DNA from: Shigella phage Henu12 | Sequence record: OQ834936 | Reading direction: 5' to 3' (one strand) | Length of the DNA stretch: 64,000 nucleotides | In this document: positions 1 to 64,000 of the stretch, one piece after another | Layout: every line of letters begins with the position of its first letter | How positions within the stretch are numbered: the stretch's first letter is position 1 | Notes under the pieces: model-generated | What the model saw: only the letters and a program-made list of their open reading frames with translations | Database searches by the model: none | What the model was told of the DNA's origin: nothing | Translations under genes and position numbers: made by a program

Positions 1-229
1 CTTCGGTCTCGCTGTCCAGCTTAAGGGTAACATCAAAGGACACTTTAAATTTCTTCGTGATAGCCATAATAATTTCTCCTATAGAATTAGTGACATACGG
101 CCCAATTAGGCCCCATCTTACAGCAGATTCTTTTCCGTTGTCAACCACTTTACCATTTAGTTTTTTAGCAGTTGCGCGAGCGTCATCACGAGATTTTGCA
201 GATACAATGATGTTTTTGATAGTAGCCAT
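1..229 (-). CDS. hypothetical early protein, 3'-truncated by window edge (starts MATIKNIIVSAKSRDDARATAKKLNGKVV...)
   Basis: Minus-strand ATG at 227-229 preceded by GGAG RBS inside a conserved leader; frame stays open to position 1. Not in the ORF track because it runs off the window. Confidence 0.4.
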   Translation of the reverse strand, partial: MATIKNIIVSAKSRDDARATAKKLNGKVVDNGKESAVRWGLIGPYVTNSIGEIIMAITKKFKVSFDVTLKLDSETE

Positions 230-319
230 TTTGATACTCCAGTTTAGGTTGATTGTTGGTAAAGCTCTTTATCTGGGGCTTATCTTATCTAACTATAAAC
301 CCCATGTAAAGGACTTTAT
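230..319 (-). promoter_or_regulatory. repeated intergenic cassette copy A1: sigma70-like promoter (-35 TTTACA 310-305, 17-nt spacer, -10 TAAGAT 287-282), stem-loop, conserved leader with GGAG RBS
   Basis: Near-identical element recurs at 701-784 and partly at 1166-1200; hairpin GGGGUUUAU/AUAAGCCCC shows a compensatory base-pair change relative to copy A2. Confidence 0.5.
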
Positions 320-700
320 TTAATTAATTTTGAAAACTGTAACGTAGCCGTCACTACCAATAGTTTGGGATACTCCAGCTTTCTCTACATCATACCCCAT
401 TTTATCAAGATGATACATTGCATCTTCATATCCATATTTTCCGCCTTGATAGCGTCTTTTTTCGCATCGTATCACAGTTTTACCACGTCCTGCAATAGCA
501 TTTATGATAGCTTTTTCACCGGATAATGTACCGTCAAGCATAGTAGCTTTGTAGTGGTTGATACGGTTACCATTAACATCATACTTAAAATTGTAAGCGT
601 GAACAACAATTATTTTTCCTTTGAAGTTTTCTTTCATAGTTTCCTCTAAGATACTACGAAAGTTTTCTTTGTTGATAAATTTAGGCGCACGATATTTCAT
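320..700 (-). CDS. hypothetical protein (126 aa)
   Basis: ORF track; start directly preceded by conserved leader and GGAG RBS; co-oriented with neighbours. Confidence 0.55.
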   Translation of the reverse strand: MKYRAPKFINKENFRSILEETMKENFKGKIIVVHAYNFKYDVNGNRINHYKATMLDGTLSGEKAIINAIAGRGKTVIRCEKRRYQGGKYGYEDAMYHLDKMGYDVEKAGVSQTIGSDGYVTVFKIN

Positions 701-784
701 TTCAGATTCTCCAGTTTAGGATTGTTGGTAAAGCTCTTTATCTGGGGCTTAAGATACTAGCTTTTAAACCCCATGTAAAGTACT
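701..784 (-). promoter_or_regulatory. repeated intergenic cassette copy A2: promoter (-35 TTTACA 779-774, -10 TATCTT 756-751), stem-loop 745-772, conserved leader/RBS
   Basis: Direct repeat of the 230-319 element; conserved tail CCAACAATCCTAAACTGGAGAATCTGAA immediately before the ATG. Confidence 0.5.
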
Positions 785-946
785 TTATGCAATAATTTTT
801 ATAAAATCTTTCATGGTTATTTTATCGCCATTTGTAAGGGCTACACAATTATTACCCATAGCAGATTTATAGAGATAGAAGACTTTACCAATTTTTGGGT
901 ATCCGTCTAAATCTTTGTATTGTATTACATCGTTTTCTTTAATCAT
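785..946 (-). CDS. small hypothetical protein (53 aa, MIKENDVIQYKDLDGYPKIGKVFYLYKSAMGNNCVALTNGDKITMKDFIKIIA)
   Basis: Hand translation of minus strand; ATG 944-946 with GAAGG RBS; stop 785-787 abuts cassette A2. Below the track's 60-aa cutoff. Confidence 0.4.
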   Translation of the reverse strand: MIKENDVIQYKDLDGYPKIGKVFYLYKSAMGNNCVALTNGDKITMKDFIKIIA

Positions 947-958
947 TGTCAAGCCTTC

Positions 959-1165
959 TTAAACGTTGTAATAATAAATTGCTGTATGTCTTGTAAACTG
1001 TCTTGTATGATTTGTCAAGTAACAATCTGACCTGATTGACGTATTAACATATTTATCAAAATCTTTTTCTGAGATACGTTGCCAAACATCACAAATTAGC
1101 ATATAGAAACGACGTTTATTTGTTTTGTTGTTGTCAACAATCATTAACTCACGTTGATATAACAT
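959..1165 (-). CDS. hypothetical protein (68 aa)
   Basis: ORF track; preceded by the conserved leader/RBS (copy A3). Confidence 0.5.
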   Translation of the reverse strand: MLYQRELMIVDNNKTNKRRFYMLICDVWQRISEKDFDKYVNTSIRSDCYLTNHTRQFTRHTAIYYYNV

Positions 1166-1200
1166 TTTCAGATTCTCCAGTTTAGGATTGTTGGGATGTT
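1166..1200 (-). promoter_or_regulatory. partial copy A3 of conserved leader/RBS (CCAACAATCCTAAACTGGAGAATCTGAAA-ATG)
   Basis: Third occurrence of the leader, with a different upstream region. Confidence 0.45.
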
Positions 1201-1214
1201 TCCCGTTGATGCAA

Positions 1215-1243
1215 ATACTATAAGACTGGATTTATGAAGTCAA
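1215..1243 (-). promoter_or_regulatory. sigma70-like promoter (TTGACT-N17-TAGTAT) heading the small early gene block
   Basis: Read on minus strand: -35 at 1243-1238, -10 at 1220-1215; lies about 50 nt upstream of the 1165 start. Confidence 0.4.
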
Positions 1244-1412
1244 CAAAATTTTTAAAAATATTTTTGATGTTTCGTGAATAGAACGCACGTATGCGGATAC
1301 ACTAAAACAGGAATCTAGTCAAGAATTATTTTTGAGTTCTCTACAAATTTTTATCTTGACTTTTGGGAGGAAGGGGAGTAAGAGGGGATGGTGGGGCTGG
1401 TTTCCTACAGCT

Positions 1413-1650
1413 ACCTACCTGCACAAACTGAAAATGAATTTTCCCTTTGGAGTCCAACTGCATCTGCACAGATTGAAAATGAAAAACCCCTTTGGAGTCT
1501 AAACCTGCACAAATTTGAAATGAATTTTCCCTTTGGAGTTCAGCTAAAGAAATCTGTCCAGAGTTCTATGCAACTATACCTGCACAAATTTAAAATGAAA
1601 AAGCCCTCCTTACCTGAGATTTTAAACTCAAACTTTGGAGGGCTTGTCTA
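1413..1650. repeat. tandem array of four imperfect direct repeats of about 45 bp (core CTGCACAAAtTtGAAAATGAAttTTCCCTTTGGAGT), last unit ending in an inverted repeat
   Basis: Units start near 1418, 1463, 1504 and 1578; intergenic between the 959-1165 gene and the macro-domain gene. Confidence 0.7.
1590..1650 (-). terminator. putative intrinsic terminator downstream of macro-domain gene (stem AAGCCCUCC/GGAGGGCUU then U-rich run)
   Basis: Inverted repeat 1602-1610/1635-1643 followed on the minus-strand RNA by UUUUCAUUUUAAAUUU; the loop is large so efficiency is uncertain. Confidence 0.35.
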
Positions 1651-1669
1651 TGTTTATCTGGGTAACTTA

Positions 1670-2464
1670 TTAGTTACGTGCTTCAACATAGTTTACGTTT
1701 TCATGTGTGATATAATCTTCTGCAAACTCTTCTGTAGTCGCATTGATATATACACTTGCATCATCGCCAAACGTTACCGCTCTGTGGTGGTGGCCTTGTA
1801 ACGGGTGGGTAACTTGAGCGTTACTTCGATTGTACTTCTCAACCGGAGGGTAACTGGTGTGTACCTTGCCATTACGCTTCACCTTGAGGGTAACTTTATC
1901 CTTGCCTACCACAGCAACACCATCAAAGTATTGAGGCTCACTGAAGTTCTCCCAACCAGTAACAGGACTAGTCAACTGACTGTACATCTTATCTTCATAG
2001 ACATACATATAAACGTCAACATCCTTCATAGTCTGGTTGATAATGGACAGTACAGCCATGCTATCAAGACCACCAATCCCTGCACCAATCATCGGAAGCC
2101 CAACTTTCTTAAGTTGATTAACTTTACAGTAGTTGTTAAGACGCTGTAAAGCTGCTTCTAAGGCGTTGTATCGTGCATCTTTGCCAGTGATAACCTGAGT
2201 GTAAAGGTTAGCAATTCGACCCTGCTTAAAACGTGCTACAGAGATGTTACCAAGCATTAGATGCTTAGGGTTATGATTTTCACCACCTACTGTAGCATAA
2301 ACTTCAGCGTCAGTTTCATAAGCTTTTGGGTAGCGTTTAGCAATTGTTGCTGCGATACCTGCTGGCATCAAGTTCATGCAGTTACAACCGTGACCAATGA
2401 TATCAAACTTCTTACCATCAAAATCTTTAAAGATATCACCTTTAATAATTTTTACGATACCCAT
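1670..2464 (-). CDS. macro-domain protein, TARG1/DarG-like (putative ADP-ribose glycohydrolase) with C-terminal extension
   Basis: Motifs GHGCNCMNLMPAGIAATIAKRYP and GLPMIGAGIGGLD resemble the TARG1 HCISEDCRMGAGIA and PRIGCGLD signatures. Start moved to internal Met (MGIVKIIKGDIF) with GGGAG RBS and ATGA overlap with the upstream stop; the track ORF extends to 2521. Confidence 0.6.
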   Translation of the reverse strand: MGIVKIIKGDIFKDFDGKKFDIIGHGCNCMNLMPAGIAATIAKRYPKAYETDAEVYATVGGENHNPKHLMLGNISVARFKQGRIANLYTQVITGKDARYNALEAALQRLNNYCKVNQLKKVGLPMIGAGIGGLDSMAVLSIINQTMKDVDVYMYVYEDKMYSQLTSPVTGWENFSEPQYFDGVAVVGKDKVTLKVKRNGKVHTSYPPVEKYNRSNAQVTHPLQGHHHRAVTFGDDASVYINATTEEFAEDYITHENVNYVEARN

Positions 2465-2465
2465 A

Positions 2466-2666
2466 TTAGTAATGCTCCCAACGTTCGTTATCTTCAGATG
2501 GTTTAACTCGGTTACCTTCATGGTCTACCCATAAAGCACCGCAACCTTCACAGATTACTGGCATTGCTGAACCAGCTTTAAATTCTGCCTTTGTAAAGAG
2601 ACCTTTTAAGTCTCCTGTATCTTTTCCAAACATCTCAACAGAACACTTAGTGCAGAAATCAGCCAT
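2466..2666 (-). CDS. small zinc-ribbon protein (CxxC...CxxC)
   Basis: ORF track; two Cys pairs (CTKC, CEGC). Confidence 0.5.
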   Translation of the reverse strand: MADFCTKCSVEMFGKDTGDLKGLFTKAEFKAGSAMPVICEGCGALWVDHEGNRVKPSEDNERWEHY

Positions 2667-2880
2667 TTGATATTACCTCTTGGAAGTATGTATGATTACT
2701 GGTGAAAGTCTGTTTAAAACTTTCAACGTTTGAACGTAAGAAGCCTTCATCTAAATAATATTTGAAGGTTTCTTTATGTGAGAAAACCTCGGTAAACGGG
2801 ATTACTTCACTTCTCCCTACATAGATACCAGATGCTATAATTTGCCGTGTCTTTTTATTTCTGACGATTAGAACTTTCAT
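2659..2880 (-). CDS. hypothetical protein (73 aa)
   Basis: ORF track; co-oriented and tightly packed. Confidence 0.45.
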   Translation of the reverse strand: MKVLIVRNKKTRQIIASGIYVGRSEVIPFTEVFSHKETFKYYLDEGFLRSNVESFKQTFTSNHTYFQEVISNG

Positions 2881-3181
2881 ACATTACCTTTTCAGTTAGT
2901 TGATATAAGTCTACATGTTCAATGCCAACAATGTCAATACCAATTTTAGCGTAACGCTCTTTGATATCATTGTCGTTCATCCAAACGAGACACCAATGAT
3001 TTCTAACAGACTCTTCGAGCTTATGTACACAATCTTGGAATGTTGGGGTATCGCCTCTTGTACCAATCATGGCGATTACACCATATAGAAACTCACCATT
3101 GCCATATGTCACTTGGGCTACACCAATATCTTTCTCATTATCTGAGAAGACGGCTACAATGGTTTTACCATTAAGTTCCAT
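2855..3181 (-). CDS. hypothetical protein (108 aa)
   Basis: ORF track. Confidence 0.5.
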   Translation of the reverse strand: MELNGKTIVAVFSDNEKDIGVAQVTYGNGEFLYGVIAMIGTRGDTPTFQDCVHKLEESVRNHWCLVWMNDNDIKERYAKIGIDIVGIEHVDLYQLTEKVMYESSNRQK

Positions 3182-3337
3182 TATAGATTACCTCTTTAAT
3201 TTGTTGTAAGATTGCTTCTGAAGCTTCTTCCCATAAGGTAGAGTTTTCAATTGAATCTTTAACCTGTGCAATACCAATATTAAAACGGGTATCACCATAC
3301 TCTTCAATCAAGTTAAGAAGCTTCTGTTTGTCCACAA

Positions 3338-3607
3338 TCACTTCCTCGTTTTAAGGACTGCATAGATTTCTTTAGACTCTTCTCCGAACCATGTGTAGTG
3401 ATTCTCGTTGATTTCAGGATGGTTGTCAACACGTATTTTGCAATCTCTTCCAACATGTTTAAGTTGTGCAGAAACACCCTGCATAAAGATGTGACAAGTT
3501 ACATCATCCATAACCGTTGGCATAATGTCAAATCTCATGTAAGTGTTATTTGGTCTTGGTAACAGAAGATAACCTTCCACAAAAAATGTTTCATTCTTCT
3601 CTGTCAT
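3338..3607 (-). CDS. hypothetical protein (89 aa)
   Basis: ORF track; overlaps the downstream gene start by 4 nt. Confidence 0.5.
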   Translation of the reverse strand: MTEKNETFFVEGYLLLPRPNNTYMRFDIMPTVMDDVTCHIFMQGVSAQLKHVGRDCKIRVDNHPEINENHYTWFGEESKEIYAVLKTRK

Positions 3608-3873
3608 TGCTGCCTATTCCCTAACAAAATCATATCAATTAAATTGTTTGCCTTAATAGTACATTCATAGTAACCATCACGATAAAACTCAAGAGCACTT
3701 GCAAGGTCTTCACCTTTAGTGCCTTTAACCTCATATCGTGCTTCTTCTTGAGTGTACTTGTCACTCTCACTTACTTGGGAGTTTTTGAAGGTACTGTTCA
3801 CTTTGTTCGTTGAACACCCTGACATAAGGCTCAGTAGCACAATCATTAATAAAGACTGTCTTAGTTTTTTCAT
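3604..3873 (-). CDS. putative o-spanin (outer-membrane lipoprotein; signal peptide ending LMSGC)
   Basis: Lipobox-like signal; gene starts inside the 3' end of the upstream TM/coiled-coil gene in another frame, as in Rz/Rz1. Confidence 0.5.
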   Translation of the reverse strand: MKKLRQSLLMIVLLSLMSGCSTNKVNSTFKNSQVSESDKYTQEEARYEVKGTKGEDLASALEFYRDGYYECTIKANNLIDMILLGNRQQ

Positions 3874-4114
3874 AGTTCAATACCTCTTTGGTGTGTTTGT
3901 TTTTAGCAAGCACATCTTTCAAATCATTTTTGTAATTGGAGCTAAGATTTGATAAACCTTCTTGATAAGCATCTTTAGCAACACTTACAAGTCTCTGGTT
4001 AGTTAACTCCTTTTCATTAACTTGACTGGTCTTGTAAGTGTAACCTCCCCAAGCACCAACACCTATTAAGAAAATGATTACAAAAGCTGCTTGACAAAAT
4101 TCTTTAAACGTCAT
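3767..4114 (-). CDS. putative i-spanin (N-terminal TM helix plus periplasmic domain)
   Basis: N-terminal hydrophobic helix FVIIFLIGVGAWGG; overlaps the lipoprotein gene by about 107 nt. Confidence 0.5.
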   Translation of the reverse strand: MTFKEFCQAAFVIIFLIGVGAWGGYTYKTSQVNEKELTNQRLVSVAKDAYQEGLSNLSSNYKNDLKDVLAKNKHTKEVLNYEKTKTVFINDCATEPYVRVFNEQSEQYLQKLPSK

Positions 4115-4130
4115 TTAACTTCTCCTAGAA

Positions 4131-4156
4131 ATGAAAAAGGCTCCCGAAGGAGCCTC
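4131..4156 (-). terminator. intrinsic terminator GGCUCC-UUCG-GGAGCC plus U5
   Basis: Perfect hairpin with UUCG tetraloop and U-tract on the minus-strand RNA, just downstream of the 4167-4631 gene. Confidence 0.7.
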
Positions 4157-4166
4157 TATAATAACT

Positions 4167-4631
4167 TTAACCAAGAACTTTCGCAAGGACATTTGCTGCC
4201 ATTGTTGAGGCTTTTGAAGCAGCAGCTACGCCAGCCTTAATGGTATTATCCTTAATCGCAGAAACCGTTGCAGTATCTGTGAAGAGGTAAGTGGTAGTCT
4301 GAGAACCACTTGTAAAGGAAAGCATAAGAGCAGTTTCCAGATTGAAAGAACGGTAAGGAGCACCGGATTGTACAATCCCTTTTGCACCTAACTCTGAAGC
4401 CATACCCATATCATAGATAGTCATCAGATTTTCTTTATGAGCAGTAGTTGAACCAACACCTTTAACGTGTTTTGTGACATTCAACATTGCACGATACTCA
4501 CGAATGTTACCATCAGCTTTCACGTTTACTGCACGAAAGATTTTACCATCGAAATTACTTTTGATAATCTCACGAACTATCTGTGATTTGTTACCGGAAG
4601 CATCGATAGCTACTGTAATAATATTTTGCAT
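4167..4631 (-). CDS. hypothetical protein (154 aa)
   Basis: ORF track; followed by a terminator. Confidence 0.5.
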   Translation of the reverse strand: MQNIITVAIDASGNKSQIVREIIKSNFDGKIFRAVNVKADGNIREYRAMLNVTKHVKGVGSTTAHKENLMTIYDMGMASELGAKGIVQSGAPYRSFNLETALMLSFTSGSQTTTYLFTDTATVSAIKDNTIKAGVAAASKASTMAANVLAKVLG

Positions 4632-4642
4632 GGTTTACTCTC

Positions 4643-5338
4643 TCAGTTTTTAACAAGCATTGTTTTGATGTGTGGTAAGATTCTTTCAACCTTTGCCACG
4701 TTCTTCACTGTATCTTCTATAAAGCATACTACATCATAGTAAGGTAGAATGCAAGACTGAAGCATACGAACTTTCAAACTTTCTGCACTAATCTCATTGT
4801 CACCAAATCCACGCATAAACAGTAGGAAATCACTGTCTACATTCTCATTCAGGAAAAGATGTGTGACAACTCTTTGTGATTCTCCACGAGCAGTTAAGAA
4901 TCCTATATCAGCATTTCTTGATATACCACACAGGATGTTAAAAACATATGTTGGTTTAGCTCTGCGAGAGTCTACCAAGTTAGTATACTGTGAGTAAGTA
5001 CCATCATCTAACAAAGTTGCATTAAGCTCCTTATTAAAGCTTGTAAGAACACCGTCAATGTCTGCTAAGACCATTTTACGTTTTTCTTCCAAGTTCTTTG
5101 CAACCAAGATAAGGCTGTTACGACCAACATCTACAGTTTTACCTGTTAGCAAATCCTGACAAGGAATCTGTGTCTTTGTTGAGTGGAAGTCTTCAAATCT
5201 ACACACAACATTTCTTGCTGTATCTGCAAAGTCAGCTTTAGCAATATCTGACCAACTTGCAGAACTGATATCTAAATCAAGTGGCTTAATATCATAAGCA
5301 TGACACAGAACCATATCAAATTGTTTTGATTCGCTCAT
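4643..5338 (-). CDS. HAD-superfamily phosphatase-like protein
   Basis: Motif LADIDGVLT (DxDGxL/T), the HAD motif I. Confidence 0.45.
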   Translation of the reverse strand: MSESKQFDMVLCHAYDIKPLDLDISSASWSDIAKADFADTARNVVCRFEDFHSTKTQIPCQDLLTGKTVDVGRNSLILVAKNLEEKRKMVLADIDGVLTSFNKELNATLLDDGTYSQYTNLVDSRRAKPTYVFNILCGISRNADIGFLTARGESQRVVTHLFLNENVDSDFLLFMRGFGDNEISAESLKVRMLQSCILPYYDVVCFIEDTVKNVAKVERILPHIKTMLVKN

Positions 5339-5864
5339 ATTTTACCTTTTTAATGTTTGTTGCAAACTCACATTGAGCAAGCAGTTTCATGTTATTGTAC
5401 ACATCTTGAGAGTATTGTCTAGCCTTTGGAATCTTGTATTTGTAACCAGCATTATAAGAAGCTAGGACACGCTTCATAGAGTACTTTCCATCTGGGTTAC
5501 CATGAACCTTAGTCCAGAATAATAGCTCCTTATGAGCCTCTTTCGCTGAGTAATGGAAGTCACTTACTAGCTTCTTCTTAGCAACCTTTGGAGATACCTT
5601 GTTACGCTTTACAACAGTCTTCAAGTGATTTTGGAAAACACCATAATCATGAGTCTTTTTATTTTCTAACATGACACCTAATTGTGACTCTTGTAAGGCT
5701 ATAGCTGCTAAAGGGATTCCCCAACCTTTTCCCATCTGTCCTTCGCCATAGTTATATGCTTTTAACATATTAACTTTCTGGCTGATTGTAAGCTCTGGAC
5801 AGTCAGACGCTGTAGCTAAATGTGCTGTAAAGAATAAGCACAAACCTAAAACAAATTTCTTCAT
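5316..5864 (-). CDS. secreted lytic transglycosylase (SLT domain), candidate endolysin
   Basis: Signal peptide MKKFVLGLCLFFTAHLATA; SLT-like motifs ES, YGVFQ and YNAGY; start set at Met9 with AGGAG RBS (track start 5888). Confidence 0.55.
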   Translation of the reverse strand: MKKFVLGLCLFFTAHLATASDCPELTISQKVNMLKAYNYGEGQMGKGWGIPLAAIALQESQLGVMLENKKTHDYGVFQNHLKTVVKRNKVSPKVAKKKLVSDFHYSAKEAHKELLFWTKVHGNPDGKYSMKRVLASYNAGYKYKIPKARQYSQDVYNNMKLLAQCEFATNIKKVKYERIKTI

Positions 5865-5920
5865 TTGCACTCCTATTTTGTTAAACATGCAGATAATTAT
5901 ACACTAACCTGCACATTTTT

Positions 5921-5950
5921 CAAATAAAAAAGGCTGCCGAAGCAGCCCCT
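5921..5950 (-). terminator. intrinsic terminator GGCUGC-UUCG-GCAGCC plus U6
   Basis: Hairpin and U-tract on minus-strand RNA downstream of rIIB. Confidence 0.7.
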
Positions 5951-5965
5951 TTAGGAATTTACTTA

Positions 5966-7087
5966 TTAAACTTCACGTTTACGCTGAGAAATCAGTTCAC
6001 CAGCAGTACCTACAACTACGTGAAGTGCTTCTGAACCATCCCACTCTTTGATGATTTCACGGCGACTATTTACAATCGCTGCAACTTCATAACGGGAAGC
6101 TCGCATTTTCATGTCGTTGTAGTCAGTTGGTACTGAAACAACATCACGAGGATGAACACGAACTTTCAGGATAGTGTCACCAGAGAAGCTAGTTACATAA
6201 TCCCAAGCACCAACGTGCAGACCCTGAGAGCAGGTTACATGGCGGTTATTATCAACCATCCAACGTGGCATCTCTACAATGTTACCCAAATCATTTGGAA
6301 CTTTGCAGGTACGAGAGTCAAACAGTTTACCACCACGAGTTGTGACTTTCTTCCAACCGATGATATAACCTTCTTCATCAATTTCAACATCGAGGTGTGA
6401 TACGAAGCCCCAAAGTTGTTCTACAGAGTCTTTTGATGGGTTTTCCATCAGTTTTTCAAAGAATGCAATCAGTCGAACAAAGCCATTATCACCTTTCTTC
6501 ATCATATCCAGAATACGGTCTACCAGAGTTGAGCGCATCTGAACAGCACCGTAATACAGGTTGTCACCTTTGATGGTTACAGCACCTTGAGTGAAGTTCT
6601 CAATAGACTTGCGAATGTTCATCAGTTCAAAAGCTTTCTTGTACTCACCTGAAACAACAGCCATTACAATATCAGTGTAGTTAGGGTGAGTTGACTCAAC
6701 AATCTCAGACTCTGCACCGAAAGTCATGATAACAGAATCACCAGTAATCATGTATTCAATCTGGCTGTTATTCTGCATTGCTTCATGCAGAGCATTTACA
6801 GGTTCTGCTTTGACTGCTTCTTTAACAGCTTTTGCAACAGGTTTCTGCTTAGATACCTTCTTGGTCGCTTTAACTTTCTTAGCACTCTTTGCAATATCTT
6901 TCAGAGTCTTTGCAGGTTTTGCTTTGGTTTTCCCTGACAGCAGCGTTGCTTCATGGCGCTCTACAGCACGACCTACCGAACGGGTTGAAGTGTTATACTT
7001 CAGAGCGATTGCAGTTTTGGTCAGTTTACCTTCTTTAACCAGTGCATAGATTTCTGCGTCGATTTGTGCTTTAGTCTTAGTAGTCAT
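5966..7087 (-). CDS. rIIB: rIIB-like protein
   Basis: C-terminal half matches remembered T4 rIIB blocks (LVDRILD, ENPS, KVHPRDVVS-P-DYND-KMR); lies directly downstream of rIIA as in T4. Confidence 0.8.
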   Translation of the reverse strand: MTTKTKAQIDAEIYALVKEGKLTKTAIALKYNTSTRSVGRAVERHEATLLSGKTKAKPAKTLKDIAKSAKKVKATKKVSKQKPVAKAVKEAVKAEPVNALHEAMQNNSQIEYMITGDSVIMTFGAESEIVESTHPNYTDIVMAVVSGEYKKAFELMNIRKSIENFTQGAVTIKGDNLYYGAVQMRSTLVDRILDMMKKGDNGFVRLIAFFEKLMENPSKDSVEQLWGFVSHLDVEIDEEGYIIGWKKVTTRGGKLFDSRTCKVPNDLGNIVEMPRWMVDNNRHVTCSQGLHVGAWDYVTSFSGDTILKVRVHPRDVVSVPTDYNDMKMRASRYEVAAIVNSRREIIKEWDGSEALHVVVGTAGELISQRKREV

Positions 7088-7130
7088 TTCAATATCTCTC
7101 TTTGTTGTTTAAAATTACTTAGTGGTTCGT

Positions 7131-7159
7131 ATTCTAAGGGGCTTTTCAGCCCCTGTCAA
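7131..7159 (-). promoter_or_regulatory. sigma70-like promoter TTGACA-N17-TAGAAT upstream of rIIB, with the GGGGCUGAAAAGCCCC palindrome in the spacer
   Basis: -35 at 7159-7154, -10 at 7136-7131; 16-nt palindrome at 7138-7153. Confidence 0.45.
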
Positions 7160-7167
7160 ACTATTTT

Positions 7168-9540
7168 TTAATCCCAGCATACAGTATCTTCTGGAATGCT
7201 CTTAGTGTCAAAACCTAAAAACTTACCAACTTCGACGGGTGATACTTTATTCCAATCCAGATTAGAAAGCAAGAAGTTTTCTTTACGGCGTTTCTCAAAG
7301 TAATCTTTGAACTTACTTTCAAGACGCTTCTTAGCGTTATCCAGAACCTTTCTTGGCTTACAAGAGCCTCTCATATTCCTGCGAATGGTATCAAGAGTGC
7401 TGGTAATATCTTTGTAAGCAACTGGTGCAGCAGTGTATGCCAAGCGTCCAAACATTGCTTCTATAGCCTCTTCATTCCCCTCTAAGAAAATAGTCTTCTT
7501 AAAGTCTTTACTGTAAATGTGGCCTCTGGACTTACGCTTATCAGCAAACATAAAGTTTCGAGAAATCACATTACAATCAGTAATATCATGATTATTAGTC
7601 ATATATTGGTGAGTCAAGAAACGATGATACTCAATCCAATGTGTAGCATCAATGAAATCTTTCATCACTTGTTCATTGACTTCTGTCCAGTCTTCAGGAA
7701 TCTTTTTCCAGTTGGCTTTACGGAAGACATAAACTGACTGTCCAGTTAACTCTGTCATCAACGTTGCAGCACGTTCTGGTGAACATGAGAAGATTCCACC
7801 AATCACTTCATCACTCTGTGCTTTGATATACAGTTGTGGTTCTTCAATCTCATCAAAGTTCTCTTTAACCTCTGTATAACGAATCATGTAAGTATTTGGA
7901 CATATAAATGCTTTATACAGTTTTACAACACCACGTACAATAGTACGTTTTTCATAGTGGTGCTCTTTAGATGACATTGTATGCACACTTAACAGACTCT
8001 TGTCAAGCATATGCAAAGCTACAAACTCATCAAATTGCTGCTGACTGCTGAACAAGAAAGCAATACCATTGTAGCGACGGAAGTTAGAGTCTTCCTGTTC
8101 ACGGTCACGGCAAGCTCCACGGATAATCTGGTTTTTACCAGTTGTCTTCTCAGACCCGTTCTTGTTTCGACGGTCATTAATAAGGAACAAATAGTTGCTC
8201 AACTTGTCTTTACTCATTGCACCAAAGATACTAAACATTGCTGCATCTTGTGAATAAGTTGCTGAAGTTGCTCGAATACGGTTCTCCAGACTGCTGTACT
8301 TGTAGTATGCTACAGGTTCATACAGATTACCAATATTAGGAACTGGATTACCATCTTTGTCAAGCCTCAAGTTACCTGCATCATCTTTCAAGAATGACGG
8401 AGAACCATCTGCTTCAGTTAACTGACCACGACGGATACCTAACAGTTTTTGTTCAAGCTTTTTCAAGTTCTGGCCTTGCCATTCCAGAGAATCTTGGACG
8501 TGAATAAAGATTTCACGAGCCTCCTTCCTCATGGTATCATAGGCTTGAGCAGCATCAATCAGAGTTGGCTTGTTAGCAATCTCTTTTACCACATCTTCTA
8601 CGATTGTCTTAGTGATTTTCTTCACAGCTTCAACAATCTTGGTCTTAGTGGTCTCATTCATCTGCAATGCTTCACGAGATGCAGCAATAGCCACTGAACC
8701 AATTGGCATGTAGATGTTAACAAGGTCTACAGCACTACGGAAGAACTGAGGCAGAATGTTTGTAAACTCTGAGCCAAGCAACTCACCCATTTCAACCGGA
8801 TAAGCAATGTTACCCATGATTACATTGAAATGGACGCTGTTACTATTTGAGCGCCAGTTCTCTTTGTACTTCATTGCATCATAGACACCATCTTCACGAG
8901 AAATGGAAGTCATTGCTTCAAGAATGTCATAGTACTCAACATTACACTCTGGCTTAACTTTAAAGTACGAGTATACATTGCTCGCTTCTTCATGAAACTT
9001 GTTGATACGGTTATCGGATACCGCTACTCGAACAGCTAAACCATTTGGCTCTGTAGTTGGGTTAGTAGTCAACTTAGTTACTTGAGGGATACCATTCTCA
9101 AGGTAAACTGAGTATTTGTTAACTACACCATCAACATAGCTTGATACAGTGAATGACTGAGCAATTGCAAATGGGGACTTTGAACCGATACCCATAGCAC
9201 CAATGTAGTCGTTTGAATCGTTCTTTGTAGATTCTCCATAGGTCATGTAAAGTTTCATAACTTTATCATGAGTCAGTCCTGTACCAAAGTCACGAACTTC
9301 AAAGAATGGCTCGAAACGAGTTGGTAAGTGAACCAAGAAAGGTTTATCAACGTTACCAGAATCAATGTGAGCATCTACTGCGTTACATGACAATTCACGA
9401 ATTACAGCACGTTCTTTATATGTGTAAACACCTGAGCTTAGAAGACTGAACATTTCAGGTGTCATCTTAATCTGAGCCTGAGAGGTTTCCAGTGTACTTG
9501 AGCTTTTAATTACCGTTGCGTGGTCATTTACCATGCGCAT
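7168..9540 (-). CDS. rIIA: rIIA-like protein (GHKL ATPase-like N-terminus)
   Basis: N-terminus PEMFSLLSS...AVIRELSCNAVDAH...RDFGTGL...IGAMGIGSKSPF matches the T4 rIIA pattern as I recall it. Confidence 0.85.
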   Translation of the reverse strand: MRMVNDHATVIKSSSTLETSQAQIKMTPEMFSLLSSGVYTYKERAVIRELSCNAVDAHIDSGNVDKPFLVHLPTRFEPFFEVRDFGTGLTHDKVMKLYMTYGESTKNDSNDYIGAMGIGSKSPFAIAQSFTVSSYVDGVVNKYSVYLENGIPQVTKLTTNPTTEPNGLAVRVAVSDNRINKFHEEASNVYSYFKVKPECNVEYYDILEAMTSISREDGVYDAMKYKENWRSNSNSVHFNVIMGNIAYPVEMGELLGSEFTNILPQFFRSAVDLVNIYMPIGSVAIAASREALQMNETTKTKIVEAVKKITKTIVEDVVKEIANKPTLIDAAQAYDTMRKEAREIFIHVQDSLEWQGQNLKKLEQKLLGIRRGQLTEADGSPSFLKDDAGNLRLDKDGNPVPNIGNLYEPVAYYKYSSLENRIRATSATYSQDAAMFSIFGAMSKDKLSNYLFLINDRRNKNGSEKTTGKNQIIRGACRDREQEDSNFRRYNGIAFLFSSQQQFDEFVALHMLDKSLLSVHTMSSKEHHYEKRTIVRGVVKLYKAFICPNTYMIRYTEVKENFDEIEEPQLYIKAQSDEVIGGIFSCSPERAATLMTELTGQSVYVFRKANWKKIPEDWTEVNEQVMKDFIDATHWIEYHRFLTHQYMTNNHDITDCNVISRNFMFADKRKSRGHIYSKDFKKTIFLEGNEEAIEAMFGRLAYTAAPVAYKDITSTLDTIRRNMRGSCKPRKVLDNAKKRLESKFKDYFEKRRKENFLLSNLDWNKVSPVEVGKFLGFDTKSIPEDTVCWD

Positions 9541-9573
9541 AAGAATATCTCCTTAGTTGTCGATGTGGCAAAC

Positions 9574-9601
9574 TATATAATTTTATAGATGCCACTGTCA
9601 A
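9574..9601 (-). promoter_or_regulatory. sigma70-like promoter TTGACA-N16-TATATA for rIIA
   Basis: -35 at 9601-9596, -10 at 9579-9574, then AGGAGA RBS and the rIIA ATG at 9540. Confidence 0.55.
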
Positions 9602-9602
9602 G

Positions 9603-9782
9603 TTACTTTTTAAATTTCTTTCCAGTTCCATTACAGTAAGGGCAACAATGACCTATACCAACTACCCCAGAACCTTCACACTCATCACAAGGTTCAGTCT
9701 CTGAGAAGTACTTGCATAGTAACATTGCAATAGCAACTATACAACCGAGTGAAAGAACAATTTCTAACCAATAACCTTGCAT
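9603..9782 (-). CDS. small membrane-anchored protein with two CxxCxGxG (DnaJ-type) zinc-finger motifs (59 aa)
   Basis: Hand translation MQGYWLEIVLSLGCIVAIAMLLCKYFSETEPCDECEGSGVVGIGHCCPYCNGTGKKFKK; AGGAGA RBS 6 nt before the ATG; just under the track cutoff. Confidence 0.45.
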   Translation of the reverse strand: MQGYWLEIVLSLGCIVAIAMLLCKYFSETEPCDECEGSGVVGIGHCCPYCNGTGKKFKK

Positions 9783-10111
9783 ACCTTATCTCCTATAGTT
9801 CTGAATAGGACAAAACTTCTGTCATGAACAATACTCGAAGATACTGCAAAACTATTCTCAAGTATCTTTTTGTTTGGATTGTAAAATTCTTCTTGAAACA
9901 AATCAAGAGCTTCTTGATGGTTCTGTGGAAGACCTTTGATATAGACCTTCAAAGTAACCGTTGTATAAATCTCAGAAGCTAACTCTGATTGTGCTGCTTG
10001 AAACAGTTCATTGATAAACTTATGACCATCTTCAGGACGCTTAATGTTTTCCCAACGTTCTTCAATGATTAAATTAACATTCATCTGTTTAATTTTCATA
10101 GTAATCTCCAC
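9764..10111 (-). CDS. hypothetical protein (115 aa)
   Basis: ORF track; GGAG RBS after the upstream terminator. Confidence 0.5.
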   Translation of the reverse strand: MEITMKIKQMNVNLIIEERWENIKRPEDGHKFINELFQAAQSELASEIYTTVTLKVYIKGLPQNHQEALDLFQEEFYNPNKKILENSFAVSSSIVHDRSFVLFRTIGDKVCKVIG

Positions 10112-10113
10112 AA

Positions 10114-10140
10114 ATTAAAAAGGCTCCCGTAGGAGCCTCT
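10114..10140 (-). terminator. intrinsic terminator GGCUCC-UACG-GGAGCC plus U5
   Basis: Hairpin and U-tract downstream of the Nampt-like gene. Confidence 0.7.
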
Positions 10141-10152
10141 TATCATACTGTT

Positions 10153-11979
10153 TTAAAGTTGCTTGTCAATAGTATTTCGAACATCACGCAGGTTAACGTA
10201 ACCATAAGGTTGCGAGTTACTAAATACCAGTTTCAAAGCACTATGACAGTTGTCAATTGCACCTTCAAACTCTGCAAAGCCAAAACCATCTACAGCTACC
10301 AGCTTGTCACCATCCCACATAGGGACAACTCCACCAAAAGCAGACTTCTTAAGACCGCTGTCAGTTTTAGGGTCTTTAGCCAGCATAATTTCTTGACCAT
10401 CCATCTGTGCAAGAGTTGCTTTAACAGCAAATGCAAAGGTGTCACGAGTCAGGTACTGATAGGTGTATGAGCCTACACCAAACACTACGTTAGAACTTGC
10501 AAAACCTTTATCAGCAAGACGTGACAGAATCTCATTAGCCCTTTCCAGAGTGATAGAATCACCGTAGATTAGCCCAATGTGCTCATCCAGTACTTTGTAC
10601 CCTTTGGAGTTAACAGTGCCACCAAAGATGTTATACAGCGTGTGTATAGCTCCATCAATTTCTGCTGTTAACATACGCTTCACAGTAAACTGTCCAGTTT
10701 TCTGAGCGGTAATCAGGTTGATTGTGTCAATATAATCAAAATCTTCATTTTCAACAACCATCTCATAACCTTCAGAGATTAACCAAGCAGAGAACCCAAA
10801 ACCAATATCAGACATTTCACAATTCAAGATTGTGTCATGCAGATGGGTATTATCTGGTGCAAGACCTTTCATGTGCTTGTAGAACATTGACTTAGCAGTT
10901 TCCCATTCAACGGCTTTGTAACCTGTAACAATGTGAACAGGGTCTCCAGAGTCTGGACGAATTACCAACTTACCATCACGATTCAGAATTACATTACGTA
11001 GCTCTGGCAGAATCTGTGTAACAGTACGCCAGAAGTTGTAAGTATCTGATACGGCACTTGCAATACCAGTTGGGTAAACTTCTGTCAGAAGGCGATGGAA
11101 AGTTTCTACCTCACCACGCCAACGTTTGGCATCTAGTAATCCTTCAGACTGCATAATGTACTGTGAGTGAATATCCTCTTCTGTCAGGTCTTTCATATTC
11201 CATGAAATGTTTGCACACATCACAGAGTGTTCAGTTGCTGGTACAGAGTTGCCAATATCACTGATTGTCATAAACTGACCATAAGCACGTTTAGCAGTAT
11301 ACACAGCAGGGAAGCTGTCAGTACCTTTAAAGCTGGTCAAGTGACCTACAGCATTAAAAGCATCATCTGTGAAGCCAGACATACCACGCATTGCAAAATC
11401 ATGACACTGCCAAGGTAAATGGAAGTCATTGTCACAGGTCTTGTCAGCCCATTGTTTACAGATACGTTTGTAATGCAGTGCAATAGTTGCAATCGTACAA
11501 GCCTTCCAGATTTCAGCAGAGAAAGCATCTTCAAGGTAACCAGCTACCCAATGGAATCCCTCTACAGTGTTTTTAAAGACAATCATCGGGACACGCATAG
11601 GGACAATTGTACCTTCCTCTACAGAGTAGACTTCAACAGGTAGGTAACCCAAGTCATGAAGTTCTTCCCAATGTTGACGACCAATAGCATCTGCACCAAG
11701 GACACCATTCATGATTTCCAAGATTTCGTCAATGGCTTCTTTCTTATCACGTTCAAAGAACGTTGCATTCCAGTGGTCTACCAGATAGTCTTTTACAAAA
11801 CGCTGAATACCAAAGGCTACAACACCATCAATCTCTAACGGAGAGTTAAACCATTTATCTCCACGAGGTGTTAAGTTCAGCATAAGATACTGTGTAGCAT
11901 CTGGATACTGGTAGAAATGGCCAGATTTGTAGGCATCTGCATTAAGTGCTGCTGGTACTGCATAAAGTGATTTAGTCAT
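10153..11979 (-). CDS. nadV: nicotinamide phosphoribosyltransferase (Nampt/NadV)-like protein
   Basis: 608-aa protein with Nampt-family character (by my recognition of the translation); adjacent to the Prs-like gene. Confidence 0.8.
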   Translation of the reverse strand: MTKSLYAVPAALNADAYKSGHFYQYPDATQYLMLNLTPRGDKWFNSPLEIDGVVAFGIQRFVKDYLVDHWNATFFERDKKEAIDEILEIMNGVLGADAIGRQHWEELHDLGYLPVEVYSVEEGTIVPMRVPMIVFKNTVEGFHWVAGYLEDAFSAEIWKACTIATIALHYKRICKQWADKTCDNDFHLPWQCHDFAMRGMSGFTDDAFNAVGHLTSFKGTDSFPAVYTAKRAYGQFMTISDIGNSVPATEHSVMCANISWNMKDLTEEDIHSQYIMQSEGLLDAKRWRGEVETFHRLLTEVYPTGIASAVSDTYNFWRTVTQILPELRNVILNRDGKLVIRPDSGDPVHIVTGYKAVEWETAKSMFYKHMKGLAPDNTHLHDTILNCEMSDIGFGFSAWLISEGYEMVVENEDFDYIDTINLITAQKTGQFTVKRMLTAEIDGAIHTLYNIFGGTVNSKGYKVLDEHIGLIYGDSITLERANEILSRLADKGFASSNVVFGVGSYTYQYLTRDTFAFAVKATLAQMDGQEIMLAKDPKTDSGLKKSAFGGVVPMWDGDKLVAVDGFGFAEFEGAIDNCHSALKLVFSNSQPYGYVNLRDVRNTIDKQL

Positions 11980-11999
11980 CTTTTTATCTCTCTCAAAGT

Positions 12000-12015
12000 G
12001 GGGCTTTTCAGCCCC
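12000..12015 (-). other. conserved stem-loop GGGGCU-GAAA-AGCCCC between Prs-like and Nampt-like genes
   Basis: Perfect 6-bp stem with GNRA-type loop; same 16-mer at 7138-7153 and a variant at 45251-45266. Confidence 0.55.
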
Positions 12016-12023
12016 TAAAGTTG

Positions 12024-12923
12024 TTATTCAATATTTGCTACGGTCACTTGTGAGAAGTGGGAAAGACCACGGTCTTTTTCATCCCCTAGTGAGTTTGTAG
12101 TGTAGATATGGTCGATACCATTGTCAAGGAGATTTTCAACACCTTTAGAGAAAATCCCATGAGTGACATACAGTTCCACACGTTCTGCTCCAGCTTCACG
12201 AAGATACTTTGCAGCCTCGATAAAGGTTCGACCACCGTCACAGATATCATCCAGAATCATGACAGTCTTACCTGTCAAGTCTACATCATCAAGGATTCGC
12301 ATACCAGTGATTTCACCAGTTTTCAGGTTTCGTACCTTAGCCATTGTAATATAAGGTTTATCAACCTCTTTAGCAGCCTCTTCAGTCTTCTTAGCTGCAC
12401 CTGCATCTGGAGCCACTAAGTAATCAATGCGTGGGTCACTTGCAAAGTGGACTGCTGCCTCTTTTTGAGGGAGGTTGTAGAAGCTCTTAAACAAATTCTC
12501 TGCAACATTACTGTGAGTATCCAGAGCACATACTGCATCGAACTCCATAGCATTTACAAGATTTGCAAAGACTTTAAGTGCTGCTGCATCACCTTTAAAC
12601 ATGTGACGGTCATAGCGAGCATTTGGTAAGAATCCAAAGACAACAGTTTTCAGAGTTGCTTTCTGAGGAATCAAACGGTCAATTGCTTCTTTAGCCATAG
12701 CTAATGCAAAGAGTGTGTCTTTGTCATAACCTTGTACTGTGAAGACTACGTTTTCAATCTTACCAGCAGCATGTTCAGCAAAGTCTACTAAGTCTTCTGA
12801 GAAGTTACCACCAATCTCCCCAGAAGGGAACTGGATAATGTTGAAGGTCTCTTGATGAGAACCTTTGGAATTTGAATTAAGTAGAACTCGAATAGTAGTT
12901 TTCATAATATTTCTCTCAGTCAA
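12024..12923 (-). CDS. ribose-phosphate pyrophosphokinase (Prs)-like protein
   Basis: PRPP-binding loop VMILDDICDGGRT; 299 aa. Confidence 0.8.
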   Translation of the reverse strand: MTERNIMKTTIRVLLNSNSKGSHQETFNIIQFPSGEIGGNFSEDLVDFAEHAAGKIENVVFTVQGYDKDTLFALAMAKEAIDRLIPQKATLKTVVFGFLPNARYDRHMFKGDAAALKVFANLVNAMEFDAVCALDTHSNVAENLFKSFYNLPQKEAAVHFASDPRIDYLVAPDAGAAKKTEEAAKEVDKPYITMAKVRNLKTGEITGMRILDDVDLTGKTVMILDDICDGGRTFIEAAKYLREAGAERVELYVTHGIFSKGVENLLDNGIDHIYTTNSLGDEKDRGLSHFSQVTVANIE

Positions 12924-13221
12924 AAGTTACAAATGTTACAGCCATAGCTGATTTACATTTCTTTGGGTCTACAATGTGGTAGATAACTGAACAGTTTCCT
13001 GTTCCGTCTGGTACTGGTTTTGTCCAAGTACGTTCAATATTTGGCTCTCCAAACTCTTTATAGAATCCGTTGGAATAGTGGTTTACCATCTCAATAGCAA
13101 GTGCATCTGGAACGTGACCACGTATCATATACATCTCACAACCATTTCCACCATCACTCACTAGTGGTATAATATCCCATTGTTCTCTAGCCATGATAAG
13201 TTGCCTCATAAACTGTCTCAA
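12916..13221 (-). CDS. hypothetical protein (101 aa)
   Basis: ORF track. Confidence 0.45.
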   Translation of the reverse strand: MRQFMRQLIMAREQWDIIPLVSDGGNGCEMYMIRGHVPDALAIEMVNHYSNGFYKEFGEPNIERTWTKPVPDGTGNCSVIYHIVDPKKCKSAMAVTFVTFD

Positions 13222-13702
13222 GCTTCAACAAGAGAGATATTGCCAGAAATGCGTATTCCCTGTCAAGCATTGGTGGCATATTATTTATAAGATATGCTTC
13301 CTGTTCTTCCCAAGTCATCTTAGGAGCTTCTGGAAGCTTCTCTCCCTGCTTCTGGTTATCTTCTTGAGTCTGGATAAACCAGTTCGAGCAATGGTGCTCT
13401 CCACCTTTTGTCACGGGCTTATGGTGGCCTAATGTGAAAGCTTTCTTTCCAGAATATCTACAAAGCTTATTAAGAGTTGCAATAGTGTTCTTGACAACAC
13501 AGTATTCATAGAGGTTGTCAATAGTATAGTGAGGGTAGTACTGGAACAAGGCACTATCACGAAACTTACCACGGTTCCAAAGTACCATGTGGTTAGAATT
13601 TGAAGGGTCATACTGATGTGAATCGATGAACTCTTGACGCTCATCAAAATCAAGACGAAGAACAGACATTGCAGCAGCACGTTTCAGATTTGAATGGTAC
13701 AT
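13187..13702 (-). CDS. HNH endonuclease-like protein
   Basis: Motif GHHKPVTKGGEHHCSNW (His-His...Asn...His). Confidence 0.55.
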   Translation of the reverse strand: MYHSNLKRAAAMSVLRLDFDERQEFIDSHQYDPSNSNHMVLWNRGKFRDSALFQYYPHYTIDNLYEYCVVKNTIATLNKLCRYSGKKAFTLGHHKPVTKGGEHHCSNWFIQTQEDNQKQGEKLPEAPKMTWEEQEAYLINNMPPMLDREYAFLAISLLLKLETVYEATYHG

Positions 13703-13711
13703 GATTTCTCC

Positions 13712-13742
13712 AAAATAAAAAGGGAACCTTTTACAGTTCCCT
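13712..13742 (-). terminator. intrinsic terminator AGGGAAC-loop-GUUCCCU plus U-tract
   Basis: Hairpin followed by UUUUUAUUUU on minus RNA, then GGAG RBS of the HNH gene. Confidence 0.6.
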
Positions 13743-13754
13743 AATCATATACGT

Positions 13755-14066
13755 TTACTGAGCTATTTTCAAGACTTTTAAGAAACCTTCCTCACCAATT
13801 GCATCATAAACGTTTTCAGTTGGCTTGATAAGGTTATTCAAGCATACAATTTTCTTACGCTTCTTGTCATAAGTAAGCTTCAGTTGTTTCAACTCTTTGT
13901 CATCTTCAGGGTGCTCATTGTACATCTTCACAGCTTCTTTAAAGCTAATGTAGCCACCACCTAGAGTAAGGAAACCTGTACCACAATAGTGGGAGTTGTG
14001 TTTATCAGCCATAAACTGGCACAGGATAGAAATCTGAATTTTACGAGTGTTATAAACCTTTTCCAT
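13755..14066 (-). CDS. hypothetical protein (103 aa)
   Basis: ORF track. Confidence 0.5.
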   Translation of the reverse strand: MEKVYNTRKIQISILCQFMADKHNSHYCGTGFLTLGGGYISFKEAVKMYNEHPEDDKELKQLKLTYDKKRKKIVCLNNLIKPTENVYDAIGEEGFLKVLKIAQ

Positions 14067-14077
14067 TTTAATAATCC

Positions 14078-14335
14078 TTACTTGCTACGTTTACGGTTGC
14101 GAGCTTTTTTAGCTGCACGTTTAATTGCTGCTGCACCAGTTTGGCGATGAGCTTGCTTCTTACCACCTTTACCACGTCCAACATGGATGTAAGGTTGCTG
14201 TTCAATCTGGCTTGCAAGAACCTGTGCAACTGCTGAAGCGTCTACTCCAACCTGCTTACCAGTCATTGAAACGATAGCTGCTGCTTTTGCCAGAGCTGCT
14301 AAGAAACCTGCTTTCATGTTTGAAAAAATTCCCAT
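14078..14335 (-). CDS. hypothetical protein with basic C-terminus (85 aa)
   Basis: ORF track; Lys/Arg-rich tail. Confidence 0.5.
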   Translation of the reverse strand: MGIFSNMKAGFLAALAKAAAIVSMTGKQVGVDASAVAQVLASQIEQQPYIHVGRGKGGKKQAHRQTGAAAIKRAAKKARNRKRSK

Positions 14336-14350
14336 TTTAATATCTCTCTG

Positions 14351-14671
14351 TTAAAGTTTAATACAGAACTGCTTCAGTTCTTCTTCTGTTACTGCGACAA
14401 CTTTATCATCAACTCTCAAGTTTGTCGCGTAAAAGTTTGAGAAATGTGCTTTGTATTTTACTTTAAATACTCCGGCGTCCTCAATCTGCTTCAAGGCTGT
14501 CATTCCAGTGGAATCAAATAGGCTTTTTGTGTAGTTTCTCCACTCTTCAAGAGTTTCTGGATTGACTTTATAGCTACCAAACAGTGACATGTTACAAGCT
14601 ACCATAACAATCTCACCACGTTTGAATCCACCATTACTCTGTACGCCATTGACAGTCGCCTTGCCAGCCAT
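14351..14671 (-). CDS. hypothetical protein (about 106 aa)
   Basis: Start set at internal Met (MAGKATV) preceded by GGAGAAAAG RBS; track ORF extends to 14752 over nrdG. Confidence 0.45.
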   Translation of the reverse strand: MAGKATVNGVQSNGGFKRGEIVMVACNMSLFGSYKVNPETLEEWRNYTKSLFDSTGMTALKQIEDAGVFKVKYKAHFSNFYATNLRVDDKVVAVTEEELKQFCIKL

Positions 14672-15125
14672 ATTCTTTTCTCCACAAGTTTTGGTTATCT
14701 GAACCACGATATGGTTTGTTCGTTGGTTTAGAAGCATCATACTTACCATCAATCACTACGTCAACATATTTCATCACTTCTTTGTTAATTTTTTCATGAA
14801 GCTGAAATCCTGTCCACAGCCAGATAGTCTTGTCTGGATAGATAGACTTAACCTTCTGACAAATCTTGGTGACTTCCTCAATATTACGGTCATCAAGTGG
14901 TTCTCCACCAAGAATTGACAGACCACTTATAGAGTCATCTTCCAAGAGTCTTATAATGCCATAAAGGTTTGCATAAGTAAACTCTTTACCAGCATTAAAC
15001 TTCCAAGATTCCTTGTTAAAACAACCTTCACAGTGATGTTTGCAGCCAGCTACAAAAAGACTGACACGAGCACCTTCACCGTTCGCTGTATCGAATTTTC
15101 GTATTTCCATGTAGTTCATTAGCAC
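14634..15125 (-). CDS. nrdG: anaerobic ribonucleotide reductase activating protein (radical SAM)
   Basis: CxxxCxxC cluster (CKHHCEGC), about 160 aa, adjacent to nrdD. Confidence 0.8.
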   Translation of the reverse strand: MLMNYMEIRKFDTANGEGARVSLFVAGCKHHCEGCFNKESWKFNAGKEFTYANLYGIIRLLEDDSISGLSILGGEPLDDRNIEEVTKICQKVKSIYPDKTIWLWTGFQLHEKINKEVMKYVDVVIDGKYDASKPTNKPYRGSDNQNLWRKEYGWQGDCQWRTE

Positions 15126-15511
15126 ACCTCAACTTCAAAACTTACATGTTTTGTGACGTACTCTTCACAATGCTCTTTAATAAATTCCTGAAGCAGTTCA
15201 TCTTCCTGAGCACGAGTCATCAAAGCAACATACTTTGGATTTATTGTTTGCTGAATACTGTAGAAAGACATGTCACCAATTTCTGTACCATATGAATCTG
15301 ACCATGTTCCAGTTACTACTAAGACTTTATCACTCAACTCCGTAGGGAGTTCAATGTCATCATCCTTTGCGTCATCAATAACAGAGTCAGTTATTAAAAG
15401 AGTACATGCTATGTAAAACTCTGAGTATTTTCTGTGAGTTTTCTCACAAGAGCCACACTCTAAAGCATAGTCTTTAAGCCAGTTCATTTGATTTTTATTT
15501 AATTTAGTCAT
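15119..15511 (-). CDS. hypothetical protein (130 aa)
   Basis: ORF track. Confidence 0.5.
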   Translation of the reverse strand: MTKLNKNQMNWLKDYALECGSCEKTHRKYSEFYIACTLLITDSVIDDAKDDDIELPTELSDKVLVVTGTWSDSYGTEIGDMSFYSIQQTINPKYVALMTRAQEDELLQEFIKEHCEEYVTKHVSFEVEVC

Positions 15512-15608
15512 TTCTCTTTCCTTTCAATGTGTTGTATAAAAGCCCTAACAAGAAACCTAGTAAGACAGAGCCTACTAAGGTGACTAACAAGAATGTCTTA
15601 ATCATCAT
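15504..15608 (-). CDS. small hydrophobic single-TM peptide (34 aa, MMIKTFLLVTLVGSVLLGFLLGLLYNTLKGKRND)
   Basis: Hand translation; start overlaps the upstream TGA (TGATG) and stop overlaps the downstream ATG, so it is translationally coupled on both sides. Confidence 0.4.
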   Translation of the reverse strand: MMIKTFLLVTLVGSVLLGFLLGLLYNTLKGKRND

Positions 15609-15865
15609 CAATACCACCATATTGTTTGGTTGTTATCACAAACATACAGGTACTCTGTCCCGATTTGTGGGACGATGATTGTAGTGTTGCCTGATATGAC
15701 TGTCATATAGTATATGTATTCCCTGCTTTGTGATGTTTGCTGACAATTGTTTGCATTCATCCAAATTCTTGTTTGATAAGTGTCATATATTAGTAACCCT
15801 ACTAGTATTGCTAATGCAATTCCAAGGAACCATAACCAGAATTTAGGCCAAAAGTCATAACTCAT
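15608..15865 (-). CDS. hypothetical membrane protein
   Basis: Hydrophobic segment FWLWFLGIALAILVGLLIY; start set at Met10 (track start 15892). Confidence 0.45.
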   Translation of the reverse strand: MSYDFWPKFWLWFLGIALAILVGLLIYDTYQTRIWMNANNCQQTSQSREYIYYMTVISGNTTIIVPQIGTEYLYVCDNNQTIWWY

Positions 15866-16044
15866 ACTGTGACCTCTTGATAAACTTTCCAAACATTCTT
15901 TGTAAACTCTTCATCGTACCAAACACCGTTAGCAGCTTGCCAAGACACAGTGTATTTGTCTTCAGACACATGCTTGAGAACAGCCTCAAAAGTTCGATTA
16001 GATTTTCCTGCAACGAAAAGATAGACCTTACCAATTTCCAGCAT
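15862..16044 (-). CDS. hypothetical protein (60 aa)
   Basis: ORF track; preferred over the overlapping 15855-16058 frame on composition. Confidence 0.4.
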   Translation of the reverse strand: MLEIGKVYLFVAGKSNRTFEAVLKHVSEDKYTVSWQAANGVWYDEEFTKNVWKVYQEVTV

Positions 16045-16108
16045 TGTGGTATCTTCAATAAAAAAGGTGATGCAAGCCTATCAAGACCTACACCACCTTG
16101 TCAACTAC

Positions 16109-18249
16109 TTACATAGATTTTCTATCCTGAATCTCAGCAATTTTTGCATCGTTCATTCTGGAAGTGCCTTTAATCTTAGTCCAGCCAAGATAACCACAAA
16201 CACGGTTAATCACAGAGATATCATGTGAGTTGCACTTAGGACATAATTCAACATCTGCACTTGGACGGTGACCACAATTTTCACAGATTGCTAAATCAAA
16301 GTTAACACCTTGGTAGAAACCTTTACCCATACCTCTTGTCACACAAGCTCTGATAGCTTTATGGTTCTCTGGGTTAGCAATACGAACATATTGGATATGA
16401 CCACCATTACAAGAGTGGAAGAAAGGTTCTTCTAGGTCTTGCTTTTCAAATGGTGTAATATCTGCACCAACATTCATATGGAAGCTGTTTGTGAAGTATT
16501 CTTTATCAGAAACACCTTTAACAACCCCGAACATATTTCTAAACTGCTTCAATTGCGTACCACAAAGACTCTCAGCAGGTGTACCATAAAGTGCATACAG
16601 GAAGCCGTCTTCCTGCTTAAACTGCTCCAGCTTGCTATTCAGATAGCTTAAAACCTTGCTTGCAATATCACCATCAGACTCATGCAATCTTCTACCTTGA
16701 GCAAGCACTGTTAATTCATCTAATGCGGTCACACCAAAAGATGCTGTAAAAGACTTAACAGTGTCCCAACCAATCTTATCAGTTGGCTTCTTATGACCTT
16801 TATACAATCCACCTTGTGTAAATGCTAAAGGGTTAGAACTTGCTGGCATATTAGCAATCATCTCATAACGCTTCTTATGGAAGCTTCGAATCATTTCAAG
16901 GTATTTGTCAAGCTCTTTCCAGAAGTCTAAATCATTCTCTTCAGAGTACTTGTAAATCATCGGCAGATTAAGAGATACTGCACCAATGTTTGCTCTACCT
17001 GTGTAGAACTCTTTACCTTCCTCATCATAGTAAGGAGATAAGAAAGCCCTACAACCCATTGGAGAGATAACTGCACCTGAACGTTCAAAAGCTTCTGCAA
17101 CAGAACCATGACCAGACACACTTAAGAAGTCTGGATACATAGCTTTAGAGCAACACTCAATAGCCTTATCATAAAGCTGCCCCTGCCAAGGGTCTAACAT
17201 ATGTCTTGTTTCATCATAGATATAAACCAGTTTAGGGAACACAACAGGCTTCTTAGATTTACCTTGACCATTCATCCTAACATCTAGAATAGTCTTAGCA
17301 ACCATAAATTGCAAACGGTTATCTTCACTAGCCATGTCTGGTTCAAGTAAACCAAATGTTAATGTTGTGAATGCAAAGTCACCACGACTGCAAGGAACAG
17401 TGTTCAGTTTCATTTCCAAAGATTGGAATCCTTGAGTTAGTTCAATCTGGAGTTGCTCTTTAGCGTAGTGGTATACTTCCTTGCTTGGAATATTATATTG
17501 CTTTGCTTTTTCCAGATGATACTCAAAAGACTTCTTAGCATATGGCACAAGAACCTTGTCAATCTCTGGGATGGTGAATCCTCCAAACTGCTGTGCAGTT
17601 GCTGAAAGTACAACATCACCGATAACCTGTAAAGCTGAGAGTACAGACTTAGGTTCACAGTACTCAATGCCGGACATTTCAAAGCCACCTTTCAGGACAC
17701 TTCCAATGTCAAACAAGCAGCAGTTAATACCCCCGAAGATTAAATCTCTTAAGTCATGGATATAAATAAATCCATCCTCAATAGCTCTTGTTTCTTCTGG
17801 TGTTAAGTGGTACTGCTTAAAGATTTCTTTTGTCAGATACCCACGAATGATTGAACCTTTTGTAGAGATTAAGCTGCTGTCAAAGTTAGCATTCTCACGG
17901 TCACCTAAGAAGAGTGTGTCTTTAGTTTTCTGGTAAAGTTCATCCCAATTCTGTGCAACCTCTTTACGATAGTTTCTGTAGGTTGAGTATGACTCATAGA
18001 TTTCATGGTTTACCTCTGCCAGAGTTCCCTCTACAATACTGTGAACATCATCTACAGAGATGAGCATAGCATTCTGATTAGTTGCTCTGACAAGCAATCT
18101 CATAAAGGCTGATTCAAGAGCGTGAATAACTTCTAGTGGTAACTCTTTGTAGCCAACTCTATTAGCTGACTTGGTAACTGCTTCGACGATTTTATTTACA
18201 TTTGGTTTTTCCAGTGAACCGTCTTTCTTAATAATTTGTACTTTAACCA
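16109..18249 (-). CDS. nrdD: anaerobic ribonucleoside-triphosphate reductase
   Basis: C-terminal glycyl-radical motif RVCGYLG; start set at MVKVQIIKKDG with AGGAG RBS (track start 18319). Confidence 0.9.
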
Positions 18250-18263
18250 TTCTGACTCCTAAT

Positions 18264-18290
18264 GCAAAAAAGGTCTCCGAAGAGACCCTT
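18264..18290 (-). terminator. intrinsic terminator GGGUCUC-UUCG-GAGACC plus U6
   Basis: Hairpin and U-tract immediately upstream of the nrdD RBS. Confidence 0.7.
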
Positions 18291-18299
18291 ATATTAATT

Positions 18300-18500
18300 C
18301 TACTTAGAAAACTTTTCAATAAGCTTTTTAAGCTTTCCGCTCAAATCATGTTTGATATCTAATATCTCAAAGATAACCCATACTAACATAGCTCCAAACA
18401 GAGCACCTTGTTTTAAATCAGTAAATAGGCTAGTAACCATGAATGCCAGAGCAATCATCGGAGCATCTTCAACAAAACCATCCCATAAACGTTTAAGCAT
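18300..18500 (-). CDS. small membrane protein (66 aa)
   Basis: ORF track; two hydrophobic segments. Confidence 0.45.
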   Translation of the reverse strand: MLKRLWDGFVEDAPMIALAFMVTSLFTDLKQGALFGAMLVWVIFEILDIKHDLSGKLKKLIEKFSK

Positions 18501-18735
18501 TATTCACCTCTGCCATAAAGTTTTGTAGTGTTCCAACAGGTTTCATTTCATTATCTTCAACCTTCATAATGAAAGGCATCTGACGAACAGGTATCTTTGC
18601 AATATCCATCAGGTCACTTAGCTCATAATCTTTCCCAAGCATTCTAACAACATGGTCTAAGCCACGAGCCTGAGCAAAGTTCTTAGCAGTCACACACTGT
18701 GGGCATCCATCTTTTGAGTAAATTACATAAGTCAT
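18493..18735 (-). CDS. nrdH: glutaredoxin-like protein (NrdH-like)
   Basis: CPQC active-site motif near the N-terminus; 80 aa; next to nrdB. Confidence 0.7.
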   Translation of the reverse strand: MTYVIYSKDGCPQCVTAKNFAQARGLDHVVRMLGKDYELSDLMDIAKIPVRQMPFIMKVEDNEMKPVGTLQNFMAEVNNA

Positions 18736-19808
18736 TAAGGAACCTCTAAAAATCCTGAATTTAAATCATCAACAACAGTATTCAAAAGATACGCACCATT
18801 TTGTTGTTCTTGGTTAGCGTTTTGCTCTTTATCAATTTCCATCTTCTTAATCATATATTTCAAAGGTGGTTCTTTAGGAGCTACGAAGTCTCTTGGAATA
18901 CCAAACATATCATACAATGGAGCAGCGTTGTAGTAAACCCATTCGTGAAGAAGTTTTGTATTTAAACCTACAACAGCACGTCCTTCAGAGAAAATATAAT
19001 AAGACCATTTCTCTTCACTTTCAACTACCTCATCCAGAATTACTTTAATTTCTGGGAGTACTTGACGGAAAGCTTCTTGCCACTCTTCATCTTTCAAAGT
19101 TTCTTTTAATGCTTCGATATCAATCTTTGTGTGAATGATTTCGTCAAGCATAATTTTCTGTACTGCTTGTGCAATCCCTTGGAACTTATCTTGTGCATCA
19201 AGTGCAAAGGTACATGCAAAGGATGCCATGAAGGAAATACCCTCAAGTGCTGTTACTGCAAAGAGACCTTTTAAGATTACTTTGTGGAAGTGTAAAGGGT
19301 CTTTCTCCATTAGCTCTTGACGAACATATCTTAAACGATAGTTAATACCTTCGTCAAGAAGTTCTGCCAGTGCTCTGTTCACAGTCTTCAATCTGTCCTG
19401 AACAGCAGCGTTCTGGTTAATCTCATCAAGGATTGTTTCAGGGTTCTTGATACACTGACGAACAATCTCTGAATAAGTTAGTGCATGAAGGTTCTCAATT
19501 TCTGATTGCTTCATGATAGCAGTTGCATAGATATCATCAGAGATGAATGGTGCAAATGCAAAAGCTAAACTCTTAGCAACCTGTGTATCTGCTTCCCATT
19601 GCCATTTCAGAATCTCAAGCATTACACCAGACATTGATTGAGGGACACTCTCAAAGTCTAAACGTGACTGTTCAAATGGGAACTCATCTTCAGACCAGTC
19701 TTGTGCTTTCTGCTGCTTATACAGTTCAAAGATTTTTGGATAGTGTTTATTCAGTGAGTCGAAAGTTTTTCGTTCACCGCCTAAGAAAATTGGATGTGGA
19801 TTAATCAT
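18735..19808 (-). CDS. nrdB: ribonucleotide reductase class Ia beta subunit
   Basis: 357-aa protein with R2-family character by my recognition; directly downstream of nrdA. Confidence 0.88.
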   Translation of the reverse strand: MINPHPIFLGGERKTFDSLNKHYPKIFELYKQQKAQDWSEDEFPFEQSRLDFESVPQSMSGVMLEILKWQWEADTQVAKSLAFAFAPFISDDIYATAIMKQSEIENLHALTYSEIVRQCIKNPETILDEINQNAAVQDRLKTVNRALAELLDEGINYRLRYVRQELMEKDPLHFHKVILKGLFAVTALEGISFMASFACTFALDAQDKFQGIAQAVQKIMLDEIIHTKIDIEALKETLKDEEWQEAFRQVLPEIKVILDEVVESEEKWSYYIFSEGRAVVGLNTKLLHEWVYYNAAPLYDMFGIPRDFVAPKEPPLKYMIKKMEIDKEQNANQEQQNGAYLLNTVVDDLNSGFLEVP

Positions 19809-20080
19809 TCTGGTAAGATTCCTGTATCTAGAAAGTTTCTGGCTTCAGTTGTTGTCATAACAACCCATTTGTCCTTGTTGAACATATCAAGTGGTCTTGC
19901 ATATGTTTGCTTTGGATTAAAACAATCAACATATCGTATATGTTCTTTCCAAGAACCATCTGGCATCTTAACTTTTAAGTCTAAGTCTGCAATATAATAC
20001 AAAGACCGTCTTGGAATATAAAATAAATATAGTGAGTTATCTTTGCTACGTATTCTCGCATTGCGAATTAAATCTAGCAT
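19805..20080 (-). CDS. hypothetical protein between nrdA and nrdB
   Basis: Start set at internal Met with GGAGAAAGG RBS (track start 20188 overlaps nrdA). Confidence 0.45.
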   Translation of the reverse strand: MLDLIRNARIRSKDNSLYLFYIPRRSLYYIADLDLKVKMPDGSWKEHIRYVDCFNPKQTYARPLDMFNKDKWVVMTTTEARNFLDTGILPE

Positions 20081-20103
20081 ACCTTTCTCCAAGTTAATTT
20101 TAG

Positions 20104-20123
20104 AGGGTCTTTTACGACCCTCA
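20104..20123 (-). other. stem-loop GAGGGUC-loop-GACCCUC between nrdA and the downstream gene
   Basis: 7-bp perfect inverted repeat; no clear U-tract. Confidence 0.35.
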
Positions 20124-20135
20124 TAGTTATTCAAA

Positions 20136-22370
20136 CTAAACGCCACAACCCTCACAGTAGGCATCTTGTAGTGCTGATTTACCAACACCGATACGACTGT
20201 TAAGGTAGTACATAGTTTTCAAACCAACAAGGTTTGCATAAATCATGTACTTCAAAGCTTGCTCTAATGATACCTTCTTAGACTTCGAGTAGTCAACATA
20301 GAAATCTGAAGAGATAGCTTGACCAGTGAATTTTTGAACAATTGCATAGCAATCAATCATATCAAATGTGTCAATACCCCAAGCAATTTCATATACATAC
20401 TTCAACTCTTCATAATCAGGTACAATAAACAGAACGTTACCAGTTGCAGACTTCTTAGTTAAGATGAAGTCACGAATAGGGTACAGACCGTTTGTTGTGT
20501 TAGTTGCCAGAGAAGAACTCTCATTAGGCATGTAAGCCTCTAACACAGAGTTACGGATTCCTCCATTTTCTTTGATTCGCTGTGACAGGTCGTCCCAATC
20601 ATAACGAAGTTTTGCATCGTGCTTTTCATCAATTTTCTTGTTAGCAGTCTTAGGTGGAACCCAACCATCAGGGTACTTAGTAAACTGCATGTACTCTGGT
20701 ACACCACGCTCTTTTGCGAGTCTTAAAGATGCTTCATGCAAGAAGTAAGAGTGCATCTCAGCCAACTCATGAAGTTTAGTTTTACCAGCCCTTGATGAGT
20801 AGTTCACATAGTTCTTCGCAAGGTAGTGAGCCACATTAGTAAGGCCAATACCAACAGAACGACGCTTCTGAACATGGTTACGCATCGACGGATACGGATA
20901 ATCCATAAGGTCAATAACGGAGTCAACCATTGCCAGAGCATAATAAGCAACGTCAGCGTATTCATCTTCTGAGATTCTCCCTGCAACCAAACTAGCTAGG
21001 AAGCAAAGAGCAACTTCACCGTCTTCTTTCTTGGCTGTGTAGCTATACAGGTCTCTTTCATCCTCAAAACCGTGAACTGGTAAGACAATCTCCATACACA
21101 GGTTTGACATTTTCAAAGGCTCTTTGAAAGGTGTATGATAGTTTGCGTTGTTAGTAAAGAACGGGTAAACACGTCCTGTAGCATAACGTTGTTGAATAAA
21201 CAACTTGGCAACTTCACGAGCCTTTACACGTTTATGTTTAACACCTGTATGAACTGCGTGACCTACTGCCATAGCAAATTCATCAGCACTTGCTGTGTAG
21301 AACATGTCATACAGTCTTGGTGCATCTTTGTAAGAGAATAGCAACCAATCTGTATCGTACTGTACACATTGCCAGAAGTAATCATTTGCACCAAATGAGT
21401 AATCCATTTCATTAATACGCTTTGCAGGAACCGTTGTAGGGTGCTTCAAGCGTAGCAAATCCTCAATCTGTGGGTCTAATGCAGTGAAGAAGTTATTAGC
21501 TGAACCACCACGACTCTTCTGCTTATTAGCCTCTACAGCAGCACGTACAAGCTTATAATAAGGGAGTTTTCCCATATGCTCAATAGTGTTTTGTCGGATT
21601 CCATCACCAATTGTTCTGGTCTCCATCAGCATACCAATACCTGCTTGCTTAGTGGTCATGTCATAAGCTACTTTTGTAGCAATGCCAAGAGATTCAGCAG
21701 TATCATTTGCTTTAATTAGGCAGCAAGAAGCATAGCCAGATTTTGTAGCTCTCAGACCGTTCAGGTACGGTGTAGGAGCATTAATCTTCAGGTCAGATAG
21801 ATATGTGTAGAGCTTAATAACATCATCTAAACGACGCTGTTTAGGCTGTCTTTCAAAGGCTTTCATAGCCATACCCATGAACATAAACTGTGGAGACTCA
21901 AACAGTTTACCACTTTTAATATCACGAATGCCGTATTTATCACGGAACTGTTTCAGTACTGCATAACCGTATGAGATATCTTTTGAGTGAACGATGTGAC
22001 CTTGTAAATAGTCAATTTCTTCAGGTGTATAATCCATGTGCTCCCAAAGTCCCATCTGTTCCATCTTCATCACGAATGGAAGTAGCTGAGGAACCTTTGT
22101 AAATCCACCAAAAGCTTCTTTGTAGATAATGCCAAGAAGTAGTCTCCCAGCCATATCAGAGTACTCTTGAGTTTGTTTATCAATACAAACGTCAATCATA
22201 GCTTGGTGCATTTCTTTTGTTGTGCAACCTTCATAGACACGCTTCATAGCTTCCATTACAACCTCTGACCAGATAATTCCTCTCTTGTCAGCCCATGAAG
22301 CCCATTTATTTAAACGTTCTGGTTCGAATGGTACGATTGTACCGTCTGATTTGCGAATAGTAGTAATCAT
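20136..22370 (-). CDS. nrdA: ribonucleotide reductase class Ia alpha subunit
   Basis: 744 aa; C-terminal CxxC (YCEGCGV); N-terminal ATP-cone-like region. Confidence 0.92.
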   Translation of the reverse strand: MITTIRKSDGTIVPFEPERLNKWASWADKRGIIWSEVVMEAMKRVYEGCTTKEMHQAMIDVCIDKQTQEYSDMAGRLLLGIIYKEAFGGFTKVPQLLPFVMKMEQMGLWEHMDYTPEEIDYLQGHIVHSKDISYGYAVLKQFRDKYGIRDIKSGKLFESPQFMFMGMAMKAFERQPKQRRLDDVIKLYTYLSDLKINAPTPYLNGLRATKSGYASCCLIKANDTAESLGIATKVAYDMTTKQAGIGMLMETRTIGDGIRQNTIEHMGKLPYYKLVRAAVEANKQKSRGGSANNFFTALDPQIEDLLRLKHPTTVPAKRINEMDYSFGANDYFWQCVQYDTDWLLFSYKDAPRLYDMFYTASADEFAMAVGHAVHTGVKHKRVKAREVAKLFIQQRYATGRVYPFFTNNANYHTPFKEPLKMSNLCMEIVLPVHGFEDERDLYSYTAKKEDGEVALCFLASLVAGRISEDEYADVAYYALAMVDSVIDLMDYPYPSMRNHVQKRRSVGIGLTNVAHYLAKNYVNYSSRAGKTKLHELAEMHSYFLHEASLRLAKERGVPEYMQFTKYPDGWVPPKTANKKIDEKHDAKLRYDWDDLSQRIKENGGIRNSVLEAYMPNESSSLATNTTNGLYPIRDFILTKKSATGNVLFIVPDYEELKYVYEIAWGIDTFDMIDCYAIVQKFTGQAISSDFYVDYSKSKKVSLEQALKYMIYANLVGLKTMYYLNSRIGVGKSALQDAYCEGCGV

Positions 22371-22389
22371 TATATTAAATCCTACAGGT

Positions 22390-22416
22390 GAAAAAGGGTC
22401 TCCGAAGAGACCCCTT
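22390..22416 (-). terminator. intrinsic terminator GGGGUCUC-UUCG-GAGACCC plus U5
   Basis: Hairpin and U-tract upstream of nrdA. Confidence 0.7.
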
Positions 22417-22421
22417 AGAGA

Positions 22422-22757
22422 TTAAATGCTAAAAATCTTTTTACTTACCCAGAGTTCAACGAACTTCTGTGATACTTTTGTCAGTGAACCTTTAGACATT
22501 GCATTCATGTACCAGTAACGTTTACCTTCATCGAATGCCATGTCAAGTTTTTCACTAACATCATCTTCAAGTCGTGCAATTGAGAAGTTGCCACGTACTT
22601 TGCAGACAACACGACCAAATTTGATATCACTGCGACCTTTGCAATCTTCAGTGTACATTACAAAGTCACCATGACGGAGTGTCTCACCAAACTTATCAGT
22701 GCCTAATTCTTCGCCAGATTTAATTTCTTCTTTAGTTAACTTTTTAGCTTTAGACAT
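22422..22757 (-). CDS. hypothetical protein (111 aa)
   Basis: ORF track. Confidence 0.5.
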   Translation of the reverse strand: MSKAKKLTKEEIKSGEELGTDKFGETLRHGDFVMYTEDCKGRSDIKFGRVVCKVRGNFSIARLEDDVSEKLDMAFDEGKRYWYMNAMSKGSLTKVSQKFVELWVSKKIFSI

Positions 22758-23076
22758 GGTATCTATCCAAGTTTCGTTTCAAGTAAATCCACTGGTCATC
22801 TGTGCGCTCTACACCCATGAACAGGGGGGCTACAACAACTTTACCAAAAGTATTTCTGTGCTGGCAAATCTCGTAAGAGTACGGTTTATCAATATTCAGC
22901 CCATACTTATACAACACTGCTGCTAATACTTGTTCATTATCCAGAATCGTTTCTGGCTTCTCTCCGTACTTGTCTAACAGTGAATCATTCATAAACACTG
23001 TCATAGAGAGGTTGTAGTTGGAGAAGTGGCTTTTTGCCACCACTTCTTCACCTTTATTAATGTTCTGTGAATCCAT
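22750..23076 (-). CDS. hypothetical protein (108 aa)
   Basis: ORF track. Confidence 0.45.
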   Translation of the reverse strand: MDSQNINKGEEVVAKSHFSNYNLSMTVFMNDSLLDKYGEKPETILDNEQVLAAVLYKYGLNIDKPYSYEICQHRNTFGKVVVAPLFMGVERTDDQWIYLKRNLDRYHV

Positions 23077-23812
23077 TATAACCGACTCCTTTCAACCACT
23101 GCTTGAGGTTGATTGCATCATAATTCAATTTCGGATATGAGGTTACATGGAACTTCTCACCATCATAGTACACAATATCCGCAAGCCATAATCCATTCTC
23201 ACGGCAGAAATCTTTATCTGCTTTTGAAGAGATTGGTTCAACTTTAGAAAAGTTTTTAATGCCAAGACTACCAAGACTTCCAATCAGTCCTTGGCAGATA
23301 ACGCATGTGTCAGATGTTACCACAAATAATTCTTTTGCGTCAACTTCTGCAATAAAACTTTCAAGTTGAACTTTTGGAAGATTAGACTGTTTCATAATCT
23401 TACCATCAGACTTGCGAATAATTGCAAACCACTCTTTACCTTCAATAATTGATTGACGCAGGTAACATTCATCACCAGTACGTTTTTCAATATCAAACAT
23501 TCGCTGTACAGCTTCTTGATAGTCGTCTGTGTATTTGAGGTTGTTGTTTTCACAAACAGCCTTAATAGCACCATCATGGTCATGCTGTGTCAGGAAAATT
23601 AAACCGTCAAGTACATACTGCAAATCAGCTTGAGCATCAAGGGTCTCAACAGGGTCTTTGGCTTCTACTGCTGCGACTAACTCTCTAGCTTCTTCAAGCA
23701 TACACAGGGATTGACTTTTCAGTGATTCCCAATACTCTGTGCTGTATGGCTCTTTTGGATTATTGCCACAACGTAGATTCCAATCTCTTACGGATTCTCT
23801 GGAATTAAACAT
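23057..23812 (-). CDS. hypothetical protein, N-terminal region weakly MazG/NTP-pyrophosphohydrolase-like
   Basis: Helical acidic segment YWESLKSQSLCMLEEARELVAAVEA; weak call. Confidence 0.35.
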   Translation of the reverse strand: MFNSRESVRDWNLRCGNNPKEPYSTEYWESLKSQSLCMLEEARELVAAVEAKDPVETLDAQADLQYVLDGLIFLTQHDHDGAIKAVCENNNLKYTDDYQEAVQRMFDIEKRTGDECYLRQSIIEGKEWFAIIRKSDGKIMKQSNLPKVQLESFIAEVDAKELFVVTSDTCVICQGLIGSLGSLGIKNFSKVEPISSKADKDFCRENGLWLADIVYYDGEKFHVTSYPKLNYDAINLKQWLKGVGYNGFTEH

Positions 23813-24042
23813 TAAGCCTCCTTATCTTCAAACAACTTTTGTTGAGACTCAATATAGTCCATTCGTTCTTTGAGTTCAACACGTTTGCTTAACAGATGTT
23901 GAATTTGTGATTCCAGAGCATCCATCTCAGCTTCTGTAGCTGACTTAGCTTTATTGATAGTCTCCTTCAGTGCTGCTACGCCGCTCTGGATTTTAGAAAC
24001 ATGGTCATTTTTGATTTTATTAAACATTTTAAACTCTCTCAT
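23812..24042 (-). CDS. small coiled-coil protein (76 aa)
   Basis: ORF track; heptad-like charged sequence. Confidence 0.45.
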   Translation of the reverse strand: MREFKMFNKIKNDHVSKIQSGVAALKETINKAKSATEAEMDALESQIQHLLSKRVELKERMDYIESQQKLFEDKEA

Positions 24043-24529
24043 TAAGTTTCATGATTTTAGTGATTCTCTTCTCAGCTTCATCATAAGTCTCTTTTGTAAG
24101 AAACTTGATTGCTGCAATGTTTGCATTGTAGAAGAGTCGAAGCTTAGAGTCAATCCTTTTTGTCATGACGTCAAACTTATGTTGTAGGTTAGCTTCGCCG
24201 TAAACTAAGCCACCTCGCGTATAGTAAGTCTGGATAATGTAGAAGTCAAATTCTTTTTCACCAAATGCTTCAATATCTTTCTTGATGTACTCAGAAGAAG
24301 TTTGGTAGACCATCCAATCACTTTCTTTTGTCACTACTTTACGTCTGGTCTTTCCAGCAACCTTCTTCTTAGTGATACTGTTAAACTGCTTTTTACCCAA
24401 ATAATATTGACCAGTCTTTTTACAGTATACTAAGTAGACAAATCCGAAGTACTTAGCGGGGTCAATCTCCCCGCATAGTGAAATCCAGTGACCATAAGTA
24501 GGGCAATTGCCAAAACCTTTAATCTTCAT
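24029..24529 (-). CDS. GIY-YIG-like nuclease domain protein (possible homing endonuclease)
   Basis: Segment FGFVYLVYCKKTGQYYLGKK resembles the GIY-(10 aa)-YIG motif. Confidence 0.4.
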   Translation of the reverse strand: MKIKGFGNCPTYGHWISLCGEIDPAKYFGFVYLVYCKKTGQYYLGKKQFNSITKKKVAGKTRRKVVTKESDWMVYQTSSEYIKKDIEAFGEKEFDFYIIQTYYTRGGLVYGEANLQHKFDVMTKRIDSKLRLFYNANIAAIKFLTKETYDEAEKRITKIMKLNERV

Positions 24530-25026
24530 TCATAAGTTTCTCCGTGATTTGCAAACTCTCTGTGGAGTTCTTCTCTTTTCTTTCTAATTGCTTCTTTGGC
24601 ATCATCAACGTTATCAAACAGACCAAGGAAATGTGTTACACCGTGAACCATAATCCTTGCTCTCCACTTCTGTGAAGCTTTGTTGAATGATACACCTTTT
24701 ACACCAGATGTATTGTTGGAGTGTATTTTTCTATTCCAACAATTTTCAGCTTGAGTGCAAACTCTCAAGTTCATTCTTCGGTTGTCATCAGTAATTCCGT
24801 TACGATGGTCTACACGGTCTGGTAAGAACCCCTCTGTGTAAAGAATGGCTAAATCATGAGCCATGTATGATTTTCTCTTTATGGTAATCCTGATATAACC
24901 CCTTTTATGGGGTGTTCCAGCAACTGAACCAATGACTGTCCTATTAGCCGATTTCTTCAACCAAGTAAAGACCCCTGTTTCGGGGTCATAGTGTAGATAT
25001 TCTTTAAGAATCTGCCGAGTTAACAT
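24526..25026 (-). CDS. HNH homing endonuclease with AP2-like DNA-binding domain
   Basis: Motifs YDPETGVFTW, VDHRNGITDDNRRMNLRVCTQAENCWN and a C-terminal AP2-like block; paralogue of the 34605-35120 gene. Start set at internal Met (track 25062). Confidence 0.65.
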   Translation of the reverse strand: MLTRQILKEYLHYDPETGVFTWLKKSANRTVIGSVAGTPHKRGYIRITIKRKSYMAHDLAILYTEGFLPDRVDHRNGITDDNRRMNLRVCTQAENCWNRKIHSNNTSGVKGVSFNKASQKWRARIMVHGVTHFLGLFDNVDDAKEAIRKKREELHREFANHGETYE

Positions 25027-26077
25027 TTGGTGTCCACCCATACTTATCAAAAGTGAAATCATCTTTCTTATTTCTTTCCTGATAAGCTAAGAAAAAGTGT
25101 TGCTGCATTAACTCTAAAGGTGTTCTGGTAATTGTCTGACCATCCCATGAAACATAAGTGTAAGAGTCTTTCTTAGCATACAGTTCATAAATTGCATCAA
25201 GACATTCTTTGTAAGTAGTTTTACCTTCAAGAGCTTTCATTACTGCAACTTTACCAGCACCCTTTAAACCGAAGTAGTTATCTGCGTTATCACCAGCTAC
25301 GGCTTGGTAGCAGAGGAATTTAAATCCTACTCCAACTGTCTTCTTAGCTTTTGGTGTAGATTTTATTGGGCAATCCCAAATTTCACCAACGTTATTATCA
25401 GCGATAAAAATCAATGGGGCTTTCTCATAAGTCATATCAATGCAGTAAGTACCTTCAGCTTGTCGAAGGTCTTTGTCAATACTCATGAGGGCAGCTTTTT
25501 TACCCATCTTTTCAGCTTTTGCAATAACGATAGAGTCAGCTTCAAACCCATCAAGAATCAGCTTAAACTCTGGTCGTGACAGAAGATACTCACGACAAGC
25601 AACTAGGTGTGTAGGTGTTACAGCTTCTTTTCTGTTACCTTGGTATTGGTGTTCAAGACCTTTGATATCCTTGTGTTTGTGAACACCTTTCTCAGTAAGG
25701 TAACCCATCCATTTGCGTTCTTTACCAACGACTTTCAACCACTCCTGAAGAACTTGCTGTGTAGCCATAATTGCTTCAGCTTCACTTTTAGCTTCTTTCC
25801 AAGTCTGTCTTTCCCATTCATCTTCATCAAAGTCAAGTCCTAACTCTTCAGTTAAAACTCTTTGGTCAGACAACCATTGTGCTGCCAGTTTTGCACTATC
25901 AAAAGCATCGGATTCTTCAGCAGTGATTTTATTCACATACTTGTACTTTGCTTTTTCAACTACACAAGCACCTTTGTAAGCAATGCTATCAGAGTCAATA
26001 AAGACGTGTGTAACGCTCTCTGGGAGCTTTGTTAAGGTGTATTGTTCCATTGTACTCTCCATACGAAAAAGCCCCAT
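25004..26077 (-). CDS. 5'-3' exonuclease / flap endonuclease (RNase H-like)
   Basis: Motif AVAGDNADNYFGLKGAGKVAVMKALEG resembles the 5'-nuclease helix-3-turn-helix signature. Confidence 0.65.
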   Translation of the reverse strand: MGLFRMESTMEQYTLTKLPESVTHVFIDSDSIAYKGACVVEKAKYKYVNKITAEESDAFDSAKLAAQWLSDQRVLTEELGLDFDEDEWERQTWKEAKSEAEAIMATQQVLQEWLKVVGKERKWMGYLTEKGVHKHKDIKGLEHQYQGNRKEAVTPTHLVACREYLLSRPEFKLILDGFEADSIVIAKAEKMGKKAALMSIDKDLRQAEGTYCIDMTYEKAPLIFIADNNVGEIWDCPIKSTPKAKKTVGVGFKFLCYQAVAGDNADNYFGLKGAGKVAVMKALEGKTTYKECLDAIYELYAKKDSYTYVSWDGQTITRTPLELMQQHFFLAYQERNKKDDFTFDKYGWTPNVNSADS

Positions 26078-26096
26078 ACGTCTGTACAGGGCTTTG
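26066..26096 (-). terminator. putative intrinsic terminator (AAGCCC...GGGCUU plus U5)
   Basis: Hairpin with 14-nt loop and U-tract downstream of the SSB candidate. Confidence 0.45.
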
Positions 26097-26112
26097 TAGT
26101 AGTTACTGACTA

Positions 26113-26973
26113 TTACTCGTCGTCAGTTTCGAAATCATCTTCGTCGTCATCATCTGGGTTTGGCAGGTCGTCGTCATCGTCATCACCACCTTTACCTTCA
26201 TCACCAGAATCTTTTGCATCTTCTTCAGTGATTTCACCGTTGTCTTCAACACCTGCAAGACCAAGCATTGCCAGTTCATCTTCATCCAGTTCAGTCTCAG
26301 TAGCACCACCAGTACCACCAGTGTAAGGAACCAGAGTATCAATGATAAATTGTTCCTGAATTGGCTTGGTCAGAACGTTACCTTCAAATGTGTAGAAGTG
26401 AGTCGCCAGAATCACACTACCAAATGAACCGTTACCAACTGCAATATCTGGATGAATTACATCGTAAGTCTTATCATCATCGTGCTTATCAGATTTTGCT
26501 GCCTTGATTTTCTTCATAGGCTGCTTAACTGCAACACGCTTACCGTTGATTTCTTCAACCAGCATTACAGGGAAACTCTGTTTTGCTGACCACACAGCAC
26601 CGTCTTTATATGCTGCTGAACGGCTAACCTTCAGGATGTGATAGGTGTCAGCTTCAAACGGAGGCTCACAACCAAACTTCTCTTCGAAGTCATCTGCATC
26701 AACAGCCTCTGTAGTAACTTTATCCCAACCTTCAGGACTCTTTTTAGACTTGGTGAACTCTTTAAAGAGCTTGTTACCATCTTTTGCCAGAATTGAAACG
26801 CTGTAGTTACAATCTTTGCCCGGAAAATGCTTATCCACAGATTTACCCTTTTGAGGACGTGGAATAGTGTTCAGGTAATAGAACCAAACATCTTTCAGCA
26901 GGTAACGAAGAGTCTCACGTTCTTGACCATTGTACTTCTCTACCGGAGCTTTCATTTTAACAACTTTAGACAT
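26113..26973 (-). CDS. putative single-stranded DNA-binding protein (T7 gp2.5-like, acidic C-terminal tail)
   Basis: C-terminus GDDDDDDLPNPDDDDEDDFETDDE; sits among T7-type replication genes. Confidence 0.5.
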   Translation of the reverse strand: MSKVVKMKAPVEKYNGQERETLRYLLKDVWFYYLNTIPRPQKGKSVDKHFPGKDCNYSVSILAKDGNKLFKEFTKSKKSPEGWDKVTTEAVDADDFEEKFGCEPPFEADTYHILKVSRSAAYKDGAVWSAKQSFPVMLVEEINGKRVAVKQPMKKIKAAKSDKHDDDKTYDVIHPDIAVGNGSFGSVILATHFYTFEGNVLTKPIQEQFIIDTLVPYTGGTGGATETELDEDELAMLGLAGVEDNGEITEEDAKDSGDEGKGGDDDDDDLPNPDDDDEDDFETDDE

Positions 26974-27024
26974 TTTAATACCTCTTTCTCAAATTAACTT
27001 TCAACTCAACTATCAAGGAGTACA

Positions 27025-27053
27025 ATCTTACAGACTTCGTACTCCCTTGTCAA
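27025..27053 (-). promoter_or_regulatory. sigma70-like promoter TTGACAAGG-N-TAAGAT upstream of the SSB candidate
   Basis: -35 at 27053-27048, 17-nt spacer, -10 at 27030-27025. Confidence 0.45.
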
Positions 27054-27058
27054 ACACT

Positions 27059-27196
27059 TTAAGCAGATTTCTTAGCTGCTTTACGAGCCGTCTTACCTGT
27101 ACGAACTCGCTTCTGTACATAGTGTTCAGCAGATTTACCAGCAGTTGCTTTCATGGAATCGCCAAATACTTTCTCGAATGCTTTAGAATGTTTCAT
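27059..27196 (-). CDS. small basic protein (45 aa, MKHSKAFEKVFGDSMKATAGKSAEHYVQKRVRTGKTARKAAKKSA)
   Basis: Hand translation; GGAGAG RBS; ATGA overlap with the upstream stop at 27193. Confidence 0.4.
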   Translation of the reverse strand: MKHSKAFEKVFGDSMKATAGKSAEHYVQKRVRTGKTARKAAKKSA

Positions 27197-27474
27197 GAAT
27201 CTCTCCGATATATTTCATATTCAAAATGTTTATTAGTCAAGGTAAAGGTGTAAACTGTAGATAACCCATCAATCGCTAATGCAAATTGCTCAACATTATC
27301 TTTTGATAAGTGTTCAAACTTTACTTCATGTCCCTTGTTGATGAGTACTTTACCGAACTGCTCTATCTTAGTCAAGCACTCTTTTACAAATTTTTCTCTG
27401 CTTTTTTCTGAATAGAAGGGTTCAAAACCCTCCTTCAGATAACTATCAATCAGTTTCGAACGGACAGTCATCAT
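27193..27474 (-). CDS. hypothetical protein (93 aa)
   Basis: ORF track. Confidence 0.5.
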   Translation of the reverse strand: MMTVRSKLIDSYLKEGFEPFYSEKSREKFVKECLTKIEQFGKVLINKGHEVKFEHLSKDNVEQFALAIDGLSTVYTFTLTNKHFEYEIYRRDS

Positions 27475-29437
27475 TATCCTCGTTAATCACAGGTGGAATG
27501 GTGGAACTTTCACGTTGTTCTTGTGTGTAAATCTCTCCAGATTCACGGTCAAAATCAACATCTTCATAGTGTGGCATAGAGTCATCGTAATGGTCTTCAG
27601 CCTCACCAATACCAAACTGCTGACGAATATTCTCTGCTGCACCATCAATATCAACACCACATCCAGCAGCCTTTACAAGACGACCTGTATCTGGATTATA
27701 CCAAGTGTGACCAGCAATACCAGTTGACTTACCATGACGGCGACATTTTGTTAGCTTGATTTTTGTCAAGTTCTTTTTAACAGGGTCTGGGTCAACCTTG
27801 TTACGCATAAGCAAAATGTTGTTCATGGAAATCTGGAAGTATGCACCAGAACCCTTGATATCTTCTTCAGAAATATCACCACCTTCAGAGTTGGCCTTTT
27901 GACCACCTGCACTCTTACGAACGTGACATACGTTTACCTGAGCATACTGATAACGCTTACAGCGACGAAGTAACTCAGACAGAACTTCTTCTTCATCTGT
28001 ATCAGAGCGTGACAGTGCCAATGTAATAGGGTCAAGGATGATAATCTTACAATCGAGACTGTTAACCAGATAGTCAACAAACTCCAGCAGGTTATCTTGG
28101 TCAATTGCCCCTTGGTGGTCTACGATGTGAATACGACGACCTTTTGACAACTCAGCATGTGCAACCTTAATCTCATCCCAATTACGCTCATCGTAAGGAA
28201 TCTCTGAAATCTGCTTACTAAGATGGATTGCACAGAGCATTTCCATAAGTTCTTCGTAAGTATCTTCTACAGGAATTACACCGATGTTGTACTCAGTATC
28301 TTTCCATGCTTTGTAAATCATCTCACGAGTATATGCAGATTTACCTACAGATGAAGGTGCAGCAAGGGTTGTAATCTCACCTAAACCATACCCGCCATAA
28401 GTCAGCTTATTCAAATCCCCGAAAGAATCTGGGAAAGGAATTAAAGGAATCTGACCACGATTCTTCATAGCATCGAAACCATCTGCAAAGTTCTTGATAC
28501 CAGCAGGGCAGTAACGAGGTGCATTGTAGATTCGTTGTTTAAATCCTTCTAAGACTGTATCTTTGTCTTTGAAGAACTTAGTCCACCACTCACTAAGGTC
28601 TTTAATACCTTCAGGATACTGGAATAGTCTTACTTTCTCAATAGGTAAGATACCAGCAGCTTCCTTAGTTGCTTTAGCCCCTGCTTCATCATTATCAAAG
28701 CATAGGTAAATCTCATCAAAGGAAGTAATATACTGATAGTTCTCTTTGATAGACTTAACATTAGCACCAGATGGTACAGAAACGTGGCAGTAATTCTTAC
28801 GTCTAGACTTATCTTTAATTGCTAAAGAAGTCATGTAGATTGCTGTAGCACATTCCATCTCACCTTCCCAGATGAAAAGACGGTTACCACCTTCTGGAGC
28901 AATCCATGAACCGAACATAGCCAGTTCACCTTTAATATCTCCGACACCACCAGAAAAGTCTTTCAACTTCCCACGTAAGTGCTCTTTGTGATAGTCATCT
29001 GGATATTTGTGACGAACACGATAACCTACATGTTGCAACTTACCATCTTCATCCTTTTTGTATGTTGGATAGAAATGTGCATCAATATCACCGTTATCAT
29101 CAATATCAACTTTAATACCGAGACGCTCAAGGACTTTTGCAGGAATCTTCCTATCTTTTAAATCCATTGCTTCTAGGTTTTCTTTCACATCATCCAAATC
29201 CATACCACGAAATGTACGGTTTTTATTCTCTGAACCTGAAGTATGAGTACTCACAATCTGCCCTTTATCAAAATCCCACTCTGGAAAACCTTTTCCACAA
29301 CTGAAACATGTCATTGAATATGAACCGTCATCATGACGATATATAGAACCTGCATCTGAAGATAAACATTGAGGGCGTGGACATGCACAGTGGCCTACAA
29401 ATGTTCCAGCATCTTTCAGTTTTCTCTGTTTAGCCAT
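27446..29437 (-). CDS. DNA primase-helicase (T7 gp4-like)
   Basis: N-terminal zinc-binding CxxC...CxxC; C-terminal Walker A (SSVGKSAYT) helicase domain. Confidence 0.85.
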   Translation of the reverse strand: MAKQRKLKDAGTFVGHCACPRPQCLSSDAGSIYRHDDGSYSMTCFSCGKGFPEWDFDKGQIVSTHTSGSENKNRTFRGMDLDDVKENLEAMDLKDRKIPAKVLERLGIKVDIDDNGDIDAHFYPTYKKDEDGKLQHVGYRVRHKYPDDYHKEHLRGKLKDFSGGVGDIKGELAMFGSWIAPEGGNRLFIWEGEMECATAIYMTSLAIKDKSRRKNYCHVSVPSGANVKSIKENYQYITSFDEIYLCFDNDEAGAKATKEAAGILPIEKVRLFQYPEGIKDLSEWWTKFFKDKDTVLEGFKQRIYNAPRYCPAGIKNFADGFDAMKNRGQIPLIPFPDSFGDLNKLTYGGYGLGEITTLAAPSSVGKSAYTREMIYKAWKDTEYNIGVIPVEDTYEELMEMLCAIHLSKQISEIPYDERNWDEIKVAHAELSKGRRIHIVDHQGAIDQDNLLEFVDYLVNSLDCKIIILDPITLALSRSDTDEEEVLSELLRRCKRYQYAQVNVCHVRKSAGGQKANSEGGDISEEDIKGSGAYFQISMNNILLMRNKVDPDPVKKNLTKIKLTKCRRHGKSTGIAGHTWYNPDTGRLVKAAGCGVDIDGAAENIRQQFGIGEAEDHYDDSMPHYEDVDFDRESGEIYTQEQRESSTIPPVINEDNDDCPFETD

Positions 29438-29630
29438 TCACACCTCTTCGTTGTAGTTCTGCCTTAAGACCGTTTTCAATCTTATCAAGCTCATGGATTT
29501 CTTCTGCAATCTCTTTCCTTCTTGAAGCGACCCTTTCAAGTCGCTCCATCATAACTTCTTTGGAAAGAGATGAGAGTTCCACTGTACGGTGGTCAATTAC
29601 TTTAAAGTTATTATCTCTCATCTTCAACAC
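29430..29630 (-). CDS. small coiled-coil protein (66 aa)
   Basis: ORF track. Confidence 0.4.
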   Translation of the reverse strand: MLKMRDNNFKVIDHRTVELSSLSKEVMMERLERVASRRKEIAEEIHELDKIENGLKAELQRRGVNG

Positions 29631-29633
29631 CTT

Positions 29634-30374
29634 TTATAGATTGATAATGGTTTTAAGTTTACTCTCTAACTCTTCCATCGTTCCGTTATTCTGGATAATA
29701 TCACGGGAGAAGTTAGTGGAGATACCTTTTTCAGAACTGTGTGACGCAACCTGAATAGCATTGTTTCTGGTCACCTCAATTATCTGACTATCATAACTCT
29801 GAAGAAACTCTGCTTCAAGGTCAAATCGTAAATCACATATTAGAGCAATACCTATATGAGACTTGTTATGACATTCTCCAAAGAATGATTCCATTCTCTC
29901 AGCAAGGTCTCTTATCCAGAACTTCTCACCTAACACTTTACGGACAACTTCACTACCCCATATCTGCTGGATTTGGCGTGATGAGAATATGTACTCTTCT
30001 TTTAAACCGAGCCTTGTTTTGAAAGTCGGTTTAGCCACCTTCTTAATTTCAGTGATAAGTTTATCTGCAATTTCACCACACAATTTATCATCACTGTGGA
30101 TACCTTTGTCTTTCATAATTTTGTAGAAAGCCCACTTAACTTTTTGTAATACTTCTGAGAATGTCAAGTCAAACTTTTTAGGAGTTTCCTTTGTTGCCCC
30201 ATACAGGTCTTGCCAATCCAAATCAAAGATGAATCCAGCAGTTGCTTTTAAGTTGTCTGCAAACGCAAAAACTTTAACAGTATAGCCAGAGTCAATCAAG
30301 AGGTTTTTCACAAGTGTGCATGATGTATCTTTTCCAGAGCGAGCCTTTCCAGTGAATGCAATTACTGATTTCAT
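29634..30374 (-). CDS. deoxynucleoside monophosphate kinase (T4 gene 1-like)
   Basis: P-loop AFTGKARSGKDT and C-terminal NNGTMEELESKLKTI resemble T4 dNMP kinase. Confidence 0.7.
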   Translation of the reverse strand: MKSVIAFTGKARSGKDTSCTLVKNLLIDSGYTVKVFAFADNLKATAGFIFDLDWQDLYGATKETPKKFDLTFSEVLQKVKWAFYKIMKDKGIHSDDKLCGEIADKLITEIKKVAKPTFKTRLGLKEEYIFSSRQIQQIWGSEVVRKVLGEKFWIRDLAERMESFFGECHNKSHIGIALICDLRFDLEAEFLQSYDSQIIEVTRNNAIQVASHSSEKGISTNFSRDIIQNNGTMEELESKLKTIINL

Positions 30375-30384
30375 TGTGTATCTC

Positions 30385-30418
30385 CATAATAAAAAGCCCC
30401 CAATTAAGGAGGCTTAAA
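30385..30418 (-). terminator. putative intrinsic terminator (AGCCUCC...GGGGGCU plus U-tract)
   Basis: 7-bp stem with one G-U pair, followed by UUUUAUUAU. Confidence 0.45.
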
Positions 30419-30430
30419 AGTTAATAACTG

Positions 30431-31225
30431 TTACTGCAAGCGAGCACCAGACAGTTCACGTTCAGCCATGCTGTCTAACTGTTCAACAAACTCATCACCA
30501 AAGTTGATTGCCAGCTTAGTACTCAGTACTGCTGCACCAGTTTGCGTGAAGACTTCGTTAAGTGCTTTTGAGTGAGCACCTTGAGAGATTTCTTCAACAA
30601 ACGCAGGGTCTGCTTCAAGCATCTTAGAAACCTCTAAGAGAGCATGGATACCCATAATGCTGAAGATTGCATTGAGCATTGAAGTTAATTGAACCTGAAC
30701 AGGATTCATTTCAATATCTTCACTAATCTCAACAAGACGCTTCATAGTCTCTTCAGTGAGAGTCAGAACTCGTTCAGAGATTTCTTCAAAGCCCCAATCC
30801 AGTTTTGCATAACGTGGAGCTTGGTCACTCATACGTTTTTCAAGTGAAGCCATTACAGATGCAACAGATGCACAGATACACTTCATGATTTCTGCATCAG
30901 ACATGTTATCAAGTTCTTTGATACCAGCTTCAGTCATCTGGATATAACCACCAGAATACATCTCTGCAAATACGTATGCAGCAAAGGCATCAACACCAAT
31001 TGCAATGGTTTTCAAAGCAACTGTCTGGTTACTCAGAAGATATTCAACCTCTTTACGGAAATCTTCGTCATTCTCTACAGCGTTTTTTACAACACGCAGA
31101 GATTCAGGGATAAATTTTCCTGACAGTGAGTTGCTACGCATAATGATAGCAAGAGTCTCAACAGTGTTCAGCATGAATGCTTCGTCAATACCTTTTTCTT
31201 CCAGAATCTCATTTACAGTTTTCAT
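30431..31225 (-). CDS. hypothetical protein (264 aa)
   Basis: ORF track. Confidence 0.5.
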   Translation of the reverse strand: MKTVNEILEEKGIDEAFMLNTVETLAIIMRSNSLSGKFIPESLRVVKNAVENDEDFRKEVEYLLSNQTVALKTIAIGVDAFAAYVFAEMYSGGYIQMTEAGIKELDNMSDAEIMKCICASVASVMASLEKRMSDQAPRYAKLDWGFEEISERVLTLTEETMKRLVEISEDIEMNPVQVQLTSMLNAIFSIMGIHALLEVSKMLEADPAFVEEISQGAHSKALNEVFTQTGAAVLSTKLAINFGDEFVEQLDSMAERELSGARLQ

Positions 31226-31649
31226 CTTTAATCTCTCTCATTTTGTTAATAGTAAGTCGTGATAATCTTAAGCTTTCTTGTGAAGAGAAGTCAAGTCCTT
31301 TTTCAGACCGTGGGAAGTAATTTCTGTCCCACGTATTCTCTGCATCCTGAAGCAGTTGGGATAGACTATCTAAGTCCGTTCCATTTTGCAACTTATTTTT
31401 TAAGGTATCTATCAAAAAGATTGTGTCTTTCGCTTTACGTCTTTCTGAAGATATCTCTTTCATGTGCTCAAATACAGAACACTTTAAACCTTCGTCGTAT
31501 CCACTTGATAGTTCTATCTCATGCTGAACATCAACCATTCGACGATGTTGATAAGCATACTCCTTCTGAGCCTCGATGTAAAGTGCTTCAACTCTTTCTA
31601 AAGCTTGGACAAGGTTATTGATATCTGGGTGAACGTACATCCTCTGCAT
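31209..31649 (-). CDS. hypothetical protein (146 aa)
   Basis: ORF track; first gene of the minus block after the divergent region. Confidence 0.5.
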   Translation of the reverse strand: MQRMYVHPDINNLVQALERVEALYIEAQKEYAYQHRRMVDVQHEIELSSGYDEGLKCSVFEHMKEISSERRKAKDTIFLIDTLKNKLQNGTDLDSLSQLLQDAENTWDRNYFPRSEKGLDFSSQESLRLSRLTINKMREIKDENCK

Positions 31650-31908
31650 GATTGCCTCTGTTAAGTATCTATAAAGATTTTAATCTCTTATCTTTATGTA
31701 TGTTATACATATAACTTTAAAGCTTTTTAAAAGCTATTAAAAATCTTTTAAGACTTTTAAAGAAACTGTATAGTTAATCTATAAAGGGAGTCTATTAAGA
31801 TAAAACCCACTTCGAAAAGACTAACACCTTGTCAAGTAGTTTGTCAACTTGCTTTTTGCAGAAAATTGCTGTAGGGTATTATCCAGAATGATTTGAGAGG
31901 GAGTAAAA
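31650..31908. promoter_or_regulatory. AT-rich divergent intergenic region with short repeats and two TTGTCAA copies
   Basis: Strand-switch point between the minus and plus blocks; near-palindrome AGCTTTTTAAAAGCT. Confidence 0.5.
31855..31882 (+). promoter_or_regulatory. candidate sigma70-like promoter TTTGCA-N16-TATTAT for the DNA polymerase gene
   Basis: Read on plus strand; followed by GAGGGAG RBS and ATG at 31909. Confidence 0.4.
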
Positions 31909-34608
31909 ATGGACAATGTAGATTTCGAAAAATTACATTTGGTTGGTGATACAGAAACTGATGGGTTGCTCCTTGAGTTTACAAAAGCACACGTAATGGC
32001 TTTCGCAGACTATAAAGATGACAGTGATGAACCTGCTGTGTGGGTTTTCACTGATGAGCCTATTCTTGGTCACAAGTATACAAAATACATCAAAGGTGGT
32101 CTGCGTGAAGGTGTTGAGTTTGCACTGAAAGCTAAACGTCTTTGTATCCACAATGGTCTTGGTTATGACTGGTGGGTGTTTAATCACATTGCACCTGACC
32201 TGTGGAACTTTGAGAATCCTAAGTGTAAGCCTTGGAGTGACTTCTTTCAGGATTCACTTATCCAATCTCGCGTACAGTGGATGGATAGACCTACACCAAA
32301 AGGTTACAAAGGTGCTCATGGTTTGGCTGCATGGGGTGCTCGTGTTGGTGTTCGTAAACCAGAGATTGAAGAGTGGGGTGTATGGAATGCAGAGATTCTT
32401 ACTCGTGTTGTAGAAGATATTAAGATTAACGCCAAAACTAAACGTGCTCTTGATAATGAGTACCTTAAGCTTAAGAAGTGTGGTGTTGACACTTATGAAA
32501 CCTATATGCGAGCTAAAGAAACATCTTTCTGGATGAGCCAGCAAGCTATCAACGGTTGGAAAGCTGATGTAGAACTTATGCAGTTCCATGTTAAAGAACT
32601 TGACAAGTTAACTAATGAGTTAGCTGCTGAGGTTGAGCCACACCTGCCACCAACTATCAAGACAAAAGGTAAGGTCACAGGTGAAGAGTTTGCTAAGTCT
32701 TGGAATGAGTATGTGGATACATTTGGTCACGTTGACGGCTTAAAAAGGATTACCAAGTACCCTAAGACAAAGTATCGTGAACAGATGCGTGAAGGTGAGT
32801 TGAAGCAATACCCTATCAAGCCATATGGAAAGCCAACTACAAAGATTTTTAACGTTGAGAAACGTAACTGCTACACACCAACTAATACGGTTACCAAAGA
32901 AGAGTACCCTGAAGGTTTCGTAGCAATGAAAGATGCTCGTGCAGTTTGTAATGAACTGAATGAGAAGATTGGGAAGAAGTGTAAAGATTGGAAACCAGTT
33001 AAGACTGTGAAGATTGTGAAGTACTATAATGTGCATGTTGTAAATCACTTCGAGTTGGAGTCAAGTCGCTACACTGGTTTGATTGATGCACCATTCACAC
33101 CAATTGAGTTTGAAGTTTCACGAATGACTCAGGTAGCTGTGGTGAAGGATTACTTAAAATCTGTTGGTTGGATTCCTGATGATTGGAACTACAAAAAAGA
33201 TTCTGATGGTCGTCCGGTTAAGGTTTGCAGATTCAAAGACAACAAAAAGATGATTCGCAAACATCCTAAGTGGGATGAGATGGTTGAGCGTTGTGGGTTG
33301 AACTATATTGAGCATGAAGGTGTCTATTACATCGAGCATAACTGGTCTGTTAAGAAGTACACAGATGTGCTTGAGCCTTGCTTGATTAGGACTTCACCAA
33401 AGCTTACAGAGTCTTCTTATGATACAATCGAAGGTGAGCTTGGACAGAAGATTGCGAAGTACTATACTTTGATGCACCGACGCAGGACTATTGAGAACTC
33501 AAAGGATGATGAGAAAGGTTGGCTGAACCAGATTCGTCCAGATGGTCGTTTGAGTGCAGGTGCAATGGTGTTTGGTACTTCTACTGGACGTATGACTCAG
33601 TATGGTATTGTAAACGTACCTTCTGGTGCTGCTGTTTACGGTGAGCCAATGAGGGCAGTGTGGATTTGTGAAGAGGGAACCAACGTAGTATCTGTTGATA
33701 TGAACTCTGCACAGCTTGTACTACTCTGTAACTTCATGGGTGATAAAGACTTCACCAAAGCGGTAACAGAGGGTAAAGAAGAGATTGAGTTTGTTCGTCA
33801 AGAGGATGGAAGATACTACTGCAAACACTTTGACCAGTATCTGAATCCAGAGATTGACAAGTATCTGCGTTATGACTCTGAAAACGATTTGTACGTAGTT
33901 TACTCAGGGACTGATGCTCACACTCTGAACAGTATCTACTTCAGCCTTAATGATGAGCAAGATATCTTGACTTGTCGTGCTACTCAGGATGAGAATCTTC
34001 TTCATGAGATTAGCAAGGGACGTAAGAAAGCTAAGAATGGTATCTATGCCCTGTTGTTCGGTGCAGGTGATGAGAAGTTTGCTAAAACAATTAAAGCAGC
34101 AACTACTCAGGAAGGTGCATTGACTAAGCAGACTTACTTTGTGCGCTTGCCGAAGATTAAGAAACTGTTAGACAACTTGGAAGCTGATTTCAAAGCAACT
34201 AAGAAAGCACTTGAAGAGGTGTTTGGTAAAACTGCTGCGATAGCTAAAGGTGGTTTTGTGAAGGTTGCTGGAGCTTGGCTGTGGTGTAAGTCTCCACACA
34301 AGCTGTTAAATTACCTTTTGATGGGTTCAGAAAGTCAAGTCCAGAATGAAGCAATTAACCTTGCATGTCGTCGTATGATTGATGAAGGTTTGATGAAGTT
34401 GAATGGTCGTAAACCAGCTATTGGCGCTCGCTTACTCTGTGCTTACCACGACGAAACAAGTTGGGAATGTCCAGAGCACATGACAGCAGATGTGAAAGCA
34501 GTAACTGACTGGTATTATGGTCAAGCATCTAAGAACCTTGGACTAAGGAAAGAAACCTTGGTAACAGGTACTGGTAAAGTTGGTAAGAGCTGGTATGAGG
34601 TACATTGA
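31909..34608 (+). CDS. DNA polymerase, family A (T7 gp5-like) with 3'-5' exonuclease domain
   Basis: DTETDG exo motif; HGLAAWGARVG, YALLFGAGDEK and HDE blocks resemble T7 DNA polymerase. Confidence 0.9.
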   Translation: MDNVDFEKLHLVGDTETDGLLLEFTKAHVMAFADYKDDSDEPAVWVFTDEPILGHKYTKYIKGGLREGVEFALKAKRLCIHNGLGYDWWVFNHIAPDLWNFENPKCKPWSDFFQDSLIQSRVQWMDRPTPKGYKGAHGLAAWGARVGVRKPEIEEWGVWNAEILTRVVEDIKINAKTKRALDNEYLKLKKCGVDTYETYMRAKETSFWMSQQAINGWKADVELMQFHVKELDKLTNELAAEVEPHLPPTIKTKGKVTGEEFAKSWNEYVDTFGHVDGLKRITKYPKTKYREQMREGELKQYPIKPYGKPTTKIFNVEKRNCYTPTNTVTKEEYPEGFVAMKDARAVCNELNEKIGKKCKDWKPVKTVKIVKYYNVHVVNHFELESSRYTGLIDAPFTPIEFEVSRMTQVAVVKDYLKSVGWIPDDWNYKKDSDGRPVKVCRFKDNKKMIRKHPKWDEMVERCGLNYIEHEGVYYIEHNWSVKKYTDVLEPCLIRTSPKLTESSYDTIEGELGQKIAKYYTLMHRRRTIENSKDDEKGWLNQIRPDGRLSAGAMVFGTSTGRMTQYGIVNVPSGAAVYGEPMRAVWICEEGTNVVSVDMNSAQLVLLCNFMGDKDFTKAVTEGKEEIEFVRQEDGRYYCKHFDQYLNPEIDKYLRYDSENDLYVVYSGTDAHTLNSIYFSLNDEQDILTCRATQDENLLHEISKGRKKAKNGIYALLFGAGDEKFAKTIKAATTQEGALTKQTYFVRLPKIKKLLDNLEADFKATKKALEEVFGKTAAIAKGGFVKVAGAWLWCKSPHKLLNYLLMGSESQVQNEAINLACRRMIDEGLMKLNGRKPAIGARLLCAYHDETSWECPEHMTADVKAVTDWYYGQASKNLGLRKETLVTGTGKVGKSWYEVH

Positions 34609-35120
34609 TGCGAGATTGTGGATTCACACATGAACAGTTAAAGTCTTGGTTAAACTATGACCCCGAAACAGGGGTCTTAACGTGGATTGGCAGGCCTCCA
34701 CATAGTAGTAGGGTGGTTATTGGGAGCCAAGCCGGAGCAATCAAGCGCACAAGGTCTGGTGTGTATATGCACACACAGATTTTAGGATACAGGACAGGCA
34801 ATCACCGAATTGCTTGGTTCTGGATGACAGGCAAGTGGCCTGATAAACACATTGACCACAAAGATGGAGATGGTTTGAATAACGCTTGGGACAATCTCAG
34901 GGAGGCCACAAAAGAACAGAACATGTCTAATAGGAGACAACCCAGAACATCAAAAAACTTAAAAGGTACAAGTAGAAGCAAGTCTGGTAAGTGGATAGCC
35001 CAGATTAACCATAATGGCAAGACTATACATATAGGTACATACACAACAGAAGAAGAAGCCCATAAAGCTTACTGTGAAGCTGCTATTAAACTCCACGGAG
35101 AGTTTGCAAAACTAAGTTGA
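34605..35120 (+). CDS. HNH homing endonuclease with AP2-like domain
   Basis: YDPETGVLTW, IDHKDGDGLNNAWDNLREATKEQN and AP2-like C-terminus; ATGA overlap with the polymerase stop. Confidence 0.7.
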   Translation: MMRDCGFTHEQLKSWLNYDPETGVLTWIGRPPHSSRVVIGSQAGAIKRTRSGVYMHTQILGYRTGNHRIAWFWMTGKWPDKHIDHKDGDGLNNAWDNLREATKEQNMSNRRQPRTSKNLKGTSRSKSGKWIAQINHNGKTIHIGTYTTEEEAHKAYCEAAIKLHGEFAKLS

Positions 35121-35171
35121 CAAGGTGCTCATGGAAGAGTACCTTATACTATATCTTGTATAGGAGGTTAC

Positions 35172-35390
35172 ATGACACTTTCAGACGTTATCCAACAACT
35201 TCAGGTAAGTGGTTACACTCAAGAGCAAATTGATGAGCTAAACATCATATCCATGCCAAACCGTTTTGTTAAAGCTTTTGGGTTAGAAGTTGTAAGGATG
35301 GCACATATACTCATTGTGGATGGTCTTCTTATCAAAGACAGAACTGGTGCTTTGAAAGGTAAGAGAATCGATATCACGGAGATATTATGA
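35172..35390 (+). CDS. hypothetical protein (72 aa)
   Basis: ORF track; AGGAGG RBS. Confidence 0.45.
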   Translation: MTLSDVIQQLQVSGYTQEQIDELNIISMPNRFVKAFGLEVVRMAHILIVDGLLIKDRTGALKGKRIDITEIL

Positions 35391-35596
35391 GTCACCGTGG
35401 TAGAACTCATCTTGCCATGATGCAAGGGGCTTCAAAAGAGACTATCAAGAATCGTAAGAAAACTCTTTTTGACAGAATGAATAGACTCATTGACAATGCA
35501 AGTCTACCTAACTCTGAAAAGGTTTTCTTGAAAGGGAATCTGAAGAGTATTGCACAGGAACTTATTGACATTGAATTTTGGAGACACCAAAAATGA
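35387..35596 (+). CDS. hypothetical protein (69 aa)
   Basis: ORF track. Confidence 0.45.
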   Translation: MSHRGRTHLAMMQGASKETIKNRKKTLFDRMNRLIDNASLPNSEKVFLKGNLKSIAQELIDIEFWRHQK

Positions 35597-35796
35597 CTTA
35601 TGAAGAAGCTATTGAAGCCATGAAGAGTGGTCACAAAGTACGTAATGAAAATTTCACATCTGATGAGTTCTTCGAAATGAAAGATGGGAAGATTGTCTGT
35701 GAAATGGGTTACCCAATGGCTACATGGTATAAGGGAGAACCTTGGCAGAAAACTGGATGGAGTATCTTTAATGAAATTTTACACCATTTGGGGTAG
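35578..35796 (+). CDS. hypothetical protein (72 aa)
   Basis: ORF track; preferred over the overlapping 35684-35914 frame. Confidence 0.4.
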   Translation: METPKMTYEEAIEAMKSGHKVRNENFTSDEFFEMKDGKIVCEMGYPMATWYKGEPWQKTGWSIFNEILHHLG

Positions 35797-35903
35797 AGTC
35801 GGTAAAGGTTATGACTGGATTCTCCTTAAAACAAATGTTAAAAGTAATGAGATAGTTTACTACAAAGTCTATTACCATAAAACTTTTAGAGAGGTAGAGT
35901 ATC

Positions 35904-36155
35904 GTGAGCAGTAGAGAAGAAGAAGCTTTAGCAATCTTCAAGAATGAAGATAAATCAATATCTTTTGTATCAGAGGCTTGGTGCAGGGGCTTAGGTTATG
36001 ATTGGTATCTCTTCTTATGTGCTAAGAAAGATGTTAAACCAGTTGATGAAACCCGATTCAAAGAACTGTATACTGTCTGCCAAGAGGGTTATGAAGAACA
36101 CTACGAAGGCTCTTTGAATCCTGTAAATTCAAAAGCTTCAGATTTATTTTATTGA
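35904..36155 (+). CDS. hypothetical protein (83 aa)
   Basis: ORF track. Confidence 0.45.
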   Translation: MSSREEEALAIFKNEDKSISFVSEAWCRGLGYDWYLFLCAKKDVKPVDETRFKELYTVCQEGYEEHYEGSLNPVNSKASDLFY

Positions 36156-36165
36156 GAGGTCTAAA

Positions 36166-36402
36166 ATGTTAAAATTATTGATACCAGCTTTAGTAGTTCT
36201 ACTAGTTGGGTGTAACCCTTCTTACGAGAATAAGGATGCTTCTTACAGACTTCCTCCAGAAATGCAAGACTGCAAGATTTATAAGCTTAATGGTGATGCA
36301 ACTAGCAGGGATGTTATTGTAGTTCGCTGTCCAAATTCTCAGACGACTACTTCTTACAAGTATGGAAAGAATAGTCAGTCACATACTACTGTTTTTGATT
36401 GA
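36166..36402 (+). CDS. putative lipoprotein (signal peptide ending LLVGC)
   Basis: Lipobox-like LVGC after a hydrophobic signal. Confidence 0.5.
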   Translation: MLKLLIPALVVLLVGCNPSYENKDASYRLPPEMQDCKIYKLNGDATSRDVIVVRCPNSQTTTSYKYGKNSQSHTTVFD

Positions 36403-36412
36403 GGATATTAAT

Positions 36413-36619
36413 ATGCAGGTTCTGGTAAATTTTATCTATAAGTATGAAAACATCTTCAGCACCATGACTGAAGGTCAACGCAATCCAGTTATCCCACGGG
36501 AAGGGGAGATTGTTGAGATTAATGACTGGAACCACAGAGTTGCAGAGGTCAAGCATAAACTTAAAGATGGTTATGACCACCAAGTTGTAAATGTGTATTT
36601 AGAAGGTAAGTGGCAATGA
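36413..36619 (+). CDS. hypothetical protein (68 aa)
   Basis: Start set at internal Met with GAGGA RBS (track start 36362). Confidence 0.4.
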   Translation: MQVLVNFIYKYENIFSTMTEGQRNPVIPREGEIVEINDWNHRVAEVKHKLKDGYDHQVVNVYLEGKWQ

Positions 36620-36710
36620 GCATCTTACATATCATCTCTGAAGATTTTGGAGGGTGCTCTTGGCACTCATTTTTCACAAAAGGTTGTCTAGCTTGTGAGG
36701 CACGTAAAAA

Positions 36711-37811
36711 ATGACAATTCTGTACAAACAAAACAAAGATGGTTCTTTCAACGTTTGGTCATGTGTTGCTGTAGGTGATAAAGTTGTTACAACCTACGGT
36801 AAAGAAAATGGCAAGATGATGTTCGAAGAGTACACAGCAGAACCAAAGAACATTGGTAAGAAGAATGAGCGTAATGCTGAACAGCAAGCTCTCTTTGAAG
36901 TTGCTGCTAAGTACAAGAAGCAGGTTGACCGTAAAGGGTATGCTTACACAAAGTCTGAAGCAGAGAATGTTGAGAAGGTTGGTGTACAGCTTGCTCAGGA
37001 TGCTTCCAAGATAAGTCACAAGAAGTATCTGGTATTCCCTGCCGATGCTCAACCTAAACTTGATGGTGTTCGTTGCAGGATTTCAAGAGATGCTGACTCA
37101 GAAAGTTTTACGGCATATTCTCGTGAGAACACGGTATACAACATTCCTGTAGAGTTGATTCCTGATGTTCTTCTTATGCTGAAACTGCACAAAGATGTTG
37201 AGGATTTCGATGGTGAGATTTATGCTCATGGTTGGGACTTGGAAGATATTGTATCTATGATTAAGAATGCTGACAATCCAGACCGTCACCTTCTTAAGTT
37301 CTACTGGTATGATATCTGTGACAAGACTAAATCTTGGCCTGAGCGTCGTGAAGTTATTGAGACTTCACCTTTAAATGACCTGAGAAATGGCTGTAGAGTT
37401 GTCCCTGTTAAATCTCGTCGTGTTAACTCTTGGGAAGAATTTGACACTGCTCATGATAAGTGGGTTGAAGCGAAGTTTGAAGGGGCAATGTACCGTTCAA
37501 TCTCCCCAGATTCATTCTATGAGTGTGGTCACCGTTCATACTTCTTGATTAAACATAAGAAGATGCACACCAAAGAGTTCACAGTAACGGGTGTGAAGAC
37601 TGATAAGCGTGGTCATGGCAAGTTCGTTGTAGAGACTCTTCCTAACGTCTTTGTAGATGTTTCATGGAAAACTACACACGAGAAGAAAAAGTATCTTGCT
37701 GAACATCCTGAAGAGTTTATCGGGAAGCCTTTAACGGTTCAGTTCCAGAAGATGACTCGTAAGGGTTCTTTACAGTTCCCTGTTGGGCTAGTAATTCGAG
37801 ACTATGAATAG
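36711..37811 (+). CDS. ATP-dependent DNA ligase
   Basis: Adenylation motif I KLDGVR and overall size (366 aa) typical of phage ligases. Confidence 0.75.
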   Translation: MTILYKQNKDGSFNVWSCVAVGDKVVTTYGKENGKMMFEEYTAEPKNIGKKNERNAEQQALFEVAAKYKKQVDRKGYAYTKSEAENVEKVGVQLAQDASKISHKKYLVFPADAQPKLDGVRCRISRDADSESFTAYSRENTVYNIPVELIPDVLLMLKLHKDVEDFDGEIYAHGWDLEDIVSMIKNADNPDRHLLKFYWYDICDKTKSWPERREVIETSPLNDLRNGCRVVPVKSRRVNSWEEFDTAHDKWVEAKFEGAMYRSISPDSFYECGHRSYFLIKHKKMHTKEFTVTGVKTDKRGHGKFVVETLPNVFVDVSWKTTHEKKKYLAEHPEEFIGKPLTVQFQKMTRKGSLQFPVGLVIRDYE

Positions 37812-37819
37812 AGGCCAGT

Positions 37820-37969
37820 ATGTTTAGTGCAATTGTTCTGTTTATATTTGTTGTTTTATCATTGGCTTACTTCACAAGTAAACTCTTAAGTATAACATAC
37901 AAAGCAGCCTTAGCCCTTACTCTGTTGTCATTTGCAGTAAATGCAGCAGTTAGAATGTATTTAGTATAA
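37820..37969 (+). CDS. small hydrophobic membrane protein (49 aa)
   Basis: Hand translation MFSAIVLFIFVVLSLAYFTSKLLSITYKAALALTLLSFAVNAAVRMYLV; GAGG RBS 5 nt upstream. Confidence 0.35.
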   Translation: MFSAIVLFIFVVLSLAYFTSKLLSITYKAALALTLLSFAVNAAVRMYLV

Positions 37970-37974
37970 AATTG

Positions 37975-38003
37975 TTGACATGAGTAACCTGACGGGTATA
38001 CTA
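37975..38003 (+). promoter_or_regulatory. sigma70-like promoter TTGACA-N16/17-TATACT
   Basis: Good -35 and -10 about 40 nt upstream of the secreted-protein gene. Confidence 0.55.
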
Positions 38004-38046
38004 CCTATATAGAAAATTATATAGGAACCCGTCAGAAACCTCGGGG

Positions 38047-38433
38047 GTGTTTATGAAAAAGTTACTTGTTGGTGTCATTGCTCTTGGTATGAGTTTTAGT
38101 GCAGCAGCTATGAAGATGCCTGAAGCAAACTTTAATGGTATCGCTTTAGAATCTTGTAAGATTGTACAGAAAATCGCTTCAAATGCTGGAGAGTTGACTA
38201 AACCGTTGTCTGCTCAGACTGTTCAAGAAATGACTGATAAGATGGTTGACTACAACTACCATTTTATGGGAGATTACTATGACAGATTAGCAGATGAGAT
38301 GGTCACTCAGAACGTTGACCTTCTTGATAGCAAAGGTATTGAGACTGTAGAAGATGTGAAAGACAACTTTATGCGTGAGTCTTTCAAAGGTGTTCAATAC
38401 TTTATTGAAAATCGTCACTGCATGGGTTTATAA
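38047..38433 (+). CDS. secreted/periplasmic hypothetical protein (signal peptide)
   Basis: N-terminal signal MKKLLVGVIALGMSFSAAA. Confidence 0.5.
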   Translation: MFMKKLLVGVIALGMSFSAAAMKMPEANFNGIALESCKIVQKIASNAGELTKPLSAQTVQEMTDKMVDYNYHFMGDYYDRLADEMVTQNVDLLDSKGIETVEDVKDNFMRESFKGVQYFIENRHCMGL

Positions 38434-38435
38434 TC

Positions 38436-38639
38436 ATGAAGAAGAACATCTGTAGAACAGACTATGGTGAAGTGGTCGATGATGACGGAGTAGTTATTTA
38501 CAGAGTTTGGGCTAATGATTTTGCAACCGTTGTAGAATCTTTAGATAACTACATTAATGGGACTCGTGAAAACGTCAGAGCAACTAATCTTGATTCGTTA
38601 ATAGACACTTCTCGAAAACGGAGAAAGAAAGATGAATGA
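38436..38639 (+). CDS. hypothetical protein (67 aa)
   Basis: ORF track. Confidence 0.45.
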   Translation: MKKNICRTDYGEVVDDDGVVIYRVWANDFATVVESLDNYINGTRENVRATNLDSLIDTSRKRRKKDE

Positions 38640-38931
38640 AGTCTTTGACCCATATGCACCTCAAGATTCTTGGGAGGCTGATAGAGAGGCTGAAATGGAG
38701 AGTTATGTCTGTCCAATGGATATAGAAGAGATGAAAGACTTTGTATCTTTCAGATTCTTTAAAGAGATTGAGAAGCTAAAACTTTCTCAGGCTCAAGTAG
38801 CAACTGTTTGTGAAATCTCGCAGAGTCGTGTGTCAAATATCATTAACGACCCTCAAAAGATTTCTTTAGAGTACATGCTTAATGCTTGTACAAAACTTGG
38901 TGTAAATTTTAACTTAAGGCTGGCAGATTAA
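38632..38931 (+). CDS. helix-turn-helix DNA-binding protein
   Basis: HTH-like segment LSQAQVATVCEISQSRVSNI. Confidence 0.5.
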   Translation: MNEVFDPYAPQDSWEADREAEMESYVCPMDIEEMKDFVSFRFFKEIEKLKLSQAQVATVCEISQSRVSNIINDPQKISLEYMLNACTKLGVNFNLRLAD

Positions 38932-38932
38932 T

Positions 38933-39292
38933 ATGAAACGTGAAAATGCAATCTTTAATGATAACTTTGCAATTGGCTTCTATGGTAAACCAACTCCAGC
39001 AGAGAAACTTTATGGTAATGCAATTCTGGAGACCTTGAAAGAGGTTTACACAACTGGTGGTATGAAGCATACTGAAGCAAACCGTGTAAGAGGTTATATG
39101 GCAATTGGCTCTGCAATCTCTAACATCAAACTTGAAACTACAAGTGCTAAAAAGGTACGAGACCACTTCATCAAAGAGTTGTCAGATAACCTAGATGGTG
39201 TTGAAGTCAAGGCTGTCTGGTTAGATGTTGATGGTCACAACTACACAACTTTTGTGTTTAAAAATGAGGATATCAAATGTCTCTTCCCTTAA
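38933..39292 (+). CDS. hypothetical protein (119 aa)
   Basis: ORF track. Confidence 0.5.
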   Translation: MKRENAIFNDNFAIGFYGKPTPAEKLYGNAILETLKEVYTTGGMKHTEANRVRGYMAIGSAISNIKLETTSAKKVRDHFIKELSDNLDGVEVKAVWLDVDGHNYTTFVFKNEDIKCLFP

Positions 39293-39780
39293 AACTCGAT
39301 TTATACTTTGGGTACAGTGTATTGCAAGGCAGCATACTATCACTACCAAAGTCAGATTATCGTTGTGATTTAGGTTCTGTGAAACGTGCATCACACTTTA
39401 ACAACAACATCTTAGGCTTGCAGACACTTCACAGGTGGCTTGAGGAAGATGGACGGTTGAATGAATATCTTCACCAACTAGAACTAGCCAAAGAAGAAGG
39501 GCATATGGGTTGGGATTTACTACCCCATCTGTACAAGCCTGCAAGCCCTATGGAGATACGCTATAACGAACAAGCAATTGATAGTTATAACAAATATAAT
39601 ATAACTATTGGCTCCAGAGCTTGGAAGGAGTATATGAAACTCCGTGAAATCATCATACAGACTATTGGAAAGCGTGTAGCAAAAGGTCTTGCTTATGATG
39701 AAAAGGTTGACTGGAATACACAAAAGTGTATAAAATTCTTCAAGTACGATAATGACAAGGATACTTTTGTAGAGGTTTAA
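39277..39780 (+). CDS. hypothetical protein (167 aa)
   Basis: ORF track. Confidence 0.5.
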   Translation: MSLPLKLDLYFGYSVLQGSILSLPKSDYRCDLGSVKRASHFNNNILGLQTLHRWLEEDGRLNEYLHQLELAKEEGHMGWDLLPHLYKPASPMEIRYNEQAIDSYNKYNITIGSRAWKEYMKLREIIIQTIGKRVAKGLAYDEKVDWNTQKCIKFFKYDNDKDTFVEV

Positions 39781-39781
39781 C

Positions 39782-40297
39782 ATGAAAATTGGAATTACCT
39801 TTTGCCAGCCTGAAGCAGAGTTCTTGAAATCAATGTTGTCTGAGCATATGAAAGCTACAAATCATACTGAGAAGACATTCTTGATTGACACTAACTATGA
39901 TGCAGGAACTATTGAGTTCATTGATGAAGACACTGCTGACTCTCTGTGTGTTCTTCCTGCTCACTTATTTACTCCAGAGCTACGTGACAGTCGTTCTATT
40001 GAAGTTAATCTGGAGCCAAGTATTGAACTCTACTCAGACATACAGTATCCAAGAAGCTTTAAAGCATTGCTAAACATCTTCATAGCTGATATTGTAGAGA
40101 TTGTTAAGCAGACCGAAGGTGGTCATGTAGTAACTGCTGAGTATGAACAAGGGACTATCAAACTGACAGGTGACTTTGGTTCTATGAGTTTCTTAGACTT
40201 TGTTCCAAAACACTTTGAAGATTTCCTGTCAAGTGAAGTTGATGACCTTGATTTCATACTAAAATTTGAACGCACTTTTAAGGTAAACAAAAAATGA
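39782..40297 (+). CDS. hypothetical protein (171 aa)
   Basis: ORF track. Confidence 0.5.
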   Translation: MKIGITFCQPEAEFLKSMLSEHMKATNHTEKTFLIDTNYDAGTIEFIDEDTADSLCVLPAHLFTPELRDSRSIEVNLEPSIELYSDIQYPRSFKALLNIFIADIVEIVKQTEGGHVVTAEYEQGTIKLTGDFGSMSFLDFVPKHFEDFLSSEVDDLDFILKFERTFKVNKK

Positions 40298-40566
40298 AAA
40301 TCTTAAGCGGAGTATCACAGTGTTACATGAATGATGGTGAGCCAGTTAAATGCTGCCATTGTGGAGGTGAGAACTTCCAAGGTGAAGTTTCAGAGATTGT
40401 CTCTGGCAACATCGCTGAAGAGTACACCCGTTGCTGTGGATGTGGAAAGATTTTATCTTTTTGGGCTTATGGAAGTTATGAACCACAACCTCACCTTATT
40501 TACCATCCGAACAGGATTGTGAAGCGTGTTCTGAACTGGTTCATTATCAAAGGATTTACAAAATGA
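40294..40566 (+). CDS. zinc-ribbon protein (CxxC...CxxC)
   Basis: CCHCGG and CCGCG cysteine clusters. Confidence 0.45.
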   Translation: MKILSGVSQCYMNDGEPVKCCHCGGENFQGEVSEIVSGNIAEEYTRCCGCGKILSFWAYGSYEPQPHLIYHPNRIVKRVLNWFIIKGFTK

Positions 40567-41108
40567 TTAAGCTAATTTTTGCAAGTGGTATTAACGGGGA
40601 ATTTGGCACAGCTACTGGAATGCCTTGGCCTCGTAATAAACAAGATATGGCAGAGTTTAAGAAGCAGACTATTAACCAGTTAGTCTTGGTGGGTAGCGAA
40701 ACTTGGAAGACTCTTGGGAGCAAACCTTTGCCAAACCGTGAGAACCTTGTCTTGACAAACTCTCTTGACTTTTATGGTCTGGACTTTAAAGATGATTCTC
40801 ATTGCAAAGCAAAAGTTAAGTCTGAAGCTTTTGGGGCTTTCCTAAAGTATATTGATAGTTCTATTGATGAAGATGTTTTAGTAATCGGTGGAGCCAATAT
40901 CTTAATCTCAGCTTTGCCGTATGCTGACGTAGTTTTCCACAGTGTTATTAAGGAAGTTACTGAAGAGGCTACTGTCAAGCTACCTTATGAGGGTTTCTTC
41001 CAGTACTTGTATGACACAGAGTTATTTGCTAAAGTACAGTCCAAACCCTCAGAAGATAAGTCTGTGGTGTTTGATACCTATGTTCCACAAGTAAGAGGAC
41101 GTTTCTAA
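40563..41108 (+). CDS. frd: dihydrofolate reductase
   Basis: DHFR-like N-terminus (GMPWP...F) and VIGGANI glycine motif; directly upstream of thymidylate synthase. Confidence 0.75.
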   Translation: MIKLIFASGINGEFGTATGMPWPRNKQDMAEFKKQTINQLVLVGSETWKTLGSKPLPNRENLVLTNSLDFYGLDFKDDSHCKAKVKSEAFGAFLKYIDSSIDEDVLVIGGANILISALPYADVVFHSVIKEVTEEATVKLPYEGFFQYLYDTELFAKVQSKPSEDKSVVFDTYVPQVRGRF

Positions 41109-41109
41109 T

Positions 41110-42009
41110 ATGTCACAAGCAGATGTAAGCTACAAAGCTATTTTAAACCATGTTTTATCAGTTGGTGAGTTGCGTAAAACCCGAACTGGCTCAGTGATTT
41201 CGACCTTTGCTCCACCTGAGTTCCGTTTTGATATGCGTAGTGGATTCCCATTAATCACCTCAAAACAAACATTTATGCGTCAAGTCCTCGGTGAAGCATT
41301 ATGGTTTATGAACGGTGAAAACCAACTAGGCCATTTGCGTTACAGAACTTGGGGGGAGAACGACGGAGAGCGTTGGACTATCTGGACAGATGATTTTAAA
41401 CGTTGGTTGAAAACAACCTATGCTACAGAGAATGATTGGCTGGAGGACGCTGGAGGAAGAATCTACGGAGTACAATGGAGAGCCTACGAAGGTCATGGTG
41501 GCGTTGTTGTAGACCAGTTGAGTAATCTTGTAGAGAAGATGAGAAAGTCCCCTACAGACCGTTACATGCTCGTTAACGCATGGAATGCAGCAGATATCTC
41601 AAGTAACTCTATGGCATTAGCACCTTGTCATGTACTTTTTCAGATTTATATCTCGAACACTAATGAGGTGGATTTGAAATGGTATCAGCGTTCTTGTGAT
41701 ACGTTCTTAGGGTTACCGTTTAACATCGCTTCCTATGCCTTTATCTTGGAAGTGTTGTGTAAACTGACGGGATATACACCGCGATATCTGATAGGGACTT
41801 ATGGTGATACTCAAATATACCAGAACCATATGTCGCAGGTTTTTCAACTTCTTGGTAATGAAGAGTTTCCAGCACCTAAGTTTGAAATTCATCAAGATTT
41901 GAAGTCTCTTGAAGACTTGAGACATATGACAGCAGATGACTTTCTAGGTGGGTTGAAAGGGTATAAACATGCTGGTAAGATTGAAGCACCTTTATCAGTA
42001 GGTAAGTAG
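41110..42009 (+). CDS. thyA: thymidylate synthase
   Basis: Active-site block PCH-FQ and QRSCDTFLGLPFNIASYA. Confidence 0.92.
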   Translation: MSQADVSYKAILNHVLSVGELRKTRTGSVISTFAPPEFRFDMRSGFPLITSKQTFMRQVLGEALWFMNGENQLGHLRYRTWGENDGERWTIWTDDFKRWLKTTYATENDWLEDAGGRIYGVQWRAYEGHGGVVVDQLSNLVEKMRKSPTDRYMLVNAWNAADISSNSMALAPCHVLFQIYISNTNEVDLKWYQRSCDTFLGLPFNIASYAFILEVLCKLTGYTPRYLIGTYGDTQIYQNHMSQVFQLLGNEEFPAPKFEIHQDLKSLEDLRHMTADDFLGGLKGYKHAGKIEAPLSVGK

Positions 42010-42010
42010 A

Positions 42011-42050
42011 AACAAAAAAGGCTCCCGTAAAAAGGAGCCTTAGAATTATT
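42011..42050. terminator. bidirectional intrinsic terminator (GGCUCC-loop-GGAGCC flanked by A- and U-runs) at the convergence point
   Basis: Hairpin 42020-42039 with A6 upstream and U-rich downstream; sits between the thyA stop and the stop of the 42046-42420 gene. Confidence 0.6.
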
Positions 42051-42420
42051 TCTTTTTAGTGCTTTGGGTATTTTGTTCTGTAATTGCTTGCAAAGCTGAT
42101 ACAGATTGTGCTAAGTTGTTAACACTGTCAGAGAACTTATCAAGGGTCTTAGTCAACTTAGCGTTTTCTCCCTTAACATTCTCTAGCTGAACTTTCTGGT
42201 TCTCCATCCCTAATTGTAGGAGCTTCATATCAGACTGTAAATCACGAATAGCTGAATAGTTACCTTTTGAGTAACTATCCAACTGTTGTAACTTTGTGTT
42301 GATAGAAACTTCTTGCTTTCCATCAGAGACCTGCATCGTAGTGTACATGCCAATTACACTGAAAATACCTACAACAATTGCACCAATGTTGTTCTTAAAA
42401 GCCTCTTCAATCCACTTCAT
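42046..42420 (-). CDS. membrane protein with N-terminal TM helix and coiled-coil domain
   Basis: Hydrophobic helix IGAIVVGIFSVIGMY followed by heptad-like Q/L/K-rich sequence. Confidence 0.5.
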   Translation of the reverse strand: MKWIEEAFKNNIGAIVVGIFSVIGMYTTMQVSDGKQEVSINTKLQQLDSYSKGNYSAIRDLQSDMKLLQLGMENQKVQLENVKGENAKLTKTLDKFSDSVNNLAQSVSALQAITEQNTQSTKKK

Positions 42421-42614
42421 TATTTTTCACCCTTAAAAGCCTTTTCCAAGGTATCTACAAATTCATCATCGATAGGTGTGTCTGTTTTACTCGCAAGGTA
42501 TCTTGCAAGCTTAAAGAACACTTTTTCAATCATGTATTCGCTAAGAAGAGAAAGTAGAAGCTTCCAGAAGAATGCCCCAAGATTTTTCAAGAGGATTGCT
42601 AGAATGGTTGGCAT
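42420..42614 (-). CDS. small membrane protein (64 aa)
   Basis: Hydrophobic N-terminal half, charged C-terminus. Confidence 0.5.
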   Translation of the reverse strand: MPTILAILLKNLGAFFWKLLLSLLSEYMIEKVFFKLARYLASKTDTPIDDEFVDTLEKAFKGEK

Positions 42615-42663
42615 TTAATCACCTTACTTCTTGAGCCAAGATGGTGAGAATACCTACTAAGAA

Positions 42664-42692
42664 ATATTAACACCATCTTGACAGTTAGTCAA
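42664..42692 (-). promoter_or_regulatory. sigma70-like promoter TTGACT-N17-TAATAT bracketed by a perfect 10-bp inverted repeat (CAAGATGGTG, 42637-42646 and 42671-42680)
   Basis: -10 lies inside the 24-bp loop of the inverted repeat; operator-like arrangement. Confidence 0.45.
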
Positions 42693-42700
42693 CAAGGTAA

Positions 42701-45232
42701 TTATGCAGTTCTTACCCAAGCCATTAGTTTAATGTAAGTGTTAAGAACACTGAATGCTGCACCAGAACCAGTTGCCCCAGTGTTACCACTTAATGTGTGG
42801 GCATGAGCACCAATTGTCACAGTGTGTGTATGGTTACCATCGCCAGCAGCACTACCAGAGAATCCGTGAGCGTGGTCACCTACAGCTTCTGTTGCTTGAT
42901 AACCTGCAACACCAGCCCATTGACCAGCAGCACCGACATAAGCAAACTGCTGAGAAGTGTTCAGGTAACGAACTGCAACATTATGGGCGTGACCACCCGC
43001 ACCAGCCGTTGAACCAGACACAGAGTGTCCATGCCAACCATTTAATGAAGTCCCAATCGTCCCGTGGTCATGTGTAGATGTTGTTGCAGAGAAACTATGT
43101 GTATGACTTGGAAGATGACCTACAGCAATACTCTTAGAGTCTGAGCCACCTACAGAACCAACATCCTCACCAGTTGAAGAGGCAATTCTAATAGTTCTGA
43201 ACTGACCATTTGATAGGTAAGCCCAAGTAGTTCCTGCAAATGCTGTATTAGGGTTTACATTCGATGCAAAGAACGTTACCATACCAACTGGATAGATTTT
43301 GTTAAGGTCTGTTGAGTTAGAAATAGCTGTTGCAATCTTCTGGTCAGTCTCTGCTTTAGTGTAAGCTCCAACATCTCCAGCAGAAGGTTTCTGGAAAGTG
43401 TTGTAATCAATTACCACATAACCATCAACCGCATTAGCTGGCTTAGTAGATGACACAGTAGGAGCAGAATGGACAGTAATAACTGCACCATTGACACCCT
43501 GAAACTCTACCAGAGTACCCATCGCATATGGCCCAACTTGTAAGTAAACATCATAGTTATCTCCACCAACTGAAACAGTACATACATCAACACCAACACC
43601 ACTATCTGTACTTCTGTAAAGAACAGCATTTAGACCCGATGGGTTTGCATTTCCACTTCTCAATACTAGTTCATTTTTACCACACTGATTAAATGAACCA
43701 ACGTTGAAACCTGTACCACCATAGAGTCTTAAAGTTGCTGTTGATGGTGTTTGTGGCATTGTTACAGTAGCAATTTTCACCCAACCACTGTCATAAGTTG
43801 TTGCATTCATAGCAGTAGCTCTTGAGAATACAGTATTAGCAACACTTTGTGTGTAGTACCTTGCATCAAAGTTAGATACATCTGTAGGGATAACTTGACC
43901 TTCAACTCTTAAAGGTTTATTGAGATAAGCTACATCCCTTAACTCTAGATATGTATTCACCTTATAGTTGTGAAAGCGAATAACATCAGAACTGTCGAAA
44001 TTACCAATAAACCATCTACCAGCACCAGTACTATCTTTTGCAATAACCCCGTTGCTATTCATTGGCTGGGTATTCTGAAGAACTAGTGGAACTCCATCTG
44101 CAAGAATAGTTTGAGCACCTGTGAAAGTGTTTGCAGAGTTATTTCTTGCAAGACTACTTAATGTTGCAGCCGGAATATATCTTGAGTCAAAGTTAGCAAA
44201 GTCAGATGGTTTAACCTGACCAGTCACATTCAGAGGCTTGCTGAAGAAGAACTCTGTAGAGAGTCTCATAGTTGCACCTGTCATCTGGTTAAACAAGTTA
44301 ACATCCTGCTTAGTCCCATCAGGTTGACCAAGATACCAAGACTCTGAACCAGAACCTGCGTAGGCTTGAACAAATACTGCACCGTTTGCTGTAGCTGGTT
44401 TCAATCTAAGCAAAGACCCATCAGAAATAATTGTCTGATAGTTTGTGAAGTTGTTTGCACCTGAGAAGGTATTATTTTCAGTTAGTCTTGCAAATCTTTG
44501 GTCAGCAGCATTCTGAGTGAAGTATCTAGCATCTAAGTTAGAGAAGTCAGAAGGTTGAACTTGACCAGTGATTCTTAGTGTTTTATTGATAGCAATATCA
44601 TTAGTGAGATTAACTAGGGAACCGGTCTTGTTGTTGTAGAAAATAACATCGTCACTTCCTGAATCATTACCTACATACCACCTATTAGCTCCAGTACTAT
44701 CCTGGCCTCTGATATACAACGGTGAGTTCTCAGAAGAGTTTTTTAACCTAATAGCTTCACCATTTGCTTGAATAACTTGTTGGGAGGTAAAGATGTTATT
44801 TGCAGCTAGTCTTGAGTATCTTGCATCATTTTCCTCATTTGTTCTCATACCCAAATCAGCAGGGCTTGGTTTATTTAGAGTATGGTAAACAAATGCTGTT
44901 CTTGTTGCATCAGAAACCTTCAAAGCTAACCCATTAGCGTTAATTTTAAAAGTCTTGGCAACATCCCCTAAAATAATCTCAGAAGAACCTGTTGGGTCTA
45001 ATAAATCTTTTCCACCGTAAGTTAACTTAACAATACCCAGATTACCTGTCATATTCCCGCCAGCTAATTGCAAGAATCTTTCAAGTCTGAATGAAGCTAA
45101 GAAGTTTGCATAGGTCATTTTACGGTCTTCATCACCTAGCATATCTGACCTTTTAATTACTCTCAAATGTAATAGGTCGTCTGAGCGAACTGTATCAATT
45201 GTGTTTAGTTCACTTAGTTTGTATTCAGCCAT
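42701..45232 (-). CDS. tail fibre protein with internal roughly 100-aa repeats and C-terminal His-x-His repeat domain
   Basis: Three tandem modules each ending (V/I)xGQVxPxDxxNFDxRY; C-terminal HxH motifs (HGHSV, HAHNV, HAHGF, HTHTV, HAHTL). Confidence 0.75.
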   Translation of the reverse strand: MAEYKLSELNTIDTVRSDDLLHLRVIKRSDMLGDEDRKMTYANFLASFRLERFLQLAGGNMTGNLGIVKLTYGGKDLLDPTGSSEIILGDVAKTFKINANGLALKVSDATRTAFVYHTLNKPSPADLGMRTNEENDARYSRLAANNIFTSQQVIQANGEAIRLKNSSENSPLYIRGQDSTGANRWYVGNDSGSDDVIFYNNKTGSLVNLTNDIAINKTLRITGQVQPSDFSNLDARYFTQNAADQRFARLTENNTFSGANNFTNYQTIISDGSLLRLKPATANGAVFVQAYAGSGSESWYLGQPDGTKQDVNLFNQMTGATMRLSTEFFFSKPLNVTGQVKPSDFANFDSRYIPAATLSSLARNNSANTFTGAQTILADGVPLVLQNTQPMNSNGVIAKDSTGAGRWFIGNFDSSDVIRFHNYKVNTYLELRDVAYLNKPLRVEGQVIPTDVSNFDARYYTQSVANTVFSRATAMNATTYDSGWVKIATVTMPQTPSTATLRLYGGTGFNVGSFNQCGKNELVLRSGNANPSGLNAVLYRSTDSGVGVDVCTVSVGGDNYDVYLQVGPYAMGTLVEFQGVNGAVITVHSAPTVSSTKPANAVDGYVVIDYNTFQKPSAGDVGAYTKAETDQKIATAISNSTDLNKIYPVGMVTFFASNVNPNTAFAGTTWAYLSNGQFRTIRIASSTGEDVGSVGGSDSKSIAVGHLPSHTHSFSATTSTHDHGTIGTSLNGWHGHSVSGSTAGAGGHAHNVAVRYLNTSQQFAYVGAAGQWAGVAGYQATEAVGDHAHGFSGSAAGDGNHTHTVTIGAHAHTLSGNTGATGSGAAFSVLNTYIKLMAWVRTA

Positions 45233-45250
45233 TTATCAATCCTCTTTATA

Positions 45251-45266
45251 GGGGCTGTGTAGCCCC
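45251..45266 (-). other. stem-loop GGGGCU-N4-AGCCCC between the two tail fibre genes
   Basis: Same arms as the 7138-7153 and 12000-12015 elements; 18 nt upstream of the fibre ATG. Confidence 0.5.
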
Positions 45267-45277
45267 TTTATAAATTT

Positions 45278-46486
45278 TTAAGCAACTCTCTTCCACACAT
45301 AAACAACATAAGATGGTTGTTCAACACTGAAAGCTTGTCCACCACCAGTGCTACCAGAAGTACCAGAGTGAGTGTGGTCAGCATTAGCAATGTTAACCGT
45401 AATGTTGTGTGAGTGAGCACCAATAGCTACAGAGTGGCTATGTGAGCCAATTGCTACAGAGTGAGCGTGAGCACCAACATACAAAGAGTGGTTGTGTGCT
45501 CCAATCGTCACAACGTGAGAGTGGTCACCTGCCCCATAAGTTGGTTGTGAAGTTGATGTTACACCACCATCACCACCTGCTGCAAAGTTGTTGTTACCAC
45601 GTCCACCAACGTTCTGTACAAGAGCTTGGTGAGTGTGATTGCCAGAGTTGTTTGTATTCCTTGAACCATAGTCAAAAGTACTGGTATACTTAGTTCCATA
45701 GTCAAAGTCACTTGTAGATTTTGTACCATAATCAAACACACTCGTTGTCTTATTTCCGTGGTCGAAACTTGAAGCTGACGCACTATTACCATGCGTGTGA
45801 GTTCCACCAGTTAAATAAATAGAGTGGGTGTGTGGTGGTAAGTTATTCTGAGAAAGTGCTACAGATGCACTACCAAAATTAGTTTCAACTGGTCTTGTGT
45901 CAGAATCATAACCAACTAATGCTCTACCTTTAGAGACAAGTTCCCAAGTCCCTCCGCACAGTAAATATGTAGCAGGGTTTGCAGGGTTAACTGACAAATG
46001 AATAGTACCAATTGGATAGCTATTCTGGATAGCTCTATATAAAGCATTCACAGCTTTTGCAGTAGCATACTTATCAGCATCTTCAGAGTAAGAGTTTGAA
46101 TATGTCCAGTTTTGAATATTAGACAAACCTACTTGAATCTTGTTAGTGTTGTGAGGGTTATTCTTGTCATTAATGTGATTTTGAATAAGGGCATTAACTT
46201 CATCACTTGAAAGGATTCCAAGGTTTAATCTAGCCTCAGCAACATTTACCACGTCTGACAAGTTATTAGCAGCCACTAATTGGAGTGCGTTAACAACATT
46301 ACCAAGTTCTACGTGAACCTTTGTAACACCGTGTGGGTTATTTCTTAAAGATGCGTGTGGAGCAAGTAATTGCTCAAGTGTGCATCGTTTATCCTCAATA
46401 CCTTGCTTAAGGTGAAAGATATCACTTAAATCAATAGGCAACGAGGCTTGAGGTAATGCACTAATTTGAATTTCACCTACTGGCAT
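45278..46486 (-). CDS. tail fibre protein with FDYGTK repeats and His-x-His repeats
   Basis: Repeats FDHGNKTTSV/FDYGTKSTSD/FDYGTKYTST/FDYGSRNTNN; C-terminus GAHNHS/GAHAHS/GSHSHS/GAHSHN similar to the C-terminus of the 843-aa fibre. Confidence 0.75.
   Translation of the reverse strand: MPVGEIQISALPQASLPIDLSDIFHLKQGIEDKRCTLEQLLAPHASLRNNPHGVTKVHVELGNVVNALQLVAANNLSDVVNVAEARLNLGILSSDEVNALIQNHINDKNNPHNTNKIQVGLSNIQNWTYSNSYSEDADKYATAKAVNALYRAIQNSYPIGTIHLSVNPANPATYLLCGGTWELVSKGRALVGYDSDTRPVETNFGSASVALSQNNLPPHTHSIYLTGGTHTHGNSASASSFDHGNKTTSVFDYGTKSTSDFDYGTKYTSTFDYGSRNTNNSGNHTHQALVQNVGGRGNNNFAAGGDGGVTSTSQPTYGAGDHSHVVTIGAHNHSLYVGAHAHSVAIGSHSHSVAIGAHSHNITVNIANADHTHSGTSGSTGGGQAFSVEQPSYVVYVWKRVA
45646..45772 (-). 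repeat. intragenic tandem repeat of about 27-30 bp encoding (F)DYGTKxTSx four times
   Basis: Direct DNA repeats visible on plus strand (ccatagtcaaa...); approximate coordinates. Confidence 0.5.
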
Positions 46487-46488
46487 TA

Positions 46489-46788
46489 TTAGCTCCCTTT
46501 ATATTCGTATGTGTAAAGGTTAGTCGTGCTAGTGGGTGCAGTTCCTGTTACTGTGTCAATTAATTCCCAACCATTGGAAACTAAATCAGGTTGCTCTGTA
46601 GCAAATGAACGAACCTCTCCAACCGTACCATTTACTTTGTTAAGCAAATAGTTGATAATATAGTTAAACCACTGACGACCCATAGGCTCACCCCTTAATA
46701 GGCCAGTGGCTTGAATTTCTGGAGGTGGTAAAACTTTAAGCTGGTTACCATCAGCATCAACTGTGTCTGTAGACCATGAAAGAGACAT
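46489..46788 (-). CDS. hypothetical tail/fibre-associated protein (99 aa)
   Basis: ORF track; located between baseplate and fibre genes. Confidence 0.45.
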
Positions 46789-47684
46789 TATGAACTTCCT
46801 TCTTGTTGAGATTTATCTTTTCTGCCTTTGACGATTTGGGCGACTTCTGCCATAATCCCATAATCACCACCTGCTACTGTTTCTTTACCAGCAATGAAAT
46901 AGTCGTTGCTATTGTTTGTTTTGCTGACTTTTAAATAATCTTTACTGGTACTTCCACCAGTTTTATCCACTCTTACATAACCATCTCTTACACCTGCATC
47001 TGCAAAACTACCTAATTTATTTGCTTCTAGAGAGCCACCTGTGTTGTTCGTAATAAGACCCTTGTTAGTGTTTGTTACAAACCAGTTATTGTTCTCATCA
47101 GTAATTGCCAGAGATGAATCAGCAACCTCTACAGGAGTCCAAGCAGTACCATTTAAGGTAACATCTCTAAGGATAACTGCTGAACCAATAGTTGTTGCAG
47201 CAATCTTAGAAAGTGTGTATGCTGTATCTAACACGTTATTACGAGTGTTTACACGGATAACAATTCCACCAGTCATTGGTGTGATATGTTCAAAGATTTG
47301 ACTAAACGTTGCATTGTAAAGGGTCATAACAGCCCTTTGTAAGAAGCTTGGTGTGGTATCAGAACGTCTTAAGAAAATTTGAATGTAGAGGATAGCTCTG
47401 TAAGTGTCATCATCAGCACCAATAGGTCTAGGGACTTTAATCAAAGCCCCAATGTTATCAAGTTGTGTGCCAACACCTACACGAATATTTCTTTCAGTAT
47501 ATAACTGATTACTGATATCCTCTAATAATTGTAACTCATCTGTGATAGATTTCAATAGACTCGTGTAAATAAACTTATCTTTGAATTGAGTTACAGTTCT
47601 TTCGTCCAATGTTTTCTCATAAAAGTTTTCAATCTTTTTAAACATTGTTACTCCTTGGTAATTGTATACTGTGAGCTTTCCCAA
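46788..47684 (-). CDS. baseplate/fibre-attachment protein (P2 gpI-like position)
   Basis: Synteny: follows a J-like gene and precedes the fibres. Confidence 0.45.
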
Positions 47685-49117
47685 ACAGTGTACTGGTCAC
47701 CATCAATAGTGATTCTTGAAGTTGTGTACTGCCCCTCAGCAGGTGGAATTGCTTGGTTATTTGAAAGTGCTACTTTGATTTCATTAATCTCGATACCTTG
47801 AATCACATCATAGATATGTCCATAGATTCTGTTAGGGATTACATCGTTACCAACTTTCAAAGTTCTACCGTAGGCATTAATACCTTGAACAATTCTGTCA
47901 TGAATATCCTGTTCAGGGATGTTAAGAGTTTCTTCATCGTAAAGAGAGTAAGTAACCTTGACAAAAACGTATTTAGGCATTGGTCTACTAAAGTAAACGT
48001 CGTGAGGTAATGAACCTAAGTCATATGCAGTACCAAAGATAGTACCAAATGCACGAATACCAGCAGGTTTCGTGTCCCAGATTGCCTGTGCAATATTATC
48101 ATTCTGACCACCAACTACAACAATCTTAAAAGACTTCGGAGGAAGACCATCAGCGTTTGTTGTCTCAGTATCATTTTCTACACCAGAAGCATCAGACACA
48201 CCTTGAACCCTCTTGACAGCAGCCACAATAGCGTCTAAAGTACCTACACCAGTAACGGCTAAGGATTCTAGGTAACGCTGTCTAAGCTCTGTGTCAGTTT
48301 CTTCGTTACGACCAGTTACTAAATCATATCTGTTGAATACACTATCAAGACCATCTACAGTTGTCTCAATTTCAATAAGTGTCCCTGCTAAGGTCTGGAT
48401 AGCTCCAGTTTCTTCAGCTACAACGTCACTAATTGACACAATCTTTGTAAATGTTAGGAAGGTTGTTGCAGTTACAACCATAGGGTTTGTTCTTGCAATG
48501 ATATCTCCAGTATCTTTGTAGATTCTTAATAGGGAGCCATCATTAATAACTTCAGCCTTTGCAACAATACCACCATTAATAGCATCTGCTAAGTTTTGTA
48601 GCAGGGTTGTGATGGTGTCGGAACTTGTAGGGTGATAAGAGTACTCAACGTTATCAATGATAATAACATAGTTTGCATCAGTACGTAAAGAGTTAACTTC
48701 CAAATTTGCTTCAACACAGTAAGAAGGTGTCAATGTAAATGTATTCACAGGGTAAAAGATATTACCTGCTGTGCTTCTTAATCTTGTAGTGGCTGGTACA
48801 GGAGCACCAGAATTACCAGTGAACTCAGCTTGGCCTCTTGTAGCCTGTGCCACATATCTGTATACAGCATTCAAAGCTGTTACATCATCTAAACTGAATC
48901 CTTCAGCTTTGTCAATAGTACCACCGTCATAAATTTCTGACAAGATTTCATGAACGTCTGCAAGACCCCGGCAAACAGAAGCTAAGAATAACCCAAGTTC
49001 GCTATCTTCAGAAACATCAAGGTTTGGTGAGATATCTCTATACAGACTTGCTTTAACATCATCCAAGATTTCTTGATATCTTTTTGTTTGTAAACCTGTA
49101 GTTGTTAATCCAGCCAT
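47648..49117 (-). CDS. baseplate J-like protein
   Basis: Size (489 aa) and position in a V-W-J-I-fibre order. Confidence 0.55.
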
Positions 49118-49532
49118 TAAATGTTTACCTCTGTATTAATTTCAACATCGTCAGCAGTTGTCGTTGCATTAAATCTTACTGACACTTTCCTCATTGCATT
49201 ATCCATTGTTGAAGAGTAGTTGTAGATGTTTGTTACATCTCTCGTTTCAACAAGGTAACCTTTCATATAATTATCAAAAATAGAGGTCTTCTGCTTGAAC
49301 TTAGCAAGCTGTAAATAAGGGAATCCAGCAGATGTATTAAAGAATACCTCTCCAGCCCTTAGAAGACACCTAATATGTAATCTTTGAGCTACCTGAGTAG
49401 CTTTATCGTCTTCTGGGATAATTCTAATCTGATTACCCGTAATTTTTAAATCTCCGTGAGCAACGTATACAGAATCATTTCCTAATTTAGCTACGTAGTC
49501 ACCACCAAGATTAATTGCAAAATCTGTTTTCA

Positions 49533-49533
<1 letters not shown>
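49117..49533 (-). CDS. baseplate protein (gpW/gp25-like position)
   Basis: 138 aa, between V-like and J-like genes. Confidence 0.45.
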
Positions 49534-52294
<2,761 letters not shown>

Positions 52295-52295
<1 letters not shown>

Positions 52296-54532
52296 TATTC
52301 ATCCTCTGGGTAGCTAGAGTTTAACAGAATATCTTCCTGACTCTTATCAGTGATATCCACCATCTTAGTAGCAATCTGCTTACCATCCAGATTAAAGGAA
52401 ACGTTAAGCGTCTGCTTAGTTTGCAATGGTAGTCCAGAGGGAGTCATCATCATAGGTGTCTGGTTAAACTTGTTTGCAAAGTTATTTAGAGACTCAGACA
52501 GGTTGTTCATGATAATATCCCAATTTGACAAACCATTATCAACCCTCTGAATATTTCCAGAAGTGTCTGTGGTATATTGTGCAAACTGAAGTTGCCCATT
52601 CTGGTCAAAGAACATTGGACGTTTTGGATTAGTGATTCCTGAGATAGCTTCATTGAAAGGATTAGGTGTGTTAACCTCGTTAAATCTCTTTCCAGCATTC
52701 TTGTCAACTGAACCAGATAACATTAATGCAGAACCACCTACACCAAGAGCCATTCTGGTTGCTGATACACCAGCCGTTGTAGCTGCTGTTTCTGCTGCTG
52801 TAGTTAATCCAAACTTCTGTGCAATCTTAGCTAAGATACCTTCTTCAAAGATACTCTTGACAAATGCTACAGTACCACCAAAGATTTTAGCGACTTTTGT
52901 AATAGCTGCAATTGAGACACCAATAGCGGTGAACGTAGCAACTAACTCAGCAGAATCCTTGATTAGTTTCTGTTGACTAGCATCTAATTCCTTGAAATAG
53001 CCCATTGAGGTATAGTACAATGAAGAAATGCGGTACATGATATCTGTCACGAAGTCTAGAAGGTTACTAGCACCTTTTAAAAGGTAACCAATACCTGTAC
53101 CAAGTGCTTCAGATGTACCAAGGGAACCTTGCAAGAACATTGCAACTGAGTTAGAGAGTTGTGAGATACCTTCGCTAGAGTTGTTAAACAAAGCTACAAG
53201 GGTGTTATCCCACATTGCCTTTGCTTGACCCATAGAGGTAGCTGTCTGCTTAGAAACTGCATTCATACCACCTGCTGCTTCAACAAGCTCTCTCATTTTT
53301 TCTGAGACTTTTGGTAGAACGTCTTTTGCAAGAAGCTGACCATCTTTCATCATCTTGTCAAGTTCTTGTGGAGTTTTACCAATAGCATCAGCAAATAACT
53401 GAACCGCACCTGCCAAACGGTCACCTAACTGACCACGAAGTTCTTCAGCCTGAATCTTACCTTTAGATGCCATTTGCTGGAAAGCAACCATGATACCTTT
53501 CAAGTCTTCATCAGAAGCACCACGAATACGTGAGAACATAGCAGCATTTTTATAGAACTCTTGAGTTCCTTTAAAACCTAACTCTGGTTGAGCACCAGCA
53601 GCGAAGTTTGAGTACTGCTTCATAGTGTCTGTGTAGTTCTGACCAATCTGGTGAGAGAACGTAGCAGCGAACATTCTAGCTTGCTGTGTATCCCCTCCAA
53701 AGATAGCTGTTGAGGCTAACTGTGCAGACTGTCTCTTTACACCTGCATCAATAGTCTTCTGAGCTAATTCCAGCATAGCATACGCTGAAACAAAACCACC
53801 TACAAGCTGTCTTAGTGAAGAGTTTGCTCTGTCTTGTAACCAAGCTGACTCTCTGACTGCCTTAAGTCTAGCATTTTCTGCAATAACCCAACGTTTGGTA
53901 GTGTCAATGAGTTTCTTGACTTCCATCTCATACTCACCAACTTTACCACTACCTTTGTACTTATTATAGATTCCTTGTAAGCTTCCTCTGAAGGAAGTAG
54001 CCATTTGGTTACCTTGTCCACCAATTGTTTCAAGACGACGAGTCAAACCAGAATAGAAGTTGTTGTTAAACATTCTTTCCATCTGTCTTTGAGCAATATC
54101 AGGTCTAACTCTAGGTGAACCACCACCTCCAACCGGAGGGATAGTGTTACCACGGCCTCTACCAACTCCACCACGAACATTGACTTTACCTTCAACATTC
54201 ATAGCTTGTCTTAGAGCCTTATTAATTTCTTTGGCTGTTTTCTTACCCTGTGTTTCTAATCTACGAAGTGATTTTACACCTTGTGAATCTAAATTCATAG
54301 CATTGTTTAGGGATTTATTGATTCTGCCTGAAGCAGTCTGAGCGTTTTTTACAAGTCTGTTTAGAGCGTCTTGTGAACTTCTATTAGGCTTCACATCAAA
54401 GGCTTTATTGATATTGCGTTCAATACGTTGAGCAGACTGCATAGCCATTTTCTCAACTCTTTGCAAACCCTTAATAACCTTTTCACTGAATCCAAGTTCA
54501 ACAATAAAACTATCAACTGTATATTGTGCCAT
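52295..54532 (-). CDS. tail tape measure protein
   Basis: 745 aa, helical repetitive composition, G-rich segment, glycine-zipper-like hydrophobic stretch; positioned after the chaperones. Confidence 0.75.
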
Positions 54533-54821
54533 TAAATTTTACCTGCTTTTCTGAGTTCGTTGTAAGCCATTTCTTCTTTATATGACTTCTGGATTTCTAA
54601 ATATTGACGTAGAGATAATAAATCAACGAAGGTCATATCAAAAAGTTGGTTGAGTGTTTCTTTACACCCATCCATACCATAAATAGCAAGCACAAATTTC
54701 ATCTCATCTGCTTCATCATAAGTTGCCTTTACAGCCCCGTCAGTCAGCGGGGTCTGCATAGAATAACTTAAGCTTCCTGTTGAGAAGTTAGGCTTTTGAA
54801 AATGCTTGCCTCGAAAAAACT
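54532..54821 (-). CDS. tail assembly chaperone -1 frameshift extension (fusion with the 54768-55169 product)
   Basis: The -1 frame is open from 54855 to the stop at 54532 and passes through slippery heptamer U UUU UUC (54819-54813). Confidence 0.5.
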
Positions 54822-55169
54822 TCCGAAGTTTGCCTCCAAAGCAAAAGCTAAAAAGTCAATAAATTCACCGTAGTTCGCTTGGAAGTAACTATCAATTTTC
54901 AGTGGGAAGTCATTAACTGTTGCCCCCTGAAATAGTGTCTCTGCCATTGCATCAATATCTAGTTCATCAACCTTTTCAAAGCAAGCTTCAACGAGTTCTT
55001 TAAATGGGATTTTAGATTCCCCATCTTTAGAGGTTAAACCAGAGAACATCTGTGCAAATGCTGGTACAACTGCTTTACCAAGTTTCATAGAGATACGGAT
55101 ACCATCTCTTGCTCCAAGAAGAATAATAGTTACCTTCTTGCCATTAATCATTTTAGTTTCAGTCTTCAT
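54768..55169 (-). CDS. tail assembly chaperone
   Basis: 133-aa acidic protein between tail tube and tape measure; followed by the frameshift-accessible ORF. Confidence 0.6.
   Translation of the reverse strand: MKTETKMINGKKVTIILLGARDGIRISMKLGKAVVPAFAQMFSGLTSKDGESKIPFKELVEACFEKVDELDIDAMAETLFQGATVNDFPLKIDSYFQANYGEFIDFLAFALEANFGSFFEASIFKSLTSQQEA
54813..54819 (-). other. slippery heptanucleotide UUUUUUC (X XXY YYZ) for programmed -1 ribosomal frameshift
   Basis: In the upstream gene's frame reads AGU UUU UUC GAG; the -1 frame reads UUU UUU CGA. Confidence 0.5.
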
Positions 55170-55192
55170 TGTGATTCCTTAAAAGTTATGCT

Positions 55193-55233
55193 ATAAAAAC
55201 ACAAAAGGGGAAGACCTTTTACAGTCTCCCCCT
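55193..55233 (-). terminator. intrinsic terminator (GGGGGAGAC-loop-GUCUUCCCC plus U-rich run) after the tail tube gene
   Basis: 9-bp stem and UUUUGUGUUUUU on minus RNA. Confidence 0.6.
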
Positions 55234-55245
55234 TATTAGGATTTG

Positions 55246-55692
55246 TTAAACGCTTGACGCAGGGATTGTTGAAGTGTAGTCTAACTTCTCACAACCGAAA
55301 ATCCAAGTTTTCGAGTTCTGGTCACGACCTAATTCAATCTGTGGAAGCTCTTGCAACCAAGCATTAATACCTGTTGCCAGAACTGAACCAGATGGGTCGT
55401 AAATTACAAAGTTAGATGAGATATCTTCTTCAAGTTCCATGTCATCTTGTTTAGCTTGAATTGCAGAAAGCATCTGGTTTGATAGAGAAGTCTGCATTAG
55501 CTCAATCTCAATCGTACCTGTCTTGTCTGCATTTCTTGTCAGAGCTACTTGACCACCTGCACCTACAACTGGCGTAACAAGTGGAGAAGTTCTCTGAAGA
55601 CGCAAGAATGAGTCTGGTGCAAAACCTTCAATGGCAATGCCATTCCAGCTACAAACTACATCTTTAGGGGAATATTGCTGATACATAGCCAT
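55246..55692 (-). CDS. tail tube protein
   Basis: 148 aa, immediately downstream of the sheath gene. Confidence 0.6.
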   Translation of the reverse strand: MAMYQQYSPKDVVCSWNGIAIEGFAPDSFLRLQRTSPLVTPVVGAGGQVALTRNADKTGTIEIELMQTSLSNQMLSAIQAKQDDMELEEDISSNFVIYDPSGSVLATGINAWLQELPQIELGRDQNSKTWIFGCEKLDYTSTIPASSV

Positions 55693-55706
55693 TCCTAATT
55701 ACTCCT

Positions 55707-57059
55707 TTATTCGTAAGCCACTGTGCCTTTCAAGTCAACATCCAAGATAGCCCCTGCAAGAATACCGTGGAAGGTAACGTCTTTCAGGATACGTGCTTTC
55801 TTATCTGCCAATGCAACTTGTGAGGCTTTAGGAACAGTAACGGTGTAAGTTGACAAAAAGTTTCTGTTAACTGCTCGCTGAAGAGATGTTTCAATGACCT
55901 GACGAATACGGGTAATACCAGTATCATCATAAGTAATCTTACCACCCTTCTGATTAATTAGCAAGTCTCTCAGAGATGTTTTCAAATCAGATTCAAGCCA
56001 ATCAACACCACGTACAATATCAATCCATTCACCACCAGAAGTGATACCTCTACGCACTACAGGAACCCCACCATCGAGGTCAATGAAATTACAGCTACGG
56101 GTATCCAAAGCTGACTTCTGAATGCTTGTCAGTGGTCTCTGGTTAGCAGGTTGTAGAGATGCTGCAACACCAGTTAATTGAGCGTTACCCCAAGCAATTG
56201 AACCTGCATCATATGGAGAACCATATGCGATGTAAGCCATTTCTGGGTAGTCATACTCGGCTGTGTGATGCCACAAGCAAACTGTACGAGTGTACTTGCT
56301 CTTAGCTAACTGTGCCGGAACGTCAGTAGCAGAAGCCAGTTCAGTTCCTTGCAGAGCTTTCACGTCATTGCTTGCTGTGAAGAAAATCTTTCTGCGAGCC
56401 TGAATCTCAGAAGCCATTGCAGTAACGAACTGTGAAGTTCTGTCTTCAGTTGCAATAAAGTACCAATCAGTTGAGTACGTTTCAATTGCAGCCAGAGCTA
56501 CAGAAGCACTATCAGCAGTTGTTGCAGAGATTGAAAGAGTCTGTGCAGTTGTTGTAACTTTTACGAAATCATTCTCTCCAGCTTTTGTGATAATCATCGT
56601 AGCAGAACCAGCAGAACCGGAAACGCTAACTGTTACATTATCCTTCAAAGCAGGGTTTGCTTCAATCTGTGTCTTAAACTGAGTCAGTACAACTTCAGCA
56701 GTGTCATCAGACTGAGCAGTGTACTGGAACGGTTGAGAAACACCGCCACCTACAGCAACTGTCAGAGAGTAATCTGTACTTTCAGTAACTTCGTCAGGAA
56801 TAGAAACAGTATATTGCATAGTTCTTCTACCAATATACAGTTGAGTTACTTTTGGAGTTTGGCTCCATAGCTGTTTTGCAGCTTTATACGCAGCAGTACT
56901 TTCATCAAAGTCTTCAGCTACTTCTGTTAATGAAGTATAACCACGGATTCTTTCTTCAAAGTTATCTGTTGAAGCAAGGAATAATGGTAAACCAAAACCT
57001 TCTCTTGTAGTTCCTGCTGTGTTCAATGTAATATCTACATTAACAATTGGATTCCACAT
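55707..57059 (-). CDS. contractile tail sheath protein
   Basis: 450 aa; position and general character of sheath proteins. Confidence 0.7.
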   Translation of the reverse strand: MWNPIVNVDITLNTAGTTREGFGLPLFLASTDNFEERIRGYTSLTEVAEDFDESTAAYKAAKQLWSQTPKVTQLYIGRRTMQYTVSIPDEVTESTDYSLTVAVGGGVSQPFQYTAQSDDTAEVVLTQFKTQIEANPALKDNVTVSVSGSAGSATMIITKAGENDFVKVTTTAQTLSISATTADSASVALAAIETYSTDWYFIATEDRTSQFVTAMASEIQARRKIFFTASNDVKALQGTELASATDVPAQLAKSKYTRTVCLWHHTAEYDYPEMAYIAYGSPYDAGSIAWGNAQLTGVAASLQPANQRPLTSIQKSALDTRSCNFIDLDGGVPVVRRGITSGGEWIDIVRGVDWLESDLKTSLRDLLINQKGGKITYDDTGITRIRQVIETSLQRAVNRNFLSTYTVTVPKASQVALADKKARILKDVTFHGILAGAILDVDLKGTVAYE

Positions 57060-57659
57060 TTATTTTACCCCTTTGGAGTCTACATCTAGATGGATAGTAT
57101 ATTCTGGTGGCTCCTGTCCTTCCTCGTAAACCAATTCACCATCCACAATGACACGTTCAATAATACTTCCACGTTCATCTTTTAATACTGAATTTTTTAC
57201 AAGGGTTACAACAAGAGGTGCAGAATTTTCAAAATCTGTGTTGAGATAAGTATAATCATTTGGGATAGCCCCTGTATCAAGTACTGAAGCACCTGTCATG
57301 TCAGCTAGATAATCTCTTGTAGTACTCATCTCTAATCTTTGTTTTAGCTCAAGCATAATACTGTGAGCACCTTTACCATTTACAGTAATCAGTACAGGAA
57401 TCTGAAAAGCAATTCTATAACAAACTACATCATCTTCCACGAACTTATCAAGAACCCAACCATAAGGTGTGGTAGCATCTTGACAGTATACTGTAATAAA
57501 AGGCTGGTCTGGTTTTAGACCTTTATCATTGGAATTATCTGAAGGGTAAGCCCTAATAACATTTGGTCTGTTATTCTTGTCTCTCGCTAAACGGTGACCA
57601 ATAACATCAACCAAAACTCGGACAATACCTTTCTCAAGTTCTGCTGTTTCTAACTGCAT
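57060..57659 (-). CDS. neck/tail completion protein (putative)
   Basis: Synteny between capsid and sheath. Confidence 0.4.
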   Translation of the reverse strand: MQLETAELEKGIVRVLVDVIGHRLARDKNNRPNVIRAYPSDNSNDKGLKPDQPFITVYCQDATTPYGWVLDKFVEDDVVCYRIAFQIPVLITVNGKGAHSIMLELKQRLEMSTTRDYLADMTGASVLDTGAIPNDYTYLNTDFENSAPLVVTLVKNSVLKDERGSIIERVIVDGELVYEEGQEPPEYTIHLDVDSKGVK

Positions 57660-58035
57660 TCATCTTATCCCTTCTAATAATGATATACTCATAATGGGAT
57701 GTGTGAGCTAATTGTTCAGACCAATCCATTGTCATAAAGACTTCGTATTCGTGTCCCTTAATCATGACAATATCCGCTTCAGTCCAATCAACATCATCAG
57801 ACGTTCTTAACTCAGCTACAGTGAAAAGGATTCTTGTATCTGTCAATCTGATACCTTCAGGTAAAACAATCTGTGTACCATTCTTTACAGAACCCTTAAT
57901 ATAAGGTTGAATATTACCTTTACAGTTAATTGATACAATATCCTGTGAAGCTACCCAATCACCATCTTCATTGTAATAACCATCTTCAGATACCTTCCTT
58001 TTAACTACAAAGCTGTGTCTATTTAAGAGTCTCAT
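57634..58035 (-). CDS. head-tail joining protein (putative)
   Basis: Synteny. Confidence 0.4.
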   Translation of the reverse strand: MRLLNRHSFVVKRKVSEDGYYNEDGDWVASQDIVSINCKGNIQPYIKGSVKNGTQIVLPEGIRLTDTRILFTVAELRTSDDVDWTEADIVMIKGHEYEVFMTMDWSEQLAHTSHYEYIIIRRDKMNAVRNSRT

Positions 58036-58514
58036 TTTTTAATACCTTTCTTAGTAGAGATTTTATAAACAAGGTTATCTCGTAAATCTCCAGTTTCCAC
58101 AAGAGGGGCATTGAAACCTTTCTTTTTAACTGTAGATGGAGCGTTAGGAGGCAATATAGCCGTATTACCAAAACCTCTTTTAATTGCTTTCTGAGCACTC
58201 TTTGCAAATGCTTCTAAAGTATCTGAGGGGTCAGTATTAAGACTGTTTAATTGCTTATAGAGATTCTTCTTAGTCTGCTCTAACAAGGCCTGTCTGTGTA
58301 ACATCATAGTAATTTCAAACAACCTACGATATACTTTGCCTGAAGCTGCTGGTACACCAATAACTTCATGCAAGTACATTAAAGCAGAGTAAGAAAAACC
58401 AGAGCTATGTTGACCTTGTTCCTGAAAATACCCAACTTGAGCATTAGCCGTATGCAAGTTCTTCATAGCCCCGACTAATTTAGCTCTAGCGGGGTGAATA
58501 ACCCTTTTAACCAT
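58032..58514 (-). CDS. head-tail adaptor / virion morphogenesis protein (putative)
   Basis: Synteny. Confidence 0.4.
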   Translation of the reverse strand: MVKRVIHPARAKLVGAMKNLHTANAQVGYFQEQGQHSSGFSYSALMYLHEVIGVPAASGKVYRRLFEITMMLHRQALLEQTKKNLYKQLNSLNTDPSDTLEAFAKSAQKAIKRGFGNTAILPPNAPSTVKKKGFNAPLVETGDLRDNLVYKISTKKGIKK

Positions 58515-58963
58515 TATTCATCTCGCTCGATAATAAATACACCGTTGACACGTTCACAGTAATCTCTACCATAGTATCTAACAGCATCGCCATATTCAGT
58601 ATATTTCTTGACAGAGCAAGGATTTTGACGACGCATGTCAATATCACACTGGTTAATACCACCCGCATAAGGGAGGCCACTAACAGAGCTTTTAACTAGG
58701 TCGTCATAGACAGCTTTCAGAGATTTGAATCTGGAAGAGTTTCGTAAATAAACACCACCAACTTTCTCATCTCCCATCTTGGCTACTTGAAAGAGTAAAT
58801 ATTTAAGAGCTTTGATGGCTGCTTTCTTTTCATCCTTTCCAGATTCTTGGTAGAACCACTCTAGCACCGATTGGTCAATGAGGATTTCATTGTTGTCAGT
58901 ATCGGTGCAGAGGATTCGAACTCTATCAAGAGGGTTATTAGCGGGGTCGCCTGTATAACACAT
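58514..58963 (-). CDS. head completion protein (putative)
   Basis: Synteny directly downstream of the major capsid gene. Confidence 0.4.
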   Translation of the reverse strand: MCYTGDPANNPLDRVRILCTDTDNNEILIDQSVLEWFYQESGKDEKKAAIKALKYLLFQVAKMGDEKVGGVYLRNSSRFKSLKAVYDDLVKSSVSGLPYAGGINQCDIDMRRQNPCSVKKYTEYGDAVRYYGRDYCERVNGVFIIERDE

Positions 58964-58985
58964 TTATAACCCTCCTTTCAAGTTA

Positions 58986-60089
58986 TTACTCAGCGTCTGA
59001 ACGAACGTCAACAAGCAGTTGAGGACGTGTGCAGTATGGCAGCATGTAAGAGTGGGCTTCGAAGTCAATACCTTCGTCACGGTCTTTCTCATATTCGAAC
59101 ACATACAGTTCCTGACCCAGAGTGTTTGCATAACCCATCTTAGGACATGGAGCGTAAGCAACTTCGAAGATGTTGTTAGCTTCACCCAACATTGCTACGT
59201 TAGGGAATGCGTGACCTACACCAACATTAGTATCAGATACACCGTCAATGCTAACCAGAGTATGAGTCTTACCACGCTTATCTTTGAACTTACCGTTGTA
59301 CTGTACGAATACAACACCACCGTAGTAGAAGCGGTTCATGTGAGCCTGAACACCATCAGTACCACCAGTTCTCAGAGAACCAGTAATCTGTTGCCAAGCC
59401 AGCGGAGTCTGCTGTGCAAGGTATGCGTCACGAATCTTAGGATGCTTGATAAGCTTGCTGAAGAAAGTTCTGTCAACAACGATGTGAATTTCTTCACCGT
59501 TGATTACAGTACCTGTCTTAGCTTCATCTTCCATGTGCATACGCAGGTCTTCAATGTGCGCATCGATATCAGAGTTCGGGTTGTCCAAGTCGAAGTAGAT
59601 AGTCTTCTTAGTTACATCGAACTGCTTGTACAGGTCTGCGTACAGAACACCGTTAGCGTCGATAACTTTACCCTTCAGGGCTTGCATAAACAAGAACTCA
59701 CGAGTAATATCAAACTTGGTACGAATCTTCATCAGCTTCTTAGCACGTACAACTGCTTCAGTAGTCAGTTCATTTGCAGTGCCTGGCTGACGAACACCCT
59801 GAATCTCATCAGGAGTGATGCTCTCAACTTCCTTGAAGTACATCATCGGGAAGCTAATCTGACGAACACGCTCAGGAGCGCTAGTCTCAGCTTTACGGCT
59901 GGTACGGTCTACCGCATCCAGTAAGCTGATATCCCAATCAGTCAAGTCCATCAGGAAAGTAGTCTGTGTTTGTGGAGCAGAACGGAACAGTCCCAGACCA
60001 GAGATATATCCGTAAGTATTTGGAATAGACTGGACTTCACCAGTTAAGTCAGCAAGGAAAAATCTGCTTTTTTCAGAATTAGTCAACAT
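58986..60089 (-). CDS. major capsid protein
   Basis: 367 aa, downstream of protease/scaffold and decoration genes. Confidence 0.7.
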   Translation of the reverse strand: MLTNSEKSRFFLADLTGEVQSIPNTYGYISGLGLFRSAPQTQTTFLMDLTDWDISLLDAVDRTSRKAETSAPERVRQISFPMMYFKEVESITPDEIQGVRQPGTANELTTEAVVRAKKLMKIRTKFDITREFLFMQALKGKVIDANGVLYADLYKQFDVTKKTIYFDLDNPNSDIDAHIEDLRMHMEDEAKTGTVINGEEIHIVVDRTFFSKLIKHPKIRDAYLAQQTPLAWQQITGSLRTGGTDGVQAHMNRFYYGGVVFVQYNGKFKDKRGKTHTLVSIDGVSDTNVGVGHAFPNVAMLGEANNIFEVAYAPCPKMGYANTLGQELYVFEYEKDRDEGIDFEAHSYMLPYCTRPQLLVDVRSDAE

Positions 60090-60120
60090 TGTAAAATTCT
60101 CCAGAATGTCTTATTATTAA

Positions 60121-60498
60121 TTACAGGCCAGTTGGGACGAAATCAATACCTTTCGCCTTAAGAGCAGACTTGACAGCAGCAGCATCAACACTATCTGCCA
60201 GAGTTAGCATGTCTTTCAGTTCAGCGTCACGGTAAATACCAACAACTTTTAACTGACCGTGGTAAGACAGTTGTAGGTCTGCGTAGAAGTTAACGATACA
60301 TACAGAATCTGCCTGAGCTTCTTCACCTGCTGCAACTTTAGTACCATCAGCTTTCAGAACTTCACCTACACGATACTCAGTGCTGGCTACTGGAGCGTAC
60401 TCTTTACGAGAGTGACCAGTTGGTGTAATCTGTTCCCAAAGGATGATATCGTTCAGAGGTTCTCTGTTACCTAATTTAGTAAAACCTTGATATGCCAT
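60121..60498 (-). CDS. head decoration protein (putative)
   Basis: 125 aa, between protease/scaffold and capsid genes (lambda gpD-like position). Confidence 0.5.
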   Translation of the reverse strand: MAYQGFTKLGNREPLNDIILWEQITPTGHSRKEYAPVASTEYRVGEVLKADGTKVAAGEEAQADSVCIVNFYADLQLSYHGQLKVVGIYRDAELKDMLTLADSVDAAAVKSALKAKGIDFVPTGL

Positions 60499-60510
60499 TA
60501 TTTGTGTTCC

Positions 60511-61857
60511 TTATTTGATAAGAGTTTTCAAAGCATTCTGGAGAGCCAGTTTGCGTTGGTCAGCGTTAGCATTAGCATTTGCTTCTGGAGCGGTGTCTTT
60601 ACCGTCATCCACTTCTGCTTCGCCGTCATTGCCAAGTTCTTCCATAGCGTTTGAGTGTTCCAGAACAGCACCAGCAGTTTCTTTCAGCTTAGTGATTTCA
60701 GAATCCTTCTCAGACATGGCAGAAGCATGGGACGCGATAGTTTCATTAAGTTTCTGGTTAGCACCTTCCATAGCATTCATAAACAGAACACTCAGAGGGT
60801 TGTCAAGACCAGCACCTAAAATAGCTGTTGCAGCTTCTTTTGCATCAAACCCAAAAGCTTCAGCAGATGCAGAAATCTTACCAGTTAAATCTGTAAGAAC
60901 TGTTTCCTGTTCCTTAGCTTTCATTTGAGCAACCTGAAGACGCAGAGCTTCTAGTTCTTGCTTTTCTTGTTCAGTCATTTCTTCACCTGAATTGTTTGTG
61001 TTTAAACTTACAGGAGCTTCTTCAGAACCTTGTAAGTAATTTAAGAAATCATCTTGAGACATGATAGAGTTAATTAAACCAAGTTCAAGAGCTTCCTGAG
61101 CAGAATAAACATTCGCCTCAGTATTCTTTACAGCTTCTTCAGAGATATTACGTGAGTCTGCAACAAAACTAGTAAAAGTCTTGTAAGTGTCATCAATTCT
61201 CTTTTGAAGTCTATTCTTGCTTTCTTCTGATAATGCTTGGAATGGGGAACCCATACCTTTAAATTCACCAGCTTTAATAACGTTAATAGTTACGCCATTC
61301 TTTTCAAATGCTTTAGTTAATTCTTGGTGAACCATAATCACACCAATTGAACCAACATCTGCATCTGGTGATGCAATAATTTCTTCAGCGGAAGATGCAA
61401 GAGCGTATGCAGCAGAGCAAGCAAACTCATCTACATAAGCAATAATTTTCTTTTGGCCTCTTGAAGCCATGATGTGACGTGCCAACTCAAAACAACCTGA
61501 CGCTTCACCACCACCTGAATCAACGTGCAGCACGATAGTCTTAATAGACTCATCTGCTAGGGCTTCGTCAAAGCCTCTGCGTAAACCTTCATAAGAACTT
61601 AGTCCACCAGTACACATTGCATCCATGAAGGTCATACGATGTGTTAGGCCACCCATAATAGGGATGATAGCAATGTCTTCTTTAACTTTTAAAAGACTTC
61701 TTGCTTCACCTTTTGGCTTATCGAAGTTTACTGCTGCTTGTACCTCACCTAACAAGCGGTTATTAACATAAGTCGCTGCTGAGTGGGCTAATGATTCTGT
61801 AGCTAGTAAAGGTTGGTTGAATAATCTGTCAGCAAGTCTGAAGATATTCGAACTCAT
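60511..61857 (-). CDS. prohead protease (S49/ClpP-like) fused to scaffold-like C-terminal domain
   Basis: S49-like core with G-rich turn before the nucleophile region (VDSGGGEASG...AYVDEFACSAAY); C-terminal half coiled-coil and Ala/Glu-rich. Confidence 0.7.
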   Translation of the reverse strand: MSSNIFRLADRLFNQPLLATESLAHSAATYVNNRLLGEVQAAVNFDKPKGEARSLLKVKEDIAIIPIMGGLTHRMTFMDAMCTGGLSSYEGLRRGFDEALADESIKTIVLHVDSGGGEASGCFELARHIMASRGQKKIIAYVDEFACSAAYALASSAEEIIASPDADVGSIGVIMVHQELTKAFEKNGVTINVIKAGEFKGMGSPFQALSEESKNRLQKRIDDTYKTFTSFVADSRNISEEAVKNTEANVYSAQEALELGLINSIMSQDDFLNYLQGSEEAPVSLNTNNSGEEMTEQEKQELEALRLQVAQMKAKEQETVLTDLTGKISASAEAFGFDAKEAATAILGAGLDNPLSVLFMNAMEGANQKLNETIASHASAMSEKDSEITKLKETAGAVLEHSNAMEELGNDGEAEVDDGKDTAPEANANANADQRKLALQNALKTLIK

Positions 61858-61868
61858 TTTTACTCACC

Positions 61869-62201
61869 CTATTTATTTAAGTCAATGGATACTGAAGAGA
61901 TAACATAAATTCCTTCTTCAGCAAAGAACTGAGGGCTACTTAGAGCACCTGTTGCCACGCACTTAGAGTTGTCATCCCATAAACTAAAATGAGAAACTGT
62001 AGCAGAAGCCGGAACAGTAATATTAACTGTGTCTTCTGAGGCAATTAATCCATTGTTAGGTTCTGAGAAGAAGATAGCCACTGGCTGAGTAACCTTGTTT
62101 GCTGTAGGGTCTGCCGTTGGGTCTACATTGTGTAATACAATAGTTGTCGGGGTTAGTGTGGCTAGGATTTTATTCTTACCATCAATCGTTAATGTTCCCA
62201 T
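61869..62201 (-). CDS. hypothetical head protein (110 aa)
   Basis: ORF track. Confidence 0.4.
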   Translation of the reverse strand: MGTLTIDGKNKILATLTPTTIVLHNVDPTADPTANKVTQPVAIFFSEPNNGLIASEDTVNITVPASATVSHFSLWDDNSKCVATGALSSPQFFAEEGIYVISSVSIDLNK

Positions 62202-62701
62202 TAATTAAACCTTACTTTTTGTTTAAGGATTGTTGAATGGTTACCAGATTCATCTACCACATTTACAATCATATCATAAACTTTACCTTTGACAAGTACT
62301 TTGTAATCATTTTGTGAAAAAATGTACTCAAGTCTGTTAGACTCTTTATTTACTGTCATTGGAGATTGAAATGCTGTATCAATGGTAATGAATGCAGCTT
62401 CAACACTATTAACGTTAACACGTTTATTCTCACAGTTATATAACTTTACACCCAAAAGGCATGAACTGTCAAATGGAATTTTAACAATTTCGTTACAATT
62501 GTTTGAAATAAACTGTTTTCCGCTCATTGGAGCATCAAGTAACCTGCAAATAGTGAAAACGTCAGAGGTTCCACCATCACTAACATACCCTGAAAGGCTG
62601 ACCCTTGAGCCAGCCTCTACAGTTAATTCATCAGTGATAATTAAGACACCTCTATAAGAATGCACTCGCGTAGCATTGGAAATAGAGATAACTTCTGCCA
62701 T
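62201..62701 (-). CDS. hypothetical head protein (166 aa)
   Basis: ORF track. Confidence 0.4.
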   Translation of the reverse strand: MAEVISISNATRVHSYRGVLIITDELTVEAGSRVSLSGYVSDGGTSDVFTICRLLDAPMSGKQFISNNCNEIVKIPFDSSCLLGVKLYNCENKRVNVNSVEAAFITIDTAFQSPMTVNKESNRLEYIFSQNDYKVLVKGKVYDMIVNVVDESGNHSTILKQKVRFN

Positions 62702-64000
62702 TATTTGTTTGCCTTATTAGCCGTACTTGGGTCTTTAGCTGAAGGAGTTTTAGCAGTCCCTTCTCCAGCAGTTTGATAACCATCACCAGAACGACTTTGA
62801 GTGTTTGGAGATAGCTTCTCAGATACTGGTTTAGACTCATCAGCAGGTTCAAGGTCAAGATATTCTCTAAGCTTGTTAGACAATGGTTTGTCAACTTCCA
62901 GAGCACCAACTGCAACGGTCTTCTGAATAAAGGATGCAATAGCTTCCAAATCTGGAGTCTCAATATCATCATACACAATTTCTACGTGTTCTTCATCATC
63001 CCACATATTCAGTGCATAAGTCTGAGCAACCAAATCACGGTTAATTACATTCTTCACTTGCTTCAGAAGAATATCAACTGACATTGCCAGTAAGCTTGTC
63101 TTAGAATCTGCCAGAGAGAATGAGCCATACTTTGACTGTCCCATAGCAAGAACATCAGACATAAACGCCATCATAATTTGCTTAGAGTATCTATCAATGA
63201 TAGAACCTGTATCATAAGCTTTAGCACCCTGTCGAGAAACTAATGAGAACTCAAAGATATCTTCTTTAGTTTCTGGGTCGATAAATCTAGGCCAAATTAA
63301 ACCTGCTCTGTCATTAGCAATTAAATCATTTACTACTTCTTGGCAGTATTTAACAAAAGCTTTCTTTTCAGGTTCTGCATCTTCACCTAAGTAATCAGGT
63401 GGAAGACCAATCTTTGGCATACCTACTAAGTCTCTGGAAACACCAACTGCTTCAAACTCTTCAATTTGAACTTTGTATTTCCAAGGAACATAAGCATTAA
63501 GTAATGGTGAACGTCCCTCTGGGTTACCATATTCATCGTCATACTTGAACAATAAGAATTTACTTCTAGGAAGCTTTCTTGTCAATGGTTGTTCACCAAG
63601 ATTAATTGCTCCTGCAATATGGGAAACATTACGCAGGTTCTGTCTAACACCAATGACTTTTCTATAGTCAGAGTCAAAGTACCATTTGTCTAATGTAGTC
63701 TGATTACGGATTGGTAATTTAGCCCAACCAATTAAACCATCATTATATTTTGAAGGGTACTTACCTTTCTTGCCTTGACGTTTCTTATAAACTTTCTCGT
63801 TTACACAGAAACCGTAAGTACAGAATGACATTACAGAGTTAATAAAGTCAGCCCAATCGTGCTCCATGTCATTCATTAGTGAGTTAAAGAAATTAGCCCT
63901 TTCAATCATCTTGGCATCTTTCTCTTTTCCCTTCGGTGGTACGAATCTCCAGTTAACCTTTCTGACAAACATCTTAATAATATTTACAGAGGCTGCTACT
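62701..64000 (-). CDS. portal protein (5' end probably beyond the window)
   Basis: Large ORF at the head of the head module upstream of the protease; track begins at Met 63972 but the frame may continue upstream. Confidence 0.55.
   Translation of the reverse strand, partial: VAASVNIIKMFVRKVNWRFVPPKGKEKDAKMIERANFFNSLMNDMEHDWADFINSVMSFCTYGFCVNEKVYKKRQGKKGKYPSKYNDGLIGWAKLPIRNQTTLDKWYFDSDYRKVIGVRQNLRNVSHIAGAINLGEQPLTRKLPRSKFLLFKYDDEYGNPEGRSPLLNAYVPWKYKVQIEEFEAVGVSRDLVGMPKIGLPPDYLGEDAEPEKKAFVKYCQEVVNDLIANDRAGLIWPRFIDPETKEDIFEFSLVSRQGAKAYDTGSIIDRYSKQIMMAFMSDVLAMGQSKYGSFSLADSKTSLLAMSVDILLKQVKNVINRDLVAQTYALNMWDDEEHVEIVYDDIETPDLEAIASFIQKTVAVGALEVDKPLSNKLREYLDLEPADESKPVSEKLSPNTQSRSGDGYQTAGEGTAKTPSAKDPSTANKANK

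What the first reader, a model, noticed from the sequence alone, without database searches (positions are those of the whole stretch)
27059..27196. Unannotated 45-aa lysine-rich basic protein between two annotated genes
Seen: minus-strand ORF MKHSKAFEKVFGDSMKATAGKSAEHYVQKRVRTGKTARKAAKKSA with GGAGAG RBS and ATGA overlap with the upstream stop, followed by a promoter for the SSB candidate. Inference: a small nucleic-acid-binding protein near the replication genes.
Basis: seen in the sequence. Interest (0 to 1): 0.4.

Follow-up and report, generated by a model that had tools for sequence, protein, structure and literature searches.

The report
Conserved small basic phage protein gene
This is a real, strongly conserved 45-amino-acid, highly basic protein gene of FelixO1-like phages that the annotators of this genome missed; related genomes already list it as a hypothetical protein, and its function is untested.

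Summary
The window is Shigella phage Henu11 (Ounavirinae, Mooglevirus; 100% identity). The minus-strand ORF 27059..27196, its GGAGAG Shine-Dalgarno, the ATGA stop/start overlap with an upstream 93-aa ORF and a downstream sigma70-type promoter are all present as described. The ORF is a genuine gene. Third codon positions vary in 32 of 35 core codons, against 12 and 10 at positions 1 and 2. dN/dS is about 0.05-0.25. Only this frame stays open in all lineages, and synteny is strict. It is not new: it matches phrog_4424 over its full length, is the ortholog of Felix O1 ORF103, and is annotated as 'hypothetical protein' in most relatives (Sf14 gp79 and Michonne gp29 are 100% identical). Henu11 simply omits it and its 93-aa partner. 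The family is confined to part of the Ounavirinae and is absent from Erwinia phage phiEa104. It has no Pfam, NCBIfam, PADLOC, PDB or fold match. The protein is about as conserved as the primase/helicase and keeps a net charge of +8 to +10 by compensatory changes at its termini. This favours polyanion (probably nucleic-acid) binding in the replication module, but that is inference only. Side finding: the downstream promoter is bracketed by a covarying hairpin, a design that recurs in this genome.

The parts
27059..27196 (-). 45-aa basic protein gene (ortholog of Felix O1 ORF103, Sf14 gp79 and Michonne gp29; phrog_4424)
   Evidence: ORF and translation. phrog_4424 match E = 2.9e-30 over the full length. 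dN/dS 0.05-0.25, with 32 of 35 third positions variable. It is the only frame open in all lineages. Annotated as hypothetical protein in relatives.
27201..27206 (-). Shine-Dalgarno GGAGAG, 4 nt upstream of the ATG
   Evidence: Sequence. The cGGAG core is conserved at the same distance in Mooglevirus, Felixounavirus and SUSP-type genomes; P778 and Arno162 have other purine-rich stretches instead.
27193..27196 (-). ATGA stop/start overlap with the upstream 93-aa ORF (translational coupling)
   Evidence: The same 4-nt overlap is annotated in Sf14, Michonne, Felix O1 and contig L037. P778 and L040 have an 8-nt overlap, and Arno162 and L038 a 2-nt gap.
27193..27474 (-). 93-aa upstream partner ORF (phrog_4982, Felix O1 ORF102), also unannotated in Henu11
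27446..29437 (-). T7 gp4-like primase/helicase, the cistron two positions upstream in the same transcription direction
   Evidence: Pfam Toprim_2 and DnaB_C, and phrog_239. Annotated as gp11 DNA primase in Henu11.
27025..27053 (-). Conserved sigma70-type promoter (TTGACA, 17 nt, TAAGAT) for the downstream SSB-like gene
   Evidence: Hexamers and 17-nt spacing are conserved across Mooglevirus, Felixounavirus, SUSP-type, P778, Arno162, L038, L040 and phiEa104; contig L037 has no clear equivalent.
27015..27047 (-). Inverted repeat or hairpin (arms 27047..27038 and 27024..27015) with the -10 box in its loop
   Evidence: RNA fold of -14.4 kcal/mol, z = -3.6. Each of 8 lineages folds at -10 to -17 kcal/mol using different arm sequences. 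The inverted repeat occurs only once in the window.
26113..26973 (-). 286-aa SSB-like gene with an acidic C-terminal tail (phrog_3877, Felix O1 ORF104)
   Evidence: Weak colinear hhalign match to T7 gp2.5. Its C-terminal F-x-T-[DE] motif is shared with the primase/helicase C-terminus.

Best explanation
The ORF is a genuine, translated gene for a roughly 5-kDa, strongly basic, mostly helical protein. It is the Henu11 ortholog of Felix O1 ORF103 (phrog_4424). It is the last cistron of the dNMP-kinase, primase/helicase, 93-aa ORF transcription unit. It is translated by coupling to the 93-aa ORF through the ATGA overlap and its own Shine-Dalgarno. Its most likely mode of action is that of an accessory, non-universal factor of the T7-like replication and recombination module. 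In this reading it binds a polyanion, most probably DNA or RNA at or near the replication fork, through its conserved KRxRxGKTxR segment and its basic termini. The conserved amphipathic N-terminal helix (SKAFxxVFGxS) would provide a small hydrophobic core or a protein contact.

Shown: the gene is real, it is under purifying selection, it is basic in every lineage, and it has a fixed position in the replication module.

Inferred: translation in vivo, the binding partner, and any role in replication.
For: Coding signal:
- Third-position variation in 32 of 35 codons, against 12 and 10 at positions 1 and 2. dN is 0.05-0.3 while dS is saturated.
- It is the only frame without internal stops in 11 representatives. 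The antisense 107-aa ORF is broken outside Mooglevirus.
- There are no indels in the 35-aa core across 26 cluster representatives.

Translation signals: Shine-Dalgarno and ATGA overlap.

Synteny: strict in Felix O1, P778, Arno162 and three divergent metagenomic contigs.

Constraint: identity to divergent genomes (P778, Arno162, contigs L037, L038, L040) is 57-71%. That compares with 64-68% for the primase/helicase in the four most divergent of them (86% in L037), 41-48% for the SSB-like protein and 20-39% for the 93-aa partner.

Charge: pI 10.1-11.1 and net charge +8 to +10 in all lineages. Lineages whose C-tail loses charge (DHRK) gain a basic N-terminus (MAKKAK).

Structure: AF2 predicts three short helices, pLDDT 77 but pTM 0.32, which fits a flexible protein that folds on binding.

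Expression context: in Felix O1 the flanking ORFs 101 and 104 are transcribed, with a maximum at 25 min (PMC3185647).
Against: - There is no direct evidence of translation or of any binding activity. Felix O1 ORF103 was 'NT' (not tested) in the only transcript survey.
- No homology to any nucleic-acid-binding family or fold.
- The gene and its 93-aa partner are absent from Erwinia phage phiEa104, which keeps the primase/helicase, the SSB-like gene and the exonuclease. It is therefore not a core replisome component.
- Many invariant small residues (G12, S14, T18, G20, A23, G34, T36) suggest a specific, possibly protein, partner rather than generic electrostatic binding.
- Location in a replication operon is weak evidence of function in phages.
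Confidence: 0.4

Rival explanations
1. The protein is a host-directed 'take-over' factor. It binds and modulates a specific host protein, for example RNA polymerase, a nucleoid-associated protein, host SSB or the ribosome, as many small early and middle phage proteins do. Its position in the replication operon would then be incidental.
For: - Restricted, accessory distribution: present in Felixounavirus, Mooglevirus, SUSP-type, P778 and Arno-type genomes but absent in phiEa104.
- Very tight conservation of specific small and aromatic residues without indels, as expected for a defined protein-protein interface.
- Conservation is higher than that of most neighbouring genes, which would fit a slowly evolving enterobacterial host target.
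- No similarity to DNA-binding folds.
Against: - No similarity to any known phage inhibitor or anti-defence family (PADLOC, Pfam, NCBIfam).
- Strict linkage to the primase/helicase and SSB-like genes in all lineages is not expected for mobile host-takeover or accessory genes, which usually sit in variable early regions.
- The charge compensation points to a generic polyanionic ligand.
Confidence: 0.25
2. The basic peptide binds the acidic C-terminal tails of the phage's own SSB-like protein and primase/helicase. Both tails end in a shared F-x-T-[DE] motif. The peptide would then tune replisome protein-protein contacts, in analogy with the basic patches that receive the gp2.5 and gp4 tails in T7.
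For: - The gene lies exactly between the two acidic-tailed proteins.
- The tails share a motif that co-varies between phages: PFETD and DFETDDE in Henu11, PFRTE and PFKTE in phiEa104, GFQTE and GFQTE in Arno162.
- The protein keeps +8 to +10 net charge.
- The T7-type replisome context is supported by gp4-like domains and a weak gp2.5 match.
Against: - phiEa104 keeps both tails and their shared motif without having the small protein, so the tails do not depend on it.
- No co-variation between the small protein's sequence and the tail motif was seen.
- The idea could not be tested, because no complex prediction was available.
Confidence: 0.15
3. The ORF acts mainly in cis as a leader or regulatory ORF. 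Ribosomes terminating at its stop codon would sit about 10-16 nt from the hairpin that overlaps the SSB promoter. They would modulate hairpin formation, and so termination, read-through or RNA processing, at the operon boundary.
For: - The stop codon is 3-7 nt from the -35 box, and the 5' arm of a conserved, covarying hairpin starts immediately after that box.
- One similar hairpin-promoter module in the window (16104..16064) is followed by a T-run, like a terminator.
Against: - Strong amino-acid-level purifying selection with saturated synonymous change shows that the peptide sequence itself is selected. This is untypical of leader ORFs.
- The hairpin and promoter persist in phiEa104 without the ORF, so the module works independently of it.
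Confidence: 0.05
4. It is a chance ORF or a non-coding element. Conservation would reflect a DNA or RNA element or the antisense 107-aa ORF, not a protein.
For: - ORFs of this length are common in this AT-rich genome.
- The Henu11 annotators did not call it.
- An antisense 107-aa ORF (26930..27253, +) spans it.
Against: - Codon-position asymmetry and dN/dS well below 1.
- The antisense frame has stops in Felix-type, SUSP-type, P778 and Arno162 genomes.
- No Rfam match.
- Full-length PHROG family match.
- Start codon, stop codon and length (45-49 aa) are conserved across genera.
Confidence: 0.02

Closest known systems
Felix O1 ORF103 (YP_001504375.1), Shigella phage Sf14 gp79 (AUV62820.1), Citrobacter phage Michonne gp29 (AKU43978.1); PHROG family phrog_4424
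   Same: - The protein is 100% identical to the Sf14 and Michonne proteins, and about 78% identical to the 49-aa Felix-type form.
- It occupies the same slot between the roughly 93-aa ORF and the SSB-like gene.
- It has the same ATGA coupling and the same downstream promoter.
   Different: Nothing of substance. Henu11's record simply lacks the CDS feature. The Felix-type C-tail is SKDKHNFQ rather than KKSA. None of these proteins has a known function; Felix O1 ORF103 was listed as 'NT' for RT-PCR and as having no homolog in 2010.
Basic-patch and acidic-tail contacts of the T7 replisome (gp2.5 and gp4 C-terminal tails binding gp5/thioredoxin); comparison from established knowledge of T7 replication, plus PMC10359462 as listed
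   Same: - The module has a gp4-like primase/helicase and a gp2.5-like candidate, both with acidic C-termini carrying a conserved Phe.
- The 45-aa protein is a free-standing concentrated basic surface encoded between them.
   Different: In T7 the basic receptor is part of the polymerase, and no free small basic protein is known to fill this role. Nothing here shows an interaction. Phages that lack the small protein keep the tails.
CopG/Arc-type ribbon-helix-helix repressors (about 45-53 aa)
   Same: The size is similar. The gene lies next to a promoter that overlaps an inverted repeat, which could in principle be an operator.
   Different: - No Pfam RHH match.
- The predicted structure is all-helical with no N-terminal beta-strand.
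- It lacks the hydrophobic core pattern of RHH dimers.
- The inverted repeat varies between lineages while the protein's basic segment is invariant.
- The repeat persists where the protein is absent.

Membership tests
phrog_4424 / Felix O1 ORF103 family (small basic hypothetical protein of Ounavirinae) | Full-length profile match | tested here: met
   hmmscan E = 2.9e-30, residues 1-45 against profile positions 1-45 of 49.
phrog_4424 / Felix O1 ORF103 family (small basic hypothetical protein of Ounavirinae) | Conserved core SKAFxxVFGxSxxATxGKxAx5KRxRxGKTxR with no indels; total length 45-50 aa | tested here: met
   Alignments A1 and A2. There are 16 invariant columns across 26 cluster representatives.
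phrog_4424 / Felix O1 ORF103 family (small basic hypothetical protein of Ounavirinae) | Syntenic position: primase/helicase, then a roughly 92-117-aa ORF, then the small ORF, then the SSB-like gene, then the exonuclease | tested here: met
   Henu11, Sf14, Michonne, Felix O1, P778, Arno162 and contigs L037, L038 and L040.
Known nucleic-acid-binding protein families (Pfam, NCBIfam, PDB) | Significant sequence or profile match to a characterised DNA- or RNA-binding domain | tested here: not met
   - No Pfam hit at E <= 1.
- No NCBIfam hit.
- Best PDB profile hit has E = 0.67.
- An HMM search of 1.84 billion representatives returned only the family itself plus two spurious repeat proteins.
Known nucleic-acid-binding protein families (Pfam, NCBIfam, PDB) | Fold match to a nucleic-acid-binding structure | tested here: inconclusive
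   - Foldseek against the PDB gave 0 hits.
- BFVD returned only the family's own member.
- The model is 45 residues with pTM 0.32, so it has little power.
Ribbon-helix-helix (CopG/Arc/MetJ) small repressors | N-terminal beta-strand followed by two helices; Pfam RHH profile match | tested here: not met
   AF2 predicts three helices and no strand. No Pfam match.
Small bacterial or phage-encoded ribosomal proteins (bL34, bL35, bL36, bS21 and similar) | Match to the corresponding Pfam or NCBIfam model | tested here: not met
   No hit at E <= 1 in Pfam or NCBIfam.
Leader or regulatory uORF (cis-acting) | Selection on position and translation rather than on the amino-acid sequence | tested here: not met
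   dN/dS is 0.05-0.25 with saturated dS, so the amino-acid sequence is under strong selection. The downstream hairpin and promoter exist without the ORF in phiEa104.
   - hhalign of family alignment A4 against T7 gp2.5 gave probability 26.6% and P = 7e-4 over 83 colinear columns.
- No PDB sequence hit.
- phrog_3877 has 'unknown function'.
   The tail is ...DDDDDDLPNPDDDDEDDFETDDE. D275, F281 and T283 are invariant in A4. The Phe is not the terminal residue as it is in T7.

The most novel reading that the evidence does not exclude
The 45-aa protein is a previously unrecognised, dedicated accessory subunit of a T7-type replisome in FelixO1-like myoviruses. It would be a free-standing basic adaptor that docks onto DNA and/or the shared F-x-T-[DE] acidic tails of the SSB-like protein and the primase/helicase. 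This would explain why it is about as conserved as the helicase itself.
Probability: 0.15. Interest if true: 0.55.

Novelty: already known. Interest (0 to 1): 0.2.

Why it matters
**For annotation.** Henu11 (117 annotated features, against 157 in the near-identical Sf14) under-calls small genes. This ORF and its 93-aa partner should be added to the record.

**For biology.** The gene is a typical conserved small phage protein of unknown function. It is about as constrained as the primase/helicase and always sits inside the replication module of a widely used group of therapeutic and diagnostic phages (Felix O1, Sf14 and others). That makes it a cheap and reasonable target for a knockout, or for a binding study with synthetic peptide. 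If it proved to be a replisome accessory factor, it would add a component to the T7-type replication paradigm. As it stands, this is an ordinary finding.

Tried and rejected
1. **Family libraries.** Pfam, NCBIfam and PADLOC scans of the 45-aa protein, the 93-aa partner and the SSB-like protein found nothing useful.
2. **Solved structures.** A profile search of PDB sequences with the family alignment gave a best E of 0.67, on short KRVRxGKT-like strings only.
3. **Deep profile search.** An exhaustive HMM search of 1.84 billion representative proteins found only two true family representatives and no fusion (Rosetta-stone) protein. The other two hits were repeat proteins, one a 2519-aa adhesin-like protein with ...VFGDxL...FADKNVGTGKT... 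repeats and one a 202-aa repeat protein. Their scores add up over 6-9 weak stretches, so I rejected them as spurious.
4. **Structure of the 45-aa protein.** The AF2 model has three helices, pLDDT 77 and pTM 0.32. Foldseek against the PDB gave 0 hits, and BFVD returned only the family's own member.
6. **Rfam.** No match in 26800..27600.
7. **SSB-like family.** The profile against PDB sequences hit only an acidic low-complexity stretch.
8. **Literature.** Six searches (Felixounavirus transcriptome, Felix O1 promoters and RNA-seq, Ounavirinae small proteins, small basic protein with acidic tail, Mooglevirus) found no functional data. Only the 2010 Felix O1 paper lists ORF103, and there as untested.
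9. **RHH repressor acting on the adjacent inverted repeat.** Rejected. The predicted structure is all-helical, the repeat varies between lineages while the protein's basic segment does not, and the repeat persists in phiEa104 without the protein.
10. **Antisense 107-aa ORF as the real gene.** Rejected.

Full report
**Source and context.** The 3.5 kb around the finding is 100% identical to Shigella phage Henu11 (OM953433.1; Caudoviricetes, Ounavirinae, Mooglevirus). It is 98-99% identical to Shigella phages Sf13 to Sf19 and 95% identical to Citrobacter phages Michonne and Mordin. Similar DNA occurs in 275 FelixO1-like phage records. All genes here are on the minus strand, in this order:
- dNMP kinase
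- primase/helicase (27446..29437; Pfam Toprim_2 and DnaB_C, phrog_239)
- a 93-aa ORF (27193..27474; phrog_4982)
- the 45-aa ORF (27059..27196)
- a 286-aa protein with a long acidic C-terminal tail (26113..26973; phrog_3877)
- a FEN-type exonuclease (25004..26077; phrog_107)

**Check of the observation.**
- The ORF and its translation are as written.
- GGAGAG lies at 27206..27201, 4 nt before the ATG.
- The ATGA overlap with the stop of the 93-aa ORF is at 27196..27193.
- A TTGACA, 17 nt, TAAGAT promoter-like site lies at 27053..27025.
- In the Henu11 record the ORF really is unannotated. A 472-nt gap between gp11 and gp12 holds both the 93-aa and the 45-aa ORFs.

The bare observation is not beyond chance. 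The surrounding 6.5 kb has 62 ORFs of at least 30 aa, and promoter-like matches occur at background frequency (9 found against 8.9 expected). Comparative evidence is what decides the matter.

**It is a real protein-coding gene.** I collected orthologous loci from 35 related genomes and contigs, which gave 19 distinct nucleotide sequences.
- Across the 35-codon core, 32 third positions vary, against 12 first and 10 second positions.
- Between genera the synonymous sites are saturated (dS > 1 or not computable), while dN is 0.07-0.3. This gives dN/dS of about 0.05-0.25.
- The proposed frame is the only one of six without internal stops in all 11 representatives. The antisense 107-aa ORF (26930..27253, +) is open only in Mooglevirus and broken elsewhere.
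- The core SKAFxxVFGxSxxATxGKxAx5KRxRxGKTxR has 16 invariant columns and no indels in 26 cluster representatives.
- The cGGAG Shine-Dalgarno and the ATGA overlap are conserved in Mooglevirus, Felixounavirus and SUSP-type genomes. In more distant lineages the two ORFs overlap by 8 nt or are 2 nt apart.
- No Rfam family matches the region.

**It is already known as a predicted gene.**
- The protein matches phrog_4424 ('unknown function') over its full length, E = 2.9e-30.
- The identical protein is annotated as a hypothetical protein in Sf14 (gp79) and Michonne (gp29).
- Orthologs are annotated in Yersinia phage P778 (ORF080), Pectobacterium phage Arno162 (orf116) and Felix O1 (ORF103, YP_001504375.1).
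- tblastn finds it in 262 phage records, and nearly all of those listed annotate it.
- The 2010 Felix O1 genome paper lists ORF103 as 49 aa, pI 10.2, with no homolog and 'NT' (not tested) in its RT-PCR survey. The flanking ORFs 101 and 104 peaked at 25 min and ORF105 at 5 min (PMC3185647).
- I found no later functional, transcriptomic or proteomic work on it.

**Distribution and constraint.**
- The family is narrow. There are 15 and 13 clusters at 90% identity in the two word-indexed searches.
- An exhaustive HMM search of 1.84 billion representatives found only two true 50%-identity representatives. It found no fusion to a larger protein, and the two other hits are spurious repeat proteins.
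- The gene always sits between a roughly 92-117-aa ORF and the SSB-like gene.
- Erwinia phage phiEa104 (Kolesnikvirus) lacks both small ORFs but keeps the primase/helicase, the SSB-like gene and the exonuclease. The pair is therefore accessory.
- The small protein is nonetheless 57-71% identical between Henu11 and the divergent genomes examined. That compares with 64-68% for the primase/helicase in the four most divergent of them (86% in the closer contig L037), 41-48% for the SSB-like protein, 49-52% for the exonuclease and only 20-39% for the 93-aa partner.

**Properties of the protein.**
- pI is 10.1-11.1 and net charge is +8 to +10 in every lineage.
- Lineages with a weakly charged tail carry an extended basic N-terminus (MAKKAK), so total charge is conserved even where sequence is not.
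- AF2 with the family alignment predicts three short helices (residues 5-18, 23-30, 35-44) at pLDDT 77 but pTM 0.32. This indicates secondary structure without a confident tertiary arrangement.
- Helix 1 is amphipathic (muH 0.51).
- There is no match in Pfam, NCBIfam, PADLOC, PDB sequences or the PDB and BFVD fold libraries, apart from the family itself.

**Most likely function.**
- Shown: the gene is real, strongly constrained, uniformly very basic, and fixed in the replication module.
- Inferred: it acts by binding a polyanion. I consider nucleic acid at or near the replication fork the most likely ligand (about 0.4). This rests on the conserved KRxRxGKTxR segment, the charge compensation and the gene's position.
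- Rival, about 0.25: a specific host protein target. The invariant small residues and the accessory distribution fit this.
- Rival, about 0.15: the acidic C-terminal tails of the phage SSB-like protein and primase/helicase.
- Rival, about 0.05: a cis-acting leader ORF. This is disfavoured by the amino-acid-level selection.
- Rival, about 0.02: a non-coding element. This is essentially excluded.

None of the trans-acting alternatives can be separated with the available tools. The experiments that would do so are simple, because the peptide can be made synthetically.

**The 'SSB candidate' and the promoter.** The 286-aa neighbour has no family annotation. Its alignment gives a weak but colinear hhalign match to T7 gp2.5 (probability 27%, P = 7e-4), and it has an acidic tail with an invariant Phe. 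The label is reasonable but unproven.

The promoter is well supported by conservation. The TTGACA-type box, the 17-nt spacing and a TAnnAT box are kept in Mooglevirus, Felixounavirus, SUSP-type, P778, Arno162 and two of the three metagenomic lineages (L038, L040; L037 has no clear equivalent), and in phiEa104, where both small ORFs are missing. The promoter therefore belongs to the SSB-like gene and the operon boundary, not to the small ORF.

**Side finding: a hairpin that brackets the -10 box.** The 5' arm begins right after the -35 box and the 3' arm right after the -10 box.
- The arms differ between lineages but remain complementary: GGGAGTAC/GTACTCC, AGAGTATC/GATACTCT, GTGAGGGTA/TACTCTCAC, AGGGAGTG/CATTCCCT, GAAGGTA/TACCTTC.
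- The G-T wobbles would pair only in sense-strand RNA.
- Each of eight lineages folds at -10 to -17 kcal/mol, with z from -2.5 to -5.
- The same architecture recurs on the minus strand at 16104..16064 (followed by a T-run), 779..743 and 310..274. That is 4 sites with stems of at least 8 bp, against a mean of 0.47 and a maximum of 3 in 200 shuffles.
- The last two sites correspond to the 57-bp direct repeats noted in the Felix O1 paper.
- The likeliest reading is an overlapping terminator or RNA-stabiliser and promoter module at operon boundaries. An operator function is not excluded.

**Verdict.** The feature is an ordinary, already catalogued conserved hypothetical gene that the Henu11 annotation missed. 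Interest is low (0.2).

Noticed in passing
window 27015..27053 (-); also 16064..16104 (-), 743..779 (-), 274..310 (-), 9565..9601 (-): There is a recurrent promoter design. A stem of 8-11 bp starts right after the -35 hexamer (TTGACA or TTTACA) and closes right after the -10 hexamer, so the -10 box sits in the hairpin loop. Four such sites have stems of at least 8 bp, against a mean of 0.47 in shuffles. At the SSB-gene site the arms covary across 8 lineages, with G-U wobbles compatible only with sense-strand RNA, and the module persists in phiEa104. The site at 16104 is followed by TTTTATT, like a terminator. This probably marks overlapping terminator/promoter modules at operon boundaries.
   Followed up: partly
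window 27446..27475 (-) and 26113..26140 (-); L035 and L036: The primase/helicase and the SSB-like protein both end in an acidic tail with a shared F-x-T-[DE] motif. The motif co-varies between phages: PFETD and DFETDDE in Henu11, PFRTE and PFKTE in phiEa104, GFQTE and GFQTE in Arno162. It is reminiscent of the T7 gp4 and gp2.5 tails that compete for the same site on the polymerase.
   Followed up: partly
window 27193..27474 (-): A second unannotated gene in Henu11: the 93-aa ORF (phrog_4982, Felix O1 ORF102), translationally coupled to the small gene. It evolves fast, at 20-39% identity between lineages. It is predicted as a helix plus a four-stranded meander with no informative fold match. 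Henu11 has only 117 annotated features against 157 in the near-identical Sf14, so small genes are probably under-called throughout.
   Followed up: yes
window 7131..7159 (-): TTGACAGGGGCTGAAAAGCCCCTTAGAAT is a perfect -35 box and a TAGAAT -10 box, with a GC-rich terminator-like hairpin (GGGGCT/AGCCCC) filling the spacer between them. This is another form of terminator/promoter overlap.
   Followed up: no
window 24029..24529 (-) and 24526..25062 (-): Two apparent homing-endonuclease genes lie directly downstream of the exonuclease gene. The 166-aa ORF has a GIY-YIG-like N-terminus. The 178-aa ORF has HNH-like and AP2-like motifs. The corresponding slot in relatives carries a SegE-type GIY-YIG (Pfam PF19835 in L037, L038 and L040) or an HNH endonuclease (Felix O1 ORF106).
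   Followed up: no
L034 2671..3522 (Yersinia phage vB_YenM_P778 ORF081): The ortholog of the SSB-like gene is annotated as 'methyltransferase' in P778. No evidence for that was seen here (no Pfam or NCBIfam hit for the family), so it is probably a misannotation.
   Followed up: no
window 27524..27552 (-): TTGACC, 17 nt, TACACA lies inside the 3' end of the primase/helicase gene. It corresponds in position to promoter P102 (TTGACC N17 TATACT), which the Felix O1 paper predicted upstream of ORF102. The -10 box is weaker in Henu11. It could give the 93-aa/45-aa pair its own promoter.
   Followed up: no

What the first reader, a model, noticed from the sequence alone, without database searches (positions are those of the whole stretch)
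31650..31908. AT-rich divergent control region at the strand switch
Seen: a 260-bp gap between the minus and plus blocks with short direct repeats (CTTTTAA), a near-palindrome AGCTTTTTAAAAGCT and two TTGTCAA copies, plus a candidate polymerase promoter. Inference: divergent promoters and possibly a replication origin.
Basis: partly seen in the sequence, partly recalled or inferred. Interest (0 to 1): 0.4.

Follow-up and report, generated by a model that had tools for sequence, protein, structure and literature searches.

The report
Divergent early promoter region, Felix-O1-like phage
This 259-base gap is the conserved control region from which a Felix-O1-like phage starts transcribing its DNA-replication genes in both directions; it is an ordinary kind of element, and whether it is also the replication origin remains untested.

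Summary
The window is a Mooglevirus (Ounavirinae, Felix-O1-like) phage. Singly the motifs are near chance; comparison with relatives shows they are constrained. The gap aligns end to end in about 258 phage genomes, and 119 of 160 bases in 31689-31848 are invariant. The two TTGTCAA copies read TTGACA on the minus strand. The distal copy forms the best sigma-70 promoter here (TTGACA-N18-TGnTAGTCT). It recurs at the same place in distant relatives whose gaps do not align. A weaker rightward promoter sits back to back with it. The 150 bp downstream of the leftward start is the least stable duplex in the 64 kb. It holds an 11-bp repeat and six copies of CTNTWAAG; that motif is also enriched in phiEa21-4. 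Divergent early promoters are well supported and were already assumed for Felix O1 in 2010. A transcription-activated origin or a regulator-binding array fits the sequence but is unproven. Interest is low to moderate.

The parts
31650..31908 (.). Whole intergenic control region at the only divergent strand switch of the window
   Evidence: ORF map. Aligns end to end at 80-100% identity, single copy, in about 258 Ounavirinae records. Orthologous to the Felix O1 ORF96/ORF97 gap.
31818..31847 (-). P_L1, the predicted main leftward sigma-70 promoter. -35 TTGACA at 31847-31842, 18-nt spacer, TG at 31826-31825, -10 TAGTCT at 31823-31818. Predicted start at about 31812-31810.
   Evidence: PWM score 10.46, in the top 0.01% of all positions in the window. 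Same place in every lineage: Felix and SUSP TTGACA-18-TGnTAATCT, L030 TTGACA-17-TAATGT, phiEa21-4 TTGACA-17-TACATT. The start site is inferred.
31830..31835 (-).
   Evidence: Conserved in L003-L028 and L030. No usable -10 lies 15-19 nt downstream. Role unknown.
31849..31877 (+). P_R1, a candidate rightward promoter back to back with P_L1. -35 TTGCTT at 31849-31854, 17-nt spacer, -10 TAGGGT at 31872-31877.
   Evidence: Footprint pattern: invariant CTTGCTTTTT, about 10 variable bases, then conserved GTAnnGT at fixed spacing. A stronger version sits at the same place in L030 (TTGCAA-17-TACTAT, 8.19). The PWM score here is only 4.8, top 0.4%. Inferred.
31855..31882 (+).
   Evidence: score 7.32. 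Not conserved: Moogle has TATTAG and the Felix group TATGAG.
31746..31774 (+). P_R2, a candidate distal rightward promoter, TTTTAA-17-TATAGT, inside the A+T-rich array
   Evidence: Score 7.03. The block CTGTATAGT is invariant in all Moogle, Felix and SUSP-type sequences. L030 has TAGACA-17-TACAAT (9.48) at the equivalent place. Inferred.
31702..31730 (-). P_L2, a weak proximal leftward promoter match, TTAAAA-17-TATAAC. Its -10 lies in the conserved hairpin.
   Evidence: Score 7.0. phiEa21-4 carries a strong, GenBank-annotated promoter (TTGACT-18-TATGAT, 12.47) at the same distance from the right-hand gene.
31656..31805 (.). A+T-rich segment, the least stable duplex in the 64-kb window; a candidate DNA-unwinding element and the leader of the P_L1 transcript
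   Evidence: Nearest-neighbour free energy is ranked first of all windows at 60, 100 and 150 bp, z 4.6-5.1, 79-83% A+T.
31719..31751 (.). Three tandem 11-bp units, consensus AAAGCTTTTAA
   Evidence: Tandem Repeats Finder: period 11, 3.0 copies, 81% matches.
31721..31735 (.). Perfect 7+1+7 palindrome AGCTTTTTAAAAGCT
   Evidence: Shifted to CTTTTAAAAG in L005 and L028, and broken by one base in L006 and L019.
31695..31711 (.). Inverted repeat TATGTAT-GTT-ATACATA
   Evidence: Paired in all 6 distinct lineage sequences, with two pairs changed on both sides (TACGTAT/ATACGTA, AACGTAT/ATACGTT). 11 of 500 shuffles reach this.
31658..31665 (.). CTNTWAAG motif copy (CTGTTAAG)
31669..31676 (.). CTNTWAAG motif copy (CTATAAAG), part of the 10-bp direct repeat ATCTATAAAG
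31715..31722 (.). CTNTWAAG motif copy (CTTTAAAG, palindromic)
31745..31752 (.). CTNTWAAG motif copy (CTTTTAAG)
31779..31786 (.). CTNTWAAG motif copy (CTATAAAG), second copy of ATCTATAAAG. It varies in concert with 31692-31701.
31792..31799 (.). CTNTWAAG motif copy (CTATTAAG)
31896..31903 (+). Ribosome-binding site AGAGGGAG of the polymerase gene
   Evidence: Invariant AGAGGGAGT in all close relatives. Annotated as a ribosome-binding site in phage Moogle.
31654..31659 (-). Ribosome-binding site (AGAGG) of the 146-aa gene
   Evidence: Sequence. Annotated as a ribosome-binding site in Moogle.
31909..34608 (+). Family A DNA polymerase, 899 aa, first rightward gene
   Evidence: Pfam DNA_pol_A 6.5e-14. 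Annotations.
31209..31649 (-). 146-aa protein of unknown function, first leftward gene
   Evidence: phrog_4039, unknown function. No Pfam or PDB match. All-helical model, pLDDT 67.5, with no fold match. Absent from L030.
30431..31225 (-). 264-aa protein, second leftward gene
   Evidence: phrog_4251, labelled 'minor tail protein'. No Pfam match.
30388..30414 (-). Rho-independent terminator that closes the two-gene leftward unit
   Evidence: Stem AGCCTCC...GGGGGCT followed by TTTTATT. Annotated as a terminator at the same place in Moogle.

Best explanation
The gap is the conserved early control region of the replication module of a Felix-O1-like (Ounavirinae) phage. Host sigma-70 RNA polymerase starts transcription in both directions from back-to-back promoters whose -35 hexamers are one base apart.

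P_L1 (minus strand, TTGACA-N18-TGnTAGTCT) should start at about 31811. It would transcribe a roughly 160-nt A+T-rich leader, then the 146-aa and 264-aa genes, up to a terminator at about 30400. P_R1 (TTGCTT-N17-TAGGGT), possibly helped by the distal P_R2 (TTTTAA-N17-TATAGT), would transcribe the DNA polymerase operon.

The A+T-rich stretch between P_L1 and the 146-aa gene carries an array of the near-palindromic motif CTNTWAAG, an 11-bp repeat and a small conserved inverted repeat. The most likely role of this array is as binding sites that tune or shut off early transcription.

Shown here: the anatomy, the conservation, the promoter-like quality, the motif clustering and the low duplex stability. 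Inferred: the start sites, which rightward promoter is used, and what binds the motifs.
For: - The window is a Mooglevirus, 99.5% identical to Shigella phage Henu11.
- P_L1 scores 10.46, top 0.01% of the window and comparable to the phage's other intergenic promoters at 10.5-13.2.
- P_L1 is present at the same position in six close lineages. It is also present in L030 and phiEa21-4, whose gaps are otherwise diverged.
- P_R1 shows a -35 / variable spacer / -10 footprint, with a stronger homologue in L030.
- 119 of 160 positions in 31689-31848 are invariant across 28 sequences, equal to or better than the polymerase coding sequence and far better than the leftward genes.
- Many other intergenic gaps do not align to Felix O1 at all, whereas this one aligns fully.
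- The CTNTWAAG cluster has 6 copies against 0.24 expected here. The count is 6 against 0.24 in Felix O1 and 4 against 0.13 in phiEa21-4, the latter out of sample.
- The Felix O1 paper assumes divergent early promoters in exactly this gap and shows ORF96 (the polymerase) transcribed within 5 minutes (PMC3185647; orthology).
- A terminator lies after the second leftward gene.
Against: - No transcript 5' ends have been mapped in any relative.
- The P_L1 -10 hexamer matches only 3 of 6 positions (T1, A2, T6) and relies on the TGn extension.
- P_R1 scores only 4.8, and about five such matches per strand are expected by chance in a gap of this size.
- The better-scoring TTTGCA-16-TATTAT is not conserved.
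- Two earlier annotation efforts found no promoter in this gap (PMC3185647; UAB_Phi87 BPROM table).
- Against Felix O1 alone the gap is 80% identical, versus a genome mean of 79%. Its best 100 bp is only in the top 14%, so conservation is solid but not exceptional genome-wide.
- A 160-nt conserved leader is longer than a promoter region needs, so something else is probably encoded there.
Confidence: 0.7

Rival explanations
1. The gap is also, or mainly, the phage's replication origin, of the transcription-activated kind. The P_L1 transcript enters the easily melted A+T-rich stretch directly downstream, forms an R-loop or primer, and the T7-like replisome encoded on both sides loads there. This works like the T7 primary origin or T4 oriF/oriG. 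It is compatible with the promoter explanation.
For: - 31656-31805 is the least stable duplex of the 64 kb, z about 5, and begins about 5 bp downstream of the predicted P_L1 start.
- It holds an 11-bp tandem repeat and an array of short motifs.
- It is single copy per genome.
- It lies between a family A polymerase and a gp4-like Toprim+DnaB primase-helicase, with an ATP-dependent ligase nearby.
- The leader is conserved beyond what promoters require.
- Sense-strand GC3 skew is higher in the two blocks that would be co-directional with forks leaving 31.7 kb (0.02 and 0.12) than in the head-on block (-0.06).
Against: - There are no replication data at all, and no paper on an Ounavirinae origin was found.
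- The overall GC-skew flip coincides with gene orientation and flips back at 42 kb with the genes.
- The GC3 difference is not significant (P about 0.08-0.09) and is confounded with gene class.
- No DnaA, IHF or Fis consensus sites are present.
- The repeats are 8-11 bp, shorter than classical iterons.
- A+T-rich, repeat-rich DNA is also typical of plain promoter regions.
Confidence: 0.3
2. The CTNTWAAG array and the small inverted repeat are operators for a phage-encoded regulator. Candidates are the Xre-type helix-turn-helix protein at 38632-38931 and the 146-aa product of the first leftward gene. Binding would shut off or rebalance early transcription as infection proceeds.
For: - The motif is near-palindromic and often occurs in pairs 11-13 bp apart. 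It is enriched in every lineage, including the non-alignable phiEa21-4 gap.
- Copies change in concert between lineages: CTTTAT in Moogle, CTTTAC in SUSP and Sf13, CTTAAC in Felix. This is what a change in a shared binding specificity would produce.
- The inverted repeat overlaps the -10 of the proximal leftward promoter.
- A phage Xre HTH protein exists (Pfam HTH_3, 3e-8). It is 72% identical between Moogle-type and Felix-type phages.
- L030 lacks the 146-aa gene and has the weakest motif cluster.
Against: - No binding data exist.
- The Xre protein was not detected in Kolesnikvirus at E <= 1e-4, although the motif cluster is there.
- The 146-aa model is a plain helical bundle with no DNA-binding fold match.
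- The palindrome TATGTAT-N3-ATACATA has no convincing second copy in the window.
- The motif was defined after looking at this gap.
Confidence: 0.3
3. The conserved stretch acts as RNA: a structured 5' leader of the leftward mRNA, or a small RNA, that controls translation, stability or processing.
For: - The 7-bp hairpin at 31695-31711 keeps pairing through two double-sided changes.
- RNAalifold finds a nested structure on the minus strand with two covarying pairs.
- The stretch is predicted to be transcribed from P_L1.
Against: - There is no Rfam match at E <= 1.
- Folding energy is no better than shuffles (z -1.0 on the minus strand, -1.8 on the plus strand).
- The covariation term is only -0.2 kcal/mol.
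- The covarying columns belong to repeated motif copies, so concerted change of binding sites explains them equally well.
- The stems are short and A-U rich.
Confidence: 0.1
4. The gap is merely an A+T-rich spacer whose repeats and palindromes arise by chance from low-complexity composition.
For: Each short motif alone is close to chance expectation.
Against: - Long invariant blocks persist across genera.
- Promoter hexamers are conserved in position in non-alignable relatives.
- No composition-matched shuffle of the gap, 0 of 2000, reaches the observed motif count in five of the six genomes tested.
Confidence: 0.03

Closest known systems
Felix O1 ORF96-ORF97 intergenic region (Whichard et al. 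2010, PMC3185647)
   Same: It is the orthologous locus. The polymerase (ORF96) and the 146-aa homologue (ORF97) diverge from a gap of about 236 bp. The gap aligns over 98% of the query at about 81% identity. The authors assumed that early transcription starts from divergent promoters there, and showed ORF96 transcribed within 5 minutes.
   Different: That paper reported no recognisable sigma-70 promoter in the gap, and neither did the BPROM list for UAB_Phi87. Here the promoters are placed, and a motif array, an 11-bp repeat and a stability minimum are described. The present phage belongs to a different genus (Mooglevirus).
Back-to-back divergent sigma-70 promoter regions of bacteria and phages (own knowledge)
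   Same: Two oppositely oriented promoters have adjacent -35 elements, share upstream DNA and drive diverging operons.
   Different: The leftward transcript has an unusually long (about 160 nt) conserved A+T-rich leader full of short palindromes. No regulator is known.
T7 primary origin (promoters 1.1A and 1.1B plus an A+T-rich region) and T4 oriF/oriG (middle promoter plus a downstream unwinding element) (own knowledge)
   Same: A promoter is followed immediately by the most easily melted DNA of the region. The replisome is T7-like: family A polymerase, gp4-like primase-helicase and ATP-dependent ligase.
   Different: The promoter here is a host sigma-70 type, not a phage-polymerase or MotA-dependent one. 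Origin activity has never been measured. The resemblance is one of layout only.
Annotated promoter in the Erwinia phage phiEa21-4 record (NC_011811, upstream of gp91)
   Same: It occupies the same gap in a distant member of the subfamily, overlaps a CTTTAAAG motif and lies at the distance where this window has the weak P_L2 match.
   Different: In phiEa21-4 the proximal promoter is strong (TTGACT-18-TATGAT), and a homing endonuclease gene separates the gap from the polymerase. Here the distal P_L1 is the strong one.
Iteron-type origins (lambda ori, plasmid oriV) (own knowledge)
   Same: Clustered direct and inverted short repeats lie next to A+T-rich DNA near replication genes.
   Different: The repeats are 8-11 bp rather than about 17-22 bp. 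No initiator gene is recognisable and there are no DnaA boxes.

Membership tests
Sigma-70 (host RNA polymerase) promoter: P_L1 | -35 hexamer close to TTGACA | tested here: met
   TTGACA, 6 of 6, at 31847-31842 on the minus strand.
Sigma-70 (host RNA polymerase) promoter: P_L1 | -10 hexamer close to TATAAT, with A at position 2 and T at position 6, 16-18 nt after the -35 | tested here: met
   TAGTCT has T1, A2 and T6 (3 of 6), an 18-nt spacer and a TGn extension. Total PWM score is 10.46, top 0.01%. TAATCT, TAATGT and TACATT occur in relatives.
Sigma-70 (host RNA polymerase) promoter: P_L1 | A transcript 5' end 6-8 nt downstream of the -10 | not testable with these tools
   No transcript data are available. 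The predicted start is 31812-31810.
Sigma-70 (host RNA polymerase) promoter: P_R1 | -35 and -10 hexamers of adequate quality at 16-18 nt spacing | tested here: inconclusive
   TTGCTT-17-TAGGGT scores 4.8, top 0.4%, which is expected by chance several times in the gap. It is supported only by the conservation pattern and by the stronger L030 homologue.
Divergent (back-to-back) promoter region | Flanking genes transcribed away from each other, with a promoter for each inside the gap | tested here: met
   The genes diverge. The leftward promoter is strong, and rightward candidates are present and conserved. The strength of the rightward one is uncertain.
Divergent (back-to-back) promoter region | Both flanking genes expressed early | not testable with these tools
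   Indirect only: Felix O1 ORF96 was detected by RT-PCR within 5 minutes (PMC3185647).
Transcription-activated phage origin (T7 primary origin, T4 oriF/oriG type) | A promoter directly upstream of a DNA-unwinding element | tested here: met
   The predicted P_L1 start is at about 31811. The least stable duplex of the window is 31805-31656.
Transcription-activated phage origin (T7 primary origin, T4 oriF/oriG type) | Replication initiates at this site (copy-number peak, replication bubbles, origin-plasmid amplification) | not testable with these tools
   No data exist. GC3 skew is only weakly suggestive, P about 0.08-0.09.
Transcription-activated phage origin (T7 primary origin, T4 oriF/oriG type) | A persistent RNA-DNA hybrid or primer made from the promoter transcript | not testable with these tools
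   This needs an experiment.
Iteron / DnaA-type origin | Three or more iterons of about 17-22 bp bound by a dedicated initiator | tested here: not met
   Only 8-bp motifs and an 11-bp triple repeat are present. No initiator-like domain was found in the neighbouring proteins.
Iteron / DnaA-type origin | DnaA boxes or IHF sites next to the A+T-rich region | tested here: not met
   There are no matches to TTWTNCACA or WATCAANNNNTTR in the gap. The one 8-of-9 DnaA-like match (31879) is not conserved.
Known RNA family (Rfam) | A covariance-model match | tested here: not met
   No match at E <= 1 in 31000-32500 on either strand.

The most novel reading that the evidence does not exclude
The conserved A+T-rich CTNTWAAG array directly downstream of P_L1 is the still-unmapped replication origin of the Felix-O1-like phages. 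It would be a host-sigma-70-driven, transcription-activated origin feeding a T7-like replisome, with the short motif bound by an unidentified phage factor.
Probability: 0.25. Interest if true: 0.5.

Novelty: new member of a known kind. Interest (0 to 1): 0.3.

Why it matters
Felix-O1-like phages are widely used for Salmonella typing, biocontrol and therapy. How their transcription is timed and where replication starts are still unknown. The 2010 genome paper could not find the promoters it assumed in this gap.

This analysis gives concrete targets that can be tested directly: predicted start sites, a subfamily-wide 8-bp motif and a candidate unwinding element. It would help anyone engineering these phages or mapping their origin. 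It does not change any general concept.

Tried and rejected
- **Rfam scan of the gap and flanks:** nothing.
- **Single-strand folding of both strands and of the polymerase leader:** no better than shuffles.
- **Host-factor consensus scans (IHF, DnaA, Fis, CRP, oriC 13-mer):** none in the gap. The one DnaA-like 8-of-9 match is not conserved.
- **Recurrent phage-specific promoter built on TTGCTT (T4 MotA-box-like):** 8 matches against 3.6 expected, none at other gene starts, and the spacing is 3 bp longer than in T4 middle promoters. Rejected.
- **Second copy of the element in the window or genome:** none.
- **Exact-pattern scan of viral contigs with CTTGTCAAG-N2-6-TGTCAA:** too unspecific, mostly unrelated contigs, not used.
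- **Small ORFs inside the gap:** a 13-aa ORF on the minus strand and a 27-aa ORF with an ATT start on the plus strand, seen by eye. Neither is conserved in the Felix group.
- **T4-type late promoter TATAAATA:** the TATAAAG copies become TGTTAAG or TATTAAG in the Felix group.
- **Function of the 146-aa and 264-aa proteins:** no Pfam or PDB sequence match, and a single-sequence model of 146 aa with no fold match.
- **'More conserved than any coding DNA':** checked and toned down. Against Felix O1 the gap is only slightly above the genome mean.
- **GC skew as origin evidence:** it tracks gene orientation.
- **Short BLAST match to Bacillus phage SPO1L5:** 46 bp, an A+T-rich chance hit.

Full report
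**What the window is.** A 2-kb stretch around the finding matches 259 phage records. The best is Shigella phage Henu11 at 99.5%, followed by Shigella phages Sf14-Sf19 and Citrobacter phage Moogle. These belong to the genus Mooglevirus of the subfamily Ounavirinae, the Felix-O1-like myoviruses. The gene map shows a minus-strand block (320-31649), a plus-strand block (31909-42009) and a second minus-strand block (42046-63972). The finding therefore sits at the only divergent switch in the window.

On the left are a 146-aa protein of unknown function and a 264-aa protein. Then come a terminator, dNMP kinase and a Toprim+DnaB (T7 gp4-like) primase-helicase. On the right are a family A DNA polymerase, an HNH-AP2 endonuclease, small ORFs, an ATP-dependent ligase, an Xre-type HTH protein, dihydrofolate reductase (named from the Felix O1 record) and thymidylate synthase.

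**Checking the observation.** The gap is 259 bp (31650-31908).
- CTTTTAA at 31745 and 31754 (+) and 31727 (-).
- AGCTTTTTAAAAGCT at 31721-31735, a perfect 7+1+7 palindrome.
- TTGTCAA at 31829 and 31841.
- Promoter-like hexamer pairs.

Singly these are unimpressive. TTGTCAA occurs 38 times against 23 expected and CTTTTAA 41 times against 22 expected. The tandem TTGACA-N6-TTGACA turns up in 10% of shuffles. The case for function comes from other evidence.

**Conservation.** I fetched 30 related loci from IMG/VR through the polymerase N-terminus. I added Felix O1, phiEa21-4 and SB18 from GenBank. The gap aligns end to end in Moogle-, Sf13-, SUSP- and Felix-type phages.
- In 31689-31848, 119 of 160 positions are invariant across 28 distinct sequences. 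That is at least as good as the polymerase gene and much better than the leftward genes.
- A BLAST search finds the gap once per genome in about 258 Ounavirinae records at 80-100% identity.
- I then checked whether this is exceptional genome-wide, and it is not. Against Felix O1 alone the gap is 80.3% identical, versus a genome mean of 78.8%, and its best 100 bp is in the top 14% of windows. However, many other intergenic gaps do not align at all.
- The conclusion is clear purifying selection on non-coding DNA, but not an outlier.

**Promoters.**
- *Strand logic.* TTGTCAA read on the minus strand is TTGACAA. Across the window, TTGACAA is mostly oriented with the sense of the local genes. The phage's clear intergenic promoters use TTGACA-N17-TAnnnT.
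- *P_L1.* A position-weight scan of both strands puts one candidate far ahead of the rest: TTGACA (31847-31842), an 18-nt spacer, TGn and TAGTCT (31823-31818). It scores 10.46, in the top 0.01% of the window and the same range as the phage's other promoters.
- *P_L1 in relatives.* The same promoter sits at the same distance from the right-hand gene in every lineage. L030 has TTGACA-17-TAATGT and phiEa21-4 has TTGACA-17-TACATT, although the polymerases of those phages are only about 62% identical in protein sequence and their gaps hardly align, or do not align at all. Its predicted start is 31812-31810.
- *P_R1.* Immediately to the right, one base from the P_L1 -35, lies the invariant CTTGCTTTTT. 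About 10 variable bases follow, then a conserved GTAnnGT. This is the footprint of a -35 / spacer / -10 arrangement: TTGCTT-17-TAGGGT, at 31849-31877. By score it is weak, at 4.8. L030 has a good promoter there, TTGCAA-17-TACTAT at 8.19.
- *Other matches.* A distal rightward match, TTTTAA-17-TATAGT (31746-31774), has an invariant -10 block and a strong L030 counterpart, TAGACA-17-TACAAT. A weak proximal leftward match (31730-31702) coincides with the strong annotated promoter of phiEa21-4.
- *The leftward unit.* It is short: two genes, then a terminator at about 30388-30414.

**The A+T-rich leader.** Between the predicted P_L1 start and the 146-aa gene lies 31656-31805.
- *Stability.* It is the least stable duplex of all 64 kb at the 60, 100 and 150 bp scales (z 4.6-5.1; 79-83% A+T).
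- *Repeats and symmetry.* It contains three tandem 11-bp units, AAAGCTTTTAA. It also contains an imperfect 82-bp dyad and a 7-bp inverted repeat at 31695-31711. That repeat stays fully paired through two double-sided changes in six lineages.
- *Motif cluster.* The stretch is a cluster of one short near-palindromic motif, CTNTWAAG. There are six exact copies against 0.24 expected from the rest of the window. I defined the motif after looking at this gap, so the fair tests are the other genomes.
- *Motif in other genomes.* Felix O1 has 6 copies against 0.24 expected and SUSP has 6 against 0.39. phiEa21-4, whose gap is not alignable to this one, has 4 against 0.13 (P about 1e-5, 0 of 2000 composition-matched shuffles). 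SB18 has 4 against 0.18, and L030 a weaker 3 against 0.49.
- *Pattern of copies.* Copies often come in pairs 11-13 bp apart. Copies on opposite strands change in concert between lineages: CTTTAT, CTTTAC, CTTAAC.

**What the leader is not.**
- There is no Rfam family.
- There is no folding-energy signal, and the RNAalifold covariation term is negligible.
- There are no IHF, DnaA, Fis or CRP consensus sites.
- No conserved small ORF is present.
- No second copy exists elsewhere.

**Interpretation.** The best-supported reading is an early, host-polymerase-driven, divergent control region for the replication module. This agrees with the assumption in the Felix O1 genome paper that early transcription starts from divergent promoters between genes 96 and 97. 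That paper also reports that ORF96 is transcribed within 5 minutes. However, it found no recognisable promoter in the gap (PMC3185647; orthology). The BPROM list for UAB_Phi87 has none there either. The present analysis places the promoters.

The motif array most likely binds a protein. Candidates are the phage Xre-type HTH protein and the 146-aa first gene product. Neither can be tested here. The Xre protein is not detectable in Kolesnikvirus, and the 146-aa model is an uninformative helical bundle.

**The origin question.** The layout is a promoter followed at once by the most meltable DNA, carrying short repeats, with a T7-like replisome encoded on both sides. This resembles the T7 primary origin and T4 oriF/oriG (own knowledge). 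That is a resemblance of layout, not a membership.

The GC-skew minimum at 31-32 kb cannot be used as evidence. Skew flips back at 42 kb together with gene orientation. Sense-strand GC3 skew differs between blocks in the direction an origin here would predict (0.02 and 0.12 against -0.06). But the difference is not significant and is confounded with gene class. No literature on an Ounavirinae origin was found. I put the origin reading at about 0.25-0.3, compatible with the promoter reading.

**Verdict.** The element is real, conserved and functionally important to the phage, but it is of an ordinary kind that was already anticipated in the literature. The small new points are these: the placement of the promoters, the identification of TTGTCAA as a minus-strand -35 element, the subfamily-wide CTNTWAAG array, and the stability minimum.

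Noticed in passing
window 1-64000: GATC is completely absent from the 64-kb window: 0 sites against about 195 +/- 13 expected from dinucleotide-preserving shuffles. This looks like total avoidance of a Dam / MboI-type site. The Felix O1 genome paper does not mention it.
   Followed up: partly
window 1417-1539, with a similar single copy near 5907-5916: A tandem array of about 45-bp units (2.9 copies, 75% matches) lies in the long gap 1166-1669. Each unit ends in TTGTGCAGGT on the sense (minus) strand and sits next to terminator-like hairpins. A further ATGTGCAGGT lies in the 5889-5965 gap, upstream of a TATAAT. This may be a phage-specific regulatory or promoter motif.
   Followed up: partly
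window 34605-35120 (+); L033 1974-2450; L034 2038-2517: An HNH plus AP2-domain homing-endonuclease gene overlaps the stop codon of the polymerase gene. In phiEa21-4 and SB18 an HNH endonuclease gene is instead inserted between the control region and the polymerase, so their polymerase is no longer the first rightward gene.
   Followed up: partly
window 30431-31225 (-): The 264-aa ORF is labelled 'minor tail protein' by PHROGs and RefSeq. Yet it lies in the early replication block, is co-transcribed with the first leftward gene and has no Pfam or PDB match. The label looks doubtful.
   Followed up: partly
window 38632-38931 (+): A 99-aa Xre-type helix-turn-helix protein (Pfam HTH_3, 3e-8) is encoded in the rightward block behind its own strong promoter (TTGACA-N16-TATACT, from about 37975). 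It is found in the same 258 phage records as the alignable form of the gap, and is 72% identical between Moogle- and Felix-type phages.
   Followed up: partly
L030 1778-2986: A distant relative (polymerase 62% identical) lacks the 146-aa gene altogether. Its gap is about 400 bp and carries an additional very strong leftward promoter, TTGACA-17-TATAGT (score 13.3), close to the 269-aa gene.
   Followed up: no
window 31650-31908 in other GenBank records: Several deposited genomes extend the polymerase CDS into the gap or annotate a hypothetical protein there. No ORF in the gap is conserved, so these are probably over-annotations.
   Followed up: no
window 42010-42045: The convergent strand switch carries a single G+C-rich hairpin (GGCTCCCGTAAAAAGGAGCC) with A/T runs on both sides. 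It looks like a bidirectional terminator and is 94% identical to Felix O1.
   Followed up: no
window 31785-31791 and 31898-31904: AGGGAGT, the core of the polymerase ribosome-binding site, also occurs 113 bp upstream inside the gap. The upstream copy is lost in Felix-type phages and is not followed by a conserved start codon.
   Followed up: partly

What the first reader, a model, noticed from the sequence alone, without database searches (positions are those of the whole stretch)
37975..38931. Strong-promoter mini-operon encoding a secreted protein and an HTH protein
Seen: the best sigma70 consensus in the window (TTGACA-N16/17-TATACT) drives a signal-peptide protein (38047-38433), a 67-aa ORF and a helix-turn-helix protein. 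Inference: early host-takeover or superinfection-exclusion functions with a small regulator.
Basis: partly seen in the sequence, partly recalled or inferred. Interest (0 to 1): 0.35.

Follow-up and report, generated by a model that had tools for sequence, protein, structure and literature searches.

The report
Promoter-in-hairpin cassette heading phage gene block
This is a conserved host-type promoter, built into a stem-loop, that restarts transcription inside the DNA-metabolism gene block of a Felix O1-like lytic phage; the three genes behind it are real but of unknown function, and they do not form a separate mini-operon.

Summary
The window is a Mooglevirus (Felix O1-like lytic myophage), 100% identical to Shigella phage Henu11 over the part that record covers.

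What is confirmed:
- The promoter TTGACA-16 nt-TATACT lies at 37975-38002. It ties at 11/12 with six other sites in the window.
- The exported protein runs 38053-38433. Its start is ATG 38053, not GTG 38047.
- The 67-aa gene and the XRE helix-turn-helix (HTH) gene are real. The trio is conserved in about 258 Felix O1-like genomes.

What is not confirmed:
- There is no three-gene mini-operon. No terminator follows the HTH gene.
- Nine tightly packed genes run on through dihydrofolate reductase and thymidylate synthase to a terminator at 42018-42041.

What is new here:
- The promoter sits inside a stem-loop whose 5' arm lies in the promoter spacer. Only read-through transcripts from upstream can form the hairpin.
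- The stem is kept by compensatory changes, with four different arm sequences in relatives.
- The site is an insertion/deletion hotspot bounded by such cassettes. This matches the PeSL promoter/stem-loop cassettes of T4-like phages.

Protein functions remain unknown:
- The exported protein is a confident three-helix bundle with a conserved cysteine pair, found only in this phage family, and it is the fastest-evolving gene of the block.
- Toxin-antitoxin membership was tested and not met.

Interest is modest.

The parts
37955..37974 (+). A/T-rich stretch upstream of the -35 hexamer (UP-element-like)
   Evidence: Read directly from the sequence. The AAAGTTG/AAAATTG motif before TTGACA is conserved in relatives.
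37975..38002 (+). Sigma-70-type promoter: TTGACA (37975-80), 16-nt spacer, TATACT (37997-38002). The predicted transcription start is about 38009-38010.
   Evidence: 11/12 match. Both hexamers are invariant in 7 distinct relatives while the spacer varies. The start site is inferred from standard promoter geometry and was not measured.
37989..38035 (+). Composite stem-loop enclosing the -10 hexamer. The outer arms are 37989-37997 and 38027-38035. The inner arms are 38004-38011 and 38018-38025. TATACT lies in the internal loop.
   Evidence: Perfect 9-bp and 8-bp inverted repeats. The read-through RNA folds at -24.7 kcal/mol, z -3.15, with 0 of 200 shuffles as stable. Six of 9 outer pairs show compensatory double changes, with a covariation score of 0.504 against 0.30 in shuffles (0 of 500 as high). 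No Rfam family matches.
38043..38047 (+). Shine-Dalgarno-like GGGGG, 5 nt before ATG 38053
   Evidence: Sequence. Relatives carry GGAGG or GGAG at the same place.
38053..38433 (+). Exported protein of 126 aa. The signal peptide is aa 1-20 (38053-38112), with predicted cleavage after AAA. The mature protein is a 106-aa three-helix bundle with two invariant cysteines.
   Evidence: phrog_4332 at 2e-64. The alignment shows a conserved MKK start, a hydrophobic core and a small-x-small cleavage site at one column, with invariant C35 and C123. AlphaFold pLDDT is 94.6. There is no specific fold match. The family is tiny.
38436..38639 (+). 67-aa protein with a predicted beta-hairpin, a helix and an invariant basic tail (SRKRRKKDE)
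   Evidence: phrog_4473 at 1e-39. Found in 256 phage records. AlphaFold pLDDT is 70.6. No fold or family match.
38632..38931 (+). 99-aa XRE/Cro-C1-type HTH protein. The HTH domain is roughly aa 47-93 (38770-38910). The acidic N-terminal 34 residues are almost invariant. Its start overlaps the 67-aa gene by 8 nt.
   Evidence: Pfam HTH_3 at 3e-8 and HTH_37 at 5e-7, both above cut-off. phrog_1373. Alignment A2. No relatives in 185,579 bacterial and archaeal genomes.
38933..42009 (+). Six further tightly packed genes of the same unit: 38933-39292, 39277-39780, 39782-40297, 40294-40566, dihydrofolate reductase 40563-41108 and thymidylate synthase 41110-42009
   Evidence: ORF junctions are 1 nt or less, or overlap. 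Homologues are annotated frd and td in Felix O1 and Moogle, at 66% and 78% identity.
42018..42041 (.). Bidirectional intrinsic terminator that ends the + strand block
   Evidence: It is homologous to Felix O1 terminators t79 and t80.
37820..37969 (+). 49-aa hydrophobic (two-helix) ORF between ligase and the promoter. It belongs to the upstream unit and is lineage-specific.
   Evidence: phrog_22006 at 8e-7. Present in Moogle and Michonne. Absent in Sf13, EP1 and Felix O1, where the ligase stop abuts the promoter.

Best explanation
The element is an internal sigma-70 promoter built into a stem-loop. It has the same architecture as the PeSL cassettes of T4-like phages: an A/T-rich upstream stretch, a -35 hexamer, a stem-loop overlapping the spacer and -10 hexamer, and then a Shine-Dalgarno site and start codon.

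Position and extent (shown):
- It sits after the DNA polymerase-to-ligase part of the rightward DNA-metabolism block of a Felix O1-like lytic phage.
- It heads a translationally coupled run of nine genes, 38053-42009, which ends at the terminator 42018-42041.

Proposed mechanism (inferred):
- The 5' arm of the stem lies between the -35 and -10 hexamers. RNA started at this promoter therefore lacks that arm and has an open, A/U-rich leader.
- RNA arriving from upstream promoters contains both arms and folds into a stable hairpin just before the ribosome-binding site.
- I infer that the hairpin attenuates, pauses or marks for processing the read-through RNA, so that expression of the distal genes is set mainly by the local promoter.
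- The conserved cassette ends also act as recombination points. Related phages carry 0 or 2 extra genes and repeat elements at this exact site.

Gene products:
- The first gene encodes a Sec-exported periplasmic three-helix protein, probably pinned by a disulfide. It evolves fast, so it probably acts at the envelope against a host or competitor target.
- The second encodes a small protein with a basic tail.
- The third encodes an XRE-type DNA-binding regulator whose target is unknown.
For: Promoter:
- 11/12 match.
- Both hexamers are invariant while the spacer varies across 7 distinct relatives.

Hairpin:
- Perfect 9-bp and 8-bp inverted repeats.
- The read-through RNA folds at -24.7 kcal/mol, z -3.15, with 0 of 200 shuffles as stable.
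- RNA starting near +1 is unstructured (z +0.69).
- The same contrast holds in all six variants folded.

Covariation:
- Four unrelated arm sequences, each self-complementary: CTGACGGG, TAGTGGG, TCCGGTAG and ACATAGCAAG.
- Six of 9 pairs show double compensatory changes. 81% of cells pair, against 57% or less when the partner is slid. The covariation score beats all 500 shuffles.

Same design elsewhere in the phage:
- Stem-loops lie in the spacer, around the -10 or just after it at 10169, 9601, 7159, 5923 and 13772.
- A repeated early cassette TTTACA-GGGG..CCCC occurs at 259-311 and 728-780, with at least 6 copies in Henu11.
- Moogle and Felix O1 promoter P1 has a 10-bp inverted repeat over its spacer and -10. 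Their P2 has a 19-nt inverted repeat with the -35 hexamer in the loop.

PeSL definition and behaviour: PMC2839356.

Insertion/deletion hotspot:
- Moogle-type phages carry two genes plus repeats between two cassettes.
- Felix O1 carries a repeat element there.
- The window, Sf13 and EP1 have a single cassette.

Operon extent.

Proteins.
Against: - No transcription start, RNA end or expression data exist for this phage.
- The hairpin has no U-tract, so it is not a canonical intrinsic terminator, and one search lists none there. Its effect on read-through RNA could be attenuation, RNase III processing, stabilisation or none.
- This cassette is unique in sequence within the window. It is not a member of a repeated sequence family as classic PeSLs are.
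- My window-wide test for inverted repeats at promoter-like sites was crude and not significant as a class comparison.
- Covariation rests on only 6-7 distinct sequences in about four lineages.
- The Felix O1 RT-PCR timing is low resolution.
- The protein functions are inferred from localisation signals and evolutionary rate only.
Confidence: 0.6

Rival explanations
1. A strong early promoter drives a self-contained three-gene operon. Its secreted protein performs host take-over or superinfection exclusion, and the HTH protein is its small regulator.
For: The promoter and the three genes are real. The exported protein evolves fastest in the block, as expected for an envelope-interface factor. 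The trio is always kept together in about 258 genomes.
Against: There is no terminator or gap after the HTH gene, and six more genes follow to 42009. The Felix O1 ORF87 homologue peaks at 25 min together with the DNA-metabolism genes. No similarity to any known exclusion protein was found by sequence or fold.
Confidence: 0.2
2. The palindrome over the promoter is an operator. The HTH protein binds it as a dimer and auto-represses the promoter.
For: The palindromic DNA spans from the promoter spacer (about position -20) to about +27 relative to the predicted start. XRE regulators commonly auto-repress. The inner element (ATATA-N-AAAAT-N-ATATAGGAAC) is conserved in sequence across relatives.
Against: The outer arms change completely between lineages while staying complementary. 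Meanwhile the predicted recognition region ISQ(S/A)RVSNI is invariant. That pattern fits a nucleic-acid structure, not a protein-binding site. No second copy of the conserved inner element exists in the 64-kb window. Only the inner element could still be an operator.
Confidence: 0.15
3. The 67-aa protein and the HTH protein form a toxin-antitoxin-like pair of HigB2/HigA2 type. Alternatively, the HTH protein is a phage antitoxin mimic that neutralises a host toxin (anti-defence).
For: A small ORF lies immediately upstream with an 8-nt overlap. The HTH protein matches Pfam HTH_37 above cut-off. Its nearest named matches are HigA-type antitoxins (NCBIfam TIGR02607 at 3e-5; PDB 7ewc HigA2). It has an acidic, nearly invariant 34-residue N-terminal extension, facing an invariant basic tail on the 67-aa protein.
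Against: The HigA score of 23.7 bits is far below the 47.7-bit cut-off. The 67-aa protein matches no toxin or defence family. Its predicted beta-hairpin plus helix is not a RelE/ParE fold and matches nothing in the PDB. No relatives of the HTH protein exist in 185,579 bacterial and archaeal genomes.
Confidence: 0.1
4. The promoter match is a chance consensus hit and the inverted repeat has no function.
For: Counts of consensus matches in the region equal the shuffle expectation. An 11/12 match is only about 2.6-fold enriched in the window.
Against: Both hexamers are invariant while the spacer diverges across lineages. The stem arms change in a compensatory way. The placement is intergenic, with an A/T-rich upstream stretch and a ribosome-binding site downstream. 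The same design recurs at other intergenic promoters.
Confidence: 0.05

Closest known systems
PeSL cassettes (promoter-early stem-loops) of T4-like phages (Arbiol et al. 2010, PMC2839356; Comeau et al. 2014, PMC4122927)
   Same: A strong sigma-70 consensus promoter with an A/T-rich upstream region. A stem-loop lies between the -35 and -10 hexamers or overlaps the -10. A Shine-Dalgarno site and start codon sit at the 3' end. Insertions, deletions and replacements among close relatives are bounded by such cassettes.
   Different: The phage lineage is different (Ounavirinae, not T4-like). This cassette is unique in sequence within the window rather than a member of a repeated family. Its stem is not a polyG/polyC tract and has no U-tract. 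Terminator activity and mini-circle formation are untested. No paper in the searchable library mentions both PeSLs and FelixO1.
Felix O1 ORF87-ORF86-ORF85 (hypothetical, hypothetical, 'transcriptional regulator') and the Moogle gp45-47 and Sf13 gp111-113 homologues
   Same: Orthologous genes in the same order and the same place, between ligase and frd/td. Identity to Felix O1 is 32%, 53% and 71% respectively.
   Different: The upstream regulatory region differs. Felix O1 and Moogle have two promoter cassettes separated by a GGT-rich repeat element, plus two genes in Moogle. The window has one cassette.
T7 early-region RNase III processing hairpins (from my own knowledge; not tested here)
   Same: An intergenic hairpin of two stems separated by an internal loop, about 47 nt long, with no U-tract, inside a polycistronic phage transcript.
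   Different: No evidence of cleavage exists. The internal loop is strongly asymmetric (6 nt against 1 nt). The overlap with a promoter is not a feature of T7 sites.
HigA2-type / Pfam HTH_37 XRE antitoxins (PDB 7ewc, 2a6c)
   Same: A roughly 100-aa protein with an N-terminal extension and a C-terminal XRE HTH. It is encoded just downstream of, and overlaps, a small ORF.
   Different: The score is below the family cut-off. The upstream partner is not a recognisable toxin. The protein is confined to lytic phages.

Membership tests
Sigma-70 (housekeeping) promoter | -35 TTGACA-like and -10 TATAAT-like hexamers, 16-18 bp apart | tested here: met
   TTGACA, 16 nt, TATACT; 11/12
Sigma-70 (housekeeping) promoter | Hexamers under selection in relatives | tested here: met
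   Both hexamers are invariant in 7 distinct sequences whose spacers differ.
Sigma-70 (housekeeping) promoter | A primary transcript 5' end about 7 nt after the -10 hexamer | not testable with these tools
   This needs 5'-end mapping. Only low-resolution RT-PCR exists, for Felix O1.
PeSL promoter/stem-loop cassette | A consensus early promoter with an A/T-rich upstream region | tested here: met
   Definition in PMC2839356.
PeSL promoter/stem-loop cassette | A stable stem-loop between the -35 and -10 hexamers or overlapping the -10 | tested here: met
   The left arm 37989-37997 ends in the first base of TATACT. The stem is kept by covariation.
PeSL promoter/stem-loop cassette | A Shine-Dalgarno site and start codon at the 3' end of the cassette | tested here: met
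   GGGGG at 38043-47 and ATG at 38053
PeSL promoter/stem-loop cassette | A repeated sequence motif occurring many times in the genome | tested here: not met
   This cassette's sequence occurs once in the window. Other cassettes share the architecture but not the sequence.
PeSL promoter/stem-loop cassette | Insertions, deletions and gene swaps between close relatives are bounded by cassettes | tested here: met
   Moogle has two genes plus repeats between cassettes P1 and P2. Felix O1 has a repeat element only. The window, Sf13 and EP1 have a single cassette.
PeSL promoter/stem-loop cassette | The stem-loop terminates or attenuates upstream transcription; mini-circles form | not testable with these tools
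   This needs reporter assays or inverse PCR.
Intrinsic (Rho-independent) terminator | A G+C-rich stem followed directly by a U-tract | tested here: not met
   The stem is followed by AAACCUCGGGGG. The scan lists no terminator at 37989-38045.
Sec signal peptide cleaved by signal peptidase I | A basic n-region, a 10-15-residue hydrophobic core, small residues at -3 and -1, and no lipobox cysteine | tested here: met
   MKK, then LLVGVIALGMSF, then SAAA|M. The cleavage column is conserved as A/V-x-A in all homologues although the peptide sequence differs. This was rule-based; no SignalP was available.
Sec signal peptide cleaved by signal peptidase I | Demonstrated export | not testable with these tools
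   Indirect support only. Two invariant cysteines are kept even in the most distant family members.
XRE / Cro-C1 helix-turn-helix (Pfam PF01381, PF13744) | A score above the Pfam gathering cut-off | tested here: met
   HTH_3 at 34.0 bits against 23. HTH_37 at 29.9 bits against 27.
Type II toxin-antitoxin, HigB2/HigA2-like | The antitoxin reaches the family cut-off | tested here: not met
   TIGR02607 at 23.7 bits against a 47.7-bit cut-off. PDB HigA2 at E 0.004-0.19.
Type II toxin-antitoxin, HigB2/HigA2-like | The upstream partner is a RelE/ParE/Gp49-type toxin | tested here: not met
   No Pfam, NCBIfam or PADLOC match. The predicted beta-hairpin plus helix has no PDB fold match at E <= 0.001.

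The most novel reading that the evidence does not exclude
Felix O1-like phages may routinely place their host-type promoters inside stem-loops, so that the hairpin exists only in RNA arriving from upstream. That would make each cassette a one-way insulator or processing switch: upstream transcripts are attenuated or cut, and locally started transcripts are left open. It would also make each cassette a portable recombination joint for gene shuffling. This extends the T4-type PeSL principle to an unrelated phage subfamily, with direct covariation evidence for the RNA stem.
Probability: 0.4. Interest if true: 0.45.

Novelty: new member of a known kind. Interest (0 to 1): 0.3.

Why it matters
- How Felix O1-like phages time and partition transcription is unresolved. 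The Felix O1 genome paper says so explicitly (PMC3185647).
- These phages are widely used for Salmonella, E. coli and Shigella typing and biocontrol.
- A promoter-in-hairpin design would explain how promoters and stem-loop or terminator-like hairpins coexist in these genomes.
- It would also mark the joints at which accessory genes are swapped, which is useful for engineering.
- The trio itself offers three testable candidates: a lineage-restricted, fast-evolving periplasmic protein; a small partner protein; and the XRE-type regulator that public records annotate in this gene block.
- None of this is established here, and the genes are already annotated as hypothetical proteins or regulator in more than 250 public genomes.

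Tried and rejected
- **Deep HMM search for the exported protein.** Among 1.84 billion representative proteins there were 7 hits. Two were spurious eukaryotic repeat proteins. The remaining five were all about 122-130 aa with a signal peptide and the cysteine pair.
- **The 67-aa protein.** No Pfam, NCBIfam or PADLOC family matched. The medium-confidence model had no PDB fold match.
- **Bacterial context for the HTH protein.** Two scans of 185,579 genomes found no relative, so neighbourhood analysis was impossible.
- **An operator regulon.** The conserved leader element and the TATATAG palindrome have no further copies beyond chance. A shared 12-mer with the promoter at 9601 is not significant, since 15 of 100 shuffles give two or more matches.
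- **Rfam.** No match in 37700-39000.
- **A class test of inverted repeats at promoter-like sites.** My split of intergenic against genic sites misclassified some sites, and the result was not discriminating. I therefore present the recurrence of stem-loops at other promoters as case-by-case observation only.
- **Literature.** No transcriptome of a Felix O1-like phage was found. The Sf14 physiology paper says nothing about these genes.
Full report
**Identity of the window**

The 1.6 kb around the finding matches Mooglevirus and Felix O1-like myophages (subfamily Ounavirinae). It is 100% identical to Shigella phage Henu11 over the part that record covers. It is 93-98% identical to ESh19, SFPB, Sf14-16, Michonne and others. 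These are strictly lytic phages of about 88 kb. The + strand block that holds the finding runs from DNA polymerase (31909) through ligase (36711-37811) to thymidylate synthase (41110-42009). It lies between two leftward gene blocks. The Felix O1 genome paper calls this block one 'transcripton', genes 96-80 (PMC3185647).

**The observation**

- It is not uniquely the best. Six other sites also reach 11/12. Among + strand sites at that score it is the only intergenic one.
- Consensus matching by itself is weak evidence. The window has 7 such sites against 2.7 +/- 1.8 in random sequence. Looser matches in 33000-43000 equal the shuffle expectation.
- Comparative data make the promoter credible. 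In seven distinct sequences from about four lineages, both hexamers are invariant while the 16-nt spacer is almost entirely different.
- The first gene most likely starts at ATG 38053, not at GTG 38047. GGGGG lies 5 nt upstream, and every homologue begins MKK.
- The 67-aa ORF is a real gene, found in 256 phage records with an invariant C-terminal half.
- The third protein passes the Pfam cut-offs for HTH_3 and HTH_37.
- All three genes occur together, in this order and at this place, in about 258 public phage genomes. In Felix O1 they are ORF87, ORF86 and ORF85.

**Not a mini-operon**

- The gene after the HTH gene starts 2 nt past its stop.
- All later junctions are 1 nt or less, or overlap, as far as 42009.
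- The only + strand terminator-like site downstream is the bidirectional hairpin at 42018-42041. It is homologous to Felix O1 terminators t79 and t80.
- The unit headed by the promoter is therefore nine genes long. It includes dihydrofolate reductase and thymidylate synthase.
- Upstream there is no terminator between ligase, the 49-aa ORF and the promoter. The promoter is thus internal to a longer co-directional block.

**The promoter lies inside a stem-loop**

- Two nested perfect inverted repeats enclose the -10 hexamer. The outer pair is CTGACGGGT (37989-97) with ACCCGTCAG (38027-35). The inner pair is CCTATATA (38004-11) with TATATAGG (38018-25).
- The outer left arm lies in the promoter spacer, so a transcript started at this promoter cannot contain it. 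This follows from sigma-70 promoter geometry.
- RNA from about 38009 onward is unstructured (z +0.69).
- RNA reading through from upstream folds at -24.7 kcal/mol (z -3.15, 0 of 200 shuffles as stable).
- The same contrast holds for all six variants I folded.
- The outer stem is maintained by compensatory change. The arms are CTGACGGG/CCCGTCAG in the window and Michonne, TAGTGGG/CCCACTA in a metagenomic relative, TCCGGTAG/CTACCGGA in Suspvirus EP1 and EcSzw-2, and ACATAGCAAG/CTTGCTATGT in Sf13.
- On the MAFFT alignment, RNAalifold recovers the stem.
- Six of 9 pairs show changes on both sides. 81% of cells pair, against 57% or less for slid partners. The covariation score of 0.504 exceeds all 500 shuffles.
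- The 57% value at slide -1 reflects a one-base register shift in the Suspvirus sequences.
- No Rfam family matches.
- The stem is not followed by a U-tract, so it is not a canonical intrinsic terminator.

**Same design elsewhere in this phage**

- Other intergenic strong promoters in the window carry stem-loops in comparable positions:
  - in the spacer at 7159 (GGGGCT-GAAA-AGCCCC);
  - around the -10 hexamer at 9601 and 5923;
  - immediately after the -10 hexamer at 10169 and 13772, where the stem has a U-tract.
- A 53-bp cassette, CTTTACATGGGG-N20-GCCCCAGATAAAGAGCTTTAC, occurs twice in the window at 259-311 and 728-780 on the - strand. None is expected by chance.
- The same cassette occurs at least six times before small early ORFs in Henu11. 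Some copies have a T.G pair in the stem as I read them, which would be a wobble pair only in the sense-strand RNA.
- The Felix O1 paper recorded these only as '57 bp direct repeats'.
- In Moogle and Felix O1 the ligase is followed by promoter P1. P1 has a 10-bp perfect inverted repeat over its spacer and -10 hexamer.
- P1 is followed by GGT-rich repeat elements, plus two genes in Moogle, and then by promoter P2.
- P2 has its -35 hexamer in the loop of a 19-nt inverted repeat.
- The window, Sf13 and EP1 have a single cassette. Its 5' part resembles P1 and its leader resembles P2.

**Comparison with known systems**

This is the anatomy of PeSLs in T4-like phages.
- A PeSL has a consensus sigma-70 promoter with an A/T-rich upstream region.
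- It has a Shine-Dalgarno site and start codon at its 3' end.
- It has shown promoter and terminator/attenuator activity.
- It has a role as a crossover point for gene insertion, deletion and replacement (PMC2839356; PMC4122927).

I file the element as working like a PeSL. As for membership, five of the six testable features are met. The 'repeated sequence family' feature is not met for this particular cassette, and the activity features are untestable here. No paper in the searchable library mentions both PeSLs and FelixO1.

**The proteins**

*Exported protein*
- It has a typical Sec signal peptide (MKK, then LLVGVIALGMSF, then SAAA|M). The cleavage column is conserved as A/V-x-A although the peptide sequence itself varies.
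- It has two invariant cysteines. They persist even in the most distant members found.
- The mature 106 residues are predicted with high confidence (pLDDT 94.6) as a three-helix bundle.
- Fold searches return only generic helical bundles or its own family.
- A full HMM scan of 1.84 billion representative proteins finds only about five genuine clusters.
- It is the fastest-evolving gene of the block, at 32% identity to Felix O1 against 53-90% for most of its neighbours.
- I infer a periplasmic protein at a host or competitor interface. Superinfection exclusion, lysis timing and envelope modification are all possible. None is supported by homology.

*67-aa protein*
- It is predicted as a beta-hairpin plus a helix, with an invariant basic tail (pLDDT 70.6).
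- It matches nothing.

*HTH protein*
- It has an XRE domain and an acidic 34-residue N-terminal extension that is nearly invariant, more conserved than the HTH domain itself.
- Its nearest named relatives are HigA-type antitoxins, but all fall below threshold.
- It has no relatives in bacterial genomes.
- A toxin-antitoxin reading therefore fails its membership tests. A complex between the basic tail of the 67-aa protein and the acidic N-terminus of the HTH protein remains a speculation.

*Operator question*
- The palindrome is unlikely to be the HTH operator, at least in its outer arms. Those arms covary while the recognition region stays constant.
- The conserved inner element could still be one. 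No second copy exists in the window.

**Timing**

The only data are end-point RT-PCR in Felix O1. ORF87 peaks at 25 min, together with ligase and thymidylate synthase, and ORF81 peaks at 10 min. This does not support 'immediate early', but it is too coarse to exclude it.

**Verdict**

The sequence features are real. The genes are ordinary conserved accessory genes of Felix O1-like phages, already annotated in public records. The 'mini-operon' and its proposed function are not established. The one point of some interest is the promoter-in-hairpin cassette, with covariation support and a PeSL-like shuffling pattern, in a phage subfamily for which I found no such description in the searchable library.

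Noticed in passing
window 259-311 (-) and 728-780 (-); Henu11 locus L042 37574-40930: There is a repeated 53-bp cassette, CTTTACATGGGG-N20-GCCCCAGATAAAGAGCTTTAC. It combines a -35-like TTTACA, a GGGG../..CCCC hairpin over the spacer and -10 region, and a conserved leader with CTGGAG and ATG. It stands in front of small early ORFs, with at least 6 copies in Henu11. The Felix O1 paper listed the equivalent only as '57 bp direct repeats'.
   Followed up: partly
L001 (Moogle) 1090-1330 and 2490-2900; L003 (Felix O1) 2700-2800: Degenerate GGT-rich repeat elements (GGTNNGGTNN...), flanked by short hairpins, lie between the ligase and the exported-protein gene in Moogle and Felix O1. They are absent from this window. 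Their nature is unexplained.
   Followed up: partly
window 37820-37969 (+): A 49-aa, very hydrophobic ORF (apparently two membrane helices; phrog_22006) is wedged between ligase and the promoter. It is present in the window, Michonne and Moogle, but absent in Sf13, EP1 and Felix O1.
   Followed up: partly
window 38405-38434 (+): A second 11/12 promoter-like match (TTGAAA, 18 nt, TATAAT) lies inside the 3' end of the exported-protein gene. Its -10 hexamer overlaps the stop codon, and a start site there would fall after the ATG of the 67-aa gene. It is probably a by-product of coding sequence.
   Followed up: no
window 10169, 13772 (- strand promoters): Promoter-like sites are followed within a few bases of the -10 hexamer by a G+C-rich hairpin plus a T-run. 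The predicted start would fall in or next to the 5' arm, so the terminator would act only on transcripts coming from upstream.
   Followed up: partly
window 31650-31908: The divergent intergenic region between the leftward block and DNA polymerase has no clean sigma-70 consensus. It contains palindromic TATAG-type repeats at 31766-31799. The Felix O1 paper also failed to find promoters here.
   Followed up: no
window 38053-38433 compared with its neighbours: The exported protein is among the most divergent genes of the block when compared with other genera: 32% identity to Felix O1, 45% to Sf13 and 57% to EcSzw-2. Ligase is at 90% in all three comparisons.
   Followed up: yes
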